Source: Candidatus Woesebacteria bacterium (GTDB taxonomy: Bacteria > Patescibacteriota > Microgenomatia > UBA1400 > UBA1396). From it: a stretch of DNA of 64,000 nucleotides. Positions 1-64,000 of this stretch are shown here, piece after piece. Positions within the stretch are counted from its first letter, which is position 1. Each line of letters opens with the position of its first letter. The notes below the pieces were generated by a model. The model made no database searches and was not told the origin of the DNA. It saw nothing but the letters and a program-made list of their open reading frames with translations. The DNA lies in contig CAVVNJ010000008.1 of assembly GCA_963749595.1 (NCBI GenBank), positions 3,389 to 67,388 of the forward strand, in the 5' to 3' direction. Position numbers and translations under genes: made by a program.

Positions 1-145
1 CCATTTTGCCGATATACCCGAGGTACGCTTCGTCCCAAGACAATCCGACCGGCATTTTGCCGAGTTGATACAAACGGGTGAAAGCGGCAAAAAACAACAA
101 AAAACCCAAAGCGACCAACCAGAGGTTGCGGGGTTTGGTGAACAT
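1..145 (-). CDS. GT-C (ArnT/PMT-like) membrane glycosyltransferase, N-terminal fragment running off the left edge
   Basis: ATG at 145-143 on the minus strand. Hand translation is MFTKPRNLWLVALGFLLFFAAFTRLYQLGKMPVGLSWDEAYLGYIGKM: a TM helix followed by the DEA-Y first-loop motif of GT39/GT83-type enzymes. Confidence 0.6.
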   Translation of the reverse strand, partial: MFTKPRNLWLVALGFLLFFAAFTRLYQLGKMPVGLSWDEAYLGYIGKM

Positions 146-225
146 CTGTTTATCTTGGCATAAGGGTGGGTTTTTGTCATTAACGGAGACGATTACACGA
201 AGAAAAACCGTAGTAGAATAGCGGA

Positions 226-687
226 ATGGCAGAGGAAGCTCCAAGAAGCTTGGTGAAACTTCACAAAAAACACATCCGGGGCTCAAAACAGGGCGCCCTA
301 GTCAAAGAATACACGATTCACATCTGTAGCCTTACTAACGCTGTCTCAAGCGGTTGTTCAATTCCCAGAGCCAAGGTGTATGCAACGTCCCGAATGTTAA
401 AACATTTGTATGACAAACGCCCGGGCTCCGAATATGATTTTCTCATATACCATCTTCCGCAAATAGTTAAGTTTGCCGACCGGGTTCTAAGGAATAGTTC
501 CGCCAAGAGAGGCAGTTTCATTTTTGTTAAACAAATCGAGGACACTCTGTATATGGCTTCACTTGAAGAATCGGAGATCAATGGCGAATATTGCCTGATG
601 GTTGCTACGGCGTATCACGTTGAGGAAATCTATCTGGAAAAGTTTTCTATTTTGTGGAGTTGGGGGGACGGCAGTTCCCCATCGTAA
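226..687 (+). CDS. hypothetical protein (153 aa)
   Basis: Single long ORF with no catalytic motif recognisable by eye. The antisense ORF 318..581 is treated as a shadow. Confidence 0.4.
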   Translation: MAEEAPRSLVKLHKKHIRGSKQGALVKEYTIHICSLTNAVSSGCSIPRAKVYATSRMLKHLYDKRPGSEYDFLIYHLPQIVKFADRVLRNSSAKRGSFIFVKQIEDTLYMASLEESEINGEYCLMVATAYHVEEIYLEKFSILWSWGDGSSPS

Positions 688-824
688 TGCTTTCGATACT
701 AGATTACTCTAGTCTAATCACATCCCGCAGTAGAGCCTTTCTGCATTTCAGCCCCACAAAATAGTGGCGCAATTATATAGTCAGTTTACCGAATTTGTCA
801 AACTTTCGGTGTTATTATTGTTCT

Positions 825-1334
825 ATGAAAGCCCTCTTTCTGGATCGAGATGGAACATTGGTTAAGGATTATCCGGACGATTCCTGGAGGACAATCAACC
901 GTCTTGAAATTTTTACTGATACTATTCCTGCCTTATTACGGCTTCAGGAGAAGTTCTCTCTGTTCATTATCACCAATCAATATTTGATTCAGGAGGGAAT
1001 AATTTCCGAGGAACGATTTCGTTTGACTCACCGAGAGTTCCTTCGGGAGTTAGCCGCTGCCGGCGTCAAGATCGAGCAAACCTATTATTGTCCGCACCCT
1101 CGATCGATCAATTGTGGTTGTCGCAAACCGGATCGGGGGATGATTGACCAGTGTTTGTTAAATTACGATATTGATTTGGAAAATTCGTATCTGGTTGGTG
1201 ATTCCCCCGTCGATATTAAGTTGGGAAAATCGGTCGGTTGCCACACGGTGGCCGTTGGCGATTATCTCGGTCGGGAACAACCGATTTATCGGGCAGAAAA
1301 TATGCGAATAGCCACTGACTTAATTTTGGGGTGA
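825..1334 (+). CDS. gmhB: HAD-IIIA phosphatase, D,D-heptose 1,7-bisphosphate phosphatase-like
   Basis: Contains DRDGT (HAD motif I), ITNQ, and the zinc-loop pattern CPH-x6-CGCRKP. ATG at 825 is preferred to the TTG at 795 used by the ORF track. Confidence 0.75.
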   Translation: MKALFLDRDGTLVKDYPDDSWRTINRLEIFTDTIPALLRLQEKFSLFIITNQYLIQEGIISEERFRLTHREFLRELAAAGVKIEQTYYCPHPRSINCGCRKPDRGMIDQCLLNYDIDLENSYLVGDSPVDIKLGKSVGCHTVAVGDYLGREQPIYRAENMRIATDLILG

Positions 1335-1925
1335 TAAGTAGCACTTCATCAATACGCTCTGGTAATTATCAATACCGAATAATCGATGAGGCAACGATAA
1401 AGCAACCTGGACAAATCCCATTTTTTCATGAAAATTCAGGCTGGCCTGATTCTCTACCGGTCCGGTGGTGATGATTGAATAAAGTGTTGAATATCTTTGA
1501 TCCAGTTGGCTGATTGATTCTCGCAGAAGTAGAGAGCCGATGCCTTGACCCCGATTTCGATCGTCCACTACCATCGCCCCGATTTCGGCGTGTGGTTGGA
1601 CATAATATTGCTCGCGTTCGACCGCATTGGACCACTTTTTATACTGGTTATCGCGGAAATTTGCCTGATGTTCGATCCGAAGATAGCCGACAATCTGATT
1701 CTCCACCTCAGCTACCAGAAAAATCTCTTGTTGATCTTGTTTGAATTCAGTTTGCGAATAATCACCAATTAAAAATCCGCTCGCCTGGACTTTTTGGCGA
1801 TATTGTTCATCTGCTAGTCGATTAAGATCGATCTGATGGCCGGACTGGAGCCGGCGAATTTGCTCCCAATCATTGTTTTGGGCCGACCTGATCTGAACCG
1901 GTTGACTAGGGGCGGTTTGAACCAT
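1320..1925 (-). CDS. GNAT family N-acetyltransferase
   Basis: Acetyl-CoA-binding motif RNRGQGIGSLLL and a C-terminal NQASLNFHEKMGF. Confidence 0.75.
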   Translation of the reverse strand: MVQTAPSQPVQIRSAQNNDWEQIRRLQSGHQIDLNRLADEQYRQKVQASGFLIGDYSQTEFKQDQQEIFLVAEVENQIVGYLRIEHQANFRDNQYKKWSNAVEREQYYVQPHAEIGAMVVDDRNRGQGIGSLLLRESISQLDQRYSTLYSIITTGPVENQASLNFHEKMGFVQVALSLPHRLFGIDNYQSVLMKCYLSPQN

Positions 1926-2868
1926 ACTCGCTTAATATTTTCCGATCAGTTTTTTTCCAAAGTCTGCGAGTGTTTTTTCTTGCCGACATAACTTCGTCCA
2001 TTTGTTGCACGGCTCTCAGGAAGCCCAGTAATGAAGCACCCTTGGTTCGCCAAGCGGTTAGGGTCAAGTGGTATGGTAGCCAGACTAAATGTTGAGCCAG
2101 TAATGACCAGTCGGTGATATTTTTCCAAACGATCAGGAATTGATTTTTCCAACTAACAATTTCCACCTTCCGCCGACCAAAAACGCTGAGATTGGTTGTC
2201 TCATGTTGGTGCAATACGACCGCTTTCGGTTCGAAGGCGATTTTCCAGCCGTGTTTGAGGGCGCGGTAGGAGAGATCGCGATCTTCTTCATAGGCCGGAT
2301 AAAACAACGTGTCCATTCCGCCGATTTCCCTAAATTTTGCCCGGTCAAAAAACATACTGCCGCCCGCCGTCCACAGCGTTTTAGTCGACGACTGGTCCGG
2401 ATCATACCAATGGGTCAACAGACCGCGTTCAAAATTGCCGGTGCCGCGACCCGCGACCTGGGCGCCTGGCTTGTCTTCGGTCACCTCCGCACACCCCACG
2501 GCAAACATCTCCGGATCGTCAAACCAGCCGAGCAGGAGCGAGCGAACATCTTCAGTGAGCGGCGAGACATCATTATTTAGCAGGAAGATATAGGAATGTC
2601 CGGCAGCCGCGACCCCGGAATTTACCGCAGCCGCAAAGCGTTGATTGTTTTTATGTTCCACGAGCCGCATGACGATTTGTTTTTCGGCATAAGCCGGAAT
2701 CATGGTGCGGACTAGGTTAGCCGTATCATCGGTCGAAGCATCGTCAACGATGACAATTTCATCGCCTGGTTCGAGAACTTTCGCCACGTCCGGCAGGTGT
2801 TTGGCCAAGAGAGCTTGAGCGTTGTAGGTAGGAATGACGACGGAGATGGGAACTTGGGCGCGCGGCAT
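1906..2868 (-). CDS. glycosyltransferase family 2 (GT-A)
   Basis: VVIPTYN ... IVIVDDASTDDT. ATG at 2868 has GGAGG 4 nt upstream and overlaps the upstream stop (TGATG). Confidence 0.8.
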   Translation of the reverse strand: MPRAQVPISVVIPTYNAQALLAKHLPDVAKVLEPGDEIVIVDDASTDDTANLVRTMIPAYAEKQIVMRLVEHKNNQRFAAAVNSGVAAAGHSYIFLLNNDVSPLTEDVRSLLLGWFDDPEMFAVGCAEVTEDKPGAQVAGRGTGNFERGLLTHWYDPDQSSTKTLWTAGGSMFFDRAKFREIGGMDTLFYPAYEEDRDLSYRALKHGWKIAFEPKAVVLHQHETTNLSVFGRRKVEIVSWKNQFLIVWKNITDWSLLAQHLVWLPYHLTLTAWRTKGASLLGFLRAVQQMDEVMSARKNTRRLWKKTDRKILSEYGSNRP

Positions 2869-3989
2869 CAGGCCTCCAGCATTTGGTCGATAATTTGACA
2901 AAATTTTTCCAAGGAAAACTCTTCCGCTTTGGCCCGAGCCGCGCGCCCAATTTTATGGCGAAGTTTCGCGCCCCCGTGCCAGATGGTATCGGTTATTTTT
3001 TGCAAATCGTCAATCGTCTCAAAACGGTAGCCAGTAATTCCGGCTGTCACGCTTTCCTTCAGACCGCCCTTATTTACCACCACCGGCACGCAACCATGGG
3101 CCATGGCTTCAATGGTGCTCATGCCGAAATGTTCGACGCGTTGCGGTTCGCGCTCTTCATCAACCCCAAAACCGGCCGCATGCCAGAATACCGCGCTTTC
3201 ATCATAGAGGCGGTGAAGTTGGTCGTAGGAAATGTCATGACGGAACGTGACCGGATATCCTTTGGCCCGTTGCTTGAGTTTGCGAACAAAATCCGCATGG
3301 ATACCTTCTGGCTCGATCCCGCCAACCAGAAGCAGGTTCACTTTTCGCTTGTCCCAGCCGTATTTTTCATAACCCGTCAAAAAAGCTTCCAGCAACACAT
3401 CCTGACGTTTAGCATGGACGTCGGTATGTTGCGGATCGAAAAATCGGCCCACGGCGATGATTTGATTTTTCTTTTTATCCAGATCGGGCATTGGTAATCG
3501 ATTAGTGTCAACGAAGGGATAATGAACGAATGGGATTTTAATCTGCCAGGCTTGCTCAACGACTTGACGCGTAAATTCGGAATTGGCGTTCCGAACTTTC
3601 CAGGAGGCCAATTTCTGACGCGCAAACCAACCGGCGTGATGGTTAGTAAAAGGGATCTGGATATGCAGTATGCTTTTTGGTGCGCCGCACCAAAACAGAC
3701 TGCCGTCGGTGGCGTACCAAAAGGCGTCGTACCGTTTGGTTTCTTGCCAGCGAGTGATCGGATTACCGCGACCCGAAGCGAGCGGCGACCGCCGCCACTG
3801 GATTCGCGACAGATCGAGGTTAAATAAACGTTCATAGTCCCTGATCCGATCAGTTAAATTGGCCGTGTTGTCAGGAATTAAAACCGATACTTCATGCCGC
3901 TGCGACAAATACCAGGCCGTGGTAAGGAAATGTTTTTCGCCGCCGCCGGCATGTTTTGGCAAGTAGGGCGAATAGAAGCCGATTTTCAT
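2868..3989 (-). CDS. glycosyltransferase, GT-B fold (GT4-like)
   Basis: C-terminal EHFGMSTIEAMAHGCVPVV (E-x7-E region). ATG at 3989 overlaps the upstream stop as ATGA. Confidence 0.8.
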   Translation of the reverse strand: MKIGFYSPYLPKHAGGGEKHFLTTAWYLSQRHEVSVLIPDNTANLTDRIRDYERLFNLDLSRIQWRRSPLASGRGNPITRWQETKRYDAFWYATDGSLFWCGAPKSILHIQIPFTNHHAGWFARQKLASWKVRNANSEFTRQVVEQAWQIKIPFVHYPFVDTNRLPMPDLDKKKNQIIAVGRFFDPQHTDVHAKRQDVLLEAFLTGYEKYGWDKRKVNLLLVGGIEPEGIHADFVRKLKQRAKGYPVTFRHDISYDQLHRLYDESAVFWHAAGFGVDEEREPQRVEHFGMSTIEAMAHGCVPVVVNKGGLKESVTAGITGYRFETIDDLQKITDTIWHGGAKLRHKIGRAARAKAEEFSLEKFCQIIDQMLEA

Positions 3990-4831
3990 GGCTGCCGCCA
4001 CTGTTTTTGTATTTCTTCCTCAATGCGGTCGTAGCGCTTTTCCAAGGGGGGTTTTTGTTGCAATTCCCAGAGGCGGACGTAAACTAGGAAGCGGTTCATA
4101 GTTTGGATCATCGCCTCAATCACTCCCTCCGGACCATCTTTCCAAGCCAATCTTAGTATCAAGCGGTTAAGAAAATCAAAAACCACGATTTTAAATAACC
4201 GGAGCGGCGAGACTTTGGGGTGATTGGCAGCTAGGAGGAGCTGAGCTTCGGTATCGGTCCAGTCAATTGATTTCCGCAATCCATCGAATAGATTCCGGTG
4301 GGTAAGGTGCACTAGAGGTTCTTCAATTTCACCGATACGACCAGTAATTTCTGCGTGTTCATGTACTTCTCCCACCCAATTTTTCAAACGGTCGCGGCGC
4401 ATGAGTCGGAGCAAGATATCGGTTTGCCAACCGCCATGCTGCATCCACTTGCCGTAATGAATGTTGTTGCGTTTGACGGTGTAGGCGTCAAAATCCGGAC
4501 GGCGGATTCGACTTTGGATGGCTTTTGTCAGGGCAGGGGTGACTCGTTCGTCGGCGTCCAGGTAAAACAACCACGCGCCGGCGGCGTGCTTGGCCGCTTC
4601 GTTGCGCCACTGCGCGAAATTTTTTCCTTCAGCCTGAATGACCTCGACGCCGGCGCGCCTGGCCAAACCTTTGGTCCGATCAGTGGACCCTGTATCCAAC
4701 AAAATGATTTGATCGGCCCACTTTAGGGTGTCTAGGCAATTAATAATCATCCGTTCCTCGTTCCGGGCGATAATGATCGCGGTTAACGAGTGAGGCGACT
4801 CAAGCTTGGTGGTAATCGGATCGTTTTCCAT
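3986..4831 (-). CDS. glycosyltransferase family 2
   Basis: LTAIIIARNEERMI ... ILLDTGSTDRT. Only the last 281 codons of the 479-aa track ORF are credible, because the upstream part overlaps the next GT2 in another frame. ATG at 4831. Confidence 0.75.
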   Translation of the reverse strand: MENDPITTKLESPHSLTAIIIARNEERMIINCLDTLKWADQIILLDTGSTDRTKGLARRAGVEVIQAEGKNFAQWRNEAAKHAAGAWLFYLDADERVTPALTKAIQSRIRRPDFDAYTVKRNNIHYGKWMQHGGWQTDILLRLMRRDRLKNWVGEVHEHAEITGRIGEIEEPLVHLTHRNLFDGLRKSIDWTDTEAQLLLAANHPKVSPLRLFKIVVFDFLNRLILRLAWKDGPEGVIEAMIQTMNRFLVYVRLWELQQKPPLEKRYDRIEEEIQKQWRQP

Positions 4832-5717
4832 AACGCTGGCGAATGAAGTCAAGTATACCGCGTCGAACAGCCTGGTTACCAGAGCGGAACTGCTGGAACA
4901 ACTGTTTGGCGAGAAATATTTTGGTGCGCAGGGGGGCGAAACGGAAGCCGAATAAGTAGCGATTCCTGGCTTGGTAGTATTGGTGCAGCGCTGATCCGGA
5001 ACCGGAGGAGCCGGCATTTTTATGCCAGATCCAGGCTTGGGGTTGGTAAATCGTTTGGTATCCCGTGGCTTGAATGCGTTGCGAGAGATCCATGTCCTCC
5101 AAGTACAAAAAGTATCGTTCGTCAAATCCTTTGAGTTTTTGCCATAGCTTGGGCCGGATAGCGATACAACAACCGGTGGCGAATGGCGTTGGTTCCAGCT
5201 GATCATACTGACCCCGGTCGACTTCATCGACGCCACGATGGAAGCCCACCACTTCGGTCCAATCAATTTGCCCGCCAGCGTACCATAAAACTCTGCCGCG
5301 TTCCTCGTTTTGATAGCCTTTGTGGAATTCGCAACCCGGAGAAAAATAAATCTTGGGGACCACGGCGCCATAACGCTCATGCTCGTGGAGGGTTTGATCG
5401 AGTGTCTGAATTGCGGTAACGTCAACCGTGGTGTCGTCGTTGAGGAGAACGATGGTTCGTGGCGTCAGTTGCTCGTTGGCAAATTTCACGCCCGCATTGT
5501 TGCCGCCGGCAAAACCCTGATTTTCCGGCAAACGTAAGACATAGATCCAGTCCGGAAATTCGTTGAGTAAGATCTCCGCCGATTCGGCAGCGGCATTATC
5601 GACAATGATCGGAATGATTTCCTGGCCGTTTGCCGATTTTTTTAACGACTGCAAACACTCGCGCACGTTGGCTAACGAGCGGTAGTGAATAATGATGACC
5701 GCGATTGGTGCTTTCAT
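4800..5717 (-). CDS. glycosyltransferase family 2
   Basis: IAVIIIHYRS ... IIVDNAAAES ... LLNDDTTVD. ATG at 5717 overlaps the upstream stop (ATGA). Confidence 0.8.
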   Translation of the reverse strand: MKAPIAVIIIHYRSLANVRECLQSLKKSANGQEIIPIIVDNAAAESAEILLNEFPDWIYVLRLPENQGFAGGNNAGVKFANEQLTPRTIVLLNDDTTVDVTAIQTLDQTLHEHERYGAVVPKIYFSPGCEFHKGYQNEERGRVLWYAGGQIDWTEVVGFHRGVDEVDRGQYDQLEPTPFATGCCIAIRPKLWQKLKGFDERYFLYLEDMDLSQRIQATGYQTIYQPQAWIWHKNAGSSGSGSALHQYYQARNRYLFGFRFAPLRTKIFLAKQLFQQFRSGNQAVRRGILDFIRQRYGKRSDYHQA

Positions 5718-6604
5718 TTTTTGATTGCCATTCGCATTCGCCAGTACCAGCGAGCCAGACCGTGACTTTTTTCCCGTTGGATTTTTGCTTCCCACCAGTG
5801 TGCATCGCTGGCAACTTGAGTCAAAATTTGCGATAAGAGCGGATTTCTTTTTTTGGCGGGAAAAACTTGCAGTTCCCAAATTTTAGCGGTCTCGATTACC
5901 CGCACCGCGGCCTGTAACAGGCTGAGAAACTCGCCGTGCCTGCCAGCAGAAAAACCGTCACCGGCATAATAACGGGTCAGCAATTCGTCAAAAAACACGG
6001 TCAGTGGATCCGGCACCGGTTGCTCCTGATGTTGCTGCGCAATGTAGTTGGCGTAACGTTGGCCTCGATCGATAAATTCGTCGATCGTGGCGTAGTTATA
6101 ATGAAGAAAGGAAAATTCTGGTTTAGCGGGTAAATAAATAGTTTTGCCGGTGACCTGAGCAACGCCATGGACTTCTGGCGGCCAGTTGACCGTACCCCGG
6201 CGAAAAAGACGTAGCTGATAATCCGGCCACCAGCCCGCACTGGCCACCTGGCCAAAAATGAGATTTTGCCGCGGTAAGAAATAGCCGTTAACGGTAGTGT
6301 CGGCCAATAGATCGGGAAGTTTCTCTCGCAGCGGATTAGGAATTTCTTCGTCGGCATCAACCACCAGAATCCAGTCCTGGGTAGCTTTGGCCAAGGCGGC
6401 GTTACGGGCCGGATCAGCATAACCAGCATCTTCATGATGGTAAACTTTTGCCGAAAATTTCTCCGCGATGGCCAGGGTGGCATCGGTGCTATTCATATCC
6501 ATGACGATAATTTCGGCGGCCAGAAATTTGACGCTCTTGAGACAACGCTCAAGCATGGAGGCGGCGTTTTTGGTATTGATTACCACGGAAAGCGAAAGGC
6601 TCAT
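5714..6604 (-). CDS. glycosyltransferase family 2
   Basis: LSVVINTKNAASMLERCL ... IIVMDMNSTDAT ... VVDADEE. Confidence 0.8.
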   Translation of the reverse strand: MSLSLSVVINTKNAASMLERCLKSVKFLAAEIIVMDMNSTDATLAIAEKFSAKVYHHEDAGYADPARNAALAKATQDWILVVDADEEIPNPLREKLPDLLADTTVNGYFLPRQNLIFGQVASAGWWPDYQLRLFRRGTVNWPPEVHGVAQVTGKTIYLPAKPEFSFLHYNYATIDEFIDRGQRYANYIAQQHQEQPVPDPLTVFFDELLTRYYAGDGFSAGRHGEFLSLLQAAVRVIETAKIWELQVFPAKKRNPLLSQILTQVASDAHWWEAKIQREKSHGLARWYWRMRMAIKK

Positions 6605-8109
6605 GACAATACTCCTAAGGAATGCAGCTCTTGTTTGAGGCTATTCCAGCCTACCAAAAGGAAGGTGGAAATGTATACCACCGAGACGAGCAGCATGCCG
6701 CCAAAGAGGTATAGGAGTGAATCAGACCAAAAGCGATAGCCCAACACTCCGACCATAATCATCATCGTTGCCGCAAGTAATTGCCGCCAAACCTGGGGCA
6801 GGACCCGGATTGGAATGACCTGCCGGACCAGATAAACGGTAACAATTGAGGAAAAACCAATAACTGCCGAGGCCAAAGCGACGCCCTGATAGCCGACCAA
6901 GAAAACTGCCGCGGGGGTGATGGTCCAGGTTAATACTGTCCACATAATCATCAGCTTAAGTGTCTTATTGATCTGGCCGACCGCGTTCAGGGTATTAGTC
7001 AAAGGCGTGGAGATGGCGCTCCAGGCAATATTAATGGCAAATAAAACGAAAGAAAGCACCGCGGGGGTCCATTTGGTGTATTGCGGCACCAACTGAAGAA
7101 TTGGCCAGAGGAAAAGCGACATGCCTGCCAGCATGGGAAAAATCAACAAAGCAATGAAATAAATCGTTTTATGAATGGCTTTGGCCAACCGCTCGGGGTC
7201 GTGTTGCAGTCGTGCAAAGGTTGGGAAAGTTACGGCCATGACGTTGTTGACGCTAAATTGTTGCGGAAAGGTTACCCAGCGCCGTGCCCAGGCAATATAT
7301 CCCAGTTCCCTAAACGGCAAGAATCCCCCCAAAACCACGATGAATAAATCGTCCTTAATTCGGGCTAAGAGGTCGTTCAGCTGGAATTTGGCGCCAAAAT
7401 GTAGAAGATGACGAAGGGCTGGGCGCGACAGGGCCAAACCAAATGGCCAGCGTTTGATCCCATACATTACCGCGACGCCGGCAAATCCTCGTAAAATAAT
7501 GGCGACGGTATAACTGGTTAGCCCAAATCCGGACCAGGCCAAAAGGATTGTGGTGCCATGGAAAAGAGTGTTTTCGACGATGGTTGGAATGACCAAACGG
7601 TCAAATTGCAGCTCCCGTTCCAATAAAATCGAGGGAATGGTTTTCAGCGAGGCTAAAAAGAATGATCCGGCCAAAGCATAAAGCAGAGCCAGTTCCCGGG
7701 GGCCAAAACCGCGCGTTTGCCAGTAGGGTGTCAGGGCGACCATGATTATCGCGATCAGAATGGATAAGAGCAGCTGAACCGTGAAGGTCGTCCGCATTTC
7801 CTCAACCGTGGGACTGGATTTTTTTTGCACCAGGGCAGCGGCTAGACCAACGTCGGAGAGAAAAGTAAACAAGCCGATCGTGGAAGTAACCAAAAAGTAA
7901 ATTCCGAATTCTTCCTGGGAGAGGAAAGCACTTAAAATCGCCATGGCCAACAGTGACATGCCATACATGAGGAACGAGCGGAGAGAATAGCTAATCACTC
8001 CCCGGACTGAGCGTTTTTTGACTTGTTGAAGCGATTCGGCGGTCAGCTCAGAAATTTCCTGTTCATTATCGATTTCATCGGCCGAGATGACGTTTTTCAG
8101 ATCAGTCAT
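6601..8109 (-). CDS. polysaccharide/oligosaccharide flippase (Wzx/MOP-type)
   Basis: 502 aa with about 12-14 hydrophobic segments, embedded in the GT operon. Start and stop overlap the neighbouring genes. Confidence 0.65.
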   Translation of the reverse strand: MTDLKNVISADEIDNEQEISELTAESLQQVKKRSVRGVISYSLRSFLMYGMSLLAMAILSAFLSQEEFGIYFLVTSTIGLFTFLSDVGLAAALVQKKSSPTVEEMRTTFTVQLLLSILIAIIMVALTPYWQTRGFGPRELALLYALAGSFFLASLKTIPSILLERELQFDRLVIPTIVENTLFHGTTILLAWSGFGLTSYTVAIILRGFAGVAVMYGIKRWPFGLALSRPALRHLLHFGAKFQLNDLLARIKDDLFIVVLGGFLPFRELGYIAWARRWVTFPQQFSVNNVMAVTFPTFARLQHDPERLAKAIHKTIYFIALLIFPMLAGMSLFLWPILQLVPQYTKWTPAVLSFVLFAINIAWSAISTPLTNTLNAVGQINKTLKLMIMWTVLTWTITPAAVFLVGYQGVALASAVIGFSSIVTVYLVRQVIPIRVLPQVWRQLLAATMMIMVGVLGYRFWSDSLLYLFGGMLLVSVVYISTFLLVGWNSLKQELHSLGVLS

Positions 8110-9781
8110 GCTTCCTTCCGTTATTTAGCAGTAGAGCGGCAAAAATAACCCATCCGAAAAAGCTAACCGCCAAAGTGATCGATCTTAAAGGTGTTGGAGA
8201 GAATCTGGCCCCGATCGATTTAATTGGCTCGGTCGCCAAATATTGTCGGCGGCCATCTGGTAGTAAAGTAGGGTGGACTTCGCGATCGTCAACGTAGTAC
8301 TGCCAGCCGGCAAAGTCGGCAATGTTCCAAGTAATGGTTGTAGGAGAGGTAGTTTCCGCAATCAGGAGCAATTCTTGGGCTCGATTTAATTCCCAACTAC
8401 TGGCTTCAGGTGCCGGTTCAATGACAATGCGCTGATCAGGATCGACGGGGGGCAATTTACGGTCAAAACTATTAGGCAAATAATCCATCAGAATGTCGCT
8501 CATTTGCGTTCGGATTAACTGACCATCGGTGTAGTAAAAGTCCTGATCCCGGCTTAAGAATTTTTCAGGTTGGTGATATTTAATCTGTCCGACCAAAATT
8601 GAAATCAAGATGATTAGGGTTAGTGCGTAACGTTGTTGATGGTTTTTCACCAGGGTCACTCCTAGTCCGGCCGCGGCGGAGAGTAATACGATGGCCAAAC
8701 CCAACCAGCGCCAGGGAAATTGAATAAATGGCAGCAGTGGAATAATCTCCCACAAAGGTTGGGAGTGAGTCAGGGTCAAAAACAACGATCCAACTCCTGC
8801 CACGAGCAGTAATCCAATGGCCAGATCTTTTTCCGAGACTTTTTTCCGGCGGAGGTTGCGGTTGCGCCAAATCCAAACCATGGTGGTGAGAATCAACAAG
8901 ATCAGAAGCGGCCAGCCAAGGTGAAAACTAATGCCATCGTTTGGACCATATTCCGAACCACCGTAACCCCACCGCGGCCAGATTAACTGACGGATGTATA
9001 AAAAGTGCAGATGATAATCGAAGTAGCCGGAGAGAATTTCCCCGACAATCGTTCCGTTTTTTTCCAAAAAGGCTGGGATAGCATAGAACGCGCTGAGGGC
9101 CAAACCGAATAGACCCGCGGCGGTTAGTTGTGCCAGCCGGTACCCGCGCTGTTCCCGTTGCCAGAGAATTCTGAGAGCGGCAATCAGGTAGAGAACCGGT
9201 AAAGCCATCAACGCGGTTAAGTTGTGAGTTAACACGAGGAGTGCGGTCCAGAAAGCCGACTGGAGGAACCCGGAGCGGGGCTGGTCCGAGATTTTCCAGA
9301 GAGAATATAGAATCCAGGGCAAAAGGCCAATCGCCAAGGCTTCATTTAGGGCGCCGCGCACAAAGAGATCCACCGCACGGTATGGGGCAGCTAATACCAG
9401 CGCGGCGCCCACAATGGCGGCCGTCCGGCCCCAACGACGCAACAACACGAACATTCCGGTAGCGGCCAGTACGCCAGATAAGGCAAACATTGATTTGACC
9501 GCCCACAGTGGCGACCAACCAAAATAAGTCAGCGCCGCCCCGAAGTAGGACGGTAAAGGACCGTAGAAAAGAAAGAGTGGCATGCCATAGCCATAGCCAA
9601 AATTTTGCGACCAGTGTACTGGAAACTCACCAGCATCCAGAGTGTGGCGCAGCTCGACTAGTCTAGCCACGTGCGTGAAATCATGAACGCGGAAAAAATG
9701 AGGCTGAAAAAAAGCCCAGCTAAAAGCTACCAACAGTGCGAGCAGAATTAAGTGGGCGGCGAGAGTGCGAATTAATCTCAT
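8102..9781 (-). CDS. polytopic membrane protein, GT-C/YfhO-like ('PTPS-related' membrane domain type)
   Basis: 559 aa with many TM segments. The N-terminal HDFTHVARL...FPVHWSQNFGYGYGMPLFLFYGPL pattern is recalled from this family. The assignment is tentative. Confidence 0.5.
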   Translation of the reverse strand: MRLIRTLAAHLILLALLVAFSWAFFQPHFFRVHDFTHVARLVELRHTLDAGEFPVHWSQNFGYGYGMPLFLFYGPLPSYFGAALTYFGWSPLWAVKSMFALSGVLAATGMFVLLRRWGRTAAIVGAALVLAAPYRAVDLFVRGALNEALAIGLLPWILYSLWKISDQPRSGFLQSAFWTALLVLTHNLTALMALPVLYLIAALRILWQREQRGYRLAQLTAAGLFGLALSAFYAIPAFLEKNGTIVGEILSGYFDYHLHFLYIRQLIWPRWGYGGSEYGPNDGISFHLGWPLLILLILTTMVWIWRNRNLRRKKVSEKDLAIGLLLVAGVGSLFLTLTHSQPLWEIIPLLPFIQFPWRWLGLAIVLLSAAAGLGVTLVKNHQQRYALTLIILISILVGQIKYHQPEKFLSRDQDFYYTDGQLIRTQMSDILMDYLPNSFDRKLPPVDPDQRIVIEPAPEASSWELNRAQELLLIAETTSPTTITWNIADFAGWQYYVDDREVHPTLLPDGRRQYLATEPIKSIGARFSPTPLRSITLAVSFFGWVIFAALLLNNGRKHD

Positions 9782-11331
9782 AAAATTGGTTTTACTCGGT
9801 ATACTCTTAATTCGGGAGCGCCATAGGGCCGTTCGTATCGGGCCAGAAGTTCAACTTCGTCAGTGGGTACCTCCATTCGGTCTTGATTCACCACCAACCA
9901 GGTTTCATGCTGCTTGGCTTCCTCCTTAACCCAGGTTGGTAAGAACTTGACCGGGTATTGGTCTAAACCCTCAATACGGAGGTATTTTATTTCCGGAGCG
10001 CGGTCAAAATACATCAATAAACCATCGGGCAGAGTGCCAAATGATCCTTCAGTAACCACTGTTGTCCGTTCGCCACGTCGCGCTCGTTCGAGGAGGGCGT
10101 GCCTGACCTCTGGCAGACCATGGCCGGATGCCCAGGTGGTGAGGTATTGCTCTCGATCTTCCAAAACAAACGGTATTTGACTGGGAGAAAAGATGTTCAG
10201 CAGGGCAAAACGGAGGCTGCCAACGGTAAAGAAAGCAACCAATACCATGAAAACGGTTTGGAAAATTGAATCTTTAGCGCGTTGCACCATCTCCCAGGCT
10301 TCTTCGGTGAAAAGACCAGCGCTGAGCGTTAAGAAAGGGGCCATTGGCAGAAAGTAGCGGGGATGAAGCGTACGTCCATAAAGCACAAGCGGGGCAGCGA
10401 AAATAACCGCTCCAAGCCACCAGAACCAGTGACGTTTGTGATGGTGGGAGACGACCAGAGCTATGACGCTGAGGGACAATAATTCGGGCCGCAAGTATGC
10501 GCTTAACCAACGGACTAAACGGGAAATATTATCGACCGAAACCTGCCAACTGCCGGATAGGAGTTCGCTCGTGGTGAAGGTAAAGTCACCGGAGCGAGAA
10601 AATAATGAGCCGAAAGTCGGTTGTGAGCGGAGCAGGCCGAAAATTACCAAGCCCAATAAACCCGCTGCAGCGAACCAAGCAACTCTTTTTAGCCAGGCGA
10701 GAATTGTCAGAGACGAGATTGGTTTTTGGTCCAGCATAATTGGCCCGCCAAAAGCAAAAAGAACAAAAATGGGCGCAAAAAATAGGGCCGGCGTTTTCGT
10801 CCAGAGAGCCAATCCCCAGCCTATTCCAGTCAGAATTAAGCCGCCAATTCCTGGTCGAAAATGAAGCTTGGTCAGTCCAACGAGCGAGAGGGTTAAGCCT
10901 AAGGTTAATAGCCCGTCCACCAGGGCCATGCGGTGATGAAAAAACCAAAATGGGGCGATGATAATAGTTAGCGCCGCTGCCAGACGCGCGAGCGGTCCGC
11001 CTCGGAATTGGCGAATCAGCCAGTCGGAGAGAAATAGTTGTCCCAGGCCAATTAGGGCGCTAACCGCTCGCGCGGCCCAAAGTGGATCACTGATTACCGA
11101 CAATGCTGGGAGAAGGCTCCAGATGAAAAGCGGCGGTTTGCCGTCATTGAGTGAAAAAAAGGCGTAGCGAGAGGGTTCATGCACGATTAGTTGCGCCCAG
11201 CGGATGTAGATGGCTTCGTCGGCGAAAACTGGCAGACTGGTTAAGCCGGAAAAACGGGAAGCAAGATACGCTCCCACCAGCAGCCAACCGACAATCGTCG
11301 GCTTGGACCAGAATCGCGGTTGAAAGAGCAT
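9778..11331 (-). CDS. GT-C membrane glycosyltransferase (ArnT/PMT_2-like)
   Basis: 517 aa polytopic protein. First extracytoplasmic loop carries ADEAIYIRWAQ. Confidence 0.65.
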   Translation of the reverse strand: MLFQPRFWSKPTIVGWLLVGAYLASRFSGLTSLPVFADEAIYIRWAQLIVHEPSRYAFFSLNDGKPPLFIWSLLPALSVISDPLWAARAVSALIGLGQLFLSDWLIRQFRGGPLARLAAALTIIIAPFWFFHHRMALVDGLLTLGLTLSLVGLTKLHFRPGIGGLILTGIGWGLALWTKTPALFFAPIFVLFAFGGPIMLDQKPISSLTILAWLKRVAWFAAAGLLGLVIFGLLRSQPTFGSLFSRSGDFTFTTSELLSGSWQVSVDNISRLVRWLSAYLRPELLSLSVIALVVSHHHKRHWFWWLGAVIFAAPLVLYGRTLHPRYFLPMAPFLTLSAGLFTEEAWEMVQRAKDSIFQTVFMVLVAFFTVGSLRFALLNIFSPSQIPFVLEDREQYLTTWASGHGLPEVRHALLERARRGERTTVVTEGSFGTLPDGLLMYFDRAPEIKYLRIEGLDQYPVKFLPTWVKEEAKQHETWLVVNQDRMEVPTDEVELLARYERPYGAPELRVYRVKPIL

Positions 11332-11335
11332 GTTG

Positions 11336-12316
11336 TCATTGTAGCTTAGTCCTCGGTGTCTCAGCCAAGGAGAAAGTTATTCTGGCCGTCGTGCCTATCC
11401 CCGGTTGCGAATAAAATTTGCAGGTCCCGCCAAATCTTTGCGGTAATATGTCGCGGATGAAAGCGATGCCTAAACCGGAACCATGGCGCTTGCTGGAATA
11501 AAAACGTCGGCCCAAAAGTCTAATTTGTTCAGCATTCATTCCCGGTCCGTTGTCGATAATTTCGACAATGGCTTGACGCTGTTCGATTTTTCCTTGCAGG
11601 GTGATTAGGCCGGAAGCCGCTTCGCCGATTGCCTCGATGCTATTTTGGACCAAGTTGAGCAATATTTGTCGCAGCAATACTGAGTCACCCTGGACCATTA
11701 AGTTTTCGTCGCAAATAATTTGAATCCTGAGTCCGCGCGCCAGAGCGAGATTGCGGACTAAGTCCTTAGTTTCTCGCATGATTTCCGCTACCCGGACCGT
11801 TTCCCACAACACGGTCTCTTGTCGTAAATTCTGGCGGGCGTGTCGCACAACGGATAAAACATAATGCACTGAGGCGTTGAAGTCGCAGTATTGTTGGTTT
11901 GACAATTGAGGACGAACCTCGCTAAGAAGAGCCGCCAAAGTTGACAGAGGTCCGGAAATGTTATGTAGTACGGCAGCGGTGAAAAAACCCAGCGACTGGA
12001 GGACAGCCGCAGTTTGCCATTGCTGAGTAATTTGTATGGCTTGATCTTCACGCTCGTTAGTCAATCGACGAACCAGTGACTGGAGTAGAAAAATTCGGGA
12101 ACGGTAATGCTGCCTGAGCCGCAATTGACTGACTGCCTGGAGCCAGCTGGTGAGGATTAGTAAGCTGCCAGCAAAATAAAACCTGGGGTCTGGATTGGCT
12201 AACCACCAAAATATAATGACCCACATTGAAGTTATAAACAGCACTGGCGTCAGCCAAGTAGAAAATGGCGGTCGGACACGGGGCAGCCCAACAATTGACC
12301 AATGATGAAGGTCCAT
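11336..12316 (-). CDS. sensor histidine kinase (no cognate response regulator in the window)
   Basis: Two N-terminal TM segments, an H-box-like VLHNISGPLSTL, N box LVQNSIEAI, G1 DNGPGM and G2 GSGLGIAF. Its stop lies 4 nt before the next gene start. Confidence 0.8.
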   Translation of the reverse strand: MDLHHWSIVGLPRVRPPFSTWLTPVLFITSMWVIIFWWLANPDPRFYFAGSLLILTSWLQAVSQLRLRQHYRSRIFLLQSLVRRLTNEREDQAIQITQQWQTAAVLQSLGFFTAAVLHNISGPLSTLAALLSEVRPQLSNQQYCDFNASVHYVLSVVRHARQNLRQETVLWETVRVAEIMRETKDLVRNLALARGLRIQIICDENLMVQGDSVLLRQILLNLVQNSIEAIGEAASGLITLQGKIEQRQAIVEIIDNGPGMNAEQIRLLGRRFYSSKRHGSGLGIAFIRDILPQRFGGTCKFYSQPGIGTTARITFSLAETPRTKLQ

Positions 12317-15300
12317 GCAGTTTTCGAAAAAACTGGGTTAAAGTATATCATAAGCGAAAAGAGGATTTTGGAAACGTATAGCCAGGCTTACCAGCGGCTC
12401 AATCCGGAGCAAAAAATGGCGGTCGACTCGATCGAAGGGCCAGTGTTGGTCTTAGCCGGCCCCGGAACGGGAAAGACCCAGATACTTTCTACCCGCATTG
12501 CCCGCATATTGGACGCGACTGATGTCGAGCCTCACAATATTTTGGCTCTGACTTTCACTAATTCCGGCGCCAAAAATATGCAGCAACGGCTAGTCTCCCT
12601 GATTGGTGCTACCGGGTATGGGGTCAAATGTTCAACTTTTCACAGTTTTTGCGAAGATGTGATTTCTTCCCATGGTGATGCTTTTCCCGTTTTACCCTCG
12701 TCCTTGGATCGGGCGGCGGAGGTCGACCGTTACGAAATTGTAGAAAATATTTTACGAGCGAGCGATTTTCCGCTGCTTAAATCACCCTACGATCCTTTTG
12801 CGAATGTCAGGTCGATTCTATCGCTGATCTCCAACTACAAGCGCGAGGGGCAAGATATTGGTTCACTCCGGGTTTTGGCGGAGAACGAGTTGGTCCTGGT
12901 CGATTCCGGAGAGCTAAAAAAAACGGCGGCTACCCAGCGGCGCAAAATAGCGGAAAAAAACCTGGAATTTTTACAGATTTTTGCCGAATACGAACGAATG
13001 ATGCGCGAGAAAGGTCTCTTTGATTTCGACGATATCATTTTATGGGTGCGGGACGCTTTTCGTCGTAATCACGAACTGGTGGCGGAATATCAGGAGCGGT
13101 ATCAATACTTTTTGATTGATGAATTCCAAGATACCAATCAGGCTCAACTGCAAGTAGTTCAAGAATTAAGTGCTTTTTGGGGTGAGCAGGCCAACGTCTT
13201 TGCGGTCGGGGATCCGAACCAATCGATTTATCGGTTTCAGGGAGCATCGCTGGCCAACACGCTGAGTTTTTTGACGCTATACCCAAAGGCACAGGTAATA
13301 GTATTACGAACTGGTTATCGTTGCGGCCAACCAATTTACGATGCCGCCGCTCAGTTAATCAAAAATAATCAGTTAGTGTTAAACGACGAACGGTTGTCCG
13401 ATCTTTATGAGCCTTTGCGTCATTACCTTAATCACTCCGCCAAGCTACAACAGCATCAGGCAGCCAATACTCTGACGGAGTGTTTGTGGATTGCTGAGGA
13501 AATCACCAAGTTGAAGGAATCTGGCGTATCACTGGACGAGATAGCGGTTTTGTACCGCAATCATAAGCACGTTCGCCTTTTGGAAGCGGTGTTGGAAAAA
13601 GCCGGTCTGCCTTTTGAAATCGACGACGGGGCCAGTATTTTGGACCATCCGTTTATCGGGCAAATTGTTAAATTGTTAACACTGCTGGTTCAATTGCGGC
13701 GGGGTGATGAGGCGCCGAAGATCCTGCCAGTATTGCAACAACCTTGGTTTGATCTGGACGCTCAGGATGTGCTGGAGGTGGCGCGAGCGGCGCAAACGGC
13801 GCGGACTGGTGAAAGTCCATGGCAGGTTCTCAGTGACGATCAGCGACTAGGCACGATCACTTTGCGTAAACCCGCGCCTTTGCGCCGCCTGCGAGACAAC
13901 CTGATCCGGTGGCAACATCGTGATGGGCAGGTTCCAGTGAACACCCTAGTGGAAGAAGTCTTGCGCGAGTCGGGGATATTTTCCGCTGCCCTGGCAGGCG
14001 ATCTACCGCTGGTTAATCTGAACGCTCTCACCAGCTGGTTGCGCGCGGCTCAGGATTGGTCACGACAAAATCCGACCGGTCAGTTAGCCGACTGGTTGGA
14101 GCGCTTGGAGCGGATGCGTCGTCATGGATTGGGGATTGCCGAAAATGATCTCGATTTACGCCAGCAGGCGATTCATTTATCCTCGGTCCACAAGGCCAAG
14201 GGTCAGGAATGGGATCAGGTTTTCTTGCTCCATGCTCAGGATGGGTATTGGGGTAATCGGCGGGCCAAAAATGAAATTAAACCCCTTCCCGGTACGGTTC
14301 CTTACGCGGAGCTCGATAAACAAGAGCACAACGAGGACGAGCGACGTTTGTTCTACGTTGCTTTAACCCGGGCCAAAAAAACACTGAGCGTCTGTTGGAG
14401 CCAAAGAGCGGCGGAGGGAGACCGAATCAAGGAACTCCAGCCGACCCAGTTTTTGGCCGAAACGGCCAGCGAGCCCTGGCAGAGTTTACCGGGTTTGGCG
14501 TCAGAACTGGTTCGGGATCGTTTGGCTACTTATTTGAATACCAGCTCCAACCAGTGGTTATCCACCCAGGTTGATCGTGACTGGATTAAATCCTTGCTCA
14601 GCAACTTTTCTTTGTCGGCGAGCGCCCTAGATGCATATGAGGAATGTCCGGCCAATTTTCTTTTTTCGCGCGTGATCCGCATCCCCTTACCACCAAGTGC
14701 TCCAATGGCCGTTGGCAACGGGGCGCACGCGGCCATGGAGCAGATTTATCGACGTCTAGCCGAGGGTTCTTTGCCCCCGTTAGAAACGGTCCTGAAAAAA
14801 GTCGATTCGGAAATTGCGAAACATCCTTTTCCGGTCGCGCAGTTGCCAATCTTGGCGGCCGAGGCTAAGACCTTGATCACTGATTATTTTCACGCTTTTT
14901 CTGATACTTTTTTGCCGGCGCTAGAGGTTGAAAAAAGCCTCGGCCGCACGCCACCCATCGTCTTTGCCGATTTACCTTTGGTCGGCAAAATTGACCGGAT
15001 TGATTTGCTCAGCGGAGTCGATCGGACGGTTCGCGTGATCGACTACAAAACCGCGAAACCCAAAACCCGCCAGACTCTGCTCGGCCAAAATCAGGAAAAA
15101 AATACCTATCTCCGGCAGCTTTCTTTCTACGCTCTGCTGGCGGAGTTGGATCCGAGTTTTCCCTACCGGGTTACGGAGGGCGAAATTGTTTTCTTGCGTC
15201 ATAAGGATAATGGGAAATATAGTTCCGAGGCTTTCGAAATCCTGCCGGAACGAATTGAAGAACTGAAGCAACTTTTGCGGACGATCAAACAAGAATTGGA

Positions 15301-15424
15301 TTCATTGGCTTTTCTCGATCGGCCTCCCTGTGGCACTTGCGAAGTTTGTGTTCATCTGGGCTTGGTCGGCTCGGAACTAGACCACTGGTCGCGAGTGGAC
15401 GAGGAAAATTTCAACGCCAGCTAG
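12302..15424 (+). CDS. UvrD/PcrA-type helicase fused to a PD-(D/E)xK nuclease with a Cys cluster (AddA/AddB-like single chain)
   Basis: AGPGTGKT, DEFQDTNQ, VHKAKGQEWD and VALTRAK helicase motifs. C-terminal GKIDRID...IDYKT nuclease motif plus YEECP...CGTCEVC cysteines. The start codon is uncertain: ATG 12302 or TTG 12368. Confidence 0.8.
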   Translation: MMKVHAVFEKTGLKYIISEKRILETYSQAYQRLNPEQKMAVDSIEGPVLVLAGPGTGKTQILSTRIARILDATDVEPHNILALTFTNSGAKNMQQRLVSLIGATGYGVKCSTFHSFCEDVISSHGDAFPVLPSSLDRAAEVDRYEIVENILRASDFPLLKSPYDPFANVRSILSLISNYKREGQDIGSLRVLAENELVLVDSGELKKTAATQRRKIAEKNLEFLQIFAEYERMMREKGLFDFDDIILWVRDAFRRNHELVAEYQERYQYFLIDEFQDTNQAQLQVVQELSAFWGEQANVFAVGDPNQSIYRFQGASLANTLSFLTLYPKAQVIVLRTGYRCGQPIYDAAAQLIKNNQLVLNDERLSDLYEPLRHYLNHSAKLQQHQAANTLTECLWIAEEITKLKESGVSLDEIAVLYRNHKHVRLLEAVLEKAGLPFEIDDGASILDHPFIGQIVKLLTLLVQLRRGDEAPKILPVLQQPWFDLDAQDVLEVARAAQTARTGESPWQVLSDDQRLGTITLRKPAPLRRLRDNLIRWQHRDGQVPVNTLVEEVLRESGIFSAALAGDLPLVNLNALTSWLRAAQDWSRQNPTGQLADWLERLERMRRHGLGIAENDLDLRQQAIHLSSVHKAKGQEWDQVFLLHAQDGYWGNRRAKNEIKPLPGTVPYAELDKQEHNEDERRLFYVALTRAKKTLSVCWSQRAAEGDRIKELQPTQFLAETASEPWQSLPGLASELVRDRLATYLNTSSNQWLSTQVDRDWIKSLLSNFSLSASALDAYEECPANFLFSRVIRIPLPPSAPMAVGNGAHAAMEQIYRRLAEGSLPPLETVLKKVDSEIAKHPFPVAQLPILAAEAKTLITDYFHAFSDTFLPALEVEKSLGRTPPIVFADLPLVGKIDRIDLLSGVDRTVRVIDYKTAKPKTRQTLLGQNQEKNTYLRQLSFYALLAELDPSFPYRVTEGEIVFLRHKDNGKYSSEAFEILPERIEELKQLLRTIKQELDSLAFLDRPPCGTCEVCVHLGLVGSELDHWSRVDEENFNAS

Positions 15425-16718
15425 GTAAGAGGAAAAATATTTTCCCCCAAACTTCCGCCACCGGCAGGGCAGTCCAGTTTGGCAAGAAAACCACAAATGC
15501 CAGAGCGGCCAAGCTTACATAACTAATCGCCAGCCAACGACCTGGTTTGCCAGACCGGCTGAGTAATCGCAGCTGCCCAGCCAAGAGCAGACAAAGGAAC
15601 GGCACCGCCGGCAGATAGTGGTAGAAGAACATAATTCGCGGCGAAGCCAGCCAAGGTACCCAGGGAAGTAAATAAGCCAGCAGCAAAAAGCGGTACTGCT
15701 CGGATTCTAATTTTAACGGGGTGGATAATTTGCGCCGACGGAGAAATCGGAGGGCTAGAACCAGGCTGCTAAGGGCCGCAACTGCCCCGCCCCAAAAAAC
15801 CAGTGGATTGCCAAGCATATACATGTTTTGCAGTTTGCTAGGTTCGTCATAATTGGCGTAGGTGTAAACCGGGCGGAGGTCTAAAACCCATTGCAGCGGA
15901 GTCGATTGGTAGGGATGCGTGGCCTTGAGATTGGTTTGATACCACCAAATTTGACGGTGCAGCTCGCGAAAATGATCCCAAGTTTTTCCCTGGGCGAACA
16001 TTTGGCTGTAACTCAACAAATAGATACTAGGTACTAAAATTACTAATGTGCCTAGTAGTGACAGAAAAGCGGGTAGGTGTTGACGCCAGTGTTTATTTTT
16101 TATCACCAAGTCGACGAGCTGATCGCCAACCAAAATGGCGCTGATAAAGATTCCCGACCATTTGCTGGCGGCGGCCAATCCGGCCGCCGCCGCGACGAGC
16201 AGGGTTCGGATTTCGGACGGCCGTTTTTTCCAGCGCTGGTAGAGCCAAGCCGTCAGCACGAAAAAGAAACTGACATGAGCATCGTTCATAGCAATACGCG
16301 AAGTAGTTAGCGCCAGGCCGTCCAATGAGAGCAATCCCATGGCCAACAGGGCGACCGAGGTCGGCAAGCCTAGCTCAATCGCCAGGAAGTAAGTCACGAT
16401 GACAGTTCCGGTGCCAAAGATCGCCGAACTAATTCGCCAACCAAAACTGTTTTCGCCAAAAATCTTCATTCCGACCGCCTGCGTCAACTTGGCAAACGGT
16501 GGGTGTAGCCAGTCCACGGCGGTGTTGGGTTCAGGCGGAGGATTAGTCCATTCATAGGCCCGCGGATCGTTATGCAAAATCAACTTGGCTGTGACCGCGT
16601 GATAGACCTCATCAAAATAGTATTCCGGTGGGAAGCCGAGCCGCCAGACCCGGGTGATCAGGGCAAACAGGAGGATGAAAGCAAAAAGAAAGTGAGTTGG
16701 TTTCCAACGTTTTGACAT
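15411..16718 (-). CDS. GT39/PMT-type membrane glycosyltransferase
   Basis: YYFDEVYHAVTA loop motif in a polytopic protein. ATG at 16718 (MSKRWKPTHFLF...) is preferred to the long track start at 16916. Confidence 0.7.
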   Translation of the reverse strand: MSKRWKPTHFLFAFILLFALITRVWRLGFPPEYYFDEVYHAVTAKLILHNDPRAYEWTNPPPEPNTAVDWLHPPFAKLTQAVGMKIFGENSFGWRISSAIFGTGTVIVTYFLAIELGLPTSVALLAMGLLSLDGLALTTSRIAMNDAHVSFFFVLTAWLYQRWKKRPSEIRTLLVAAAAGLAAASKWSGIFISAILVGDQLVDLVIKNKHWRQHLPAFLSLLGTLVILVPSIYLLSYSQMFAQGKTWDHFRELHRQIWWYQTNLKATHPYQSTPLQWVLDLRPVYTYANYDEPSKLQNMYMLGNPLVFWGGAVAALSSLVLALRFLRRRKLSTPLKLESEQYRFLLLAYLLPWVPWLASPRIMFFYHYLPAVPFLCLLLAGQLRLLSRSGKPGRWLAISYVSLAALAFVVFLPNWTALPVAEVWGKIFFLLPSWR

Positions 16719-16757
16719 GCTGATAGCATACCGCACCGGAAACCGTACAATAAGGAC

Positions 16758-18380
16758 GTGACTATTCGAACGTGGTTTCAGCATAATCCTTGGCGGATCG
16801 CTTTGTTGGCAACTTGGGGCGCCTGGTTTGTCGGACTTTGGCCGCGCTGGTTTGTAGTTAATGAAGCGGGAATTTGGTCTGGACAGCCGTTCATTTGGGC
16901 GGACTGGAGCGTTCATTTAACCTATTTGTCCCATTTTCGCTACACTCCTTGGTACCAGTGGTTTAGCCATCACCCCGTTTTTTCTCTGGAGCACTCAACT
17001 TACCCGCCACTGCCAAATCTTCTCTCGTCCGGACTGACTTGGCTCGGAGTTCCCTTGGGTCCGGCGATGTTGATTCCGGTGATTATTGCCACCGCTGCTT
17101 TGCTCTGGCTTTTATACGAGTGGTTCTTGCGCCAGCATTTGTCGGAGCGGGCCAGTTTTACCGGGGTGACGCTTTTCCTTCTTTCCGGATCCTGGGGTTG
17201 GCTTACCTGGCTGCAGGCAGTTCAACGCAATGGCATCAGCGAAATTCAATTTCCCAGTCGTCTCTATACCCAGATTCTTGAACAACATTTAGTTTGGTTG
17301 AATCCAATCGCTGGCATGGTTCTGCCCCAACGCTCCTTTTTACTCGGTTTTCCGATTTTGCTCTGGTTGCTAATTAAGCTGCGACAGATCTGCTTAGGGA
17401 GCGCTAGCACTCGACTTGAACCGGTTCGTCTGGCTTTTATTACGGCGATTTTATTTCTGACCCACACTCATAGTTTTTTGGCACTGGGCTTGCTCTGCGC
17501 ATTCTGGTTTTTGGTTTTCCCTAACCGCTGGCGATTCTGGATTCGCTATGGCTTGGCTACCGCACTGTTTATTTTCCCCTGGTACTGGTTAGTTTTGCGC
17601 GGCTCGGGTGCCATTGATGCCTTTGCGATCGATCTGGGATGGATGAGCAGGGAGCCTTTTTCGTTGGTTAATTGGCTGGTTTTTTGGCTGAAAAATTGGG
17701 GATTCACCCTGCCCCTGGCGCTGTTGGGATGGTGGCATTCGTCACGGCGCGAACGGTTGTGGTCAGCGGCTTTCTTTGGTCTATTTTTGTTCGCGAATAT
17801 TGTTCGGACGCAAAACTATGACTGGGACAATGGAAAATTACTAATTGTGTCCTTGGTTGGGCTATTGCCACTGATGTTGCGCGAACTACGAACTTGGTTG
17901 CACTGGAGTGCACCTAGGCTTGGAGCGCTTTCATTAGTAGTAGTGGTACTGTTAAGCATTTGGTCAGGTTCGCTGGAAGCGATCAGAGTTTCGCAACCAC
18001 AACGGACTTTTTGGATTATGGCCGGGCCCAGAGAAATTGAGTTTGCCCGACGTGTACGGGAAATTGTTCCGCCCAACGAGATTGTTTTAACTTCTGACTC
18101 GCATAATCATCCGGTGCCAATGCTGGCCGGTCGGCCGGTTTTGCTGGGCTATATTGGTTGGGTTTGGAGTTATGGTTTTGATTACGGACAAGTCGAGGCT
18201 GACGTGAAGACGATGTTTACCGATACGGCTAGATCGAGATTTTTACGCCGGCAATATGGGATTCGTTATGTAGCGGTCGGGCCTTCGGAACGGGAGAAAT
18301 TTGACGGTACAATTTTTCCGCAGCGGGAATGTCAGGAAAAAGTTCGAGTTGAGAGCTATACCTTGCTTGAGTGTGATTAG
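16758..18380 (+). CDS. polytopic membrane protein with C-terminal soluble domain, function unknown
   Basis: 540 aa with about 12 hydrophobic segments. The GTG start lies 6 nt after a TACAAT box (16746-16751). Confidence 0.5.
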   Translation: MTIRTWFQHNPWRIALLATWGAWFVGLWPRWFVVNEAGIWSGQPFIWADWSVHLTYLSHFRYTPWYQWFSHHPVFSLEHSTYPPLPNLLSSGLTWLGVPLGPAMLIPVIIATAALLWLLYEWFLRQHLSERASFTGVTLFLLSGSWGWLTWLQAVQRNGISEIQFPSRLYTQILEQHLVWLNPIAGMVLPQRSFLLGFPILLWLLIKLRQICLGSASTRLEPVRLAFITAILFLTHTHSFLALGLLCAFWFLVFPNRWRFWIRYGLATALFIFPWYWLVLRGSGAIDAFAIDLGWMSREPFSLVNWLVFWLKNWGFTLPLALLGWWHSSRRERLWSAAFFGLFLFANIVRTQNYDWDNGKLLIVSLVGLLPLMLRELRTWLHWSAPRLGALSLVVVVLLSIWSGSLEAIRVSQPQRTFWIMAGPREIEFARRVREIVPPNEIVLTSDSHNHPVPMLAGRPVLLGYIGWVWSYGFDYGQVEADVKTMFTDTARSRFLRRQYGIRYVAVGPSEREKFDGTIFPQRECQEKVRVESYTLLECD

Positions 18381-18486
18381 AGCCAGCGATGCGCAGTTCA
18401 CCTTCACAGGTTGCTTTTTTGGTAAATATGTGATTAATTATCACTTGGTGGCGATCCAAACTTGCTGCTAAACAGCACGGAATTTC

Positions 18487-18519
18487 GACCCCTCTCAAAT
18501 CGAGAGAGGTCATTTTTTT
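18487..18519 (+). terminator. intrinsic terminator
   Basis: GACCCCTCTC-AAATC-GAGAGAGGTC hairpin with one mismatch, followed by T7. Confidence 0.7.
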
Positions 18520-18541
18520 GTAATAATTTTGAAGGATTAAA

Positions 18542-19216
18542 TCACAACCTCGCAAACTCCACCGGATCCAAACTAGCTTTGCCGACTAGTACTCCGTCGA
18601 TCGAGTCTTGATGCAAGTACGTCAGCGAATTTTCGTGGTCCACACTGCCGCCATATAAAATCGGGGTTTCAGCCCGGAAGATTTGTCGCAATTTCTTGAT
18701 ATGCTCCATGGTTACCGGAAGCGGATCCTCGTGACCCCCGAATGTGCTGATGGCGTGAACCGGTTCGTAAGCAATAATGAGGTTTTTCAAATGCTCATGA
18801 CTGAGCTGTTTCATTTGTTCTTTCGCCTCGTCCATATCAATGCAGATGATCGGGGTAATTTCGTAGGAAAGCGCTTCGTCCGCTTTTTGCGCCACCAAAC
18901 GCGAGGTTTCCCCTAAGTACTTGCGGCGCTCGGAGTGGCCGAGAATGACATATTCCACCTTGAGACCTTGTAAAGAATAACCCGCCACCTCCCCCGTATA
19001 AGCGCCGGCGTCAAAAGGGCTGATGTTTTGAACACCAACCAAGTAGAGACCGCGCGACAGTTCGCTAATGACCGGCACGAGCGGCAACGGGGGACAAACC
19101 ACGTACTTGGCGTATTTTTGTCGTTCTTGTTGGCGAAAAGTCTCAGCCCAGCGCCGAGCCTCACTCACGGTCTTGTTGGATTTCCAGTTGGCAACGATCA
19201 ACTTTTTCTGCGGCAT
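18542..19216 (-). CDS. tpiA: triosephosphate isomerase
   Basis: VANWKSNKT and GHSERR motifs, with a (beta/alpha)8-sized protein of 224 aa. Confidence 0.85.
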   Translation of the reverse strand: MPQKKLIVANWKSNKTVSEARRWAETFRQQERQKYAKYVVCPPLPLVPVISELSRGLYLVGVQNISPFDAGAYTGEVAGYSLQGLKVEYVILGHSERRKYLGETSRLVAQKADEALSYEITPIICIDMDEAKEQMKQLSHEHLKNLIIAYEPVHAISTFGGHEDPLPVTMEHIKKLRQIFRAETPILYGGSVDHENSLTYLHQDSIDGVLVGKASLDPVEFARL

Positions 19217-19303
19217 ATTGACTCTTACTCTAACAAAAAATCCGGCGGGAATCGAGCATTCCCTGGTTATCTTCGGCGTGGAGATAGGTTAAAATAACCC
19301 CTC

Positions 19304-27955: not shown

Positions 27956-29054
27956 GACCGCGCTCTCCCAAGCCCAGGAGATTACCCACGCTCAAGTTTT
28001 GCTGTTTTTTTCGGAATACTTACCTCGTTTGGCTACTGTCGATCCCTGGATTAATCGCGTCGGAGAACGGCTGCAAGAATACTGTTTGCGGCCAGGAAAA
28101 GCGGCCCGACCCCTGTTAGTGGCTTGTGGAGCGGCGCTATCGATGGATCAACCGCTGGATAAAGTGTTAGCTGATGTCCGGGTTCAGCGGTTGATGCTGG
28201 TTAGTCAATTAATCCACAAGCGTTTGATCCTGGCGGATGACGTGGCCGACCGTGACGAACTGCGTAACGACAAACCAGCTTTCCACGTTGGTTGGGAACA
28301 AGACTTGGCAGAGGATCCGAAGTATCGGCAACTCGCTGTGTCTTTTCGCCAGCACGTGGCCCGTTCCTATACGGAAATCGCCGGTATTTTGCTGCAGCGG
28401 ATGAGTGATTTTGCTTGGGATAATAATGGCTTATTTGCGGAAGAACACAATCGGATAAACCAAATTTTACTAGAGTATATTTATGAGAAAACTCCTGCTG
28501 GTTGGTATTTGCTGTTCGATCAGAATTTTGAAACTTTGAATGACGAAACCTCGGAAGAAGTTTTGCTGAAAGGTCTCGAATTAGTGACTGGCGGCTATAC
28601 TTTTCAGGGACCACTCTTGTTAGGCGCGACTCTGGGGTCTAAATTTGACGTTTACGCAAAAATCCTGATCGAAATTGGTGCTGCCGCCGGAGTTTTGTAT
28701 CAGCTGACGGATGATGTGATCGGCTTGTTTGGCGAGCCGGAAGTGACCGGCAAACCGGTTGGCGGCGATATTCGCGAGGGAAAGAAAACGTTGTTGATGC
28801 AGTATGCTTATCGATTGGGAAGCGCACGGGACCGGAAGCAGTTGCAAAAATTATTGGGAAAACCAGATATCACGGCTGCGGAAGTAGAGGTGGTCAGAGA
28901 AATTGTCCACCGCAGTGGGGCGTTTGATCAGAACCAGTCCAAGATTAAAGAGTACCAGCAATTCTGCGCAAGCCTGTTAGAACAATTACCAGCTGGTGAA
29001 GTTGCGGATCTGCTGAGTGATCTGATCAATTTTGTTGCCTTCAGAAAAGCTTAG
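27945..29054 (+). CDS. polyprenyl diphosphate synthase family
   Basis: First Asp-rich motif LADDVADRDELRN and second YQLTDDVIG. ATG at 27945 overlaps the upstream gene end. Confidence 0.8.
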   Translation: MKFKTALSQAQEITHAQVLLFFSEYLPRLATVDPWINRVGERLQEYCLRPGKAARPLLVACGAALSMDQPLDKVLADVRVQRLMLVSQLIHKRLILADDVADRDELRNDKPAFHVGWEQDLAEDPKYRQLAVSFRQHVARSYTEIAGILLQRMSDFAWDNNGLFAEEHNRINQILLEYIYEKTPAGWYLLFDQNFETLNDETSEEVLLKGLELVTGGYTFQGPLLLGATLGSKFDVYAKILIEIGAAAGVLYQLTDDVIGLFGEPEVTGKPVGGDIREGKKTLLMQYAYRLGSARDRKQLQKLLGKPDITAAEVEVVREIVHRSGAFDQNQSKIKEYQQFCASLLEQLPAGEVADLLSDLINFVAFRKA

Positions 29055-29173
29055 GCAATTTTAGTCCTGGTAATATTTATTATCAGTTGTATAACGACCC
29101 AATCGTCCTTCTGAAGTAGGCTTTTACATTGCGTAATTGATAGCCTTCAGTTATTAAGGAGAGATCGTGAACA

Positions 29174-29392
29174 GTGACGAATCAACAGGAGAACCGAGAG
29201 TTCGACAATGCGGCCAACGCCGCGGGGATTCGGGGTACGGATTGGAAAAATGATTCCGCCCTGGATAATTTTTCGGAGTACTTTCACAACACCTACGATA
29301 AGTGGGAGCGCGATCGCTTCAGCTTCGGCGAGATCAAGGAGATTGCCGAAGCTTGGTGGTCCGTGAATCGTGACAAGTATATCCAACTGTAA
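29174..29392 (+). CDS. small hypothetical protein (72 aa)
   Basis: ORF with a GTG start, followed by a strong terminator. Confidence 0.4.
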   Translation: MTNQQENREFDNAANAAGIRGTDWKNDSALDNFSEYFHNTYDKWERDRFSFGEIKEIAEAWWSVNRDKYIQL

Positions 29393-29418
29393 GCAATCGT
29401 CGGCTGTTTATCACAACA

Positions 29419-29443
29419 GACCGGGCATTATGCCCGGTCTTTT
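29419..29443 (+). terminator. intrinsic terminator
   Basis: GACCGGGCA-TTA-TGCCCGGTC hairpin followed by TTTT. Confidence 0.8.
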
Positions 29444-29458
29444 GGTATATTAACTATC

Positions 29459-29977
29459 ATGGTGCTAGAAGAAAAAGAGATCGATATTCAAGGGGCTGTT
29501 CAAGTACTGAGACATTTGGATGAGAAAGAAATAATCTCCGTTATTCATCCAGCTGATGCGTTGTTGATTTTTAAATTTGGATCACTGATTGGCAAAGAAG
29601 ATGGCAGGAATATCTATCGATACTCCTTGTTCATATGGGGCAAATGGATTTTTTGCAAAGATAGACTTCTTTTGAATAGCTGGCCAATCTCTTCTGAAGA
29701 CAAGGGTTTTTTCATGCGAATGGAAGATTTTGCTGATAATTTTGCCGCTCACCAGATTATTAATATTGCTATCAATGATGATGGTCAAGGCGTAACGCTG
29801 CTATTTAATGATCGGTCGAACTTAACTATGTGGCCGGGGGGAGCAGGCTTTTTTAATTATTACGAATACCTTCAGGATCGGCTAGAAGAATCCACTGAGT
29901 CAATTGGTATTAGGACTGATGAAGTATCCCAGAAACTAATGTTCTTTCGGGCGGACAATCGACGTCCGAAAAAATAG
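29459..29977 (+). CDS. hypothetical protein (172 aa), AT-rich
   Basis: Long ORF in a roughly 35% GC segment. No motif recognised. Confidence 0.45.
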   Translation: MVLEEKEIDIQGAVQVLRHLDEKEIISVIHPADALLIFKFGSLIGKEDGRNIYRYSLFIWGKWIFCKDRLLLNSWPISSEDKGFFMRMEDFADNFAAHQIINIAINDDGQGVTLLFNDRSNLTMWPGGAGFFNYYEYLQDRLEESTESIGIRTDEVSQKLMFFRADNRRPKK

Positions 29978-29980
29978 TGA

Positions 29981-30000
29981 AGCCCCGGAAGGACGGGGCT
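29981..30000 (-). terminator. hairpin terminator (best read on the minus strand)
   Basis: AGCCCCG-GAAGGA-CGGGGCT hairpin. The minus-strand reading is followed by a T6 run a few nt away. Confidence 0.5.
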
Positions 30001-30024
30001 CCACTAAGTTCAGCGTGGTCTGTT

Positions 30025-30729
30025 TTATCGGCCGAACTTCTCCGGAAATTGCTGAATGATGCCGCCGGACAGGGCGTCAGCCATCATCAGCGCTTGGTTG
30101 TGAATGGCATCAAAGGCGATGACGTCAGCGGGATAATCCCGATTCAGCCCGGCCACCACTTCCGCTTTGGTATGGTTGAGATGATCGTAGAGCATATTCT
30201 TCACGGCGTCTTGCGGCCAGTAGCTGGGATTGGCGGTGGAGAGAAAGGCCGCAATTTCATCCGCATTACTGAACCACGCCTGTTCAGCCGCGGTCTGTTT
30301 GGTCGCATTTTTGGCTTTGGCCGCGTCGATGATGGCCACCGCGCCTAGAATATGATCTTTTAGCAATGAAGTCAGCTTATTTCCGGATTCCTCACCATAG
30401 TAGGGCTTGATGGCATTACCAATGTCTTCCTGGTTTTTTAACAGGCGAGTAGCTGCCTCATCAGAATCCTGAGCGTTGGCTACTGTCGCGACCACATAGC
30501 TGCGGGTCCAAATGACGTGGTCCTCCCATAGCTGGCGCATGTTTTGGCGCAACTGGGCTTCCGGAAGCGTCCAAACCTCCAGAGTTTGGTCGGAAATCTG
30601 TTTAGACAGTCTCTTTTCGTGCCAATATTTGCCAACGCCGATACCCAAAACAAAAACGATCAGGATGGTAATAATTAAACCCAAGGGCAGATTACCCATT
30701 CCTCCTCGCCCAGTTTTGCGAGCGGCCAT
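30025..30729 (-). CDS. membrane-anchored helical protein, function unknown
   Basis: One N-terminal TM segment (LPLGLIITILIVFVLGIGV) followed by a predicted helical domain. Confidence 0.45.
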   Translation of the reverse strand: MAARKTGRGGMGNLPLGLIITILIVFVLGIGVGKYWHEKRLSKQISDQTLEVWTLPEAQLRQNMRQLWEDHVIWTRSYVVATVANAQDSDEAATRLLKNQEDIGNAIKPYYGEESGNKLTSLLKDHILGAVAIIDAAKAKNATKQTAAEQAWFSNADEIAAFLSTANPSYWPQDAVKNMLYDHLNHTKAEVVAGLNRDYPADVIAFDAIHNQALMMADALSGGIIQQFPEKFGR

Positions 30730-30806
30730 ATTTCACCTTTCGTCACGTAATTAAGTGACTTAAATGATGTTATGATTTATAAAAGTGGAGCGTCAAGGAG
30801 GAGTTT

Positions 30807-31040
30807 ATGCCCTACAAAAATACCACCGATCTTCCTGATGCCGTGCGCGAGCACCTGCCCGATCATGCTCAAGACATTTATAAAGATGCGTTTAATAACG
30901 CCTGGGATCAGTACGCCAATCCTCGGGACCGTCGGGATGGCGGGACCAGAGAAGAGACCGCCCACCGCGTGGCCTGGGCTGCGGTGAAGCGCGAGTATGC
31001 CAAAGATCAGTCTACCGGCCGGTGGCAACCCAAACCCTAA
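30807..31040 (+). CDS. chaB: ChaB family protein
   Basis: MPYKNTTDLPDAVREHLPDHAQDIYKDAFNNAW...ETAHRVAWAAVKREY matches the ChaB pattern. Confidence 0.7.
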   Translation: MPYKNTTDLPDAVREHLPDHAQDIYKDAFNNAWDQYANPRDRRDGGTREETAHRVAWAAVKREYAKDQSTGRWQPKP

Positions 31041-33478
31041 ACTTCGAGCAAAGCGGCGGTTAATACCTCGCTGACGTGATCGACGGGACGAATTTCAATA
31101 TCTTGTTTGACTTTGGCTGGGATGTCGACCAGATCCTTGGTGTTCTGTCGGGGAATAAAGACCAACTTGACGCCGGCGCGGTGGGCAGCGATCAGTTTTT
31201 CTTTCAAACCACCGATGGGTAGCACCCGGCCGCGTAGAGTTACCTCTCCCGTCATAGCGATATCGCTGCGCACCGCGCGTCCGGTATAGACCGAGGCCAA
31301 AACTGTAGTCATGGCGACGCCGGCTGAAGGTCCGTCTTTGGGCACGGCGCCTTCCGGGGCATGGATATGGACGTGGTTTTTGGCGATTCGCTCCAAGTCG
31401 ATCGCCAGTTCTTTGGACCGCGAGCGAACGTAAGTAAAAGCCGCCTTGGCTGATTCCTGCATTACTTCTCCCAGCTGACCGGTGAGTGTAATTCCTTCTT
31501 TACCGGGCGTAAGCGCGGCTTCGATTGGCAATAACTCGCCACCCACACTGGTCCAAGCGAGTCCATTGACCAAGCCGATTTCCGGTTTCTGCTCCTGAAT
31601 TGAGTCAAGGAATTTATAGGGACCCAGTAGTTCGGCCAAATTATTGGTCGTCACCGTGACCGTTTTCTTTTTTCCTTCCGCCAGCAAGCGGGCGGCCTTG
31701 CGGGCCAGAGAGGACAGCTCGCGCTTCAGGGTTCGGACGCCGGCTTCGCGGGTGTAGTAGCGGATTAAGGCTCGCAAGGCCGCGTCGGCAATAGAAAACT
31801 TACCGGTCTTAAGCCCTGCACCTTGCTCGACTTGGTTTAGCAAATAACGTTTGGCAATATGAAATTTTTCTTCTTCGGTATAACCGGAGTATTCCACGAC
31901 CTCCAAGCGATCGCGCAACGCTGGCGGGATCGTGTGCAGAACATTAGCGGTGGTGATAAAAATTACTTCCGACAAGTCAAACGGCAGGCCTAGATAGTGA
32001 TCGGAAAATTCGTGATTTTGCTCCGGATCCAAAGCTTCCAGTAGCGCCGCGGAAGGATCACCGCGGAAATCCTGGCCCAGTTTGTCGATTTCATCCAGCA
32101 TGAAGACCGGATTTTTGGTTTTCGCCGTGGCAATGCCTTGCATGATGCGGCCCGGCATGGCACCCACATAAGTGCGGCGGTGGCCGCGTATTTCGGCCTC
32201 GTCGTGAATGCCACCCAAGGAAACTTTGATAAATTCCCGACCCAATGCCTCGGCAATGGACCGGCCAATGGAGGTTTTACCCACGCCAGGCGGCCCGACA
32301 AAACACAAGATGGTGGCCAAAGCGCTATTTTTCTTGGCGGCCCGGGCGGCTTTCTTTTTTTCTTCCTTTTCATTTTGTTGCCGCAGTTGCAGCACGGCGA
32401 GGTATTCCAAAATTCGCTCTTTGACCTTTTCCAGACCATAGTGGTGCTTTTCCAGCACCTGTTGGGCAGTTTTCAGCGAGGTTCGGCCGCGGGAACGTTT
32501 ATTCCAGGGTAGGGTCAAGATGGTATCGACCCAAGTATGCAGGTAGGCGTACTCGGAGTGCATCGGCGACATCTGGTTGAGGCGGCGCAGCTCCTTATTG
32601 ATTTTCTCGAAAATTTCCTTGGGCAGGTTGGCCTTTTCCAATTTTTCGGCCAGCTCGTCCAGTTCGGCCGTTTCTTCATCGAACTCGCCGAGCTCTTTTT
32701 GAATCGCCTGCATTCTTTCGCGCAGAATATTTTCCCGCATTCTTTCGTCAAGACTTTTTTTCGTTTCGCTACTGATTTTTTGTTCGATGTCCAAAATATG
32801 CTGTTCTCGGGAGAGGTAATCGATTACCCGACCGATGCGCACGTTAACGTTCAATTCTTCTAAGAGCGACTGCTTGTCCTGCACCGGCAAGTCGAGCGTA
32901 GAGGCAACGTGGTCCACCAATTCCGTCGGTTTGACTCCGCCCATCAGCTTCATGAAGTTGAAAAACTCGACCGGTTTGCCTTGTTGAATCGTTTTTTTAA
33001 AAAGATTGGTCAGGTGATTAACCTGAGCCTGGAACTCATCCGTTTCGGTGATTTGCTCCGCTACTTCCGCGGCCGTGACCGTGAAAAAGGGATTGGCTTG
33101 TTGAATTTTCGTGATCCGGACGCGTTTAACGCCATGTAGCATGGCGTGCAGTTCGTTTTCGTGCAGTAGAGTGCGCTCCACTTTCGCCAGGGTTCCGAAG
33201 CGACGGATGTCACGCGGCCCGAGGTCGTCTTTGCCAGGTTTATTTTGGGCGACCACCACGACAAAGCCGTGAGTTTTTTCGGCTTCACGGATTGCCTGTT
33301 GGGATTGTGGCCGGCCAAAAACGAGGACGGTATCAGCGTGAGGAAAAACTACGGTATCCCGCAGCGCTACCAGAGGAAAGTAAACCGGCTCGTTTTTGGC
33401 CGGCGAATCAGTTTTCACTAACCCGGAAGTCGAATTTTCGGGTGGGGTGGTTGATTTCTTATTGATGATCAAAGCCAT
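31037..33478 (-). CDS. lon: ATP-dependent Lon protease (LonA)
   Basis: Full N-domain, Walker A GPPGVGKTS, and a protease domain with DGPSAGVAM (catalytic Ser) and a downstream Lys. 813 aa. Confidence 0.95.
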   Translation of the reverse strand: MALIINKKSTTPPENSTSGLVKTDSPAKNEPVYFPLVALRDTVVFPHADTVLVFGRPQSQQAIREAEKTHGFVVVVAQNKPGKDDLGPRDIRRFGTLAKVERTLLHENELHAMLHGVKRVRITKIQQANPFFTVTAAEVAEQITETDEFQAQVNHLTNLFKKTIQQGKPVEFFNFMKLMGGVKPTELVDHVASTLDLPVQDKQSLLEELNVNVRIGRVIDYLSREQHILDIEQKISSETKKSLDERMRENILRERMQAIQKELGEFDEETAELDELAEKLEKANLPKEIFEKINKELRRLNQMSPMHSEYAYLHTWVDTILTLPWNKRSRGRTSLKTAQQVLEKHHYGLEKVKERILEYLAVLQLRQQNEKEEKKKAARAAKKNSALATILCFVGPPGVGKTSIGRSIAEALGREFIKVSLGGIHDEAEIRGHRRTYVGAMPGRIMQGIATAKTKNPVFMLDEIDKLGQDFRGDPSAALLEALDPEQNHEFSDHYLGLPFDLSEVIFITTANVLHTIPPALRDRLEVVEYSGYTEEEKFHIAKRYLLNQVEQGAGLKTGKFSIADAALRALIRYYTREAGVRTLKRELSSLARKAARLLAEGKKKTVTVTTNNLAELLGPYKFLDSIQEQKPEIGLVNGLAWTSVGGELLPIEAALTPGKEGITLTGQLGEVMQESAKAAFTYVRSRSKELAIDLERIAKNHVHIHAPEGAVPKDGPSAGVAMTTVLASVYTGRAVRSDIAMTGEVTLRGRVLPIGGLKEKLIAAHRAGVKLVFIPRQNTKDLVDIPAKVKQDIEIRPVDHVSEVLTAALLEV

Positions 33479-33503
33479 GTTTTTCCTTGTTTTCGGTGTC
33501 GGA

Positions 33504-33530
33504 TTGGCATTTTAAGTAAAAGAGTGCTAA
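33504..33530. promoter_or_regulatory. CIRCE-like inverted repeat upstream of lon
   Basis: In the lon sense it reads TTAGCACTC-N9-AAATGCCAA. One half matches the CIRCE consensus 9/9 and the other 6/9, with correct 9-nt spacing. It lies 26-52 nt upstream of the lon ATG. Confidence 0.45.
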
Positions 33531-33534
33531 ATGT

Positions 33535-33747
33535 CTAGGGTTGAACCACGATCATCTGCCAGCTCAAGAGGATGGTAGCGACTAGCGTCAGCCAGAAAAC
33601 CAGGAAAAAGAGATGAAAGGAGAAGTCGCGTCGTTTTAGCTCCGCTGGTAGCTCTGGCAGCTGAATCTCACCGGCATTTTCCGGGGGAGGCAGGTCGCTC
33701 GACGGCTCGGGCGCCAGGCGTTTGGGGCGGAAGGAAGTCAATACCAT
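33535..33747 (-). CDS. possible small membrane protein (70 aa)
   Basis: Internal ATG of the 110-aa track ORF, with a C-terminal TM segment FHLFFLVFWLTLVATILLSW. Weak support. Confidence 0.3.
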   Translation of the reverse strand: MVLTSFRPKRLAPEPSSDLPPPENAGEIQLPELPAELKRRDFSFHLFFLVFWLTLVATILLSWQMIVVQP

Positions 33748-33919
33748 GGCCAAATCATTGTACACTGCGGTATAATACTTTGAGAACATTAGTACCATGC
33801 GCAAACAACTCGGTATGTTATTACTAGCTAAACTTCCACCGGATTCCCAACGGGAACAAACCGGCACTTGGTTGTACCGCTAAGCTGATTTTGTTTGTGG
33901 CATGGTGAAAAGGAGAACC

Positions 33920-35578
33920 ATGTCTATTTTTAAATCTTTCTCGCAAGTTTTACGAGTTAAAGAAGGTGTCCGGCCGGCCAAACCTCAGGCGATTGTTGCC
34001 GGTCAGTCTGCTGTTCAGTCTAAAGATCCGGTTGCGGCGCCGCCGGCGCGGGGTTCCTACCTTCGCCGAGACAAGCGTCCCCAGCCCAAAGCTCAGTCCA
34101 TTCCGGCTGCTGGCGTTCCCGCTCCGGCGGCGCCGAACGTTTCACCTCAGTTAACCAACCAATTGGCGGAAGTGGAAGAAAAACTCCGGTCGGCCGAATC
34201 CCGGGCGCGGGAAGTGCTGATCGAAGCCAAGTCCGAGGCGCTGAAAATTCGGGAAAAGGCCGAGCAGGACTCACGGACTTTACAAACGGCTTTAGTGGAA
34301 CAGCAAAAGACGCTGGATCGCCAACTGTCCAACCTCAATCTTCGCTTGGAGCAGATCGATCGCCGGGAAGAGTCGGCGGATACCAAGTTGGCTCAATTGG
34401 ATCGCCAGCGTCAGGAGTTGGAACAGAAGCAAGTGGAATTGATCCGTGAGCTGGAATCGGTCAGCGGTTTGACCCGCGATCAGGCGCGGCAAGAAATTCT
34501 TGACCGTTTAGAGCGCTCGGTTGACCGCCAGGCAGCCCAGATGATCCAACAAAAATTGTCGGTGGCTCAGGAAGAAGCGGACGATAAGGCCAAGGAATTG
34601 TTGGTGGAGGCCATGAAGCACGGCGCTACCGACTACGTTGCCGAGTACACTATTTCGGCGGTCAAGTTAGCCGATCCGGAAATGAAGGGCCGGATTATCG
34701 GCAAAGATGGCCGCAACATTCGGGCCTTTGAACGCGCTACCGGTGTGGATGTCGACTTGGACGAAACCCCGGACGAAGTGCGAATTTCATCTTTTGATCC
34801 CGTCCGCCGCGAGATTGCCCGCATTACCTTGGAACGCCTGCTCAAGGACGGTCGGATTCAGCCGGCTCGTATCGAAGAGGTGGTACAAAAGGTTACCAGC
34901 GAACTCAACAAAATCATGTTCGAAGAGGGTAAAAAACTCTGCCACCAGGTGGGGGTCTTCAATTTGCCCCACGACATCATTCAATTGTTGGGTCGGTTCA
35001 AATACCGCTTCTCTTACGGCCAAAACCTGATTCAGCACACCCTGGAAGAAACCCAGATCGGCATCAAGATCGCCAACGAACTCGGTTTGGATGCCCGGGT
35101 GGTGACCTTGGGCTGTTTGCTGCATGACATCGGCAAAATTGTCGAAGGTGAAGGCAATCATATCGAGCTTGGTGTTCAGTTGTTGAAAAAGTATAACTTT
35201 GAGCAACGGGTGATCGATTGTGTGGCTCAACACCACGAAGACGAACCGTTCACGTCACTAGAATCATACGTGGTTTATATTTCCGACGCGATTTCCGGTT
35301 CCCGTCCAGGCGCCCGGAGCGAAAACCATGAGGAATACGTCAAACGCTTGAACAAACTGGAAGAGATAGCCAACTCCTATGAAGGGGTGCAGAAATCCTA
35401 CGCGATTCAAGCTGGTCGGGAGGTTCGCGTACTTCTGATTCCGGAAAAAACTTCCGATCGAGACGCCACGGTGCTGGCCCAAAAGATCGCCGAACGCTAC
35501 GAACAAGAAGTGACCTACCCCGGAACGGTGACGGTTTCGGTGATCCGCGAAGTGCGCGGCGCCGCCACGGCAAAGTAA
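33920..35578 (+). CDS. rny: ribonuclease Y
   Basis: KH domain GRIIGKDGRNIRAFE and HD domain LLHDIGK...HH. ATG at 33920 is preceded by AAGGAG. Confidence 0.9.
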   Translation: MSIFKSFSQVLRVKEGVRPAKPQAIVAGQSAVQSKDPVAAPPARGSYLRRDKRPQPKAQSIPAAGVPAPAAPNVSPQLTNQLAEVEEKLRSAESRAREVLIEAKSEALKIREKAEQDSRTLQTALVEQQKTLDRQLSNLNLRLEQIDRREESADTKLAQLDRQRQELEQKQVELIRELESVSGLTRDQARQEILDRLERSVDRQAAQMIQQKLSVAQEEADDKAKELLVEAMKHGATDYVAEYTISAVKLADPEMKGRIIGKDGRNIRAFERATGVDVDLDETPDEVRISSFDPVRREIARITLERLLKDGRIQPARIEEVVQKVTSELNKIMFEEGKKLCHQVGVFNLPHDIIQLLGRFKYRFSYGQNLIQHTLEETQIGIKIANELGLDARVVTLGCLLHDIGKIVEGEGNHIELGVQLLKKYNFEQRVIDCVAQHHEDEPFTSLESYVVYISDAISGSRPGARSENHEEYVKRLNKLEEIANSYEGVQKSYAIQAGREVRVLLIPEKTSDRDATVLAQKIAERYEQEVTYPGTVTVSVIREVRGAATAK

Positions 35579-35625
35579 GACTAGAAAAAAGGCGGAAGAT
35601 GCGTACAATAGGGGTCTCTGCCTAG

Positions 35626-35677
35626 GTAAAAAACGTAAGGGGATTTTTCCCAAAGGGAAGAATCCCCGCTACTATAG
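35626..35677 (+). promoter_or_regulatory. conserved 52-nt hairpin element, copy 1 (upstream of hup)
   Basis: GTAAAAAACGTAAGGGGATTTTTCCCAAAGGGAAGAATCCCCGCTACTATAG forms a 13-bp hairpin with an AAA loop. It is downstream of a TACAAT box (35604-35609). A homologous copy lies at 39469-39520. Confidence 0.6.
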
Positions 35678-35690
35678 AAGGAGAATTGCT

Positions 35691-35966
35691 ATGACGAAGT
35701 CACAGCTCATCGCGGTTATCGCAAAAAAGGCCAACCTCACTCAGAAGGCAGCCACCGAAGCGGTGGAGACTTTTCTTGAGGAGACCACTCGCGCCCTGGC
35801 TAAAGGCGACAAGGTTCTTTGGTCCGGTTTCGGTACCTTTGACGTTCGCAAAGTCGCTGACAAGCGCGTTGTGCCTTTTGGCAAGACCGAGCTGACTCGC
35901 GTCATCAAGAGCCACCGCGTCGTCAACTTCAAGGCCGGTAAGCCAATGAAGGAAGCGATCAAGTAA
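35691..35966 (+). CDS. hup: DNA-binding protein HU
   Basis: MTKSQLIAVIAKKANLTQKAA...GFGTFDVRKVADKRV...NFKAGK is the typical HU/IHF fold sequence. AAGGAG RBS present. Confidence 0.9.
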   Translation: MTKSQLIAVIAKKANLTQKAATEAVETFLEETTRALAKGDKVLWSGFGTFDVRKVADKRVVPFGKTELTRVIKSHRVVNFKAGKPMKEAIK

Positions 35967-35973
35967 GGTAGTA

Positions 35974-36017
35974 AGGTCAGACCTTCCAGAGGAAACTTTG
36001 GCTAAGGTCAGACCCTG
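35974..36017. repeat. twin palindrome, locus b
   Basis: AAGGTCAGACCTTCC and AAGGTCAGACCCT with centres 31 bp apart, immediately after the hup stop. Confidence 0.75.
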
Positions 36018-36031
36018 ATCTGAAAATAAGG

Positions 36032-36055
36032 CGCCGGGGCAACCCGGCGCTTTTG
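36032..36055 (+). terminator. intrinsic terminator of hup
   Basis: GCGCCGGG-GCAA-CCCGGCGC hairpin followed by TTTT. Confidence 0.8.
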
Positions 36056-36096
36056 GTATTATCTGTTGTAGAATGATAGCTAGGAGGAGAGCGAAA

Positions 36097-36486
36097 ATGA
36101 CTCGGCACGATTTAGAGATTTATCTGGCTCAGCAATTGTCCCCGAAAGCGGACTATCGGGATCTGGCACTCGCGGCCAGTCCGGTCGAGTCTAGTCAGAA
36201 AATTGCTCGGTTAGTGAAAGAACAAGTAGCCGAGGCGGTTCGAGTCCTCAATGTCTTCCCCGATAACCTTTCCTGCTTGCAGATAATCAGCGCCCTGCAG
36301 GCAATGTTGTCGCGGACGGCCCTTGCCCCCTATGTGTCAATTTATCAAGTTCATTATATTGATTTTGAGGCAACCAAGATTCAACGTCGGTTTGGGGTCG
36401 TGATCGATTCTGGAGTGAGTGAAAAAGGACCGCCTTATGTGGATGTCATGGTCGGACATCTACCTGACTCACCGATAAATCGTTAA
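36097..36486 (+). CDS. hypothetical protein (129 aa)
   Basis: ATG at 36097 lies 9 nt after AGGAGG. No motif recognised. Confidence 0.45.
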   Translation: MTRHDLEIYLAQQLSPKADYRDLALAASPVESSQKIARLVKEQVAEAVRVLNVFPDNLSCLQIISALQAMLSRTALAPYVSIYQVHYIDFEATKIQRRFGVVIDSGVSEKGPPYVDVMVGHLPDSPINR

Positions 36487-36518
36487 CGTCAATTTAACCA
36501 GCTTGTTGAGCTTCTTTT

Positions 36519-36956
36519 TTACCAGGAAATCTCGCGGAAAGTTTGTCCCGCTTGAATCGCTTCCAATACTTGGCGGATGTAATCGATCGTATTATTCGGC
36601 AGCTGATTCATAGCGAACCAACTCAAATCATCACACTTATCCGGCTCCATAATCTTTGGTTCACTGCGCCATTGCTTCACCCGGAAAAAGATATTCAAAT
36701 ACTCTTTGTCCGACTTATTGTGGGACAAAAGACAAAATTCTAAATCATCAGGATTGACCTCAACGCCGACTTCTTCTTTTAATTCGCGCACTGTTGCTGC
36801 AGTCAATGGTTCATTGCCATCGATATGCCCCGCTGGCAGACCATAGTTGCCGTCTTCGTGGCCGGTATTAAAGCGGCGGCTCAATAAAATTTGGCCGTCT
36901 TTTTCGAGAATGCCGAAAACGGCGACCGGGATTTGAAAACGTTGTGGTTTAACCAT
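36519..36956 (-). CDS. NUDIX hydrolase
   Basis: Nudix box GHIDGNEPLTAATVRELKEEVGV. Confidence 0.85.
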   Translation of the reverse strand: MVKPQRFQIPVAVFGILEKDGQILLSRRFNTGHEDGNYGLPAGHIDGNEPLTAATVRELKEEVGVEVNPDDLEFCLLSHNKSDKEYLNIFFRVKQWRSEPKIMEPDKCDDLSWFAMNQLPNNTIDYIRQVLEAIQAGQTFREISW

Positions 36957-36957
36957 A

Positions 36958-37599
36958 CTATTTTTTCTTCCCGCCCCTCTTAACCCAACTTCTCATGTTT
37001 TGAATCAACTCTGGAATCGACATTTTATCAATCTCTCCCTTACTATAGCCTTCTTTTTCATAGAGGTCCGAATAAAAAATGGCATAAGAGTCCCAGGCGA
37101 TTCGATAATGGATTTTGGCGGCTTTAGGCTCGATAGATACTAGCCAATCTCGGACAATCCGGACCAATTTCTTTGGATCGTTGTTGTGTCTCTCCGGATC
37201 ACAACCAGCAAAATCGGATAGGGCTTTTGATGCGACTCCGTATCTAGACTCGAGCACTAAAAACTTTTTTCTCTTCTCGATAAAATGCCTATATCCCCAA
37301 TCAATTCCGAGTTCGAATGGCATATTAAGTCGGAAGTATTCATTTTTCCTCTTCGACCTGACTCGAGAAAGGTCATGAATGCTATATCTGGTACTTGTAA
37401 TTAGTTTTAATATTTTGGCAATTCGGACATCACCCGAATCTGTTTTCTCTGAGGATATCCGTGGGTTGAAACCATAGAGGAGGATGGTAAACAGCAGAGG
37501 ATAAAGCAAGGTTCTGTATTTCGAATCGAATGGGCAATTGATAAAAATGGATCGAGAGCTATCGGTCTCTCGCTTGTTTCCAGGCACTAATGGTCCCAT
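36958..37599 (-). CDS. hypothetical protein, possibly TIR-like / nucleoside 2-deoxyribosyltransferase-like fold (tentative)
   Basis: About 32% GC. IFINCPFDSKY...GFNP...IHDLS...FRLNMPFELG...SDFAGCD resembles the beta-alpha pattern of TIR-like domains. The start is uncertain (37599 or 37632) and overlaps the upstream ORF. Confidence 0.4.
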   Translation of the reverse strand: MGPLVPGNKRETDSSRSIFINCPFDSKYRTLLYPLLFTILLYGFNPRISSEKTDSGDVRIAKILKLITSTRYSIHDLSRVRSKRKNEYFRLNMPFELGIDWGYRHFIEKRKKFLVLESRYGVASKALSDFAGCDPERHNNDPKKLVRIVRDWLVSIEPKAAKIHYRIAWDSYAIFYSDLYEKEGYSKGEIDKMSIPELIQNMRSWVKRGGKKK

Positions 37600-37759
37600 C
37601 TGCTTTATGAAAAACGATGTCCGAATGATCATTAAATTGTTTTACGAAGTTATTTGCGCCGCGCGATGTTTCAAAGACCCGCGTAGCCTTAGAGGCACCT
37701 TCTCTTCTAACGGCCCATTGATTGCCCCGATTGATCACGTGGTAACGATCTTGACTCAT
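37559..37759 (-). CDS. DUF2188-like small protein
   Basis: YHVINRGNQWAVRREGASKATRVFETSRGANNFVKQF...IVFHKADGTI fits the DUF2188 pattern as recalled. Confidence 0.55.
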   Translation of the reverse strand: MSQDRYHVINRGNQWAVRREGASKATRVFETSRGANNFVKQFNDHSDIVFHKADGTISAWKQARDR

Positions 37760-37804
37760 TTGAACAAATATATCACAAGTTGCGTCAATTCCTTTTCTGG
37801 AGAG

Positions 37805-37878
37805 TGTCAGAGGTGGGAGTTGGACCCACGACCTGCGGTTTATGAATCCGCCGCTCTAACCAACTGAGCTACTCTGAC
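37805..37878 (-). tRNA. tRNA-Met or tRNA-Ile2 (anticodon CAT), elongator type
   Basis: Minus-strand cloverleaf: GTCAGAG acceptor, GCTC-AGTTGGTTA-GAGC D arm, anticodon loop TTCATAA, T arm GTGGG-TCCAACT-CCCAC. The T loop has C where U55 is expected, and A31/A39 is a mismatch. Confidence 0.8.
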
Positions 37879-37918
37879 AATAGGGATATATTATAACAGT
37901 TGGATGTTAGAATGACCC

Positions 37919-39112
37919 ATGGCAGCCGAGAAAACCCTAAAACTAGTTTGGCGCAGTTACAGCTTCGCCTTTTTGCGTGGTTTTTCTTTTTTTTCGGCCG
38001 TTTTAGTGCCTTTTTTCACCGATTGGGGTGGCATCTCGCTTACTCAAGCCCAACTCCTTCAATCCTGGTTTATGCTCTGGATCTTTTTGCTGGAGGTGCC
38101 AACCGGAGCCGTGGCCGATTTTTTGGGCCGGAAACATTCCCTCACTTTGGGGGCTATCGTGGCCACCCTCGGTCCCCTGATTTATGGTAGTTTTCCCCGT
38201 TTTGAATTTTTTCTAATCGGTGAATTTTTGTTTGCGTTGGGATGGGCACTCAGTTCCGGAGCCGATAGCGCCCTGCTTTACGACACGCTGAAAGAAGCGG
38301 GTCAAGAAGAGAAGAGCAAGCAGATTTTTGGCCGGGTCCACACTTTTCACTTACTGGGCATCTTTTTGGCCGCGCCAATCGGTGGTTGGCTGGCCGGACG
38401 ATTTGGGCTAAACGTACCGATGCTGCTGACCGCCGTGCCTAATCTGATCGCGATCTTCATTGCTTGGGGAATGCACGAGCCCAAGATTCAAGATCAAACC
38501 TCGGAAAGTAAGCGCTATCTGGTGATTGCTCGCCAAGGACTTAGTTACTTCCGGCATCACCGGGTCTTGCGCCGCTTGGCTTTGGACGCAATTTTAGTTG
38601 CTTCAGCCGCCTATTTTGTAATCTGGCTTTATCAACCGCTGCTGAGTCGCTTAAACGTTTCGGTGGCCTATTTCGGTTGGTTCCACGCTCTGCTTGTGGC
38701 GGTAGAGATGTTGATCGCCAGCAACTTTGAGTTTCTGGAAAAATTATTTGGTTCGGAAAAAGCCTATTTGCGTTTTAGCGCCGTCATTACTAGCGTGGCC
38801 TTTTTAATTGCCGCGGCGGTCCCAAATCTGATCACTGCCGTGGCTTTTATCGTACTGGCGGGCGGATTTGGTTTAACCAGGATCGAGTTGATGTCGGCCT
38901 ATATGAATCGCCTGATTCCCTCCGGACAAAGAGCGACAATCTTGTCCTCAGTTTCAATGTTCCGGCGGTTGGCGCTGGTGTTCCTCAATCCGCTGATCGG
39001 TTTTACGGCGGATAATTCGTTGCGTTTGGCGATGGTGACGGCTGGCGTGCTACCGCTGTTGGTGTTTCTTTTTTCGCCAATCGAGCAGGAATTATTCGAG
39101 ACTAATGAATAA
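37919..39112 (+). CDS. MFS transporter
   Basis: 397 aa with 12 hydrophobic segments. Loop 2-3 motif [10 protein letters not shown]. Confidence 0.8.
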
Positions 39113-39186
39113 AGAGTGCTATAATACCCGCCAGAAACAACTTTACCGCTCGGCACAAAGCTGGACGGCTAAGGGAGGATACAACT

Positions 39187-39456
39187 ATGGCTCTCGATCC
39201 ACAGATCAAAGCCCAAATCATTAAAGATTTCTCGCAAGGCGAAGGCGACACCGGTTCCCCGGAGGTCCAGGTTGCCCTGTTAACTAACCAAATCACCTCG
39301 TTGACCGGTCACTTGAAGACTCACAAAAAGGATAACCACTCCCGCCGCGGTTTGCTCAAGATGGTGGCCAAGCGCCGCCGCTTGTTGAACTTCCTGCTCC
39401 GTAAAGACGAAGCTCGCTATAAGAAGCTGATTGAGCGTCTGGGCCTGAACAAGTAA
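39187..39456 (+). CDS. rpsO: 30S ribosomal protein S15
   Basis: [52 protein letters not shown] promoter lies at 39115-39123. Confidence 0.95.
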
Positions 39457-39468
39457 CCCTGCTACAAT

Positions 39469-39520
39469 GTAAAAAGCGTAAGAGGATTTTCCCCAGAGGG
39501 GATAATCCTCGCTACAAAAG
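39469..39520 (+). promoter_or_regulatory. conserved 52-nt hairpin element, copy 2 (rpsO-pnp intergenic)
   Basis: GTAAAAAGCGTAAGAGGATTTTCCCCAGAGGGGATAATCCTCGCTACAAAAG. It starts immediately after TGCTACAAT (-10 at 39463-39468). Two base pairs covary relative to copy 1. Confidence 0.6.
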
Positions 39521-39638
39521 TATGGGGAAAAACCCCAAAAATATGAAAGGAAGGGCAACGGAGTCCCCGAGTTTTCACAGCTGCTCTCGCTAACGTGGGC
39601 AAGTGCGAGAACTTGCGTTCCGTTCCCTTAAAACAGAT

Positions 39639-41895
39639 ATGTCTAATATCTATACCCGAACCGTAATGGTGGGCGACAAGTCCATCAAGCTGGAGGTCGG
39701 GAGATTTTCCGAACAAGCCGAAGCGGCGGTTCTGGCAACTTGCGGCGGCACGGTCGTGCACGCCACTATCGGGTTGGGTGGTGAGTCCAGCCTGGATTAC
39801 TTCCCGTTGTCGGTCGACTACGCGGAAAAACTTTATGCTGGTGGCCGGATCAAGGGCAGCCGTTGGGTTAAGCGTGAAGGCCGTCCCACTGATGGGGCGA
39901 TTTTGGCCGGACGCGTGATTGACCGTTCCATCCGTCCCTTATTTGCGGAAGGCCTGAAGCGCGAAGTCCAGGTCATCACCACTATTCTTTCGGTTGATCA
40001 CCAAAATAATCCGGATATGTTGGCCCTTTTGGCTACCGCAGCGGCCATCGAGATTTCCTCGATTCCTTTTGACGGTCCGTTGGCCGGACTGCGTGTTGGT
40101 TACTTCGCGGACGAAGACCGCTTTGTTTTTAACCCCACCTTTGAAGAGCAGGATAAGTCTCAACTCGACCTAATCCTGGCCGGTACTAAAGACGCCGTCG
40201 TGATGGTTGAAGCCGGCGCGAACGAAGTGACCGAAGCCGTGATGCTCCGGGCATTTGCGGAAGGTCATCAAGTAATTGCTCAGCTGGCTGATGAAATCGT
40301 CCAAATGCGCAACGAGATCGGCAAGCCCAAATTCGAGTTTAATCCTCCGCAATTTGATCAAACCCTGATGGAAACTCTGGCTTCCCGCTTTGCTGCGGAA
40401 ATCAAGGAAGCCGTTCATTTGCGCGCCACCTTGGCCAAAGACGACGGACTCAAGGCGATCATTGCGACTTTGATCGCTGAAGACGAAACGCTCCGTTTGC
40501 AACCGTTGGGCGAAATGCTCAACAAACTGGTCAAAAAGGAAGCCCGCCGCGGCACCCTGGAAGAGGGAATCCGTCCCGACGGCCGCAAGACCGACGAAAT
40601 CCGGGAAATCACCTGCGAAATTGACGTTTTGCCGATGACTCACGGTTCAGCCGTGTTCAAGCGCGGTTCAACTCAAGTTTTGAGCGTTACCACGTTGGCG
40701 TCCCCGGCTTTGGCCCAGTTGATTGAGGACATGGAAGGCGAACACGAACGCCGCTATATCCACCACTACAACATGCCGCCTTACGCCTCTGGTGAAGCTG
40801 GTCGGTTCGGCGCTCCTAAGCGTCGTGAAATTGGCCACGGTGCTTTGGCTGAGCGCGCTTTGCTCCCGGTTATTCCGGAGCAGGAGAAGTTCCCCTATAC
40901 CATTCAGGTGGTTTCGGAGGTCATGAGCTCTAATGGTTCGACTTCCCAGGGTTCGGTTTGTGGCAGCACCTTGGCCTTGATGGCCGCTGGTGTTCCGATT
41001 CGTAAGCCGGTGTCAGGTATCGCCATGGGATTGCTTAAACAGGGTGATCAGCACGTGGTCCTGTCCGACATTCAGGGTTTGGAAGATTTTACCGGCGACA
41101 TGGATTTCAAGGTGGCCGGTACTAAAGATGGTATTACCGCCATGCAGATGGATATCAAGATTAAGGGTATTCCGATGGAAGTGATGACCCAGGCGCTAGA
41201 ACAAGCCCGGGTTGGCCGTCTCTTCATTATGGATAAAATGTTGGCCGCCATTGCCGAGCCTCGTCCGGAATTATCGCCCGTACGCCCCCAAGGTGGAAAG
41301 CGTCATGATTCCGGTTAGTCGGATTGGTGAGCTGATTGGTCCTGGTGGCAAAACCATCAAGGCCATCAAGGAACGGACTGGTGCCGATATTGATGTCGAA
41401 GACAGCGGTATGGTCAGTGTCAGTGCAGTCGACATAGCGGCCATTAAGGAAGCGGTCAAGATTATTCAAGACATGATGCTGGAGATCGTGCCCGGCATGG
41501 AGTTTGACGGCCGCGTGGTCCGGATTGAAGATTACGGTGCTTTCGTAGAATTGGTGCCTGGACAAACTGGACTGGCCCACGTTTCGATGATGGCTCCCGG
41601 CTATGTCAAGGACCCGCGTGAAATTGTTAATCTGGACGATATTGTGCACGTTCGCGTTGCCGACGTTGAAGGTGACCGAATCCGTCTGAGCTTCTTAACC
41701 GCCGAACAAGAGGCCGAGGCGGCCGCCAACCGACCCCCGCGCGAACCCCGTGAAGGGGGAGATCGCCGAGGTGGTGGTGGCAGATTCGGTGGTCGGGATG
41801 ATCGCGGCGGTGATCGCGGCGGACGCAGTTTTGGCGGCCGCGGTGGTGATCGAGGCGGCGACCGAGGCGGTGACCGCGGTGGTCGGCGCTTCTAA
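39639..41895 (+). CDS. pnp: polyribonucleotide nucleotidyltransferase (PNPase); frame broken by an apparent 1-nt insertion near 41277-41281; C-terminal RGG-type tail
   Basis: Two RNase PH domains end in ...AIAEPRPELSP in frame 3. The expected continuation YAPKVESVMIPVSRIGELIGPGGKTIK (KH) and the S1 domain read in frame 1. The overlap region is 41212-41318. Confidence 0.85.
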
Positions 41896-42662
41896 CGGGT
41901 AAATCCGGTCGGGATAAATACGCGTTCGGCTAATTGTCGGGTGTAGGATGGCAGTACCGCACGTCGTTCCGTCAGCGATTCCAGATAGAGACCATGAAAA
42001 TAGGCCGCCCGATCTTCTTGACCGATTTGTCGCGCCTGTTTCGATAATAGACGAAGGGCATGTCTGGCGGCGGTCACTTCCGTCAGCATATAGTTGTATG
42101 ATTCCGGATCATATTCCCCTGATTTGTCGCTGATGTGTGATTTGTAATTATCTCGCCAATAGTATTGACGGTTTTCATTCTTGGACCTCAGGAACACTTG
42201 GGCGTGGTTTAGTTCCTCAATGATTAGCCAGCTGATGATTTCCCGTTCAGAGTTCAGTGCGGCCAGCAATTCTCCGTCAGGACTTCTTTTTGTTTCGGCC
42301 CAGCGGTTGTTTGTTCCGGTGCCACCCCAAGTTGTTTGGTGATAAAAGAGTTCACGCGACCGGTTCAGCACGACGTGGCAGCATCGGTATTTCCCCCGGG
42401 TATTCAATTCAGGCAGACAATAAGCGTGACAGAGAAATGGCTGACCACTAACCTTTAAGCACAAATGATCGGCCAGATGGATGCGGATTTTTGTGGCTTC
42501 AGTCGCCGAAATACCGAGTGCAAGAGCCTGTTTGGTGATGAGTTCCGAGAGATCTTCTGGCTTAAAACTCCCGAACGTTAAGGGTTCGGCGCTCCAATGG
42601 TAGGAGATCTGTAGATCTTGTTTTGTGGCTAGCTCGTTTTCTTTTTGATGTAAGTTGCGCAT
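41892..42662 (-). CDS. hypothetical protein, paralog A (256 aa)
   Basis: Shares SY-W-EPL-F, LNRS-ELF, WL-IEELNHAQ, LRLL, EDR-YF-LY and LAE-VFIPT blocks with the adjacent gene. Confidence 0.6.
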   Translation of the reverse strand: MRNLHQKENELATKQDLQISYHWSAEPLTFGSFKPEDLSELITKQALALGISATEATKIRIHLADHLCLKVSGQPFLCHAYCLPELNTRGKYRCCHVVLNRSRELFYHQTTWGGTGTNNRWAETKRSPDGELLAALNSEREIISWLIIEELNHAQVFLRSKNENRQYYWRDNYKSHISDKSGEYDPESYNYMLTEVTAARHALRLLSKQARQIGQEDRAAYFHGLYLESLTERRAVLPSYTRQLAERVFIPTGFTR

Positions 42663-42668
42663 TGGAGT

Positions 42669-43379
42669 CTACCGTGCAGAGCTTAAGGTCGATCGAGTGG
42701 GAATAAACACCTGCTCGGCCAAGGTATCGGAAACTACCGGAATGACGGCTTGCTGTTGTTGGAATGACTGCTGATATAACTGTCGAAAATAGCTTTTCCG
42801 ATCTTCTTGGTGCGTTAGTTCAGCCAATAGGCGGAGAACGTTCCAAGAGCCGACTACTTCAACTAGGTCAAAATTGGCTGATCTGTCCGGTTTATATCCC
42901 TTTTCGATCAGGTCCTGCCGAAATTCCCTTTGCAGGAGCTGAAGATCCACAATATTTCCAATACTGAGGTCGATTTGGGCGTGATTAAGCTCTTCGATGA
43001 GTAACCAGTGCAAGACCTCCCATGGTGACCGAAGATTGGCGAAGATTGGTTTGGCGGTGTCCGATTCTTGCCTGGCCGATTCTGAACCGCGTCGAAATAG
43101 TTCCAACGAGCGATTTAGGATAATGGTGCAGTGAACAATTTGGCCGGATTCGTCCCAAAATGGTTCACAGCGCGCGATGCGGTCGCCATCCCGATCCATC
43201 AAGAGTAAATTGATCTGCGTAGCCTGTTCAGTCGTGACGCCCAATTTTCCACCGACAATACGAGCTCGTTCTTCGACTTCGTCGGGATCATAACCACAAA
43301 AAATTAACGGCTCTTCCCAGTTGTAGGAAGCCTTGATCGGGTGGCCGGGATCTGGTTCGCCTTCTTTTCGGTTTCTCAC
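42669..43379 (-). CDS. hypothetical protein, paralog B (236 aa)
   Basis: Collinear similarity to 41892..42662 along its whole length. Confidence 0.6.
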   Translation of the reverse strand: MRNRKEGEPDPGHPIKASYNWEEPLIFCGYDPDEVEERARIVGGKLGVTTEQATQINLLLMDRDGDRIARCEPFWDESGQIVHCTIILNRSLELFRRGSESARQESDTAKPIFANLRSPWEVLHWLLIEELNHAQIDLSIGNIVDLQLLQREFRQDLIEKGYKPDRSANFDLVEVVGSWNVLRLLAELTHQEDRKSYFRQLYQQSFQQQQAVIPVVSDTLAEQVFIPTRSTLSSAR

Positions 43380-43398
43380 GGGAAATATTGTACCATCC

Positions 43399-43446
43399 GG
43401 AAGGTCTGACCTTCACGAAAATCACCTCTGGAAGGTCAGACCTTCC
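43399..43446. repeat. twin palindrome, locus c
   Basis: GGAAGGTCTGACCTTC and GGAAGGTCAGACCTTCC with centres 31 bp apart. Confidence 0.85.
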
Positions 43447-43464
43447 GCAGTGTACGATAAGAAT

Positions 43465-44584
43465 ATGGCTGATCTGCCCCAAAACGAGCCGGCTCAAGTA
43501 CAGCCAGACCACGGTGCAGGTTCCGTTGGACTCCCTGATCCAGGAGGAAGTCAACCGAGCTTCGTTCGCAGATCGAACGGTCCAAATTGCCGGCTGATCT
43601 TAAATTTAAGATCGAGCGGATGATGCGCCATCTGGAACGCGCGGCGCGACTCCAGGCCTACTCAGAGGAGTTCGAGCGGGTTTCCAAGTACATTGAGTGG
43701 TGTTCGCACAGGTACCTTGGGATACCGTCACCGAGGACGTGCTGGACATTGATAATGCCAAAAAGATTTTGGATTCACATCATTACGGCATGCGGGAAAT
43801 TAAGGACCGTATTCTGGAGTATGTGGCGATCTTGAATTTTCAGCACCGGCAACGTCCGGAAGATCGCAGCGCGATTCGCGCGCCGATCCTCCTGATGGTG
43901 GGCTTGGTTGGTACCGGTAAAACGACTTTTGCTTATTCGATTGCCGAGGCCTTAGGGCGCAAGATGGTGCGGATTCCTTTTGGCGGCATGGGCTCGGCTC
44001 GGGATTTGCGCGGCGAATCGCGCCTGCACTTGGAGGCTGAACCAGGCCTGGTGGTCAAAGGCTTGGTCCAGGCTGGAACCCGGAATCCAGTCATGCTGCT
44101 TGATGAAATCGATCGCGTGGCGGGAGAAACGCGCATGGATATCATGGGCGTGCTGGTCGAGTTGCTCGATCCTTCGCAGAATAACCGCTTTACCGATCAC
44201 TACTTGGATTATCCAGTCGACTTGTCGCAAGTGCTGTTCATTGCTACCGGCAACAACACTCGGGATATCGCGACGGCGGTCTACGACCGTATGGAGCATC
44301 TGGACATGCCCTCCTACACCGACGAGGAGAAAATTCGGATCGCTAAGGACTACACCATGCCCAAATTGCTGGCGGAATCCGGAATGCCGAAAGAGGCGAT
44401 TGTCATCTCTGAGGACATCTGGATTCGGATGGTGCGTCCGTTAGGTTTTGATGCCGGTATCCGCACGCTGGAGCGGACGCTGAAAAACGTCGTTTCCAAA
44501 TCGGCACGCCTGATGGTGGAGCGAAATATTCCCCAGGTGGTGATCACCCAAGAGAACGTCAAATATTTTGTGCCGGTCTATTAA
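43465..44584 (+). pseudogene. Lon-like AAA+ ATPase remnant (no N-domain, no protease domain, at least 2 frameshifts)
   Basis: The Lon-collinear sequence ...LPADLKFKIERMMRHLERAARLQAYSEEFERVSKYIEW / VFAQVPWDTV...HHYGMREIKDRILEYVAIL...GLVGTGKTT is spread over three frames, with switches near 43585 and 43700. It ends where the protease domain should begin. Confidence 0.75.
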
Positions 44585-44585
44585 C

Positions 44586-45285
44586 ATGATCTCGATCGTC
44601 ATACCGGCTTACAACGAAGAAAAAGTTATTGCTCAGACTTTGGCGGCGGTGGCCGAGCTCTGTTCGCCCGAGCCTTGGGAAGTAATTATAGTGGACAATG
44701 CCTCGACCGATCGCACGGTGGAGTTGGCCAAGCGCTGGGAAGACAAAATGGCGCTGCGGATTGTGCGGGAATCAAAGAAAGTCGGGGTGCGGCGCGGGCT
44801 AAGGGTTTCGCCGAAGCGCGCGGGCGGATCATTTTATCAACCGATGCGGACACTCAAGCCACCGCCGGACTGGATCGAGAAGATGCTCATACCGTTTGCG
44901 GGCGTCGGATGTGGTGGCGGCAGTTTGCCAACCCTACATTGACGACGGCAGTTGGCTGCACCAACTTTATTTTCAACAACTTCGGTTATCTTTACTTTTT
45001 GGTCTATCGATTATTCTGGCGCAGAATAATCCCCTGGTCGGATTTGGTTTTGCCGTGCGCCGGGATAGCTATCACCAGGCGGGCGGTTTTAATACCCGGT
45101 TGCGGGCGGAGGAGGATCTTGATTTGGGGTTGCGACTGGCCAAGCTGAGGCAGAATTTCTTTTGTGCCGGACGTGCGGGTTCATACTTCCGGTCGCCGGT
45201 GGCAAAATGGGGTTTTGTCCGGAATGTGGCCGTACGTGAAAACCAGCTATCGTGCGCCTTCGCCAACAGCATGAGCTGGATTTAG
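44586..45285 (+). pseudogene. glycosyltransferase family 2 pseudogene (at least 4 frameshifts)
   Basis: Conserved GT2 segments read in alternating frames: ISIVIPAYNEE...IIVDNASTDRT; GAARAKGFAEARGRIILSTDADTQA; PPDWIEKMLIPFA; VVAAVCQPYIDDGSW...FAVRRDSYHQAGGFN...EEDLDLGLRL; GRISFVPDVRVHTSGRRWQ. Confidence 0.75.
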
Positions 45286-45310
45286 ATGACGTGCGCTGAG
45301 GTTCTTGCCT

Positions 45311-45358
45311 GGAGGGTTTGACCCTCCAGGGGTGAGTTCGCGGAGGGTTAGACCCTGG
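45311..45358. repeat. twin palindrome, locus d (variant GGAGGGT..ACCCTCC)
   Basis: GGAGGGTTTGACCCTCC and GGAGGGTTAGACCCTGG with centres 31 bp apart. Both arms changed together relative to loci a-c. Confidence 0.75.
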
Positions 45359-45375
45359 CCTGGTACAATGGGACC

Positions 45376-45971
45376 GTGGATAAGATCGACGCGTCACCAA
45401 GCGATTCTAGAAAGAAATGGAAAGCCACTGCGCGGCATTGCCATTGTGTCAACCAGCCAACCGACGTGGTGATCGGCCACGGCAACCTGGACGCGGAAAT
45501 CATGTTTATCGGCGAGGCACCCGGCGAGAACGAAGCCATCCAGCGCGTGCCGTTCGTCGGGCGGGCGGGCCAGTTGCTCAATAAAACCTTGGCCGAAATC
45601 GGTATCCCGCGGGAAGAAGTCTACGTCTCCAATATCGTCAAGGCCCGCCCGCCCGGCAATCGCGACCCCTTGCCGGACGAAATCGCCGCTTATTTGCCCT
45701 ATCTGCTCGAAGAAATCGAGTTGATCCAACCGCAAACTTTTTGTTTCGCTCGGCCGTTTTGCCCTCAATTTTTTCCTGCCCGACGTCAAAATTAGCGCGG
45801 TCCATGGCGTTCTCCAGCGGTTCTGGTGGCAGGGTCATATTACTTATCTTTTGCCTCAATACCATCCGGCGGCCGCCCTGCGCGGCAACAGCCATGATGG
45901 CCGCTTTCCGGGCCGACATGGCCAAACTACCCAAGGCGGTTGACTTACGTCCGGAAGCAAGCGGCCAGTGA
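45376..45971 (+). pseudogene. uracil-DNA glycosylase family 4 pseudogene (at least 2 frameshifts)
   Basis: GHGNLDAEIMFIGEAPGENE...PFVGRAGQLL...VKARPPGNRDP reads in frame 1. The continuation LGRFALNFFLPDVKISAVHG...YHPAAALR reads in frame 2. The C-terminal AMMAAFRADMAKLPKAV reads in frame 3. Confidence 0.7.
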
Positions 45972-46035
45972 CGAAGAAGTAGAGAATATAAAAAATGCGT
46001 TGCTGTAATATGAAGTCAGGCAACTAAAGGAGTTT

Positions 46036-47694
46036 ATGTTAAAGATTTTTCCCATGGGCGGGATCGGTGGCGTCACCAAGAACATGTTCTCTGTACGAAC
46101 TCGACCAGGACTCTGTTGGTCGTCGACGTGCGGCATCGGTTTTCCTGACGCCACGATGCCCGGTGTCGAGTTCCTGATTCCGGATACTCAGTATCTACAG
46201 GATCGGATCAAGCAAGGCGCAACTCTTCACGGCATTGTTCTCACTCATGGCCATGACGACCATATTGCGGCGCTACCCTACGTTCTGCGCGAAATGGGCG
46301 CGGAAAATGTCCCGATCTACGGCTCACCGCTGACCGCCGAGTTCGCCATGAGCCGGATGATCGATCAGGGTGTGGACAAAACCATCGAGCATTTTGACGA
46401 GGGGCGGATTAAAGTCGGACCCTTTGAGAGTCGAGACCGTGCGGGTGACCCACTCGGTGCCGGATGCCCGGCACTTTGTCATCCGCACTCCGGAAGGAGT
46501 GATTTACCACGGCTCGGATTTTAAAATCGATTTAACGCCGGTGGACGGGGTAAATATGGACCTGCAGCGTATTGCCGAAATCGGTCGCGAGGGGGTTCTT
46601 TGCGCTTTGATCGACTCGCTGCGGATTGAGCGGGAAACTCCCGGCCAATCGGAAGCGGTGGTCGGCCCCGCCCTGCGCCGCGAAATGTACGGCGTGGAGG
46701 GCAAGGTTTTTGTTACCCTGATGAGTTCCAGCATTCATCGAATCCAGCAAGTGATTGATGTAGCCGCGGAATTCGGACGAAAAGTAACCTTCATTGGCCG
46801 CTCGGTCGAGCAGAACGTCAACACCGCCATGAATCTGGACATGCTCAATTTCCCGGCCAACAGCAAGCTCAATAAACGCAATCTGGACAAAGTCGCCGAC
46901 AGCGAGCTCTGCGTGATTATCGCCGGTAGCCAGGGTCAGCCGGGATCGTCCCTGGTTCGGGCGGTCAGCGGCGAGCACCGCTACATCACGATGGCCAAAG
47001 GCGACAAGGTAGTCTTTTCTTCCGAGCCGATCCCAGGCAGTGAAACCGACGTCTACCGCACTATCGACGAAATTGCCGCCCGCGGCGTCGAGGTTGTTTA
47101 TTCCGACATTGAGGATGATTTGCACGTTTCCGGTCACGCCGGGGCGTACGAGCAGATGTTGATGATTCATCTGTCTGCGGCCCAAGTTTGTGTTCCCGGT
47201 TGGTAGTGAAGAGCGTCACCGCGTGCGTTTCACCAAAGTGATTGGGCGCCATGGTTACCAGCCCGAACCAGATTGTTTTGCCCGATTACGGGGTGATCGT
47301 TGAGCTGGATCAGAAAGGTTTCCGCTACGGCGAGAAGGTTAAGCTGCGCGAACGAACAGTTAGCGGCGAAGGCGTCAGCGATGTGCTGGCCTCGGCGATC
47401 AGCGAACGGCAGCGGTTGGGCGCGCAAGGAGTGATGGTGGTGTCTTTGGTGGAAAAAGTTGGCCAGGTCGAAGAGGAGGAGATTGGGGTTTCCACCCGTG
47501 GTTTCCAGCTGGGCGAAGAATACGCCGCTGAGGAATTTGCCCGAGCCGTCAAAGCGGAGGTGATGCGGATCGTTAATGCTTTCTCCGGGCCCGGCGATCA
47601 GTTGCGCGCGGAACTGGAAAAGGCGCTGCAGCGGTACCTGATGAAGGAAATCGGCCGATCGCCATTGGTGGTCGTTTCGATTACGTCACTTTAA
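46036..47694 (+). pseudogene. rnj: ribonuclease J pseudogene (about 6 frameshifts)
   Basis: THGHDDHIAALPY, HSVPDA, GSDFKID, GSQGQPGS and HVSGHAG motifs are present. Frame switches occur at 46087-46129 (frames 1,2,3,1), near 46424, near 47175 and near 47245. The HGE motif reads GSE. Confidence 0.8.
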
Positions 47695-47867
47695 AAAATA
47701 TCTTTCACGATAAACTTCACGCGGTGAGGGAGATAGGTATTAATTTCTGGATTTTCAACATGGTCCGTCTTGTACAAGATGTTGTACAAGTTGCCACTAG
47801 TTGAAAATGGGCCAAAGCGGATGTATCTCCCCAAACTCGTGGAATTGCGTGAAAATTTAACCCAGGA

Positions 47868-48598
47868 TTATTTCCGGGGTTCGGCAGAGATGCCCGTGCC
47901 GCTTGAGCCAACCGCGATGGATCAGGTGTTCACTATCAAACCGATTAACCAGTTCCCAGAAAGACGACGGAGTGGTTCAGGTGCACTCGGTGGGCCAATT
48001 CATGAATGACCACGTAGCGCATTACCGGCAAAGGCGTATGGACCAGGCGCCAATTCAGGGTGATCGCCCCGTGGTGCGTGCAGCTGCCCCAGCGCGAAGT
48101 AGTATCGCGGAAGCGCAGCGCCGGTACCTCCACGCCCATTTTGTCGGCGTACTCGATCAGCAACGGCGTCGTAAATTCGCTCGCTTGTGATTTTAGCCAG
48201 CGTTCGAGTTGTTGGAAAGCGGAGTCGGCCGTGAAACTGACCGGATGAATCAGGATCCGGCGATCCTCGGTCGGGACTACCCGATTAGTAGTCATCTCGA
48301 TCGAGTCGCGCAGTTCCAGTTGATGTTTTTCTCCCAGGTACAACATCGTGTTAGGCGGCAGATCGCCATGGCGTCCCAATTGAGCCTGGATCCAAGGCGC
48401 CTGTTGCCGTAAAAAGGACTCGATCACCGACCGGCGGACATAGCGCGGCGTAGTCAGACGCAAACCGTTACGGGTCAAACTCAGGCGGATATTGCGGGCA
48501 ATCGGGGAGACGACCCACTCGATTTCCCGACTGGTGCCGTCCGGCAGCTTTAGTTGCATGGGTTCAGTTTTGGCCATGGGTGGGAACAATAGTAACAC
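47868..48598 (-). pseudogene. YgjP-like (DUF45/M48-type) metallopeptidase with a C-terminal frameshift
   Basis: HELAHRVHLNHSVVF is followed by a premature stop. Shifting one base near 47953 restores the expected FWELVNRF...RGWLKRHG tail, ending at 47868. Confidence 0.65.
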
Positions 48599-48642
48599 AT
48601 GCTGGATCCTGCCAGATATCAGATATAATATGGTCTGGACCA

Positions 48643-48727
48643 GGAGGTGTCGCCTAGTGGCCGATGGCAGCGGGTTGCTAACCCGCGACTCGAAAGGGTC
48701 ACGTGAGTTCGAATCTCACCACCTCCG
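48643..48727 (+). tRNA. tRNA-Ser (anticodon GCT)
   Basis: GGAGGTG acceptor, 3-bp D stem, anticodon arm GCGGG-TTGCTAA-CCCGC, long variable arm, T arm GTGAG-TTCGAAT-CTCAC, discriminator G. A TATAAT box lies at 48623-48628. Confidence 0.9.
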
Positions 48728-48882
48728 CATCAGTTGAAAAGTTCTGATAGACCCGTCTAATACCGCTGAATGGGCTGATGGTGCCGACGAATATTTCCTC
48801 AAGGGCGAACTTCTTGAAACCACAGCCGTGTAAGTATCAAATTCCCCTGGTATAAGACGATCAAACCGCCTCGATAGTGTGG

Positions 48883-49191
48883 TTATTTCCCGATTTTGTT
48901 GTGCCGTGGCTGAAGGCGACGAATCTCGGTTGCTTCAAAAGTTTCGGCTTCGGCAATCGTGGCGCAAGCGCAGTAGCCAAAATGCGTTACTCCTTCGAAG
49001 AAATCCTCACGCAAATGTTGGAGCAGTCGCCCGCGCATACCTTCTTGACCAGTGGCCTTCCCCACATACAAAACATCAAGATTTCCATTTGCGGCAATGC
49101 AGCCGCAGTAATACACACCGATAGCCGAAGACTTCCAGCCTCCGACGACTCCTTGGCTATAGTTATAATGTCCTTGGTAGTTTTGTACCAT
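48883..49191 (-). CDS. GIY-YIG domain nuclease-like protein (102 aa)
   Basis: GVYYCG...LYVGKATGQEGMRGRLLQH...E...N pattern. Confidence 0.6.
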   Translation of the reverse strand: MVQNYQGHYNYSQGVVGGWKSSAIGVYYCGCIAANGNLDVLYVGKATGQEGMRGRLLQHLREDFFEGVTHFGYCACATIAEAETFEATEIRRLQPRHNKIGK

Positions 49192-49316
49192 AGTGCCTCC
49201 TTAAGGCTAGTTTGTATTTCCGAAGGTTGAAAATCGTTTCGATTGCCTTTGGTTATCAATACGATACAACGCTCCAAGGGTTGCTGTCAACTGGTTGATC
49301 GTGGTAAAGTATCAAT

Positions 49317-49640
49317 ATGATTTATGAAGAAATTGGCGCCAAGATAAAAAAACTTCGTGAAGACAGAGGGTTGACCAAACAAGCGCTGGCGCAAGAGCTG
49401 GGTTATGAGTCTGACACAGCAATTCATCTCATTGAGGCTGGCAAGCGGAAGATTTCACTTGAGAGGCTCAAAATCATCGCCAACTATTTTAAAGTCTCTA
49501 TCTCAGATTTTGTTTCTGAAGATGTAGGGAAAGAAGACTTAGACATCATGACTGCGCTTCGATCAGACGAACAGCTTGACGAACGCGATGTGGCCCAAAT
49601 CTCAACTTTTATTGACTTCATTAAACAGCAAGGTAAATAA
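49317..49640 (+). CDS. XRE-family HTH transcriptional regulator
   Basis: IGAKIKKLREDRGLTKQALAQELGYESDTAIHLIEAGKRKISLERLKIIANYF. Confidence 0.85.
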   Translation: MIYEEIGAKIKKLREDRGLTKQALAQELGYESDTAIHLIEAGKRKISLERLKIIANYFKVSISDFVSEDVGKEDLDIMTALRSDEQLDERDVAQISTFIDFIKQQGK

Positions 49641-49641
49641 G

Positions 49642-50196
49642 ATGGATGACGACTCAACTGACATTGAGGCCGATGAGATCATAAAAGACCACAAGTCCAA
49701 AATCCTCTACATCAAAAAAAGAGCTCGAAAGTTGATTGATGACTCGAAGGCGACTGTTCCTGTTCAAATTCATACTATTGTCCAGTATCTGACCCAGGAT
49801 CAGTCGTATAAAATCTTTCCCAAGGCGATGGATCTGAAAGAAAAATTCTCAGGACAAATTGTAAGAAGTGGTAATGCGGCGGGGATCATTTATAACTCAA
49901 CTCATTCAGTTGTTCGGCAGCGATTCACATTTGCTCACGAGCTGGGCCACCTCATCCTTGAGCATGATTTGAGGGTGCAAACATACAATGAAATGATCAA
50001 CCTTAAGACAAAATCGCCGATCGAACGTGAAGCGAATCTCTTTGCAGCAGAACTGCTGATGCCCAAAACTCTCGTGAGTGATTACCTCAAAAAACACCAG
50101 GTAAAAACCGTTAAGGAATTGGCAGAGATATTTAATGTAAGTGAAGAAGCGATGTGGTACAAAATCACAGACGAAAATCTGATTCGCTATATGTGA
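49642..50196 (+). CDS. ImmA/IrrE family metallopeptidase
   Basis: HEXXH in FAHELGHLILEH plus a downstream E...EANLFAAELLMP. ATG at 49642 immediately follows the XRE stop. Confidence 0.8.
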   Translation: MDDDSTDIEADEIIKDHKSKILYIKKRARKLIDDSKATVPVQIHTIVQYLTQDQSYKIFPKAMDLKEKFSGQIVRSGNAAGIIYNSTHSVVRQRFTFAHELGHLILEHDLRVQTYNEMINLKTKSPIEREANLFAAELLMPKTLVSDYLKKHQVKTVKELAEIFNVSEEAMWYKITDENLIRYM

Positions 50197-51482
50197 TTGG
50201 TTATCAACTGTTTTGCTCTCAAGATAAACTTCGTTCTCACCATCCCCAACACCTGCTGTCGATCCTCCGCTGATCCAGTTTTCAGAATGTGTTTGAGATA
50301 TTCTCTTGCCATGGAGTCATCGTTAGGTTGTACGGCAGAAAGTTCCATTTCAGTGAGATTTCCTGAAAGATATTCTTGGTGAAGTACTTGTGACCTCAAC
50401 TTGTGGAACCGCTCGATGTCTGCCCTGATGTGTTTGGTGAGCAGACCTTGGTTAATTTTAATCTCACTGATGTGTGCGAGAAGTTGCTGGATCAGATCGG
50501 CTTCCGTGATGTAGGGTTCGTCACAATCGTAGTCCACCGATCTCGCGCAGTGGTAGTAGATATGTTTGGTGAACCCACCACCCTTCAGCTTTTTGTATTT
50601 TTCTTCTGCCGTCACCCCTCCGCCACAGGAACCACAGATACAAAGCGTCTTGAATGGGAATTGTTGTTTGTGCCAGTTTTTTGGTGGAACGAGCAATTGC
50701 TTTTGGACTTTATCAAAAAGTTCTTTTGTAACGAGGGGTTCATGTGTGCCTTTGTACCATTCATCGCCATACTGGAACTGGCCGTAATAAAACGGATTTT
50801 TGAGCGTGGCATAGATGCGACTTAGTGATAACCGTTTACCACTTTTCGTAGTGAAATCTACGGTTTCTAGCCACTTCTTTAGTGTCCTGCCGCTGTGCCC
50901 TTGCTCGGCTACTCTGCGGAATAACTCCTTTACGACCAGCGAACGATCAGGATCGGGGACTACCTCACTAATACGGTTGTTGCGCAGAACATTGAGGTAA
51001 CCAAGCGGTGCCACCCCCGGCCGAACCCCCATTTCACACTTTGCCCTGAGGCCTCGTTTGACGTTCACACCTCGGTTATCGTTCTCCAGCTTGGCTTGTG
51101 AGCAGAGAATCATGAGAAGAAACTTTTCATTAGGACTGTTAGCGAAGCTTTGCGAATAGGTTTGGATCTTTAGGAGTTTGCCCTGATCCATGAGGTCAAC
51201 CAGCGACCCTAAGTCTCCAGCATTGCGACTCAGTCTATCAGGAGCCCAGGTCAGGATGGCATTAAACTTGTCACCCCTAATTTCATTAAGTATTTCTACA
51301 AACATAGGTCGTGATCCAGAAGCTTTAGCAGAGTGGCTTTCCCGTTTCGTTTCTACGATGGCTATATGTTCACGCTCCGCCAGCGTCAGCATTTCTTTAA
51401 TTTGCGAGTCAATGGACATGGTTTGGCGTTCGTCAGACTCAGAAGATTTGCGGGCATAGAGGCAGTAACGAAGCTCGTTCAC
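50187..51482 (-). CDS. large serine recombinase
   Basis: N-terminal resolvase domain YARKSSESDERQTMSIDSQ (catalytic Ser region), a recombinase domain, and a zinc-ribbon CGSCGG...YYHC. 431 aa. Confidence 0.85.
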   Translation of the reverse strand: MNELRYCLYARKSSESDERQTMSIDSQIKEMLTLAEREHIAIVETKRESHSAKASGSRPMFVEILNEIRGDKFNAILTWAPDRLSRNAGDLGSLVDLMDQGKLLKIQTYSQSFANSPNEKFLLMILCSQAKLENDNRGVNVKRGLRAKCEMGVRPGVAPLGYLNVLRNNRISEVVPDPDRSLVVKELFRRVAEQGHSGRTLKKWLETVDFTTKSGKRLSLSRIYATLKNPFYYGQFQYGDEWYKGTHEPLVTKELFDKVQKQLLVPPKNWHKQQFPFKTLCICGSCGGGVTAEEKYKKLKGGGFTKHIYYHCARSVDYDCDEPYITEADLIQQLLAHISEIKINQGLLTKHIRADIERFHKLRSQVLHQEYLSGNLTEMELSAVQPNDDSMAREYLKHILKTGSAEDRQQVLGMVRTKFILRAKQLITNHI

Positions 51483-51667
51483 TCTGTACCTCCTTTGACT
51501 TCTTTAATGAGGAGGTAGAGCGAATGAACTGTCTTTTCCAATTCGGCTAAGCAGTGTGATTTTCGAGTACTTTGGTAGAACTTGAGTGCCAGTTGGCATT
51601 GGTCGAGAAGGTTGCTTGCTTGGTTAATATGGTGGGCGGCACCCGGTGTTTCTTTCATCAAGGACAC
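51479..51667 (-). CDS. small hypothetical protein (62 aa), translationally coupled to the recombinase
   Basis: 4-nt overlap with the recombinase start. Predicted helical. Confidence 0.4.
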   Translation of the reverse strand: MSLMKETPGAAHHINQASNLLDQCQLALKFYQSTRKSHCLAELEKTVHSLYLLIKEVKGGTE

Positions 51668-51706
51668 AAGGTACCGCCACGTTTTTAGAAGTCTAGCCGC
51701 AGTTTG

Positions 51707-53218
51707 CTACCACAGCCGATTCCATGGCCCATGATCAAATTCGCTCGCTAGTCCTCGATCAAAAATATCCTGACCGCCAACAAAGAAGATACGCGGCATC
51801 TGCTTGTTTTCCTTCATAATTTGGTTAATGAGGATGGAGAAGGCATCAGCGAGGTCGTCGTGTTTTTCTATACCCAGACCCACCATTTGCTCAATAAGCT
51901 GTTCACAGCCCTTCCTAGGAAAAAGAATGCTGCCACTGCGAATGAGGTGGGTGGTTAAAGCCAAACGCGTTCGTTTATCCGTCGAACCGATCTTAACTCC
52001 CTCTACATCAATATCTTCATGCTTGAGCCACTGGATAAGTGCATCCTGGTATCCCACGCTTTCAATGTAAACCGTGGCATCGTGGCCACCATTGAGTGAT
52101 CCAATCGCCGCTTTCACCGTTTCCACGGTCGTCGGGAAATCCATCTTCACGTTGATGAGATTTGGGAGGATATAGATTTTCTGTTTGTCTTCGTGGTCAA
52201 AGATGAGAGCGCCCACCATGGCTGTGTAGTCAGCGGATGCTTTTTCACTGATCGCCAAGTCCACTCCGAGGGCGGCGTAGACAAAATGACTACCTCGACC
52301 TGTTGGTGGCACGGCTTCATAGTATTGAATCCAATCGCGCTGCACCACGCGGTCGGCATCCGCAATGATACGCAGGAGATACTCGCGATACCACGCCGCT
52401 TCGTTGCCTATCGCTTGTTTTTGTCGCTCGATGGCTTCCAGATCAGGGTACTTTCCCGGCCAAGCAATTTGATTCTCTTCGGACAGAAGTGGTACAGCCA
52501 AGAAGCGACCATTCATTTTGCCTTCTTCAAAGAGTTGCTTAACGCGCATAAGCAGGCAATCTTCGTGCAGGAGGTTGCCGACAATGACAACCTTTGTGCT
52601 GTCATCCCCAATTGGGAGCACTTCACCCGTTAACCACGAGAAAGTGCGATCCCGACCTTCACGGGTTTTGACTGAGTTCAGATCTTCTACGTCATCGCAG
52701 ATGATGAGATCGGGGCGGTATCTGCCGTGCTTAATACCACGGATGCTTTGTTCCGTAGATGCGGCAACTATCCGGGCACCATAGTTTTTAAGCACGATGG
52801 AGTTGGCGGCCCATTCGTCGGAAAATTCCTCAAAGGGCCCGATGTCTTCTTTTAAGAGCTCATTGTTCTCCAATTCGCGTTTGATGTTGGTAAGATGCAG
52901 TCTCGCTTGTTGCTGAGTTTGACTCAGGATTAACACAAACTTCTTTTGCATCATCCCCGTGATCGCCCAGATGGGAAACGAGGTGGTCATGATCGTGGTT
53001 TTTGCTGAACCTCTAAAGGCCACGGCGGCGCTAATCCGCGTTGCTTGATCCTGGGTGATCGCGAACATCTCATGGTGAAATGGCGCGAAGGGATACTGGA
53101 TATATTCGCCCAGATAGAGCGAGAAAAACCAGTAATGGCTTTGGTTCGCTAGAGATACCCGCATACTGCGGTTATCCTTAATAAGTTGTAATTCTTGGGG
53201 TGTGAGTGTTTGACTCAT
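51707..53218 (-). CDS. phage terminase large subunit (TerL)
   Basis: Walker A-like FRGSAKTT, Walker B LIICDDVED, and a C-terminal RNase H-like nuclease half (GVDLA...DYTA...HDDLADAF). Confidence 0.8.
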   Translation of the reverse strand: MSQTLTPQELQLIKDNRSMRVSLANQSHYWFFSLYLGEYIQYPFAPFHHEMFAITQDQATRISAAVAFRGSAKTTIMTTSFPIWAITGMMQKKFVLILSQTQQQARLHLTNIKRELENNELLKEDIGPFEEFSDEWAANSIVLKNYGARIVAASTEQSIRGIKHGRYRPDLIICDDVEDLNSVKTREGRDRTFSWLTGEVLPIGDDSTKVVIVGNLLHEDCLLMRVKQLFEEGKMNGRFLAVPLLSEENQIAWPGKYPDLEAIERQKQAIGNEAAWYREYLLRIIADADRVVQRDWIQYYEAVPPTGRGSHFVYAALGVDLAISEKASADYTAMVGALIFDHEDKQKIYILPNLINVKMDFPTTVETVKAAIGSLNGGHDATVYIESVGYQDALIQWLKHEDIDVEGVKIGSTDKRTRLALTTHLIRSGSILFPRKGCEQLIEQMVGLGIEKHDDLADAFSILINQIMKENKQMPRIFFVGGQDIFDRGLASEFDHGPWNRLW

Positions 53219-53652
53219 ACGTCCTCCTTTATATTTTGTACTTCCTCAGTTGAGACATTTTGGGTGGGAATTAAGGCAGCCAGTTCCAAAGCTTTCATGA
53301 CCACAGCTTCTTGTTCTGTGGTCAGCTCTTCCGGTGCACGTTTGAGTTGTGCCGTCACCTCCACGCGAGTGGCGTAGCGGGCATGGTGATGTTTGAGCCA
53401 AAAGATAATGGCAGTGAGATTTTTGTCACGAATGGCAGAAAGAAGTTGGGATTCCGCCATATCATTAACCAGTTGCTCACCAGCAAATACTGCGTCGTCC
53501 ACTGCTTTAGCAAATTCACTATCTTGCTTCTTCCAGCGGTAGAAGGTAGCTCGAGCCAAACCAACTTTTTCGCATGCCACCTGAATAATAGGAACCTTAC
53601 GCAGGTGCTCAATAATGGTATTTTTGGTGGCGGCTGGACTAACCTTGCTCAT
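53215..53652 (-). CDS. terminase small subunit-like HTH protein
   Basis: IQVACEKVGLARATFYRWKKQDSEFAKAVDDA (HTH) directly upstream of TerL. ATG at 53652 overlaps the upstream stop (ATGA). Confidence 0.6.
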   Translation of the reverse strand: MSKVSPAATKNTIIEHLRKVPIIQVACEKVGLARATFYRWKKQDSEFAKAVDDAVFAGEQLVNDMAESQLLSAIRDKNLTAIIFWLKHHHARYATRVEVTAQLKRAPEELTTEQEAVVMKALELAALIPTQNVSTEEVQNIKEDV

Positions 53653-54977
53653 AGCTTGACCGCCTTTTGTCCGGTCAACTTCTCCCATCGTTTTTTAATC
53701 ACTTCTGCGTATACAGGTGATTTCTCCATGCCAAAGCAGCGACGTTTCATCTTGGTACAGGCGATAAGGGTTGATCCACTTCCCGAAAATGGTTCGACCA
53801 CAAGATCACCACGTTTTGTGAGCATCTTGATATACGGGATGAGAATCTCAATTGGCTTCGTGCCAAAAATGACACCTTGTCCCGAATGCTTTTCATCACT
53901 GGCGTTGTACTCTATGAAGTCAGTCGGTTGGTTCTTCTTACCATGCTTGTATCCTTCCCACTGTGGTTTGCCGGAGATGGCATAGAGTGCTGTTTCATAT
54001 TCTTCCTGCAAACCATCAACCTCAGATTCTAGGTTGTTAGGTACATCTGTATTTGGTGAAGCTCCGACCATCGCAATGTCATGCTTGCTAAAGAATTTGT
54101 ATTTAGCACTAAATCCTTGATGGCGATTGGGCAAATGCCAAACAATCATGTTTTTGACCTTCCAATGTTTCTCCATTTCACCCCAGATGGTGCGAATGTT
54201 CTTCCAGTTTTCGTAGACAATGATCGAGAAGCTGTCTTTTTGGCAGGTGGCGATATTGGCCATCCATTTTTCGGTGAAGTCGGGCGGTAAAACATCCGTT
54301 TCCAAATACCTTCGATCTCGTTTGGCACCAAATCCCGTAGTAGGTTTGCCGTTACGGGATTTACCGTGAAGGTAGTCCAAGATGTAGGGTGGGTCGGTCA
54401 GACACATATCAGCCTGCTGACCATCCATGAGTTTGGTAAAGTCTTCTGGAATTGTTGAATCGCCACACATGAGTCGACTATCACCTAACGCATACACATC
54501 ACCTTTTTGGACTTCGACCTTATGAATATCGAGCTTCTCGAGTTCTTTTTGAAGATCAAACTGCTCTGGTGTATCGAGATCAAGGTCAAAGATGATATCG
54601 AGTTCTTCACTAGAGAACCCGACGTCCGAAAGCATGTCAGTGCCAAAATCCTTGAGGAGTGTCCAATCAAACTCACCAACATTTCTGTTGAGACGCAAGT
54701 TAAGCTCTTTTTCTTTTTCCAAATCTGGAATGATTAGGTACACAGCGGGGACTTCGGTCAGGCCGAGTTTTTTGGCCGCTTCCAGTCGCATGTGGCCACC
54801 AATGACCACATTCTCGCGACCTGGTGCGCTATTAAGGATAATGGGGTCGACCAAGCCAAAGCGCTTGATGCTCTCAATGAGCTGACTCAAGGCATCCTCG
54901 CTCCAAGTACGCGGGTTGTATGGAGAGGGATTGAGTTTCCCGATCTCGACTTGTTGAATGGATAGTTGTTGTGACAT
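53649..54977 (-). CDS. ParB-like nuclease domain fused to a DNA methyltransferase (N6-A/N4-C type)
   Basis: N-terminal PSPYNPR...GGHMRLEAAKKLG (ParB/Srx fold). LTDPPY catalytic motif and C-terminal VVEPFSGSGSTLIAC SAM-binding motif. Confidence 0.85.
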   Translation of the reverse strand: MSQQLSIQQVEIGKLNPSPYNPRTWSEDALSQLIESIKRFGLVDPIILNSAPGRENVVIGGHMRLEAAKKLGLTEVPAVYLIIPDLEKEKELNLRLNRNVGEFDWTLLKDFGTDMLSDVGFSSEELDIIFDLDLDTPEQFDLQKELEKLDIHKVEVQKGDVYALGDSRLMCGDSTIPEDFTKLMDGQQADMCLTDPPYILDYLHGKSRNGKPTTGFGAKRDRRYLETDVLPPDFTEKWMANIATCQKDSFSIIVYENWKNIRTIWGEMEKHWKVKNMIVWHLPNRHQGFSAKYKFFSKHDIAMVGASPNTDVPNNLESEVDGLQEEYETALYAISGKPQWEGYKHGKKNQPTDFIEYNASDEKHSGQGVIFGTKPIEILIPYIKMLTKRGDLVVEPFSGSGSTLIACTKMKRRCFGMEKSPVYAEVIKKRWEKLTGQKAVKL

Positions 54978-55025
54978 ATGCGTCCTCCTACAAGGAGAAC
55001 GCGCTCACAGATTAGCTAATAGGGT

Positions 55026-55778
55026 TTAGGAGATAAATTGAAGTGCGGGTGCAGAGAAACCAGTCTGAAGTTTCTGATCAAGAATAGCAGCCAACTGTTC
55101 GAGATGATCTTGGGTGTAGATCACTTTTCTGCCTTGGCGGTTGGGAGTGATAAGGTCACGTTTTTCCCAGAACTTGAGTGTACTTTCTGGTACCCCGCTA
55201 GCTGCAGCAGCTTCTTGGCGATTCATAAAGCCAAGGACAGAGCGTTTACTTTTTCGCTCAGGGATATTTTGTAACTTTTCCAGACGTTTTTGCGTTTCTG
55301 TGGTTAGTGGAATATGCCAGGAATCCCGAGTAACACCAGAGATGAGAGTATACGGGAGCTTAATCGCTCCCTCTATGAGTCCGTTCTGTGCCCAACGTCG
55401 CAATCTGTTTTCTTTCACATCAAGGGTGACGGCAAGACTGGGGGTGAGGACATAGCGAATGCCACTATGGATGATGACCGCGGCATGCAATCCGTCGCGA
55501 TTAAGACGATCAAAGTGGCGGTCGCGGGCAATATCACCGAATATATCTTCAAGTACATAAAAGAGTCTTTCAAGGAAAGTAAAAAGAGTATCGATTGCTT
55601 GCTCTTCCAGATCCTGAAATTTTTCCAATAAATTTATGAACTTCATCACGACCATATTTGCAAATTCTTCAGCCGACCATTCACCTTTATGGAGTTGTTT
55701 GTAGTGACGAAACTGGATAGGAAAGAGGCGAGGTATTTCCTTATACGCTTTGAGATCATTTTTGCTTGCACGTTTCAA
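55026..55778 (-). CDS. hypothetical protein with C-terminal MerR/excisionase-type HTH
   Basis: FMNRQEAAAASGVPESTLKFWEKRDLITP. Confidence 0.55.
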   Translation of the reverse strand: MKRASKNDLKAYKEIPRLFPIQFRHYKQLHKGEWSAEEFANMVVMKFINLLEKFQDLEEQAIDTLFTFLERLFYVLEDIFGDIARDRHFDRLNRDGLHAAVIIHSGIRYVLTPSLAVTLDVKENRLRRWAQNGLIEGAIKLPYTLISGVTRDSWHIPLTTETQKRLEKLQNIPERKSKRSVLGFMNRQEAAAASGVPESTLKFWEKRDLITPNRQGRKVIYTQDHLEQLAAILDQKLQTGFSAPALQFIS

Positions 55779-55831
55779 TACTTCATACTACATGGAATTT
55801 CTTACTAACATATTCAATTCCCTTTACCCAT

Positions 55832-56164
55832 TCAGAGATTCCCTCCAAAAATCTCAGACGCAAATTTTCTCCAAAAGTGCGTGCAAGACGCAACATATTC
55901 TCTTGGGCTTGTTTTATCATCTCTTGATATGACTTCGAGGAGGCCATCAGCCGTTCGAGCTATTTCTAGAACTGGTTCGATAAAGTTTTGTTGTATTTTC
56001 GCCACAACATCGAATAGACCAGCAAAAGGATTAAATACAGGCGGAGAAAAAGAGTGCGCTAAGCTCGTGGCACATTCAACCAGATTCTGTTGCGCAGCCC
56101 CAGCTACTTGCGATATGACGGACACAGAAATGTGTTCTTTTGGTGTGACTTGATCCATTAACAA
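55832..56164 (-). CDS. hypothetical protein (110 aa)
   Basis: ORF co-directional with the element operon. No motif recognised. Confidence 0.35.
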   Translation of the reverse strand: MLMDQVTPKEHISVSVISQVAGAAQQNLVECATSLAHSFSPPVFNPFAGLFDVVAKIQQNFIEPVLEIARTADGLLEVISRDDKTSPREYVASCTHFWRKFASEIFGGNL

Positions 56165-56258
56165 TCACAATATCATATTTGCTATATACCCAAAAGAAGC
56201 ACAAACACACGCCCTTTCGAGCGTATGCGTTAACGAATGACTTTTGAGTTTGTCGTCG

Positions 56259-64000: not shown

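Follow-up and report, generated by a model that had tools for sequence, protein, structure and literature searches.

A hairpin of the rpsO-pnp spacer and its second copy in the hup leader of a Patescibacteria genome

Does a hairpin that stands upstream of both hup and pnp place a nucleoid protein and an RNA-decay enzyme under common control, or does it have another history? The question was raised by a 64-kb stretch of DNA (hereafter the window), for which an original prediction had described a 52-nt hairpin element common to the two upstream regions and proposed it as a shared leader structure or operator. Our analysis shows that the hairpin is real and its pairing constrained, and that it is a lineage-specific duplicated intercistronic element, not a conserved co-regulator. 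In kind it is familiar, an un-catalogued example of a known element type.

Within the window, the hup copy follows rny (RNase Y; 33902..35578, + strand; Pfam RNase_Y_N, KH and HD domains) and precedes hup, which encodes an HU-type DNA-binding protein (35691..35966, +; Pfam Bac_DNA_binding, E = 1.3e-21). The other copy lies between rpsO (ribosomal protein S15; 39187..39456, +; Pfam Ribosomal_S15, E = 2.9e-35) and pnp (PNPase; 39639..41895, +). Homologues of the PNPase and RNase Y proteins place the host among Patescibacteria of the Microgenomates type, with Woesebacteria, Cerribacteria and Pacebacteria as named neighbours, and the synteny Lon-rny-hup...rpsO-pnp is maintained in the relatives L002, L003 and L057.

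The pnp of the window is split into two overlapping frames (39603/39639-41318 and 41212-41895), the first with two Pfam RNase_PH domains and the PNPase domain, the second with KH and S1; in relatives PNPase is a single protein of 730-860 aa. Either a frameshift, a pseudogene or an error in sequencing lies behind the split, and the public record holds a 550-aa product (P0001). Two tRNA genes in the window, tRNA-Met (CAT; 37804-37878, -) and tRNA-Ser (GCT; 48643-48728, +), are ordinary.

Two copies of the hairpin in the window

The 52-nt elements at 35626-35677 and 39469-39520 have the sequences claimed for them and align without gaps at 43 of 52 positions, while the runner-up ungapped match to the hup copy on both strands of the window reaches only 28-29 of 52. 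A 22-nt degenerate core pattern matched twice in the window, against 0.00 matches expected from shuffles, and searches with two covariance models, a kind of check that had been proposed for the genome and its relatives, returned exactly two copies in the window, also when one was run with its filters switched off.

The hairpin of copy 1 (35639..35667, +) reads GGGGATTTTTCCC-AAA-GGGAAGAATCCCC and forms 13 pairs including one U.G, with a covariance-model match of 80 bits; that of copy 2 (39482..39510, +) reads GAGGATTTTCCCC-AGA-GGGGATAATCCTC and forms 12 pairs plus one U.U, with a match of 79 bits. The 13-position hairpin proposed for each copy was borne out by predicted folds of -23.7 kcal/mol for the hup copy (z = -6.1) and -20.7 kcal/mol for the rpsO-pnp copy (z = -5.2), and none of 200 shuffles folded equally well. 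The two compensatory differences that had been pointed out, at pair 2 (G-C versus A-T) and pair 10 (T-A versus C-G), are both seen, and both copies do end in CGCTAC(T/A)A(T/A)AG.

The duplicated unit, here called the module, has 43 nt. Copy 1, in the hup 5' leader (35634..35676, +), consists of CGTAAG, the hairpin and CGC-TACTAT-A, and its boundaries are uncertain by 1-4 nt owing to microhomology. Copy 2, in the rpsO-pnp spacer (39477..39519, +), consists of CGTAAG, the hairpin and CGC-TACAAA-A, and L001 and L057 have homologues of it in the corresponding spacer. The copies lie 3.8 kb apart on the same strand and are identical at 35 of 43 positions. The flanks CGTAAG and CGCTAC are more conserved than the stem, which hints at a sequence-specific recognition beyond simple pairing. 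Noise aside, neither copy had a match in Rfam release 15, whether the cut-off was the gathering score or E <= 10.

The copy in the hup leader

The hup leader is otherwise conserved in five of five relatives (L056, L057, L002, L003 and L058), all of which are without the module, and the flanks of the empty sites of L056, L003, L002 and L057 align cleanly with the window. The closest of the five is L056, which comes from one JGI sample with L001 and whose RNase Y is 88-89% identical to that of the window; its rny-hup spacer is almost identical to the window's, minus 43 nt. The empty site of L056 reads ...TACAATAGGGTCTCTGCCTGCGTAAAAA|AGAAGGAGAATTGCTATG, and the filled site of the window reads ...GGTAAAAAA|CGTAAG-hairpin-CGCTACTATA|GAAGGAG. 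The Logan assembly ERR12037366, from an independent run, encodes an identical HU protein and has the same rny-hup spacer of 112 nt, so that an assembly artefact can be dismissed for the hup copy. A precise loss in the relatives, instead of a gain in the window, was rejected as contrary to parsimony, given five empty sites on several branches.

The empty sites show the leader without the module, and GTAAAAAA (35626..35633, +), the left end of the 52-nt element, therefore belongs to the native hup leader. It matches GTAAAAAG beside the rpsO-pnp hairpin, L056 reads GCGTAAAAAAGAAGGAG at the same position, and it is the probable left microhomology of the insertion. The shared left GTAAAAA, which falls within the 52-nt element of the original prediction, is such a native microhomology of the hup leader and no component of a joint operator.

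The hup copy lies 60 nt past the rny stop and downstream of the hup promoter. The native -10 box of this promoter, TACAAT (35604..35609, +; a 9/12 match in the promoter scan), has a -35-like TAGAAA before it (35582-35587, +) and is followed by the conserved leader start AGGGGTCTCTGCC; TACAAT and GGGTCTCTGCC are invariant in five genomes, and in L003, L002, L057 and L058 the ribosome-binding site is conserved along with the promoter and the leader start. The module itself carries a further -10-like hexamer, TACTAT (35670..35675, +), which derives from the pnp promoter, as its alignment with CGCTACAAT of L001 and L057 shows, and which is separated from the hup ATG by 15 nt. As a working hup promoter it was considered unlikely, because a start about 7 nt downstream would delete the conserved ribosome-binding site; judging from this position, it is probably not used.

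Pairing of UCUCU with GGAGA, the latter at the ribosome-binding site, is predicted in the hup leader of all five genomes, and the insertion falls inside the loop. In three of four relatives the energy of the leader is no better than that of shuffles, the exception being L057 (z = -2.5). These predictions point, weakly, to a pre-existing hup-leader stem that may sequester the ribosome-binding site.

The rpsO-pnp site and the conserved pnp leader

At the rpsO-pnp site of L001, whose PNPase is 92% identical to that of the window, the sequence is caaGTAAAATAGCGTCAAG-GGATTTTCCTC-GCC-GAGGAAAATCC-CTGCTACAATGTAGAAAAAGG, and at that of L057 it is caaGTAAAAAGCGTTGAAG-AGAGTTCTCCCC-AAA-GGGGTGAATTCT-CGCTACAATGTAG. 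In both relatives the hairpin starts about 10 nt past the rpsO stop and ends 2-3 nt before TACAAT, with CGCTACAAT coming after the hairpin and the pnp leader following. Comparison of these loci indicates that the older layout is rpsO stop, hairpin and pnp -10 box, and that the hairpin ancestrally lay outside the pnp 5' UTR.

Alignment of the window with L001 and L057 revealed a window-specific insertion of 15-16 nt, CCCTGCTACAATGTAA (39457..39472, +), just past the rpsO stop, so that TG-C-TACAAT (39460-39468), an extended -10 box, precedes the hairpin. The TACAAT boxes that the original prediction had noted upstream of the two copies (35604-35609 and 39463-39468, both +) are thus present, with the qualification that the pnp-side box is part of this insertion and peculiar to the window. 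The insertion is 95% identical to the sequence 3' of the hairpin in L001, which suggests a copy of the pnp promoter that arose by repeated slippage or template switching around the hairpin. The ancestral pnp -10 box, TACAAT in L001 and L057, has decayed to TACAAA in the window (39513..39518, +). A small second hairpin, TGGGG-AAAAA-CCCCA (39523..39537, +), stands between the module and the pnp leader and has counterparts in L003 and L001. We also noted that the inserted sequence sits inside GTAA|AAAG, which spans the rpsO stop, and that a GTAA repeat borders it on either side.

The rpsO-pnp spacers of L002 and L003, two relatives at roughly the same distance as L057, do not contain the hairpin; the spacer of L002 contains other palindromes, and that of L003 only the promoter and the small hairpin. 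Given this absence, the hairpin is dispensable or replaceable, by palindromes as in L002. Altogether, two of four close relatives have it at this site, while about 40 relatives at greater distance all lack it. The covariance model, when run on 47 further Patescibacteria loci (0.5 Mb, pnp loci), matched L057 as its sole hit, and no other copies were detected in about 50 kb of the close relatives' loci. In the distant Patescibacteria L073, L088, L090 and L096, rpsO is followed by classical terminators, each a hairpin with a U tract, and then TATAAT. The element is confined to a narrow, Microgenomates-like clade of Patescibacteria.

Upstream of this site, the rpsO 5' UTR and start codon (39141-39243, +) matched the S15 leader of Rfam (RF00114) below the threshold (29.1 bits versus a gathering score of 39.5, E = 6.5e-4), and this segment may be a divergent S15 autoregulatory leader.

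A second structure, distinct from the duplicated hairpin, was found directly before pnp. This conserved pnp leader (39545..39638, +) comprises a core stem, in which CGAGTTTTCAC (39568-39578) pairs with GTGCGAGAACTTG (39603-39615), and an outer stem, in which GGAAGGGCAACGGA pairs with TCCGTTCCCTT; its conserved segments are GAAAGGAAGGG...CGAGTTTTCAC...GCGAGAACTTG...TCCGTTCCCTT. The leader is conserved in all close and several distant relatives, down to about 66% PNPase identity, and of the 19 pairs in the consensus fold of nine relatives, 8 show compensatory changes. Rfam gave no match to 39545-39638. By analogy with E. coli, this leader is a candidate PNPase/RNase III autoregulatory structure for the phylum.

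In E. coli, the order at this locus is rpsO, the T1 terminator, the P2 promoter, a stem-loop cleaved by RNase III, and pnp (PMC5029454). The order in L001 and L057 is the same, namely stop, hairpin, -10 box, long conserved leader stem and pnp, so that the hairpin holds the slot of T1 and the 39545-39638 leader that of the RNase III stem. The two loci differ in that the hairpin in the T1 slot is here without a U tract and hence no canonical intrinsic terminator, in that there is no sequence similarity, and in that the promoter of the window has moved upstream of the hairpin. If this reading is true, the E. coli arrangement of rpsO, hairpin, pnp promoter and leader stem recurs in Patescibacteria, and the real conserved pnp leader is told apart from a look-alike hairpin. 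The original prediction had compared the 52-nt element with the autoregulatory pnp leader hairpin of E. coli; the counterpart of that hairpin is the 39545-39638 stem. A hairpin of the E. coli type would be a long duplex, some two helical turns in length, that belongs to the 5' UTR of pnp and follows its promoter. The longer stem at 39545-39638 answers to this, and the element, with 13 bp only, lies upstream of the -10 box in L001 and L057.

These findings bear directly on the proposal that the two copies form a shared cis-regulatory leader or operator of hup and pnp, for example in cold-shock or ribonuclease-mediated autoregulation. Both copies in the window do lie between plausible -10 boxes and start codons, their pairing is under selection, their flanks are highly conserved between the copies, and one compensatory double change took place in the hup copy after insertion (see below). 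A shared regulon would nevertheless be expected to keep its element upstream of the same genes, and here only the structure is supported, by covariation: at hup the element shows no conservation in related genomes, an outcome that had been named in advance as speaking against the proposal, and the copy is missing even from the closest relative. On the pnp side the ancestral hairpin stands before the promoter, directly past the rpsO stop, and the leader that is conserved and covarying there is a different structure. The window contains no third copy, and the 0.5 Mb of Patescibacteria pnp loci added only L057. The co-regulatory proposal was therefore not upheld, and we regard it as improbable.

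Constraint, probable role and probable copying route of the hairpin

The original prediction had argued from the compensatory differences for selection on pairing, and the homologues of L001 and L057 strengthen that claim. In the four-sequence alignment that includes them, 6 of the 13 pairs have changed on both sides, and 96.2% of the cells are paired, the remaining non-pairs being U.U. None of 500 shuffles reached either value, and a slid register yielded 0-1 such pairs.

Two wobbles, U.G in the hup copy and G.U in L057, are wobbles only when read as + strand RNA; on the other strand they would be A.C. Because both are G.U on the gene strand, an RNA hairpin is favoured over a protein-binding DNA dyad. 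In the latter case, the element would be a DNA-level operator for a dimeric regulator, centred near -29 of the ancestral pnp promoter, and with the pnp start inferred via the -10 box of L001 and L057, the dyad does cover about -43 to -15, a typical place for a repressor. Against such an operator, and besides the one-sided wobbles, 6 of 13 symmetric positions have changed on both arms, which keeps the pairing and alters the bases that a protein would read, and the hup copy lies downstream of its promoter, adjoining the ribosome-binding site. We consider a DNA operator very improbable.

At third codon positions the window is 50-59% identical to L001/L056. Neutral sites have thus nearly reached saturation, and retention of the stem therefore reflects constraint. 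Compared with this value, the 35/43 identity of the two copies means that the duplication is younger than the split of the window from L001/L056, which agrees with the empty hup site in L056. In copy 2, L001 and L057, C-G forms pair 10, for which the hup copy has U-A. Polarised in this way by L001 and L057, it records at least one compensatory double change after the insertion, in the hup copy, and the pairing of this copy is therefore not simply decaying.

Palindromes are hot-spots for templated double mutations, duplications and deletions. The hairpin could accordingly be a functionless quasi-palindrome, with double changes produced by intra-strand template switching between its arms and with the hup copy as a neutral passenger. 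The three local rearrangements at the locus fit this picture, as does the hup insertion in that it separates UCUCU from GGAGA, whose pairing is weakly predicted and which may tolerate additional sequence between them. The rpsO-pnp hairpin has, on the other hand, persisted across lineages whose synonymous sites are near saturation, its wobbles are strand-asymmetric as expected for RNA, and its position matches that of the terminators of other Patescibacteria. A quasi-palindrome without function accordingly has a low probability in our judgement.

The reading that we prefer, with moderate confidence, is that of an intercistronic RNA stem-loop at rpsO-pnp which was copied once, fairly recently, into the hup leader. 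The module would be a stable RNA stem-loop composed of CGTAAG, a 13-bp hairpin, CGC and a TACAAT-type box, with the rpsO-pnp spacer as its home. From its position, and by analogy, the hairpin would define or protect the 3' end of the rpsO mRNA and block exonucleases; a 3'-end-defining or exonuclease-blocking structure is most likely its role. Weak, non-canonical termination is a further possible role, as is 5'-proximal stabilisation of read-through or downstream transcripts. As a counterpoint, both hairpins of the window are downstream of intact -10 boxes and could be in 5' UTRs.

To our knowledge, almost nothing is known about transcript-end formation in Patescibacteria genomes of this kind. 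The hairpin resembles an intrinsic terminator in its G+C-rich stem-loop (13-bp stems, -20.7 to -23.7 kcal/mol), but there is no U run 0-2 nt after the stem, the + strand continuing with CGCUACUAUAG in one copy and CGCUACAAAAG in the other. Neither copy was listed in a terminator scan of the window. The missing U tract is informative because the genome does use classical U-tract terminators, such as that of hup at 36031-36054, and a canonical intrinsic terminator is unlikely. A terminator on the minus strand was rejected, as its U run would come 6-9 nt past the stem, there is no convergent gene, and the wobbles favour the + strand.

In E. coli, stable stem-loops without U tracts set the steady-state 3' ends of mRNAs and protect them against PNPase and RNase II (PMC6061677). 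Like the stem-loops of E. coli Rho-dependent transcripts (Dar and Sorek 2018), the rpsO-pnp hairpin is stable, lies just past a coding region and has no uridine-rich tract. It differs from them in that its hup copy is inside a 5' UTR.

In the preferred reading, two local rearrangements mark the lineage of the window. In one, a 15-16-nt copy of the pnp promoter moved upstream of the hairpin, and the downstream -10 box decayed to TACAAA; in the other, the hup 5' UTR received a copy of the module from 3.8 kb downstream on the same strand, presumably by microhomology-mediated gene conversion or template switching. The hup module is bounded by the native GTAAAAAA and AGAAGGAG, which resemble the pnp direct repeats GTAAAAAG and GTAGAAAAAGG, and this likeness of the flanks indicates microhomology-mediated copying. 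In the empty hup site the sequence is GTAAAAAAGAAGG; the junctions lie inside GTAAAAA and AGAA microhomologies. From these sequences, transfer to hup appears best explained by local microhomology-mediated copying. If true, this is a clean, datable case of a structured intercistronic RNA copied to a neighbour gene by microhomology, in the reduced genome of an uncultivated member of the Patescibacteria. It falls short of establishing a new regulon or mechanism, and its narrow clade limits its general importance.

Presence/absence polymorphism was found both at the hup site and at the rpsO-pnp site (L002 and L003 versus L001 and L057), as would also be expected of a dispersed family of miniature mobile palindromes, similar to REP, MITE or Correia elements and with GTAAAAAR as their insertion site. 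The empty sites are clean, GTAAAA(A/T)(A/G) precedes the module in four of four instances, and the pnp flanks GTAAAAAG and GTAGAAAAAG are direct repeats that resemble a target-site duplication; the genome also has another small palindromic repeat family (D1), and the spacer of L002 holds other palindromes. The module shares with REP/BIME, Correia and RUP repeats its short palindromic form, its co-transcribed intergenic location and its polymorphism among close relatives. Unlike them, it was detected twice only in the 64 kb, its ends bear no inverted repeats apart from the hairpin itself, its arrival at hup left no target-site duplication, and relatives do not show it as a dispersed family. The two copies were all that a sensitive model could find in the window, with none other in about 50 kb of close and 0.5 Mb of distant relatives, and a flank-plus-stem pattern had 0 matches in 596 Gb of species-representative genomes, a collection without this genome and its near relatives. 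At hup, the empty site of L056 compared with the filled site shows microhomology only, no transposase-related feature was found, and the placement of the copies 3.8 kb apart on the same strand suits local copying. A mobile element is thus unlikely, though it deserves some weight.

More speculatively, the module could be a copy-prone recognition hairpin for RNase Y, RNase III or PNPase, whose spread newly wired HU into rpsO/pnp post-transcriptional control in this lineage, the hairpin being perhaps related to the invariant GGAUUUUCC...GGAAAAUCC arm of the RNA-like element treated below, a so far undescribed structured RNA of about 175-190 nt from unrelated high-GC bacteria. To this idea we give little credence.

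When metagenomes were scanned with a pattern of the stem and a short 3' flank, at least 50 loci were obtained. Among the matches listed, none was associated with rpsO or hup of Patescibacteria; about 33 came from a structured repeat of high GC content that is unrelated to the hairpin, and the others were small families or singletons. A scan of viral contigs gave one match, apparently inside a coding sequence, which was taken as chance.

On high-GC contigs from peat and sediment metagenomes, we observed a multi-copy structured RNA-like element of about 170-190 nt. It is located at 3313-3502 (+) of L006, at 9588-9775 (+) of L017, at about 10177-10495 (+) of L019, where a second copy lies on the - strand near 200-397, and at 822-989 (+) of L040, which has a second tandem copy. 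Its invariant core consists of AAAACCCGUGCGACGAnnGAGCGGGCAcGG, GAGCGAAGGAGGAGCGUCGGAG, GGAUUUUCC..GGAAAAUCC and GCGUUUU, and its closing stem and variable hairpin covary strongly (20/57 pairs). The neighbouring genes are mutually unrelated, and Rfam gave no match. Over 40 nt, loop included, its invariant hairpin with the 5' AGCGUC is about 87% identical to the rpsO-pnp hairpin of L001.

Finally, paired short palindromes, AAGGTCTGACCTT ... AAGGTCAGACC, occur in the window in four copies (21187-21228, 35973-36014, 43401-43442 and 45313-45354), one of which lies between the hup stop and the hup terminator. They look like a REP-like family distinct from the hup/pnp hairpin. Analogous palindromes, GAGGGTGCCACCCTC and AAGGTGTCACCTT, are found in the rpsO-pnp spacer of L002.

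Follow-up and report, generated by a model that had tools for sequence, protein, structure and literature searches.

The window, i.e., the whole 64,000-nt stretch of DNA analysed, carries a run of conserved genes that ends at tRNA-Ser(GCT) (48643-48728, plus strand). Fragmentation of these genes was evident from the ORF list and from Pfam matches on ORF fragments. Frameshift-aware protein-to-DNA alignment against intact orthologues located 23 frame-breaking events in six genes between positions 41277 and 47968: one in PNPase, three in a Lon-like AAA+ ATPase, seven in a GT2 glycosyltransferase, five in a family-4 uracil-DNA glycosylase (UDG), six in RNase J, and one in a YgjP-like metallopeptidase. 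The events were densest at 44.5-46.5 kb, inside the 41.3-48.0 kb stretch.

A previous sequence-only reading had described five frameshifted genes at 43465-47960. All five were confirmed as fragmented, each located as claimed, while the limits had been drawn too narrowly, as the PNPase event near 41277 was overlooked. The counts given for the ATPase (at least two), GT2 (at least four), and UDG (at least two) were understated. For RNase J, the approximately six events claimed agree with the six found, three of them within 46090-46128, and the single YgjP event placed near 47953 was found at about 47968.

The PNPase gene (pnp; 39639-41895, plus strand) is split into fragment ORFs 39603-41318 and 41212-41895, with RNase_PH/PNPase and KH+S1 domains. 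A single extra base lies at 41277 (±3 nt) in the context TCG[C]CCG (extra bases are bracketed throughout), and its removal yields a protein of 751 aa with 84% identity to the 765-aa orthologue of relative L001. Inside the affected stretch follow two tandem paralogues of unassigned function (41892-43379, minus strand; 256 and 236 aa), 33% identical to each other over their full length. They had been reported as uninterrupted, and both proved intact, aligning over their full length. They were not found in L001-L003, and a database search gave one distant homologue only. The 2.2-kb error-free gap over these paralogues has an exponential-gap p of about 0.015, corrected for 22 gaps; such a gap is not expected if the stretch is uniformly poor and counts against a reading of the events as consensus errors.

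The stand-alone Lon-like ATPase gene (43465-44584, plus strand) contains one extra base at 43504 (CAG[C]CAG), another at 43556 (AAC[C]GAG), and two at 43707-43708 (TCG[CA]CAG). After removal, the protein matches the length found in both relatives and is 82% identical to the L001 orthologue.

The GT2 gene (44586-45299, plus strand) has the largest number of events. At 44779, one base is probably missing from an A-run (alternatively, two are extra); the length of the homologue P0122 is matched only with one base restored. Single extra bases occur at 44858 (CAA[G]CCA), 44901 (GCG[G]GCG), either 44947 or 44959 according to the homologue chosen, 45148 (CTG[A]GGC), and, from the alignment, 45248-45254, and two extra bases lie at an ambiguous position in 45014-45030. 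The corrected protein is 66% identical to P0122 (235 aa); against PF00535 it scores 114.6 bits over positions 1-164 of 168, compared with 65.7 bits over positions 1-70 before correction.

In the UDG gene (45368-46008, plus strand), all five events are single extra bases. Removal of the first, at 45413 near the N-terminus, restores the conserved peptide HQAIL-EMES, which is present in L003 and, in L001, can be read in frame ahead of the annotated start. The others were placed at 45450-45459 by alignment and at 45733 (CCG[C]AAA), 45887 (GGC[A]ACA), and 45939 (GCG[G]TTG). The protein carries the GEAPG and HPAAALR motifs, and its PF03167 match improves from 85.5 to 110.1 bits on correction.

RNase J (46036-47694, plus strand) is likewise interrupted by single extra bases, at 46090 (TTC[T]CTG, where homopolymer extension is impossible), 46112 (GAC[T]CTG), 46128 (GAC[G]TGC), 46429 (GAG[A]GTC), 47174 (CTG[T]CTG), and, from the alignment, 47259-47268. 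The public protein P0002 terminates at 47174 in the shifted frame. The corrected sequence is collinear with P0121 (552 aa) and contains PF00753, PF22505, PF07521, and PF17770 in order (Lactamase_B, beta-CASP, RMMBL, and RNase_J_C). The YgjP-like gene (47857-48577, minus strand) has its extra base at 47968 (coding strand TCC[G]TCG), carries the HELAH motif, and on correction extends its PF01863 match from 1-187 to 1-207 of 207.

Deletion of the extra bases gave six full-length ORFs with native stop codons and no internal stops. The corrected lengths of the ATPase, GT2, RNase J, YgjP, and UDG were 371, 235, 550, 239, and 211 aa, against 371, 235, 552, 240, and 207 aa in the orthologues. Pfam domains were full length and catalytic motifs intact. 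Complete ORFs of orthologue length without other lesions are the outcome expected of an artefact. Decay would be marked by nonsense mutations and faster amino-acid change; neither was found, as there were no stops and, over the four genes compared, 82 lineage-unique amino-acid changes in the window versus 84 in L001 and 114 in L003.

Two further features had been taken as signs of decay. The ATPase consists of AAA and Lon_lid domains only, and the N-terminal substrate-binding and C-terminal S16 protease domains are indeed absent; the orthologues in both relatives are also 371 aa long and lack the same domains, so this observation is no evidence of decay. A complete Lon of 813 aa is encoded at 31037-33478. 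The 371-aa protein is a stand-alone ATPase by native architecture rather than a truncated Lon. In RNase J, the HxHxDH motif is intact (THGHDDH), and GSE was correctly read at the HGE site. Because the relatives have GGE and not HGE at this site, GSE is a native trait of the clade or lineage rather than a sign of decay.

In the rest of the 64 kb, a Viterbi frame tracker based on codon usage detected no gene with an internal frame switch on the same strand. The distribution is therefore 23 events in 6.7 kb versus none detectable in 57 kb, and uniform placement would have a probability of about (6.7/64)^23. The events are clustered far beyond chance, and since the remaining window is without a detectable frame break, the cause is local.

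The indel spectrum was strongly one-sided. Twenty of the 23 events were +1, two were +2, and at most one was -1, all being 1-2 nt in size. Among the 19 +1 events analysed, only two fell in runs of at least three, and for at least eight a homopolymer extension is impossible. In natural bacterial pseudogenes, the insertion-to-deletion ratio is 0.76 and the mean deletion about 19 nt (PMC6054270); at this ratio, the probability of at least 22 insertions among 23 events is about 1e-7. The deletion-biased spectrum of broad sizes characteristic of gene decay was thus not found (22 insertion events versus at most one deletion).

The mostly non-homopolymer contexts ruled out homopolymer slippage (454, Ion Torrent, or nanopore) as the main cause. 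Insertion-only residual errors are atypical of some long-read consensus methods, which counts against an origin in consensus error. Another idea was that both alleles of a strain SNP had been written side by side, the second of them forming each extra base, as could be the case in GAG[A]GTC (Ile/Val) and TCC[G]TCG (Ala/Ser), for which relatives have both residues, and in [T]CTG (Leu TTG/CTG). This explanation was not established, as only 5 of 11 clear doublets were transition pairs in a hand count, with ambiguous positions.

The gene order is shared by L001/L002 and L003, where no gene is broken, and in two relatives it extends from tRNA-Met to tRNA-Ser, again with all genes intact. In L001, the same tRNA-Ser comes after YgjP. 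Close relatives were not found among species-representative genomes by protein patterns or an exact 54-mer. Orthologues from L001, L003, P0121, and P0122 showed no shift at homologous positions. The idea that the block was formerly mobile was rejected on synteny. It belongs to the core tRNA-Met to tRNA-Ser segment that is syntenic in L001, and the mobile, prophage-like element lies on the opposite side of tRNA-Ser, which forms the junction with it and the right limit of the conserved core segment.

An independent comparison was provided by the Logan k-mer assembly of run ERR12037366, examined through its gene table. One contig carries both flanking lineage-specific paralogues at 100% protein identity and with identical spacing, and, 86 nt from paralogue 2, an uninterrupted gene of 338 codons starting at the equivalent of ATG 43465. 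In the window, the frame from 43465 closes after 52 codons. As the Logan frame stays open for 338 codons, all three ATPase events must be absent there; the gene table of an independent assembly thus contradicts, indirectly, these three of the 23 events only. Two fast-evolving paralogues that are 100% identical at the protein level and identically spaced argue for one population shared by the contig and the Logan run.

The Logan contigs are short, with breaks at the equivalents of 44482 and 48700 (the latter inside tRNA-Ser). No contig was found for 44482-48700, and the contig with the MFS gene stops within S15, short of the PNPase event. Searches gave no Logan protein of near-100% identity for RNase J or GT2. 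An exact look-up of the corrected proteins in a collection of 15 billion proteins gave no match, a weak result, since junction residues are ambiguous and one query was 333 rather than 338 aa long. Start-codon variants of the ATPase, aimed at the 90% cluster of the 338-aa Logan protein, led only to the window's own 295-aa fragment, alone in its cluster. A literature search on accession ERR12037366 found no paper.

The insertion-only spectrum, the full restoration of ORFs, the lack of a substitution excess, the intact syntenic orthologues, and the uninterrupted independent ATPase together make it very probable that the frameshifts stem from errors of the deposited consensus and not from mutations of the organism. 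False pseudogenes are known to arise from indel errors in long-read or collapsed-haplotype assemblies (PMC8445201; PMC9262707; PMC12007338). At this locus, a 6.7-kb stretch of a 265-kb metagenome contig would have gained about 24 spurious inserted bases and lost at most one, probably when a region that was difficult locally went through consensus building or polishing of the long-read type. The difficulty may have been low effective depth, or a strain mixture adjoining the variable prophage junction. We infer that the 20 events outside the ATPase gene are artefacts of the same kind as the three within it, and that the technical cause was long-read consensus or strain mixture. The real genome would most likely encode intact PNPase, stand-alone Lon-like AAA+ ATPase, GT2, family-4 UDG, RNase J, and YgjP. 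The evidence thus favours the alternative mentioned in the sequence-only reading, an assembly region of poor quality or with collapsed strains.

Genuine gene decay, the explanation preferred there, is contradicted by the spectrum, ORF restoration, substitution counts, relatives, and Logan ATPase. It would imply very recent pseudogenisation of six adjacent core genes by many small insertions, e.g., under relaxed selection on a redundant segment, and is considered improbable. It would be consistent with the presence of the shifts in the public record, where P0002 and P0244 are truncated products, with the tight localisation of the events, and with the fact that no intact RNase J, UDG, or GT2 copy from the same population was found. 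Against it, insertions of 1-2 nt, largely outside homopolymers, are the opposite of the natural deletion bias. If, by our own estimate, each indel is accompanied by roughly ten substitutions, about 200 substitutions and about ten stops would be expected with 23 neutral indels, yet neither nonsense codons nor excess amino-acid change was seen. Furthermore, the genes are core and syntenic, PNPase and RNase J being key RNA-turnover enzymes in a small genome, and the ATPase gene is open in the independent assembly.

If the insertions were real, one CPR strain would very recently have lost PNPase, RNase J, UDG, GT2, the Lon-like ATPase, and YgjP together, through a strongly insertion-biased, locally targeted mutational process adjoining a prophage integration site, which seems very improbable. 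Slightly less credit still is given to a contig that is correct for a minority strain with real indel polymorphisms, the Logan contig representing a co-occurring strain with intact genes. The shortness of the Logan contigs and their breaks at 44482 and 48700 suggest microdiversity or low depth, but every argument against real decay holds here too, and the identity and spacing of the paralogues in contig and Logan argue for one population. Recoding, in which the shifts are real but overcome by programmed +1 frameshifting or quadruplet decoding, the proteins still being made, has next to no probability: nearly all events share the +1 sign and the six in RNase J sum to zero modulo 3, but it is effectively refuted by the lack of any slippery or quadruplet motif common to the 19 sites, whose contexts all differ, and by the unshifted homologous positions in relatives, while the ATPase and UDG never regain frame, the Logan ATPase gene is open without a shift, and a mechanism expected to be genome-wide left no trace in 57 kb of neighbouring genes.

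The apparent pseudogene block is therefore, in all likelihood, not biology but an error in the local consensus of a public genome. The value of this result lies chiefly in quality control. Six genes of a contig from an uncultured CPR (Patescibacteria) organism would be annotated as pseudogenes or fragments, as exemplified by the public proteins P0002 and P0244, which would lead to wrong inferences on gene content or metabolism, such as a lack of RNase J, UDG, or PNPase. The earlier suggestion that RNase J and UDG may be missing from the organism should be abandoned. The analysis also offers a read-free recipe for telling artefact from decay, combining the sign and size spectrum of indels, homopolymer context, absence of nonsense codons, a relative-rate test on corrected proteins, and the gene tables of independent k-mer assemblies.

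When compared with known systems, the locus resembles programmed +1 ribosomal frameshifting of the prfB type in that the protein can be read only with a +1 shift. Programmed shifts are single, occur at a conserved motif, and are conserved in relatives. In contrast, the window has up to seven shifts per gene, with no motif and no counterpart in relatives. Pseudogene clusters formed by reductive evolution, as in Burkholderia leaf-nodule symbionts, similarly show several frameshifts per gene with intact relatives (PMC6054270); real pseudogenes, however, display more deletions than insertions, broad sizes, nonsense mutations, and accelerated substitution, none of which occurs in the window. False pseudogenes of long-read assemblies differ in that the errors here are limited to 6.7 kb of an otherwise clean contig, and residual nanopore errors are typically associated with homopolymers, whereas those in the window are almost all insertions, mostly outside homopolymers. 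As in false pseudogenes caused by indel errors in long-read or collapsed-haplotype assemblies (IDEEL-type truncated proteins; tools such as Kastor), known also from mosaic consensus assemblies, single-base indels split conserved genes, and correction restores ORFs of orthologue length (PMC8445201; PMC9262707; PMC12007338).

Five recognisable genes between 43.4 and 48.0 kb were found solely as out-of-frame pieces, according to the ORF list and to Pfam searches with those pieces: a Lon-like AAA+ ATPase, a GT2 glycosyltransferase, a family-4 UDG, RNase J, and a YgjP-like peptidase. The sequence-only reading had placed them correctly, the ATG of the ATPase falling exactly at 43465, and had favored gene decay. 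It overlooked PNPase, directly upstream, which is also broken at about 41277 into ORFs 39603–41318 and 41212–41895. The frameshifts are already in the public record as truncated products (proteins P0002 and P0244) and were not produced by window preparation. The closest RNase J matches were Woesebacteria and Beckwithbacteria proteins, the source of the window being an uncultured member of the Patescibacteria (CPR, Microgenomates-like).

Syntenic loci of relatives were reached via the RNase J homologues P0003 and P0001 (77% identical to the window). At loci L001/L002 the gene order is tRNA-Met, S15, PNPase (765 aa), three small ORFs, AAA ATPase (371 aa), GT2 (236 aa), UDG (195 aa), RNase J (456 aa), an unknown protein (240 aa), YgjP (240 aa, minus strand), and tRNA-Ser(GCT). 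At locus L003 it is AAA ATPase (371 aa), a protein kinase, UDG (207 aa), RNase J (456 aa), and YgjP (245 aa). All genes are uninterrupted in both L001/L002 and L003.

Frame-breaking events were mapped with a purpose-written dynamic-programming aligner that places proteins on DNA and models frameshifts as states of their own. The references were the orthologues from L001 and L003, a 552-aa RNase J of the Woesebacteria cluster (P0121), and three GT2 homologues retrieved using a hand-reconstructed query. In total, 23 events were found: one in PNPase (41277), three in the ATPase (43504, 43556, 43707-8), seven in GT2 (44779, 44858, 44901, ~44947, ~45015, 45148, ~45254), five in UDG (45413, ~45459, 45733, 45887, 45939), six in RNase J (46090, 46112, 46128, 46429, 47174, ~47259), and one in YgjP (47968). 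Twenty consist of one extra base and two of two extra bases; the event at 44779, in an A-run of GT2, is best explained by a single missing base, the one reading that keeps the length equal to that of the closest homologue. Density was highest at 44.5–46.5 kb (16 events per 2 kb).

Elsewhere in the 64 kb, no intragenic frame switches were detected by a Viterbi frame tracker whose codon-usage model came from the long ORFs of the window. Of the catalogued events, the tracker directly recovered just two, the one in PNPase and the one at 46429 in RNase J; the remainder of the block it split up as non-coding, so closely spaced events elsewhere would escape it. Compared to three homologues, RNase J also has an additional Asn codon near 46300, which may be real or may represent three more inserted bases. 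The aligner's apparent frameshift at 39635 lies in the S15-PNPase leader (39595–39640), which resembles L001 closely enough to be aligned as if it were coding, although it precedes the likely start of PNPase (MSNIYTR, 39639); this signal is probably a conserved untranslated leader and not a true shift.

We hold with high confidence that the frameshifts are assembly errors, the alternative already raised in the sequence-only reading, and not gene decay. The decay reading was rejected on the indel spectrum, sequence context, restored ORFs, substitution counts, and an independent assembly. Deletions outnumber insertions in natural bacterial pseudogenes, a curated set containing 396 deletions (7,421 nt in total) versus 300 insertions (1,340 nt in total), a ratio of 0.76 (PMC6054270). 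At this natural ratio, 22 or more insertions among 23 events correspond to p ~1e-7, and the size of every event was 1–2 nt. Slippage in runs is by far the main source of spontaneous +1 mutations; only two of the 19 analysed +1 events sit in a run of three identical bases, and for at least eight of the 19 homopolymer extension is impossible under any equivalent placement.

When the extra bases were deleted and the one base restored, six ORFs with zero internal stops and native stop codons were obtained. Corrected lengths, compared to those of orthologues, were 371/371 for the ATPase, 235/235 for GT2, 550/552 for RNase J, 239/240 for YgjP, 211/207 for UDG, and 751/765 for PNPase. Full-length Pfam matches were observed after correction (GT2 1–164 of 168, YgjP 1–207 of 207, RNase J all domains), and the motifs Walker A/B, HGHDDH, GEAPG, HPAAALR, and HELAH were all retained. 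Base substitutions exceed indels roughly ten to one, so some 200 substitutions and roughly ten stops would be expected alongside 23 neutral indels. In three-way alignments of the ATPase, UDG, RNase J, and YgjP, unique residues numbered 82 in the window, 84 in L001, and 114 in L003, with no excess in the window.

The missing Lon N-domain and protease domain, previously taken as decay, are a matter of native architecture. The stand-alone Lon-like ATPase (371 aa, AAA and Lon lid) lacks both domains in the relatives as well (window 43465–44584; L001 7454–8569; L003 4934–6049), and its position adjoining UDG and RNase J is kept across this CPR clade. The organism also encodes a complete Lon (813 aa, 31037–33478) with the N-domain, AAA, lid, and S16 protease, and the stand-alone ATPase matches its AAA module at about 38% identity. 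The canonical HGE of RNase J is likewise replaced in relatives, reading GGE in L001, L003, and P0121 and GSE in the window (47175–47215). The C-terminal domain of RNase J is kept in the window and P0121 (about 550 aa) and absent from the 456-aa forms of L001 and L003. The PNPase C-terminus (41750–41895) is a low-complexity Arg/Gly/Asp tail with GGDRGG repeats, as in the L001 orthologue.

Independent evidence came from Logan, a k-mer assembly. A database search with paralogue 1 of the tandem pair at 41892–43379 led to the window's own protein P0242 and thence to a 2613-bp contig of run ERR12037366, carrying both lineage-specific paralogues (236 and 256 aa) at 100% identity with the same 6-nt spacer. 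A divergent gene begins 86 nt from paralogue 2, the exact equivalent of window 43465, and according to the contig's gene table it is open for 338 codons up to the contig end. The window frame that starts with the ATG at 43465 stays open for only 52 codons, and the two frames following it end at 43597 and 43835. All three ATPase events must therefore be absent from the Logan contig. The Logan contigs of this run are short, corresponding to window 37856–39415, 41866–44482, and 48700–54174; k-mer assembly apparently failed across 44482–48700, the span of 19 of the 23 events. No near-identical Logan protein to RNase J or GT2 was found in the database searched.

The formerly mobile segment proposed earlier is contradicted by the intact syntenic genes of the relatives, which make the block a conserved core segment. 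Programmed frameshifting was excluded, the shifts having no shared motif, not being conserved in relatives, and not being genome-wide.

Since the remainder of the contig is clean, the trouble is local, and the assembly errors probably stem from local consensus trouble. The 265-kb contig, compared to k-mer contigs of only 1.5–5.5 kb from the same population, suggests a long-read assembly. For the exact technical mechanism, which we infer, one idea considered was that both alleles of a strain SNP were written one after the other, each extra base being the second allele; a number of sites would be compatible with this idea, such as GAG[A]GTC (Ile/Val) and TCC[G]TCG (Ala/Ser). The paralogues are intact although they lie inside the affected span. 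Their clean gap of 2.2 kb is unlikely under uniform errors and would make sense if the paralogue insertion is in one strain only or the PNPase event is separate.

The paralogues (minus strand, 256 and 236 aa) are 33% identical, have a conserved IEELNHAQ motif in common, and occupy the PNPase-ATPase interval, where relatives carry three small ORFs. Neither gave a Pfam domain, and a search of 5.8 billion proteins returned only one distant homologue (37%, JGI). Paired small palindromes lie upstream of the ATPase (GGAAGGTCTGACCTTC / GGAAGGTCAGACCTTCC, intergenic 43386–43459) and of UDG (CCTGGAGGGTTTGACCCTCCAGG / GGAGGGTTAGACCC, intergenic 45308–45356), and a TTGTACAAG repeat lies between RNase J and YgjP (47751–47808); these may be operators or terminators.

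Directly 3' of tRNA-Ser(GCT), a prophage-like mobile element (48700–57900) was observed, in which GC drops from about 0.55 to 0.38–0.48. It encodes an XRE repressor (49317–49640), a large serine recombinase (50187–51482), a terminase large subunit (51707–53218), an rve transposase fragment (57381–57902), an ImmA/IrrE M78 peptidase, a ParB-N6/N4 DNA methylase fusion, and a MerR regulator. A stretch of about 1.6 kb (55788–57417), flanked by the MerR gene and the rve fragment, is nearly devoid of coding signal, has no ORF of at least 120 aa, and may be degraded mobile-element DNA. L001 is without the element, having unrelated genes after the same tRNA, and one Logan contig starts within tRNA-Ser, at the equivalent of 48700. 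A strain-variable junction beside the block would suit collapsed-strain consensus errors.

The main use of the finding is caution when annotating this genome. False pseudogenes from indel artefacts have been documented in long-read and mosaic assemblies (PMC8445201; PMC9262707; PMC12007338).
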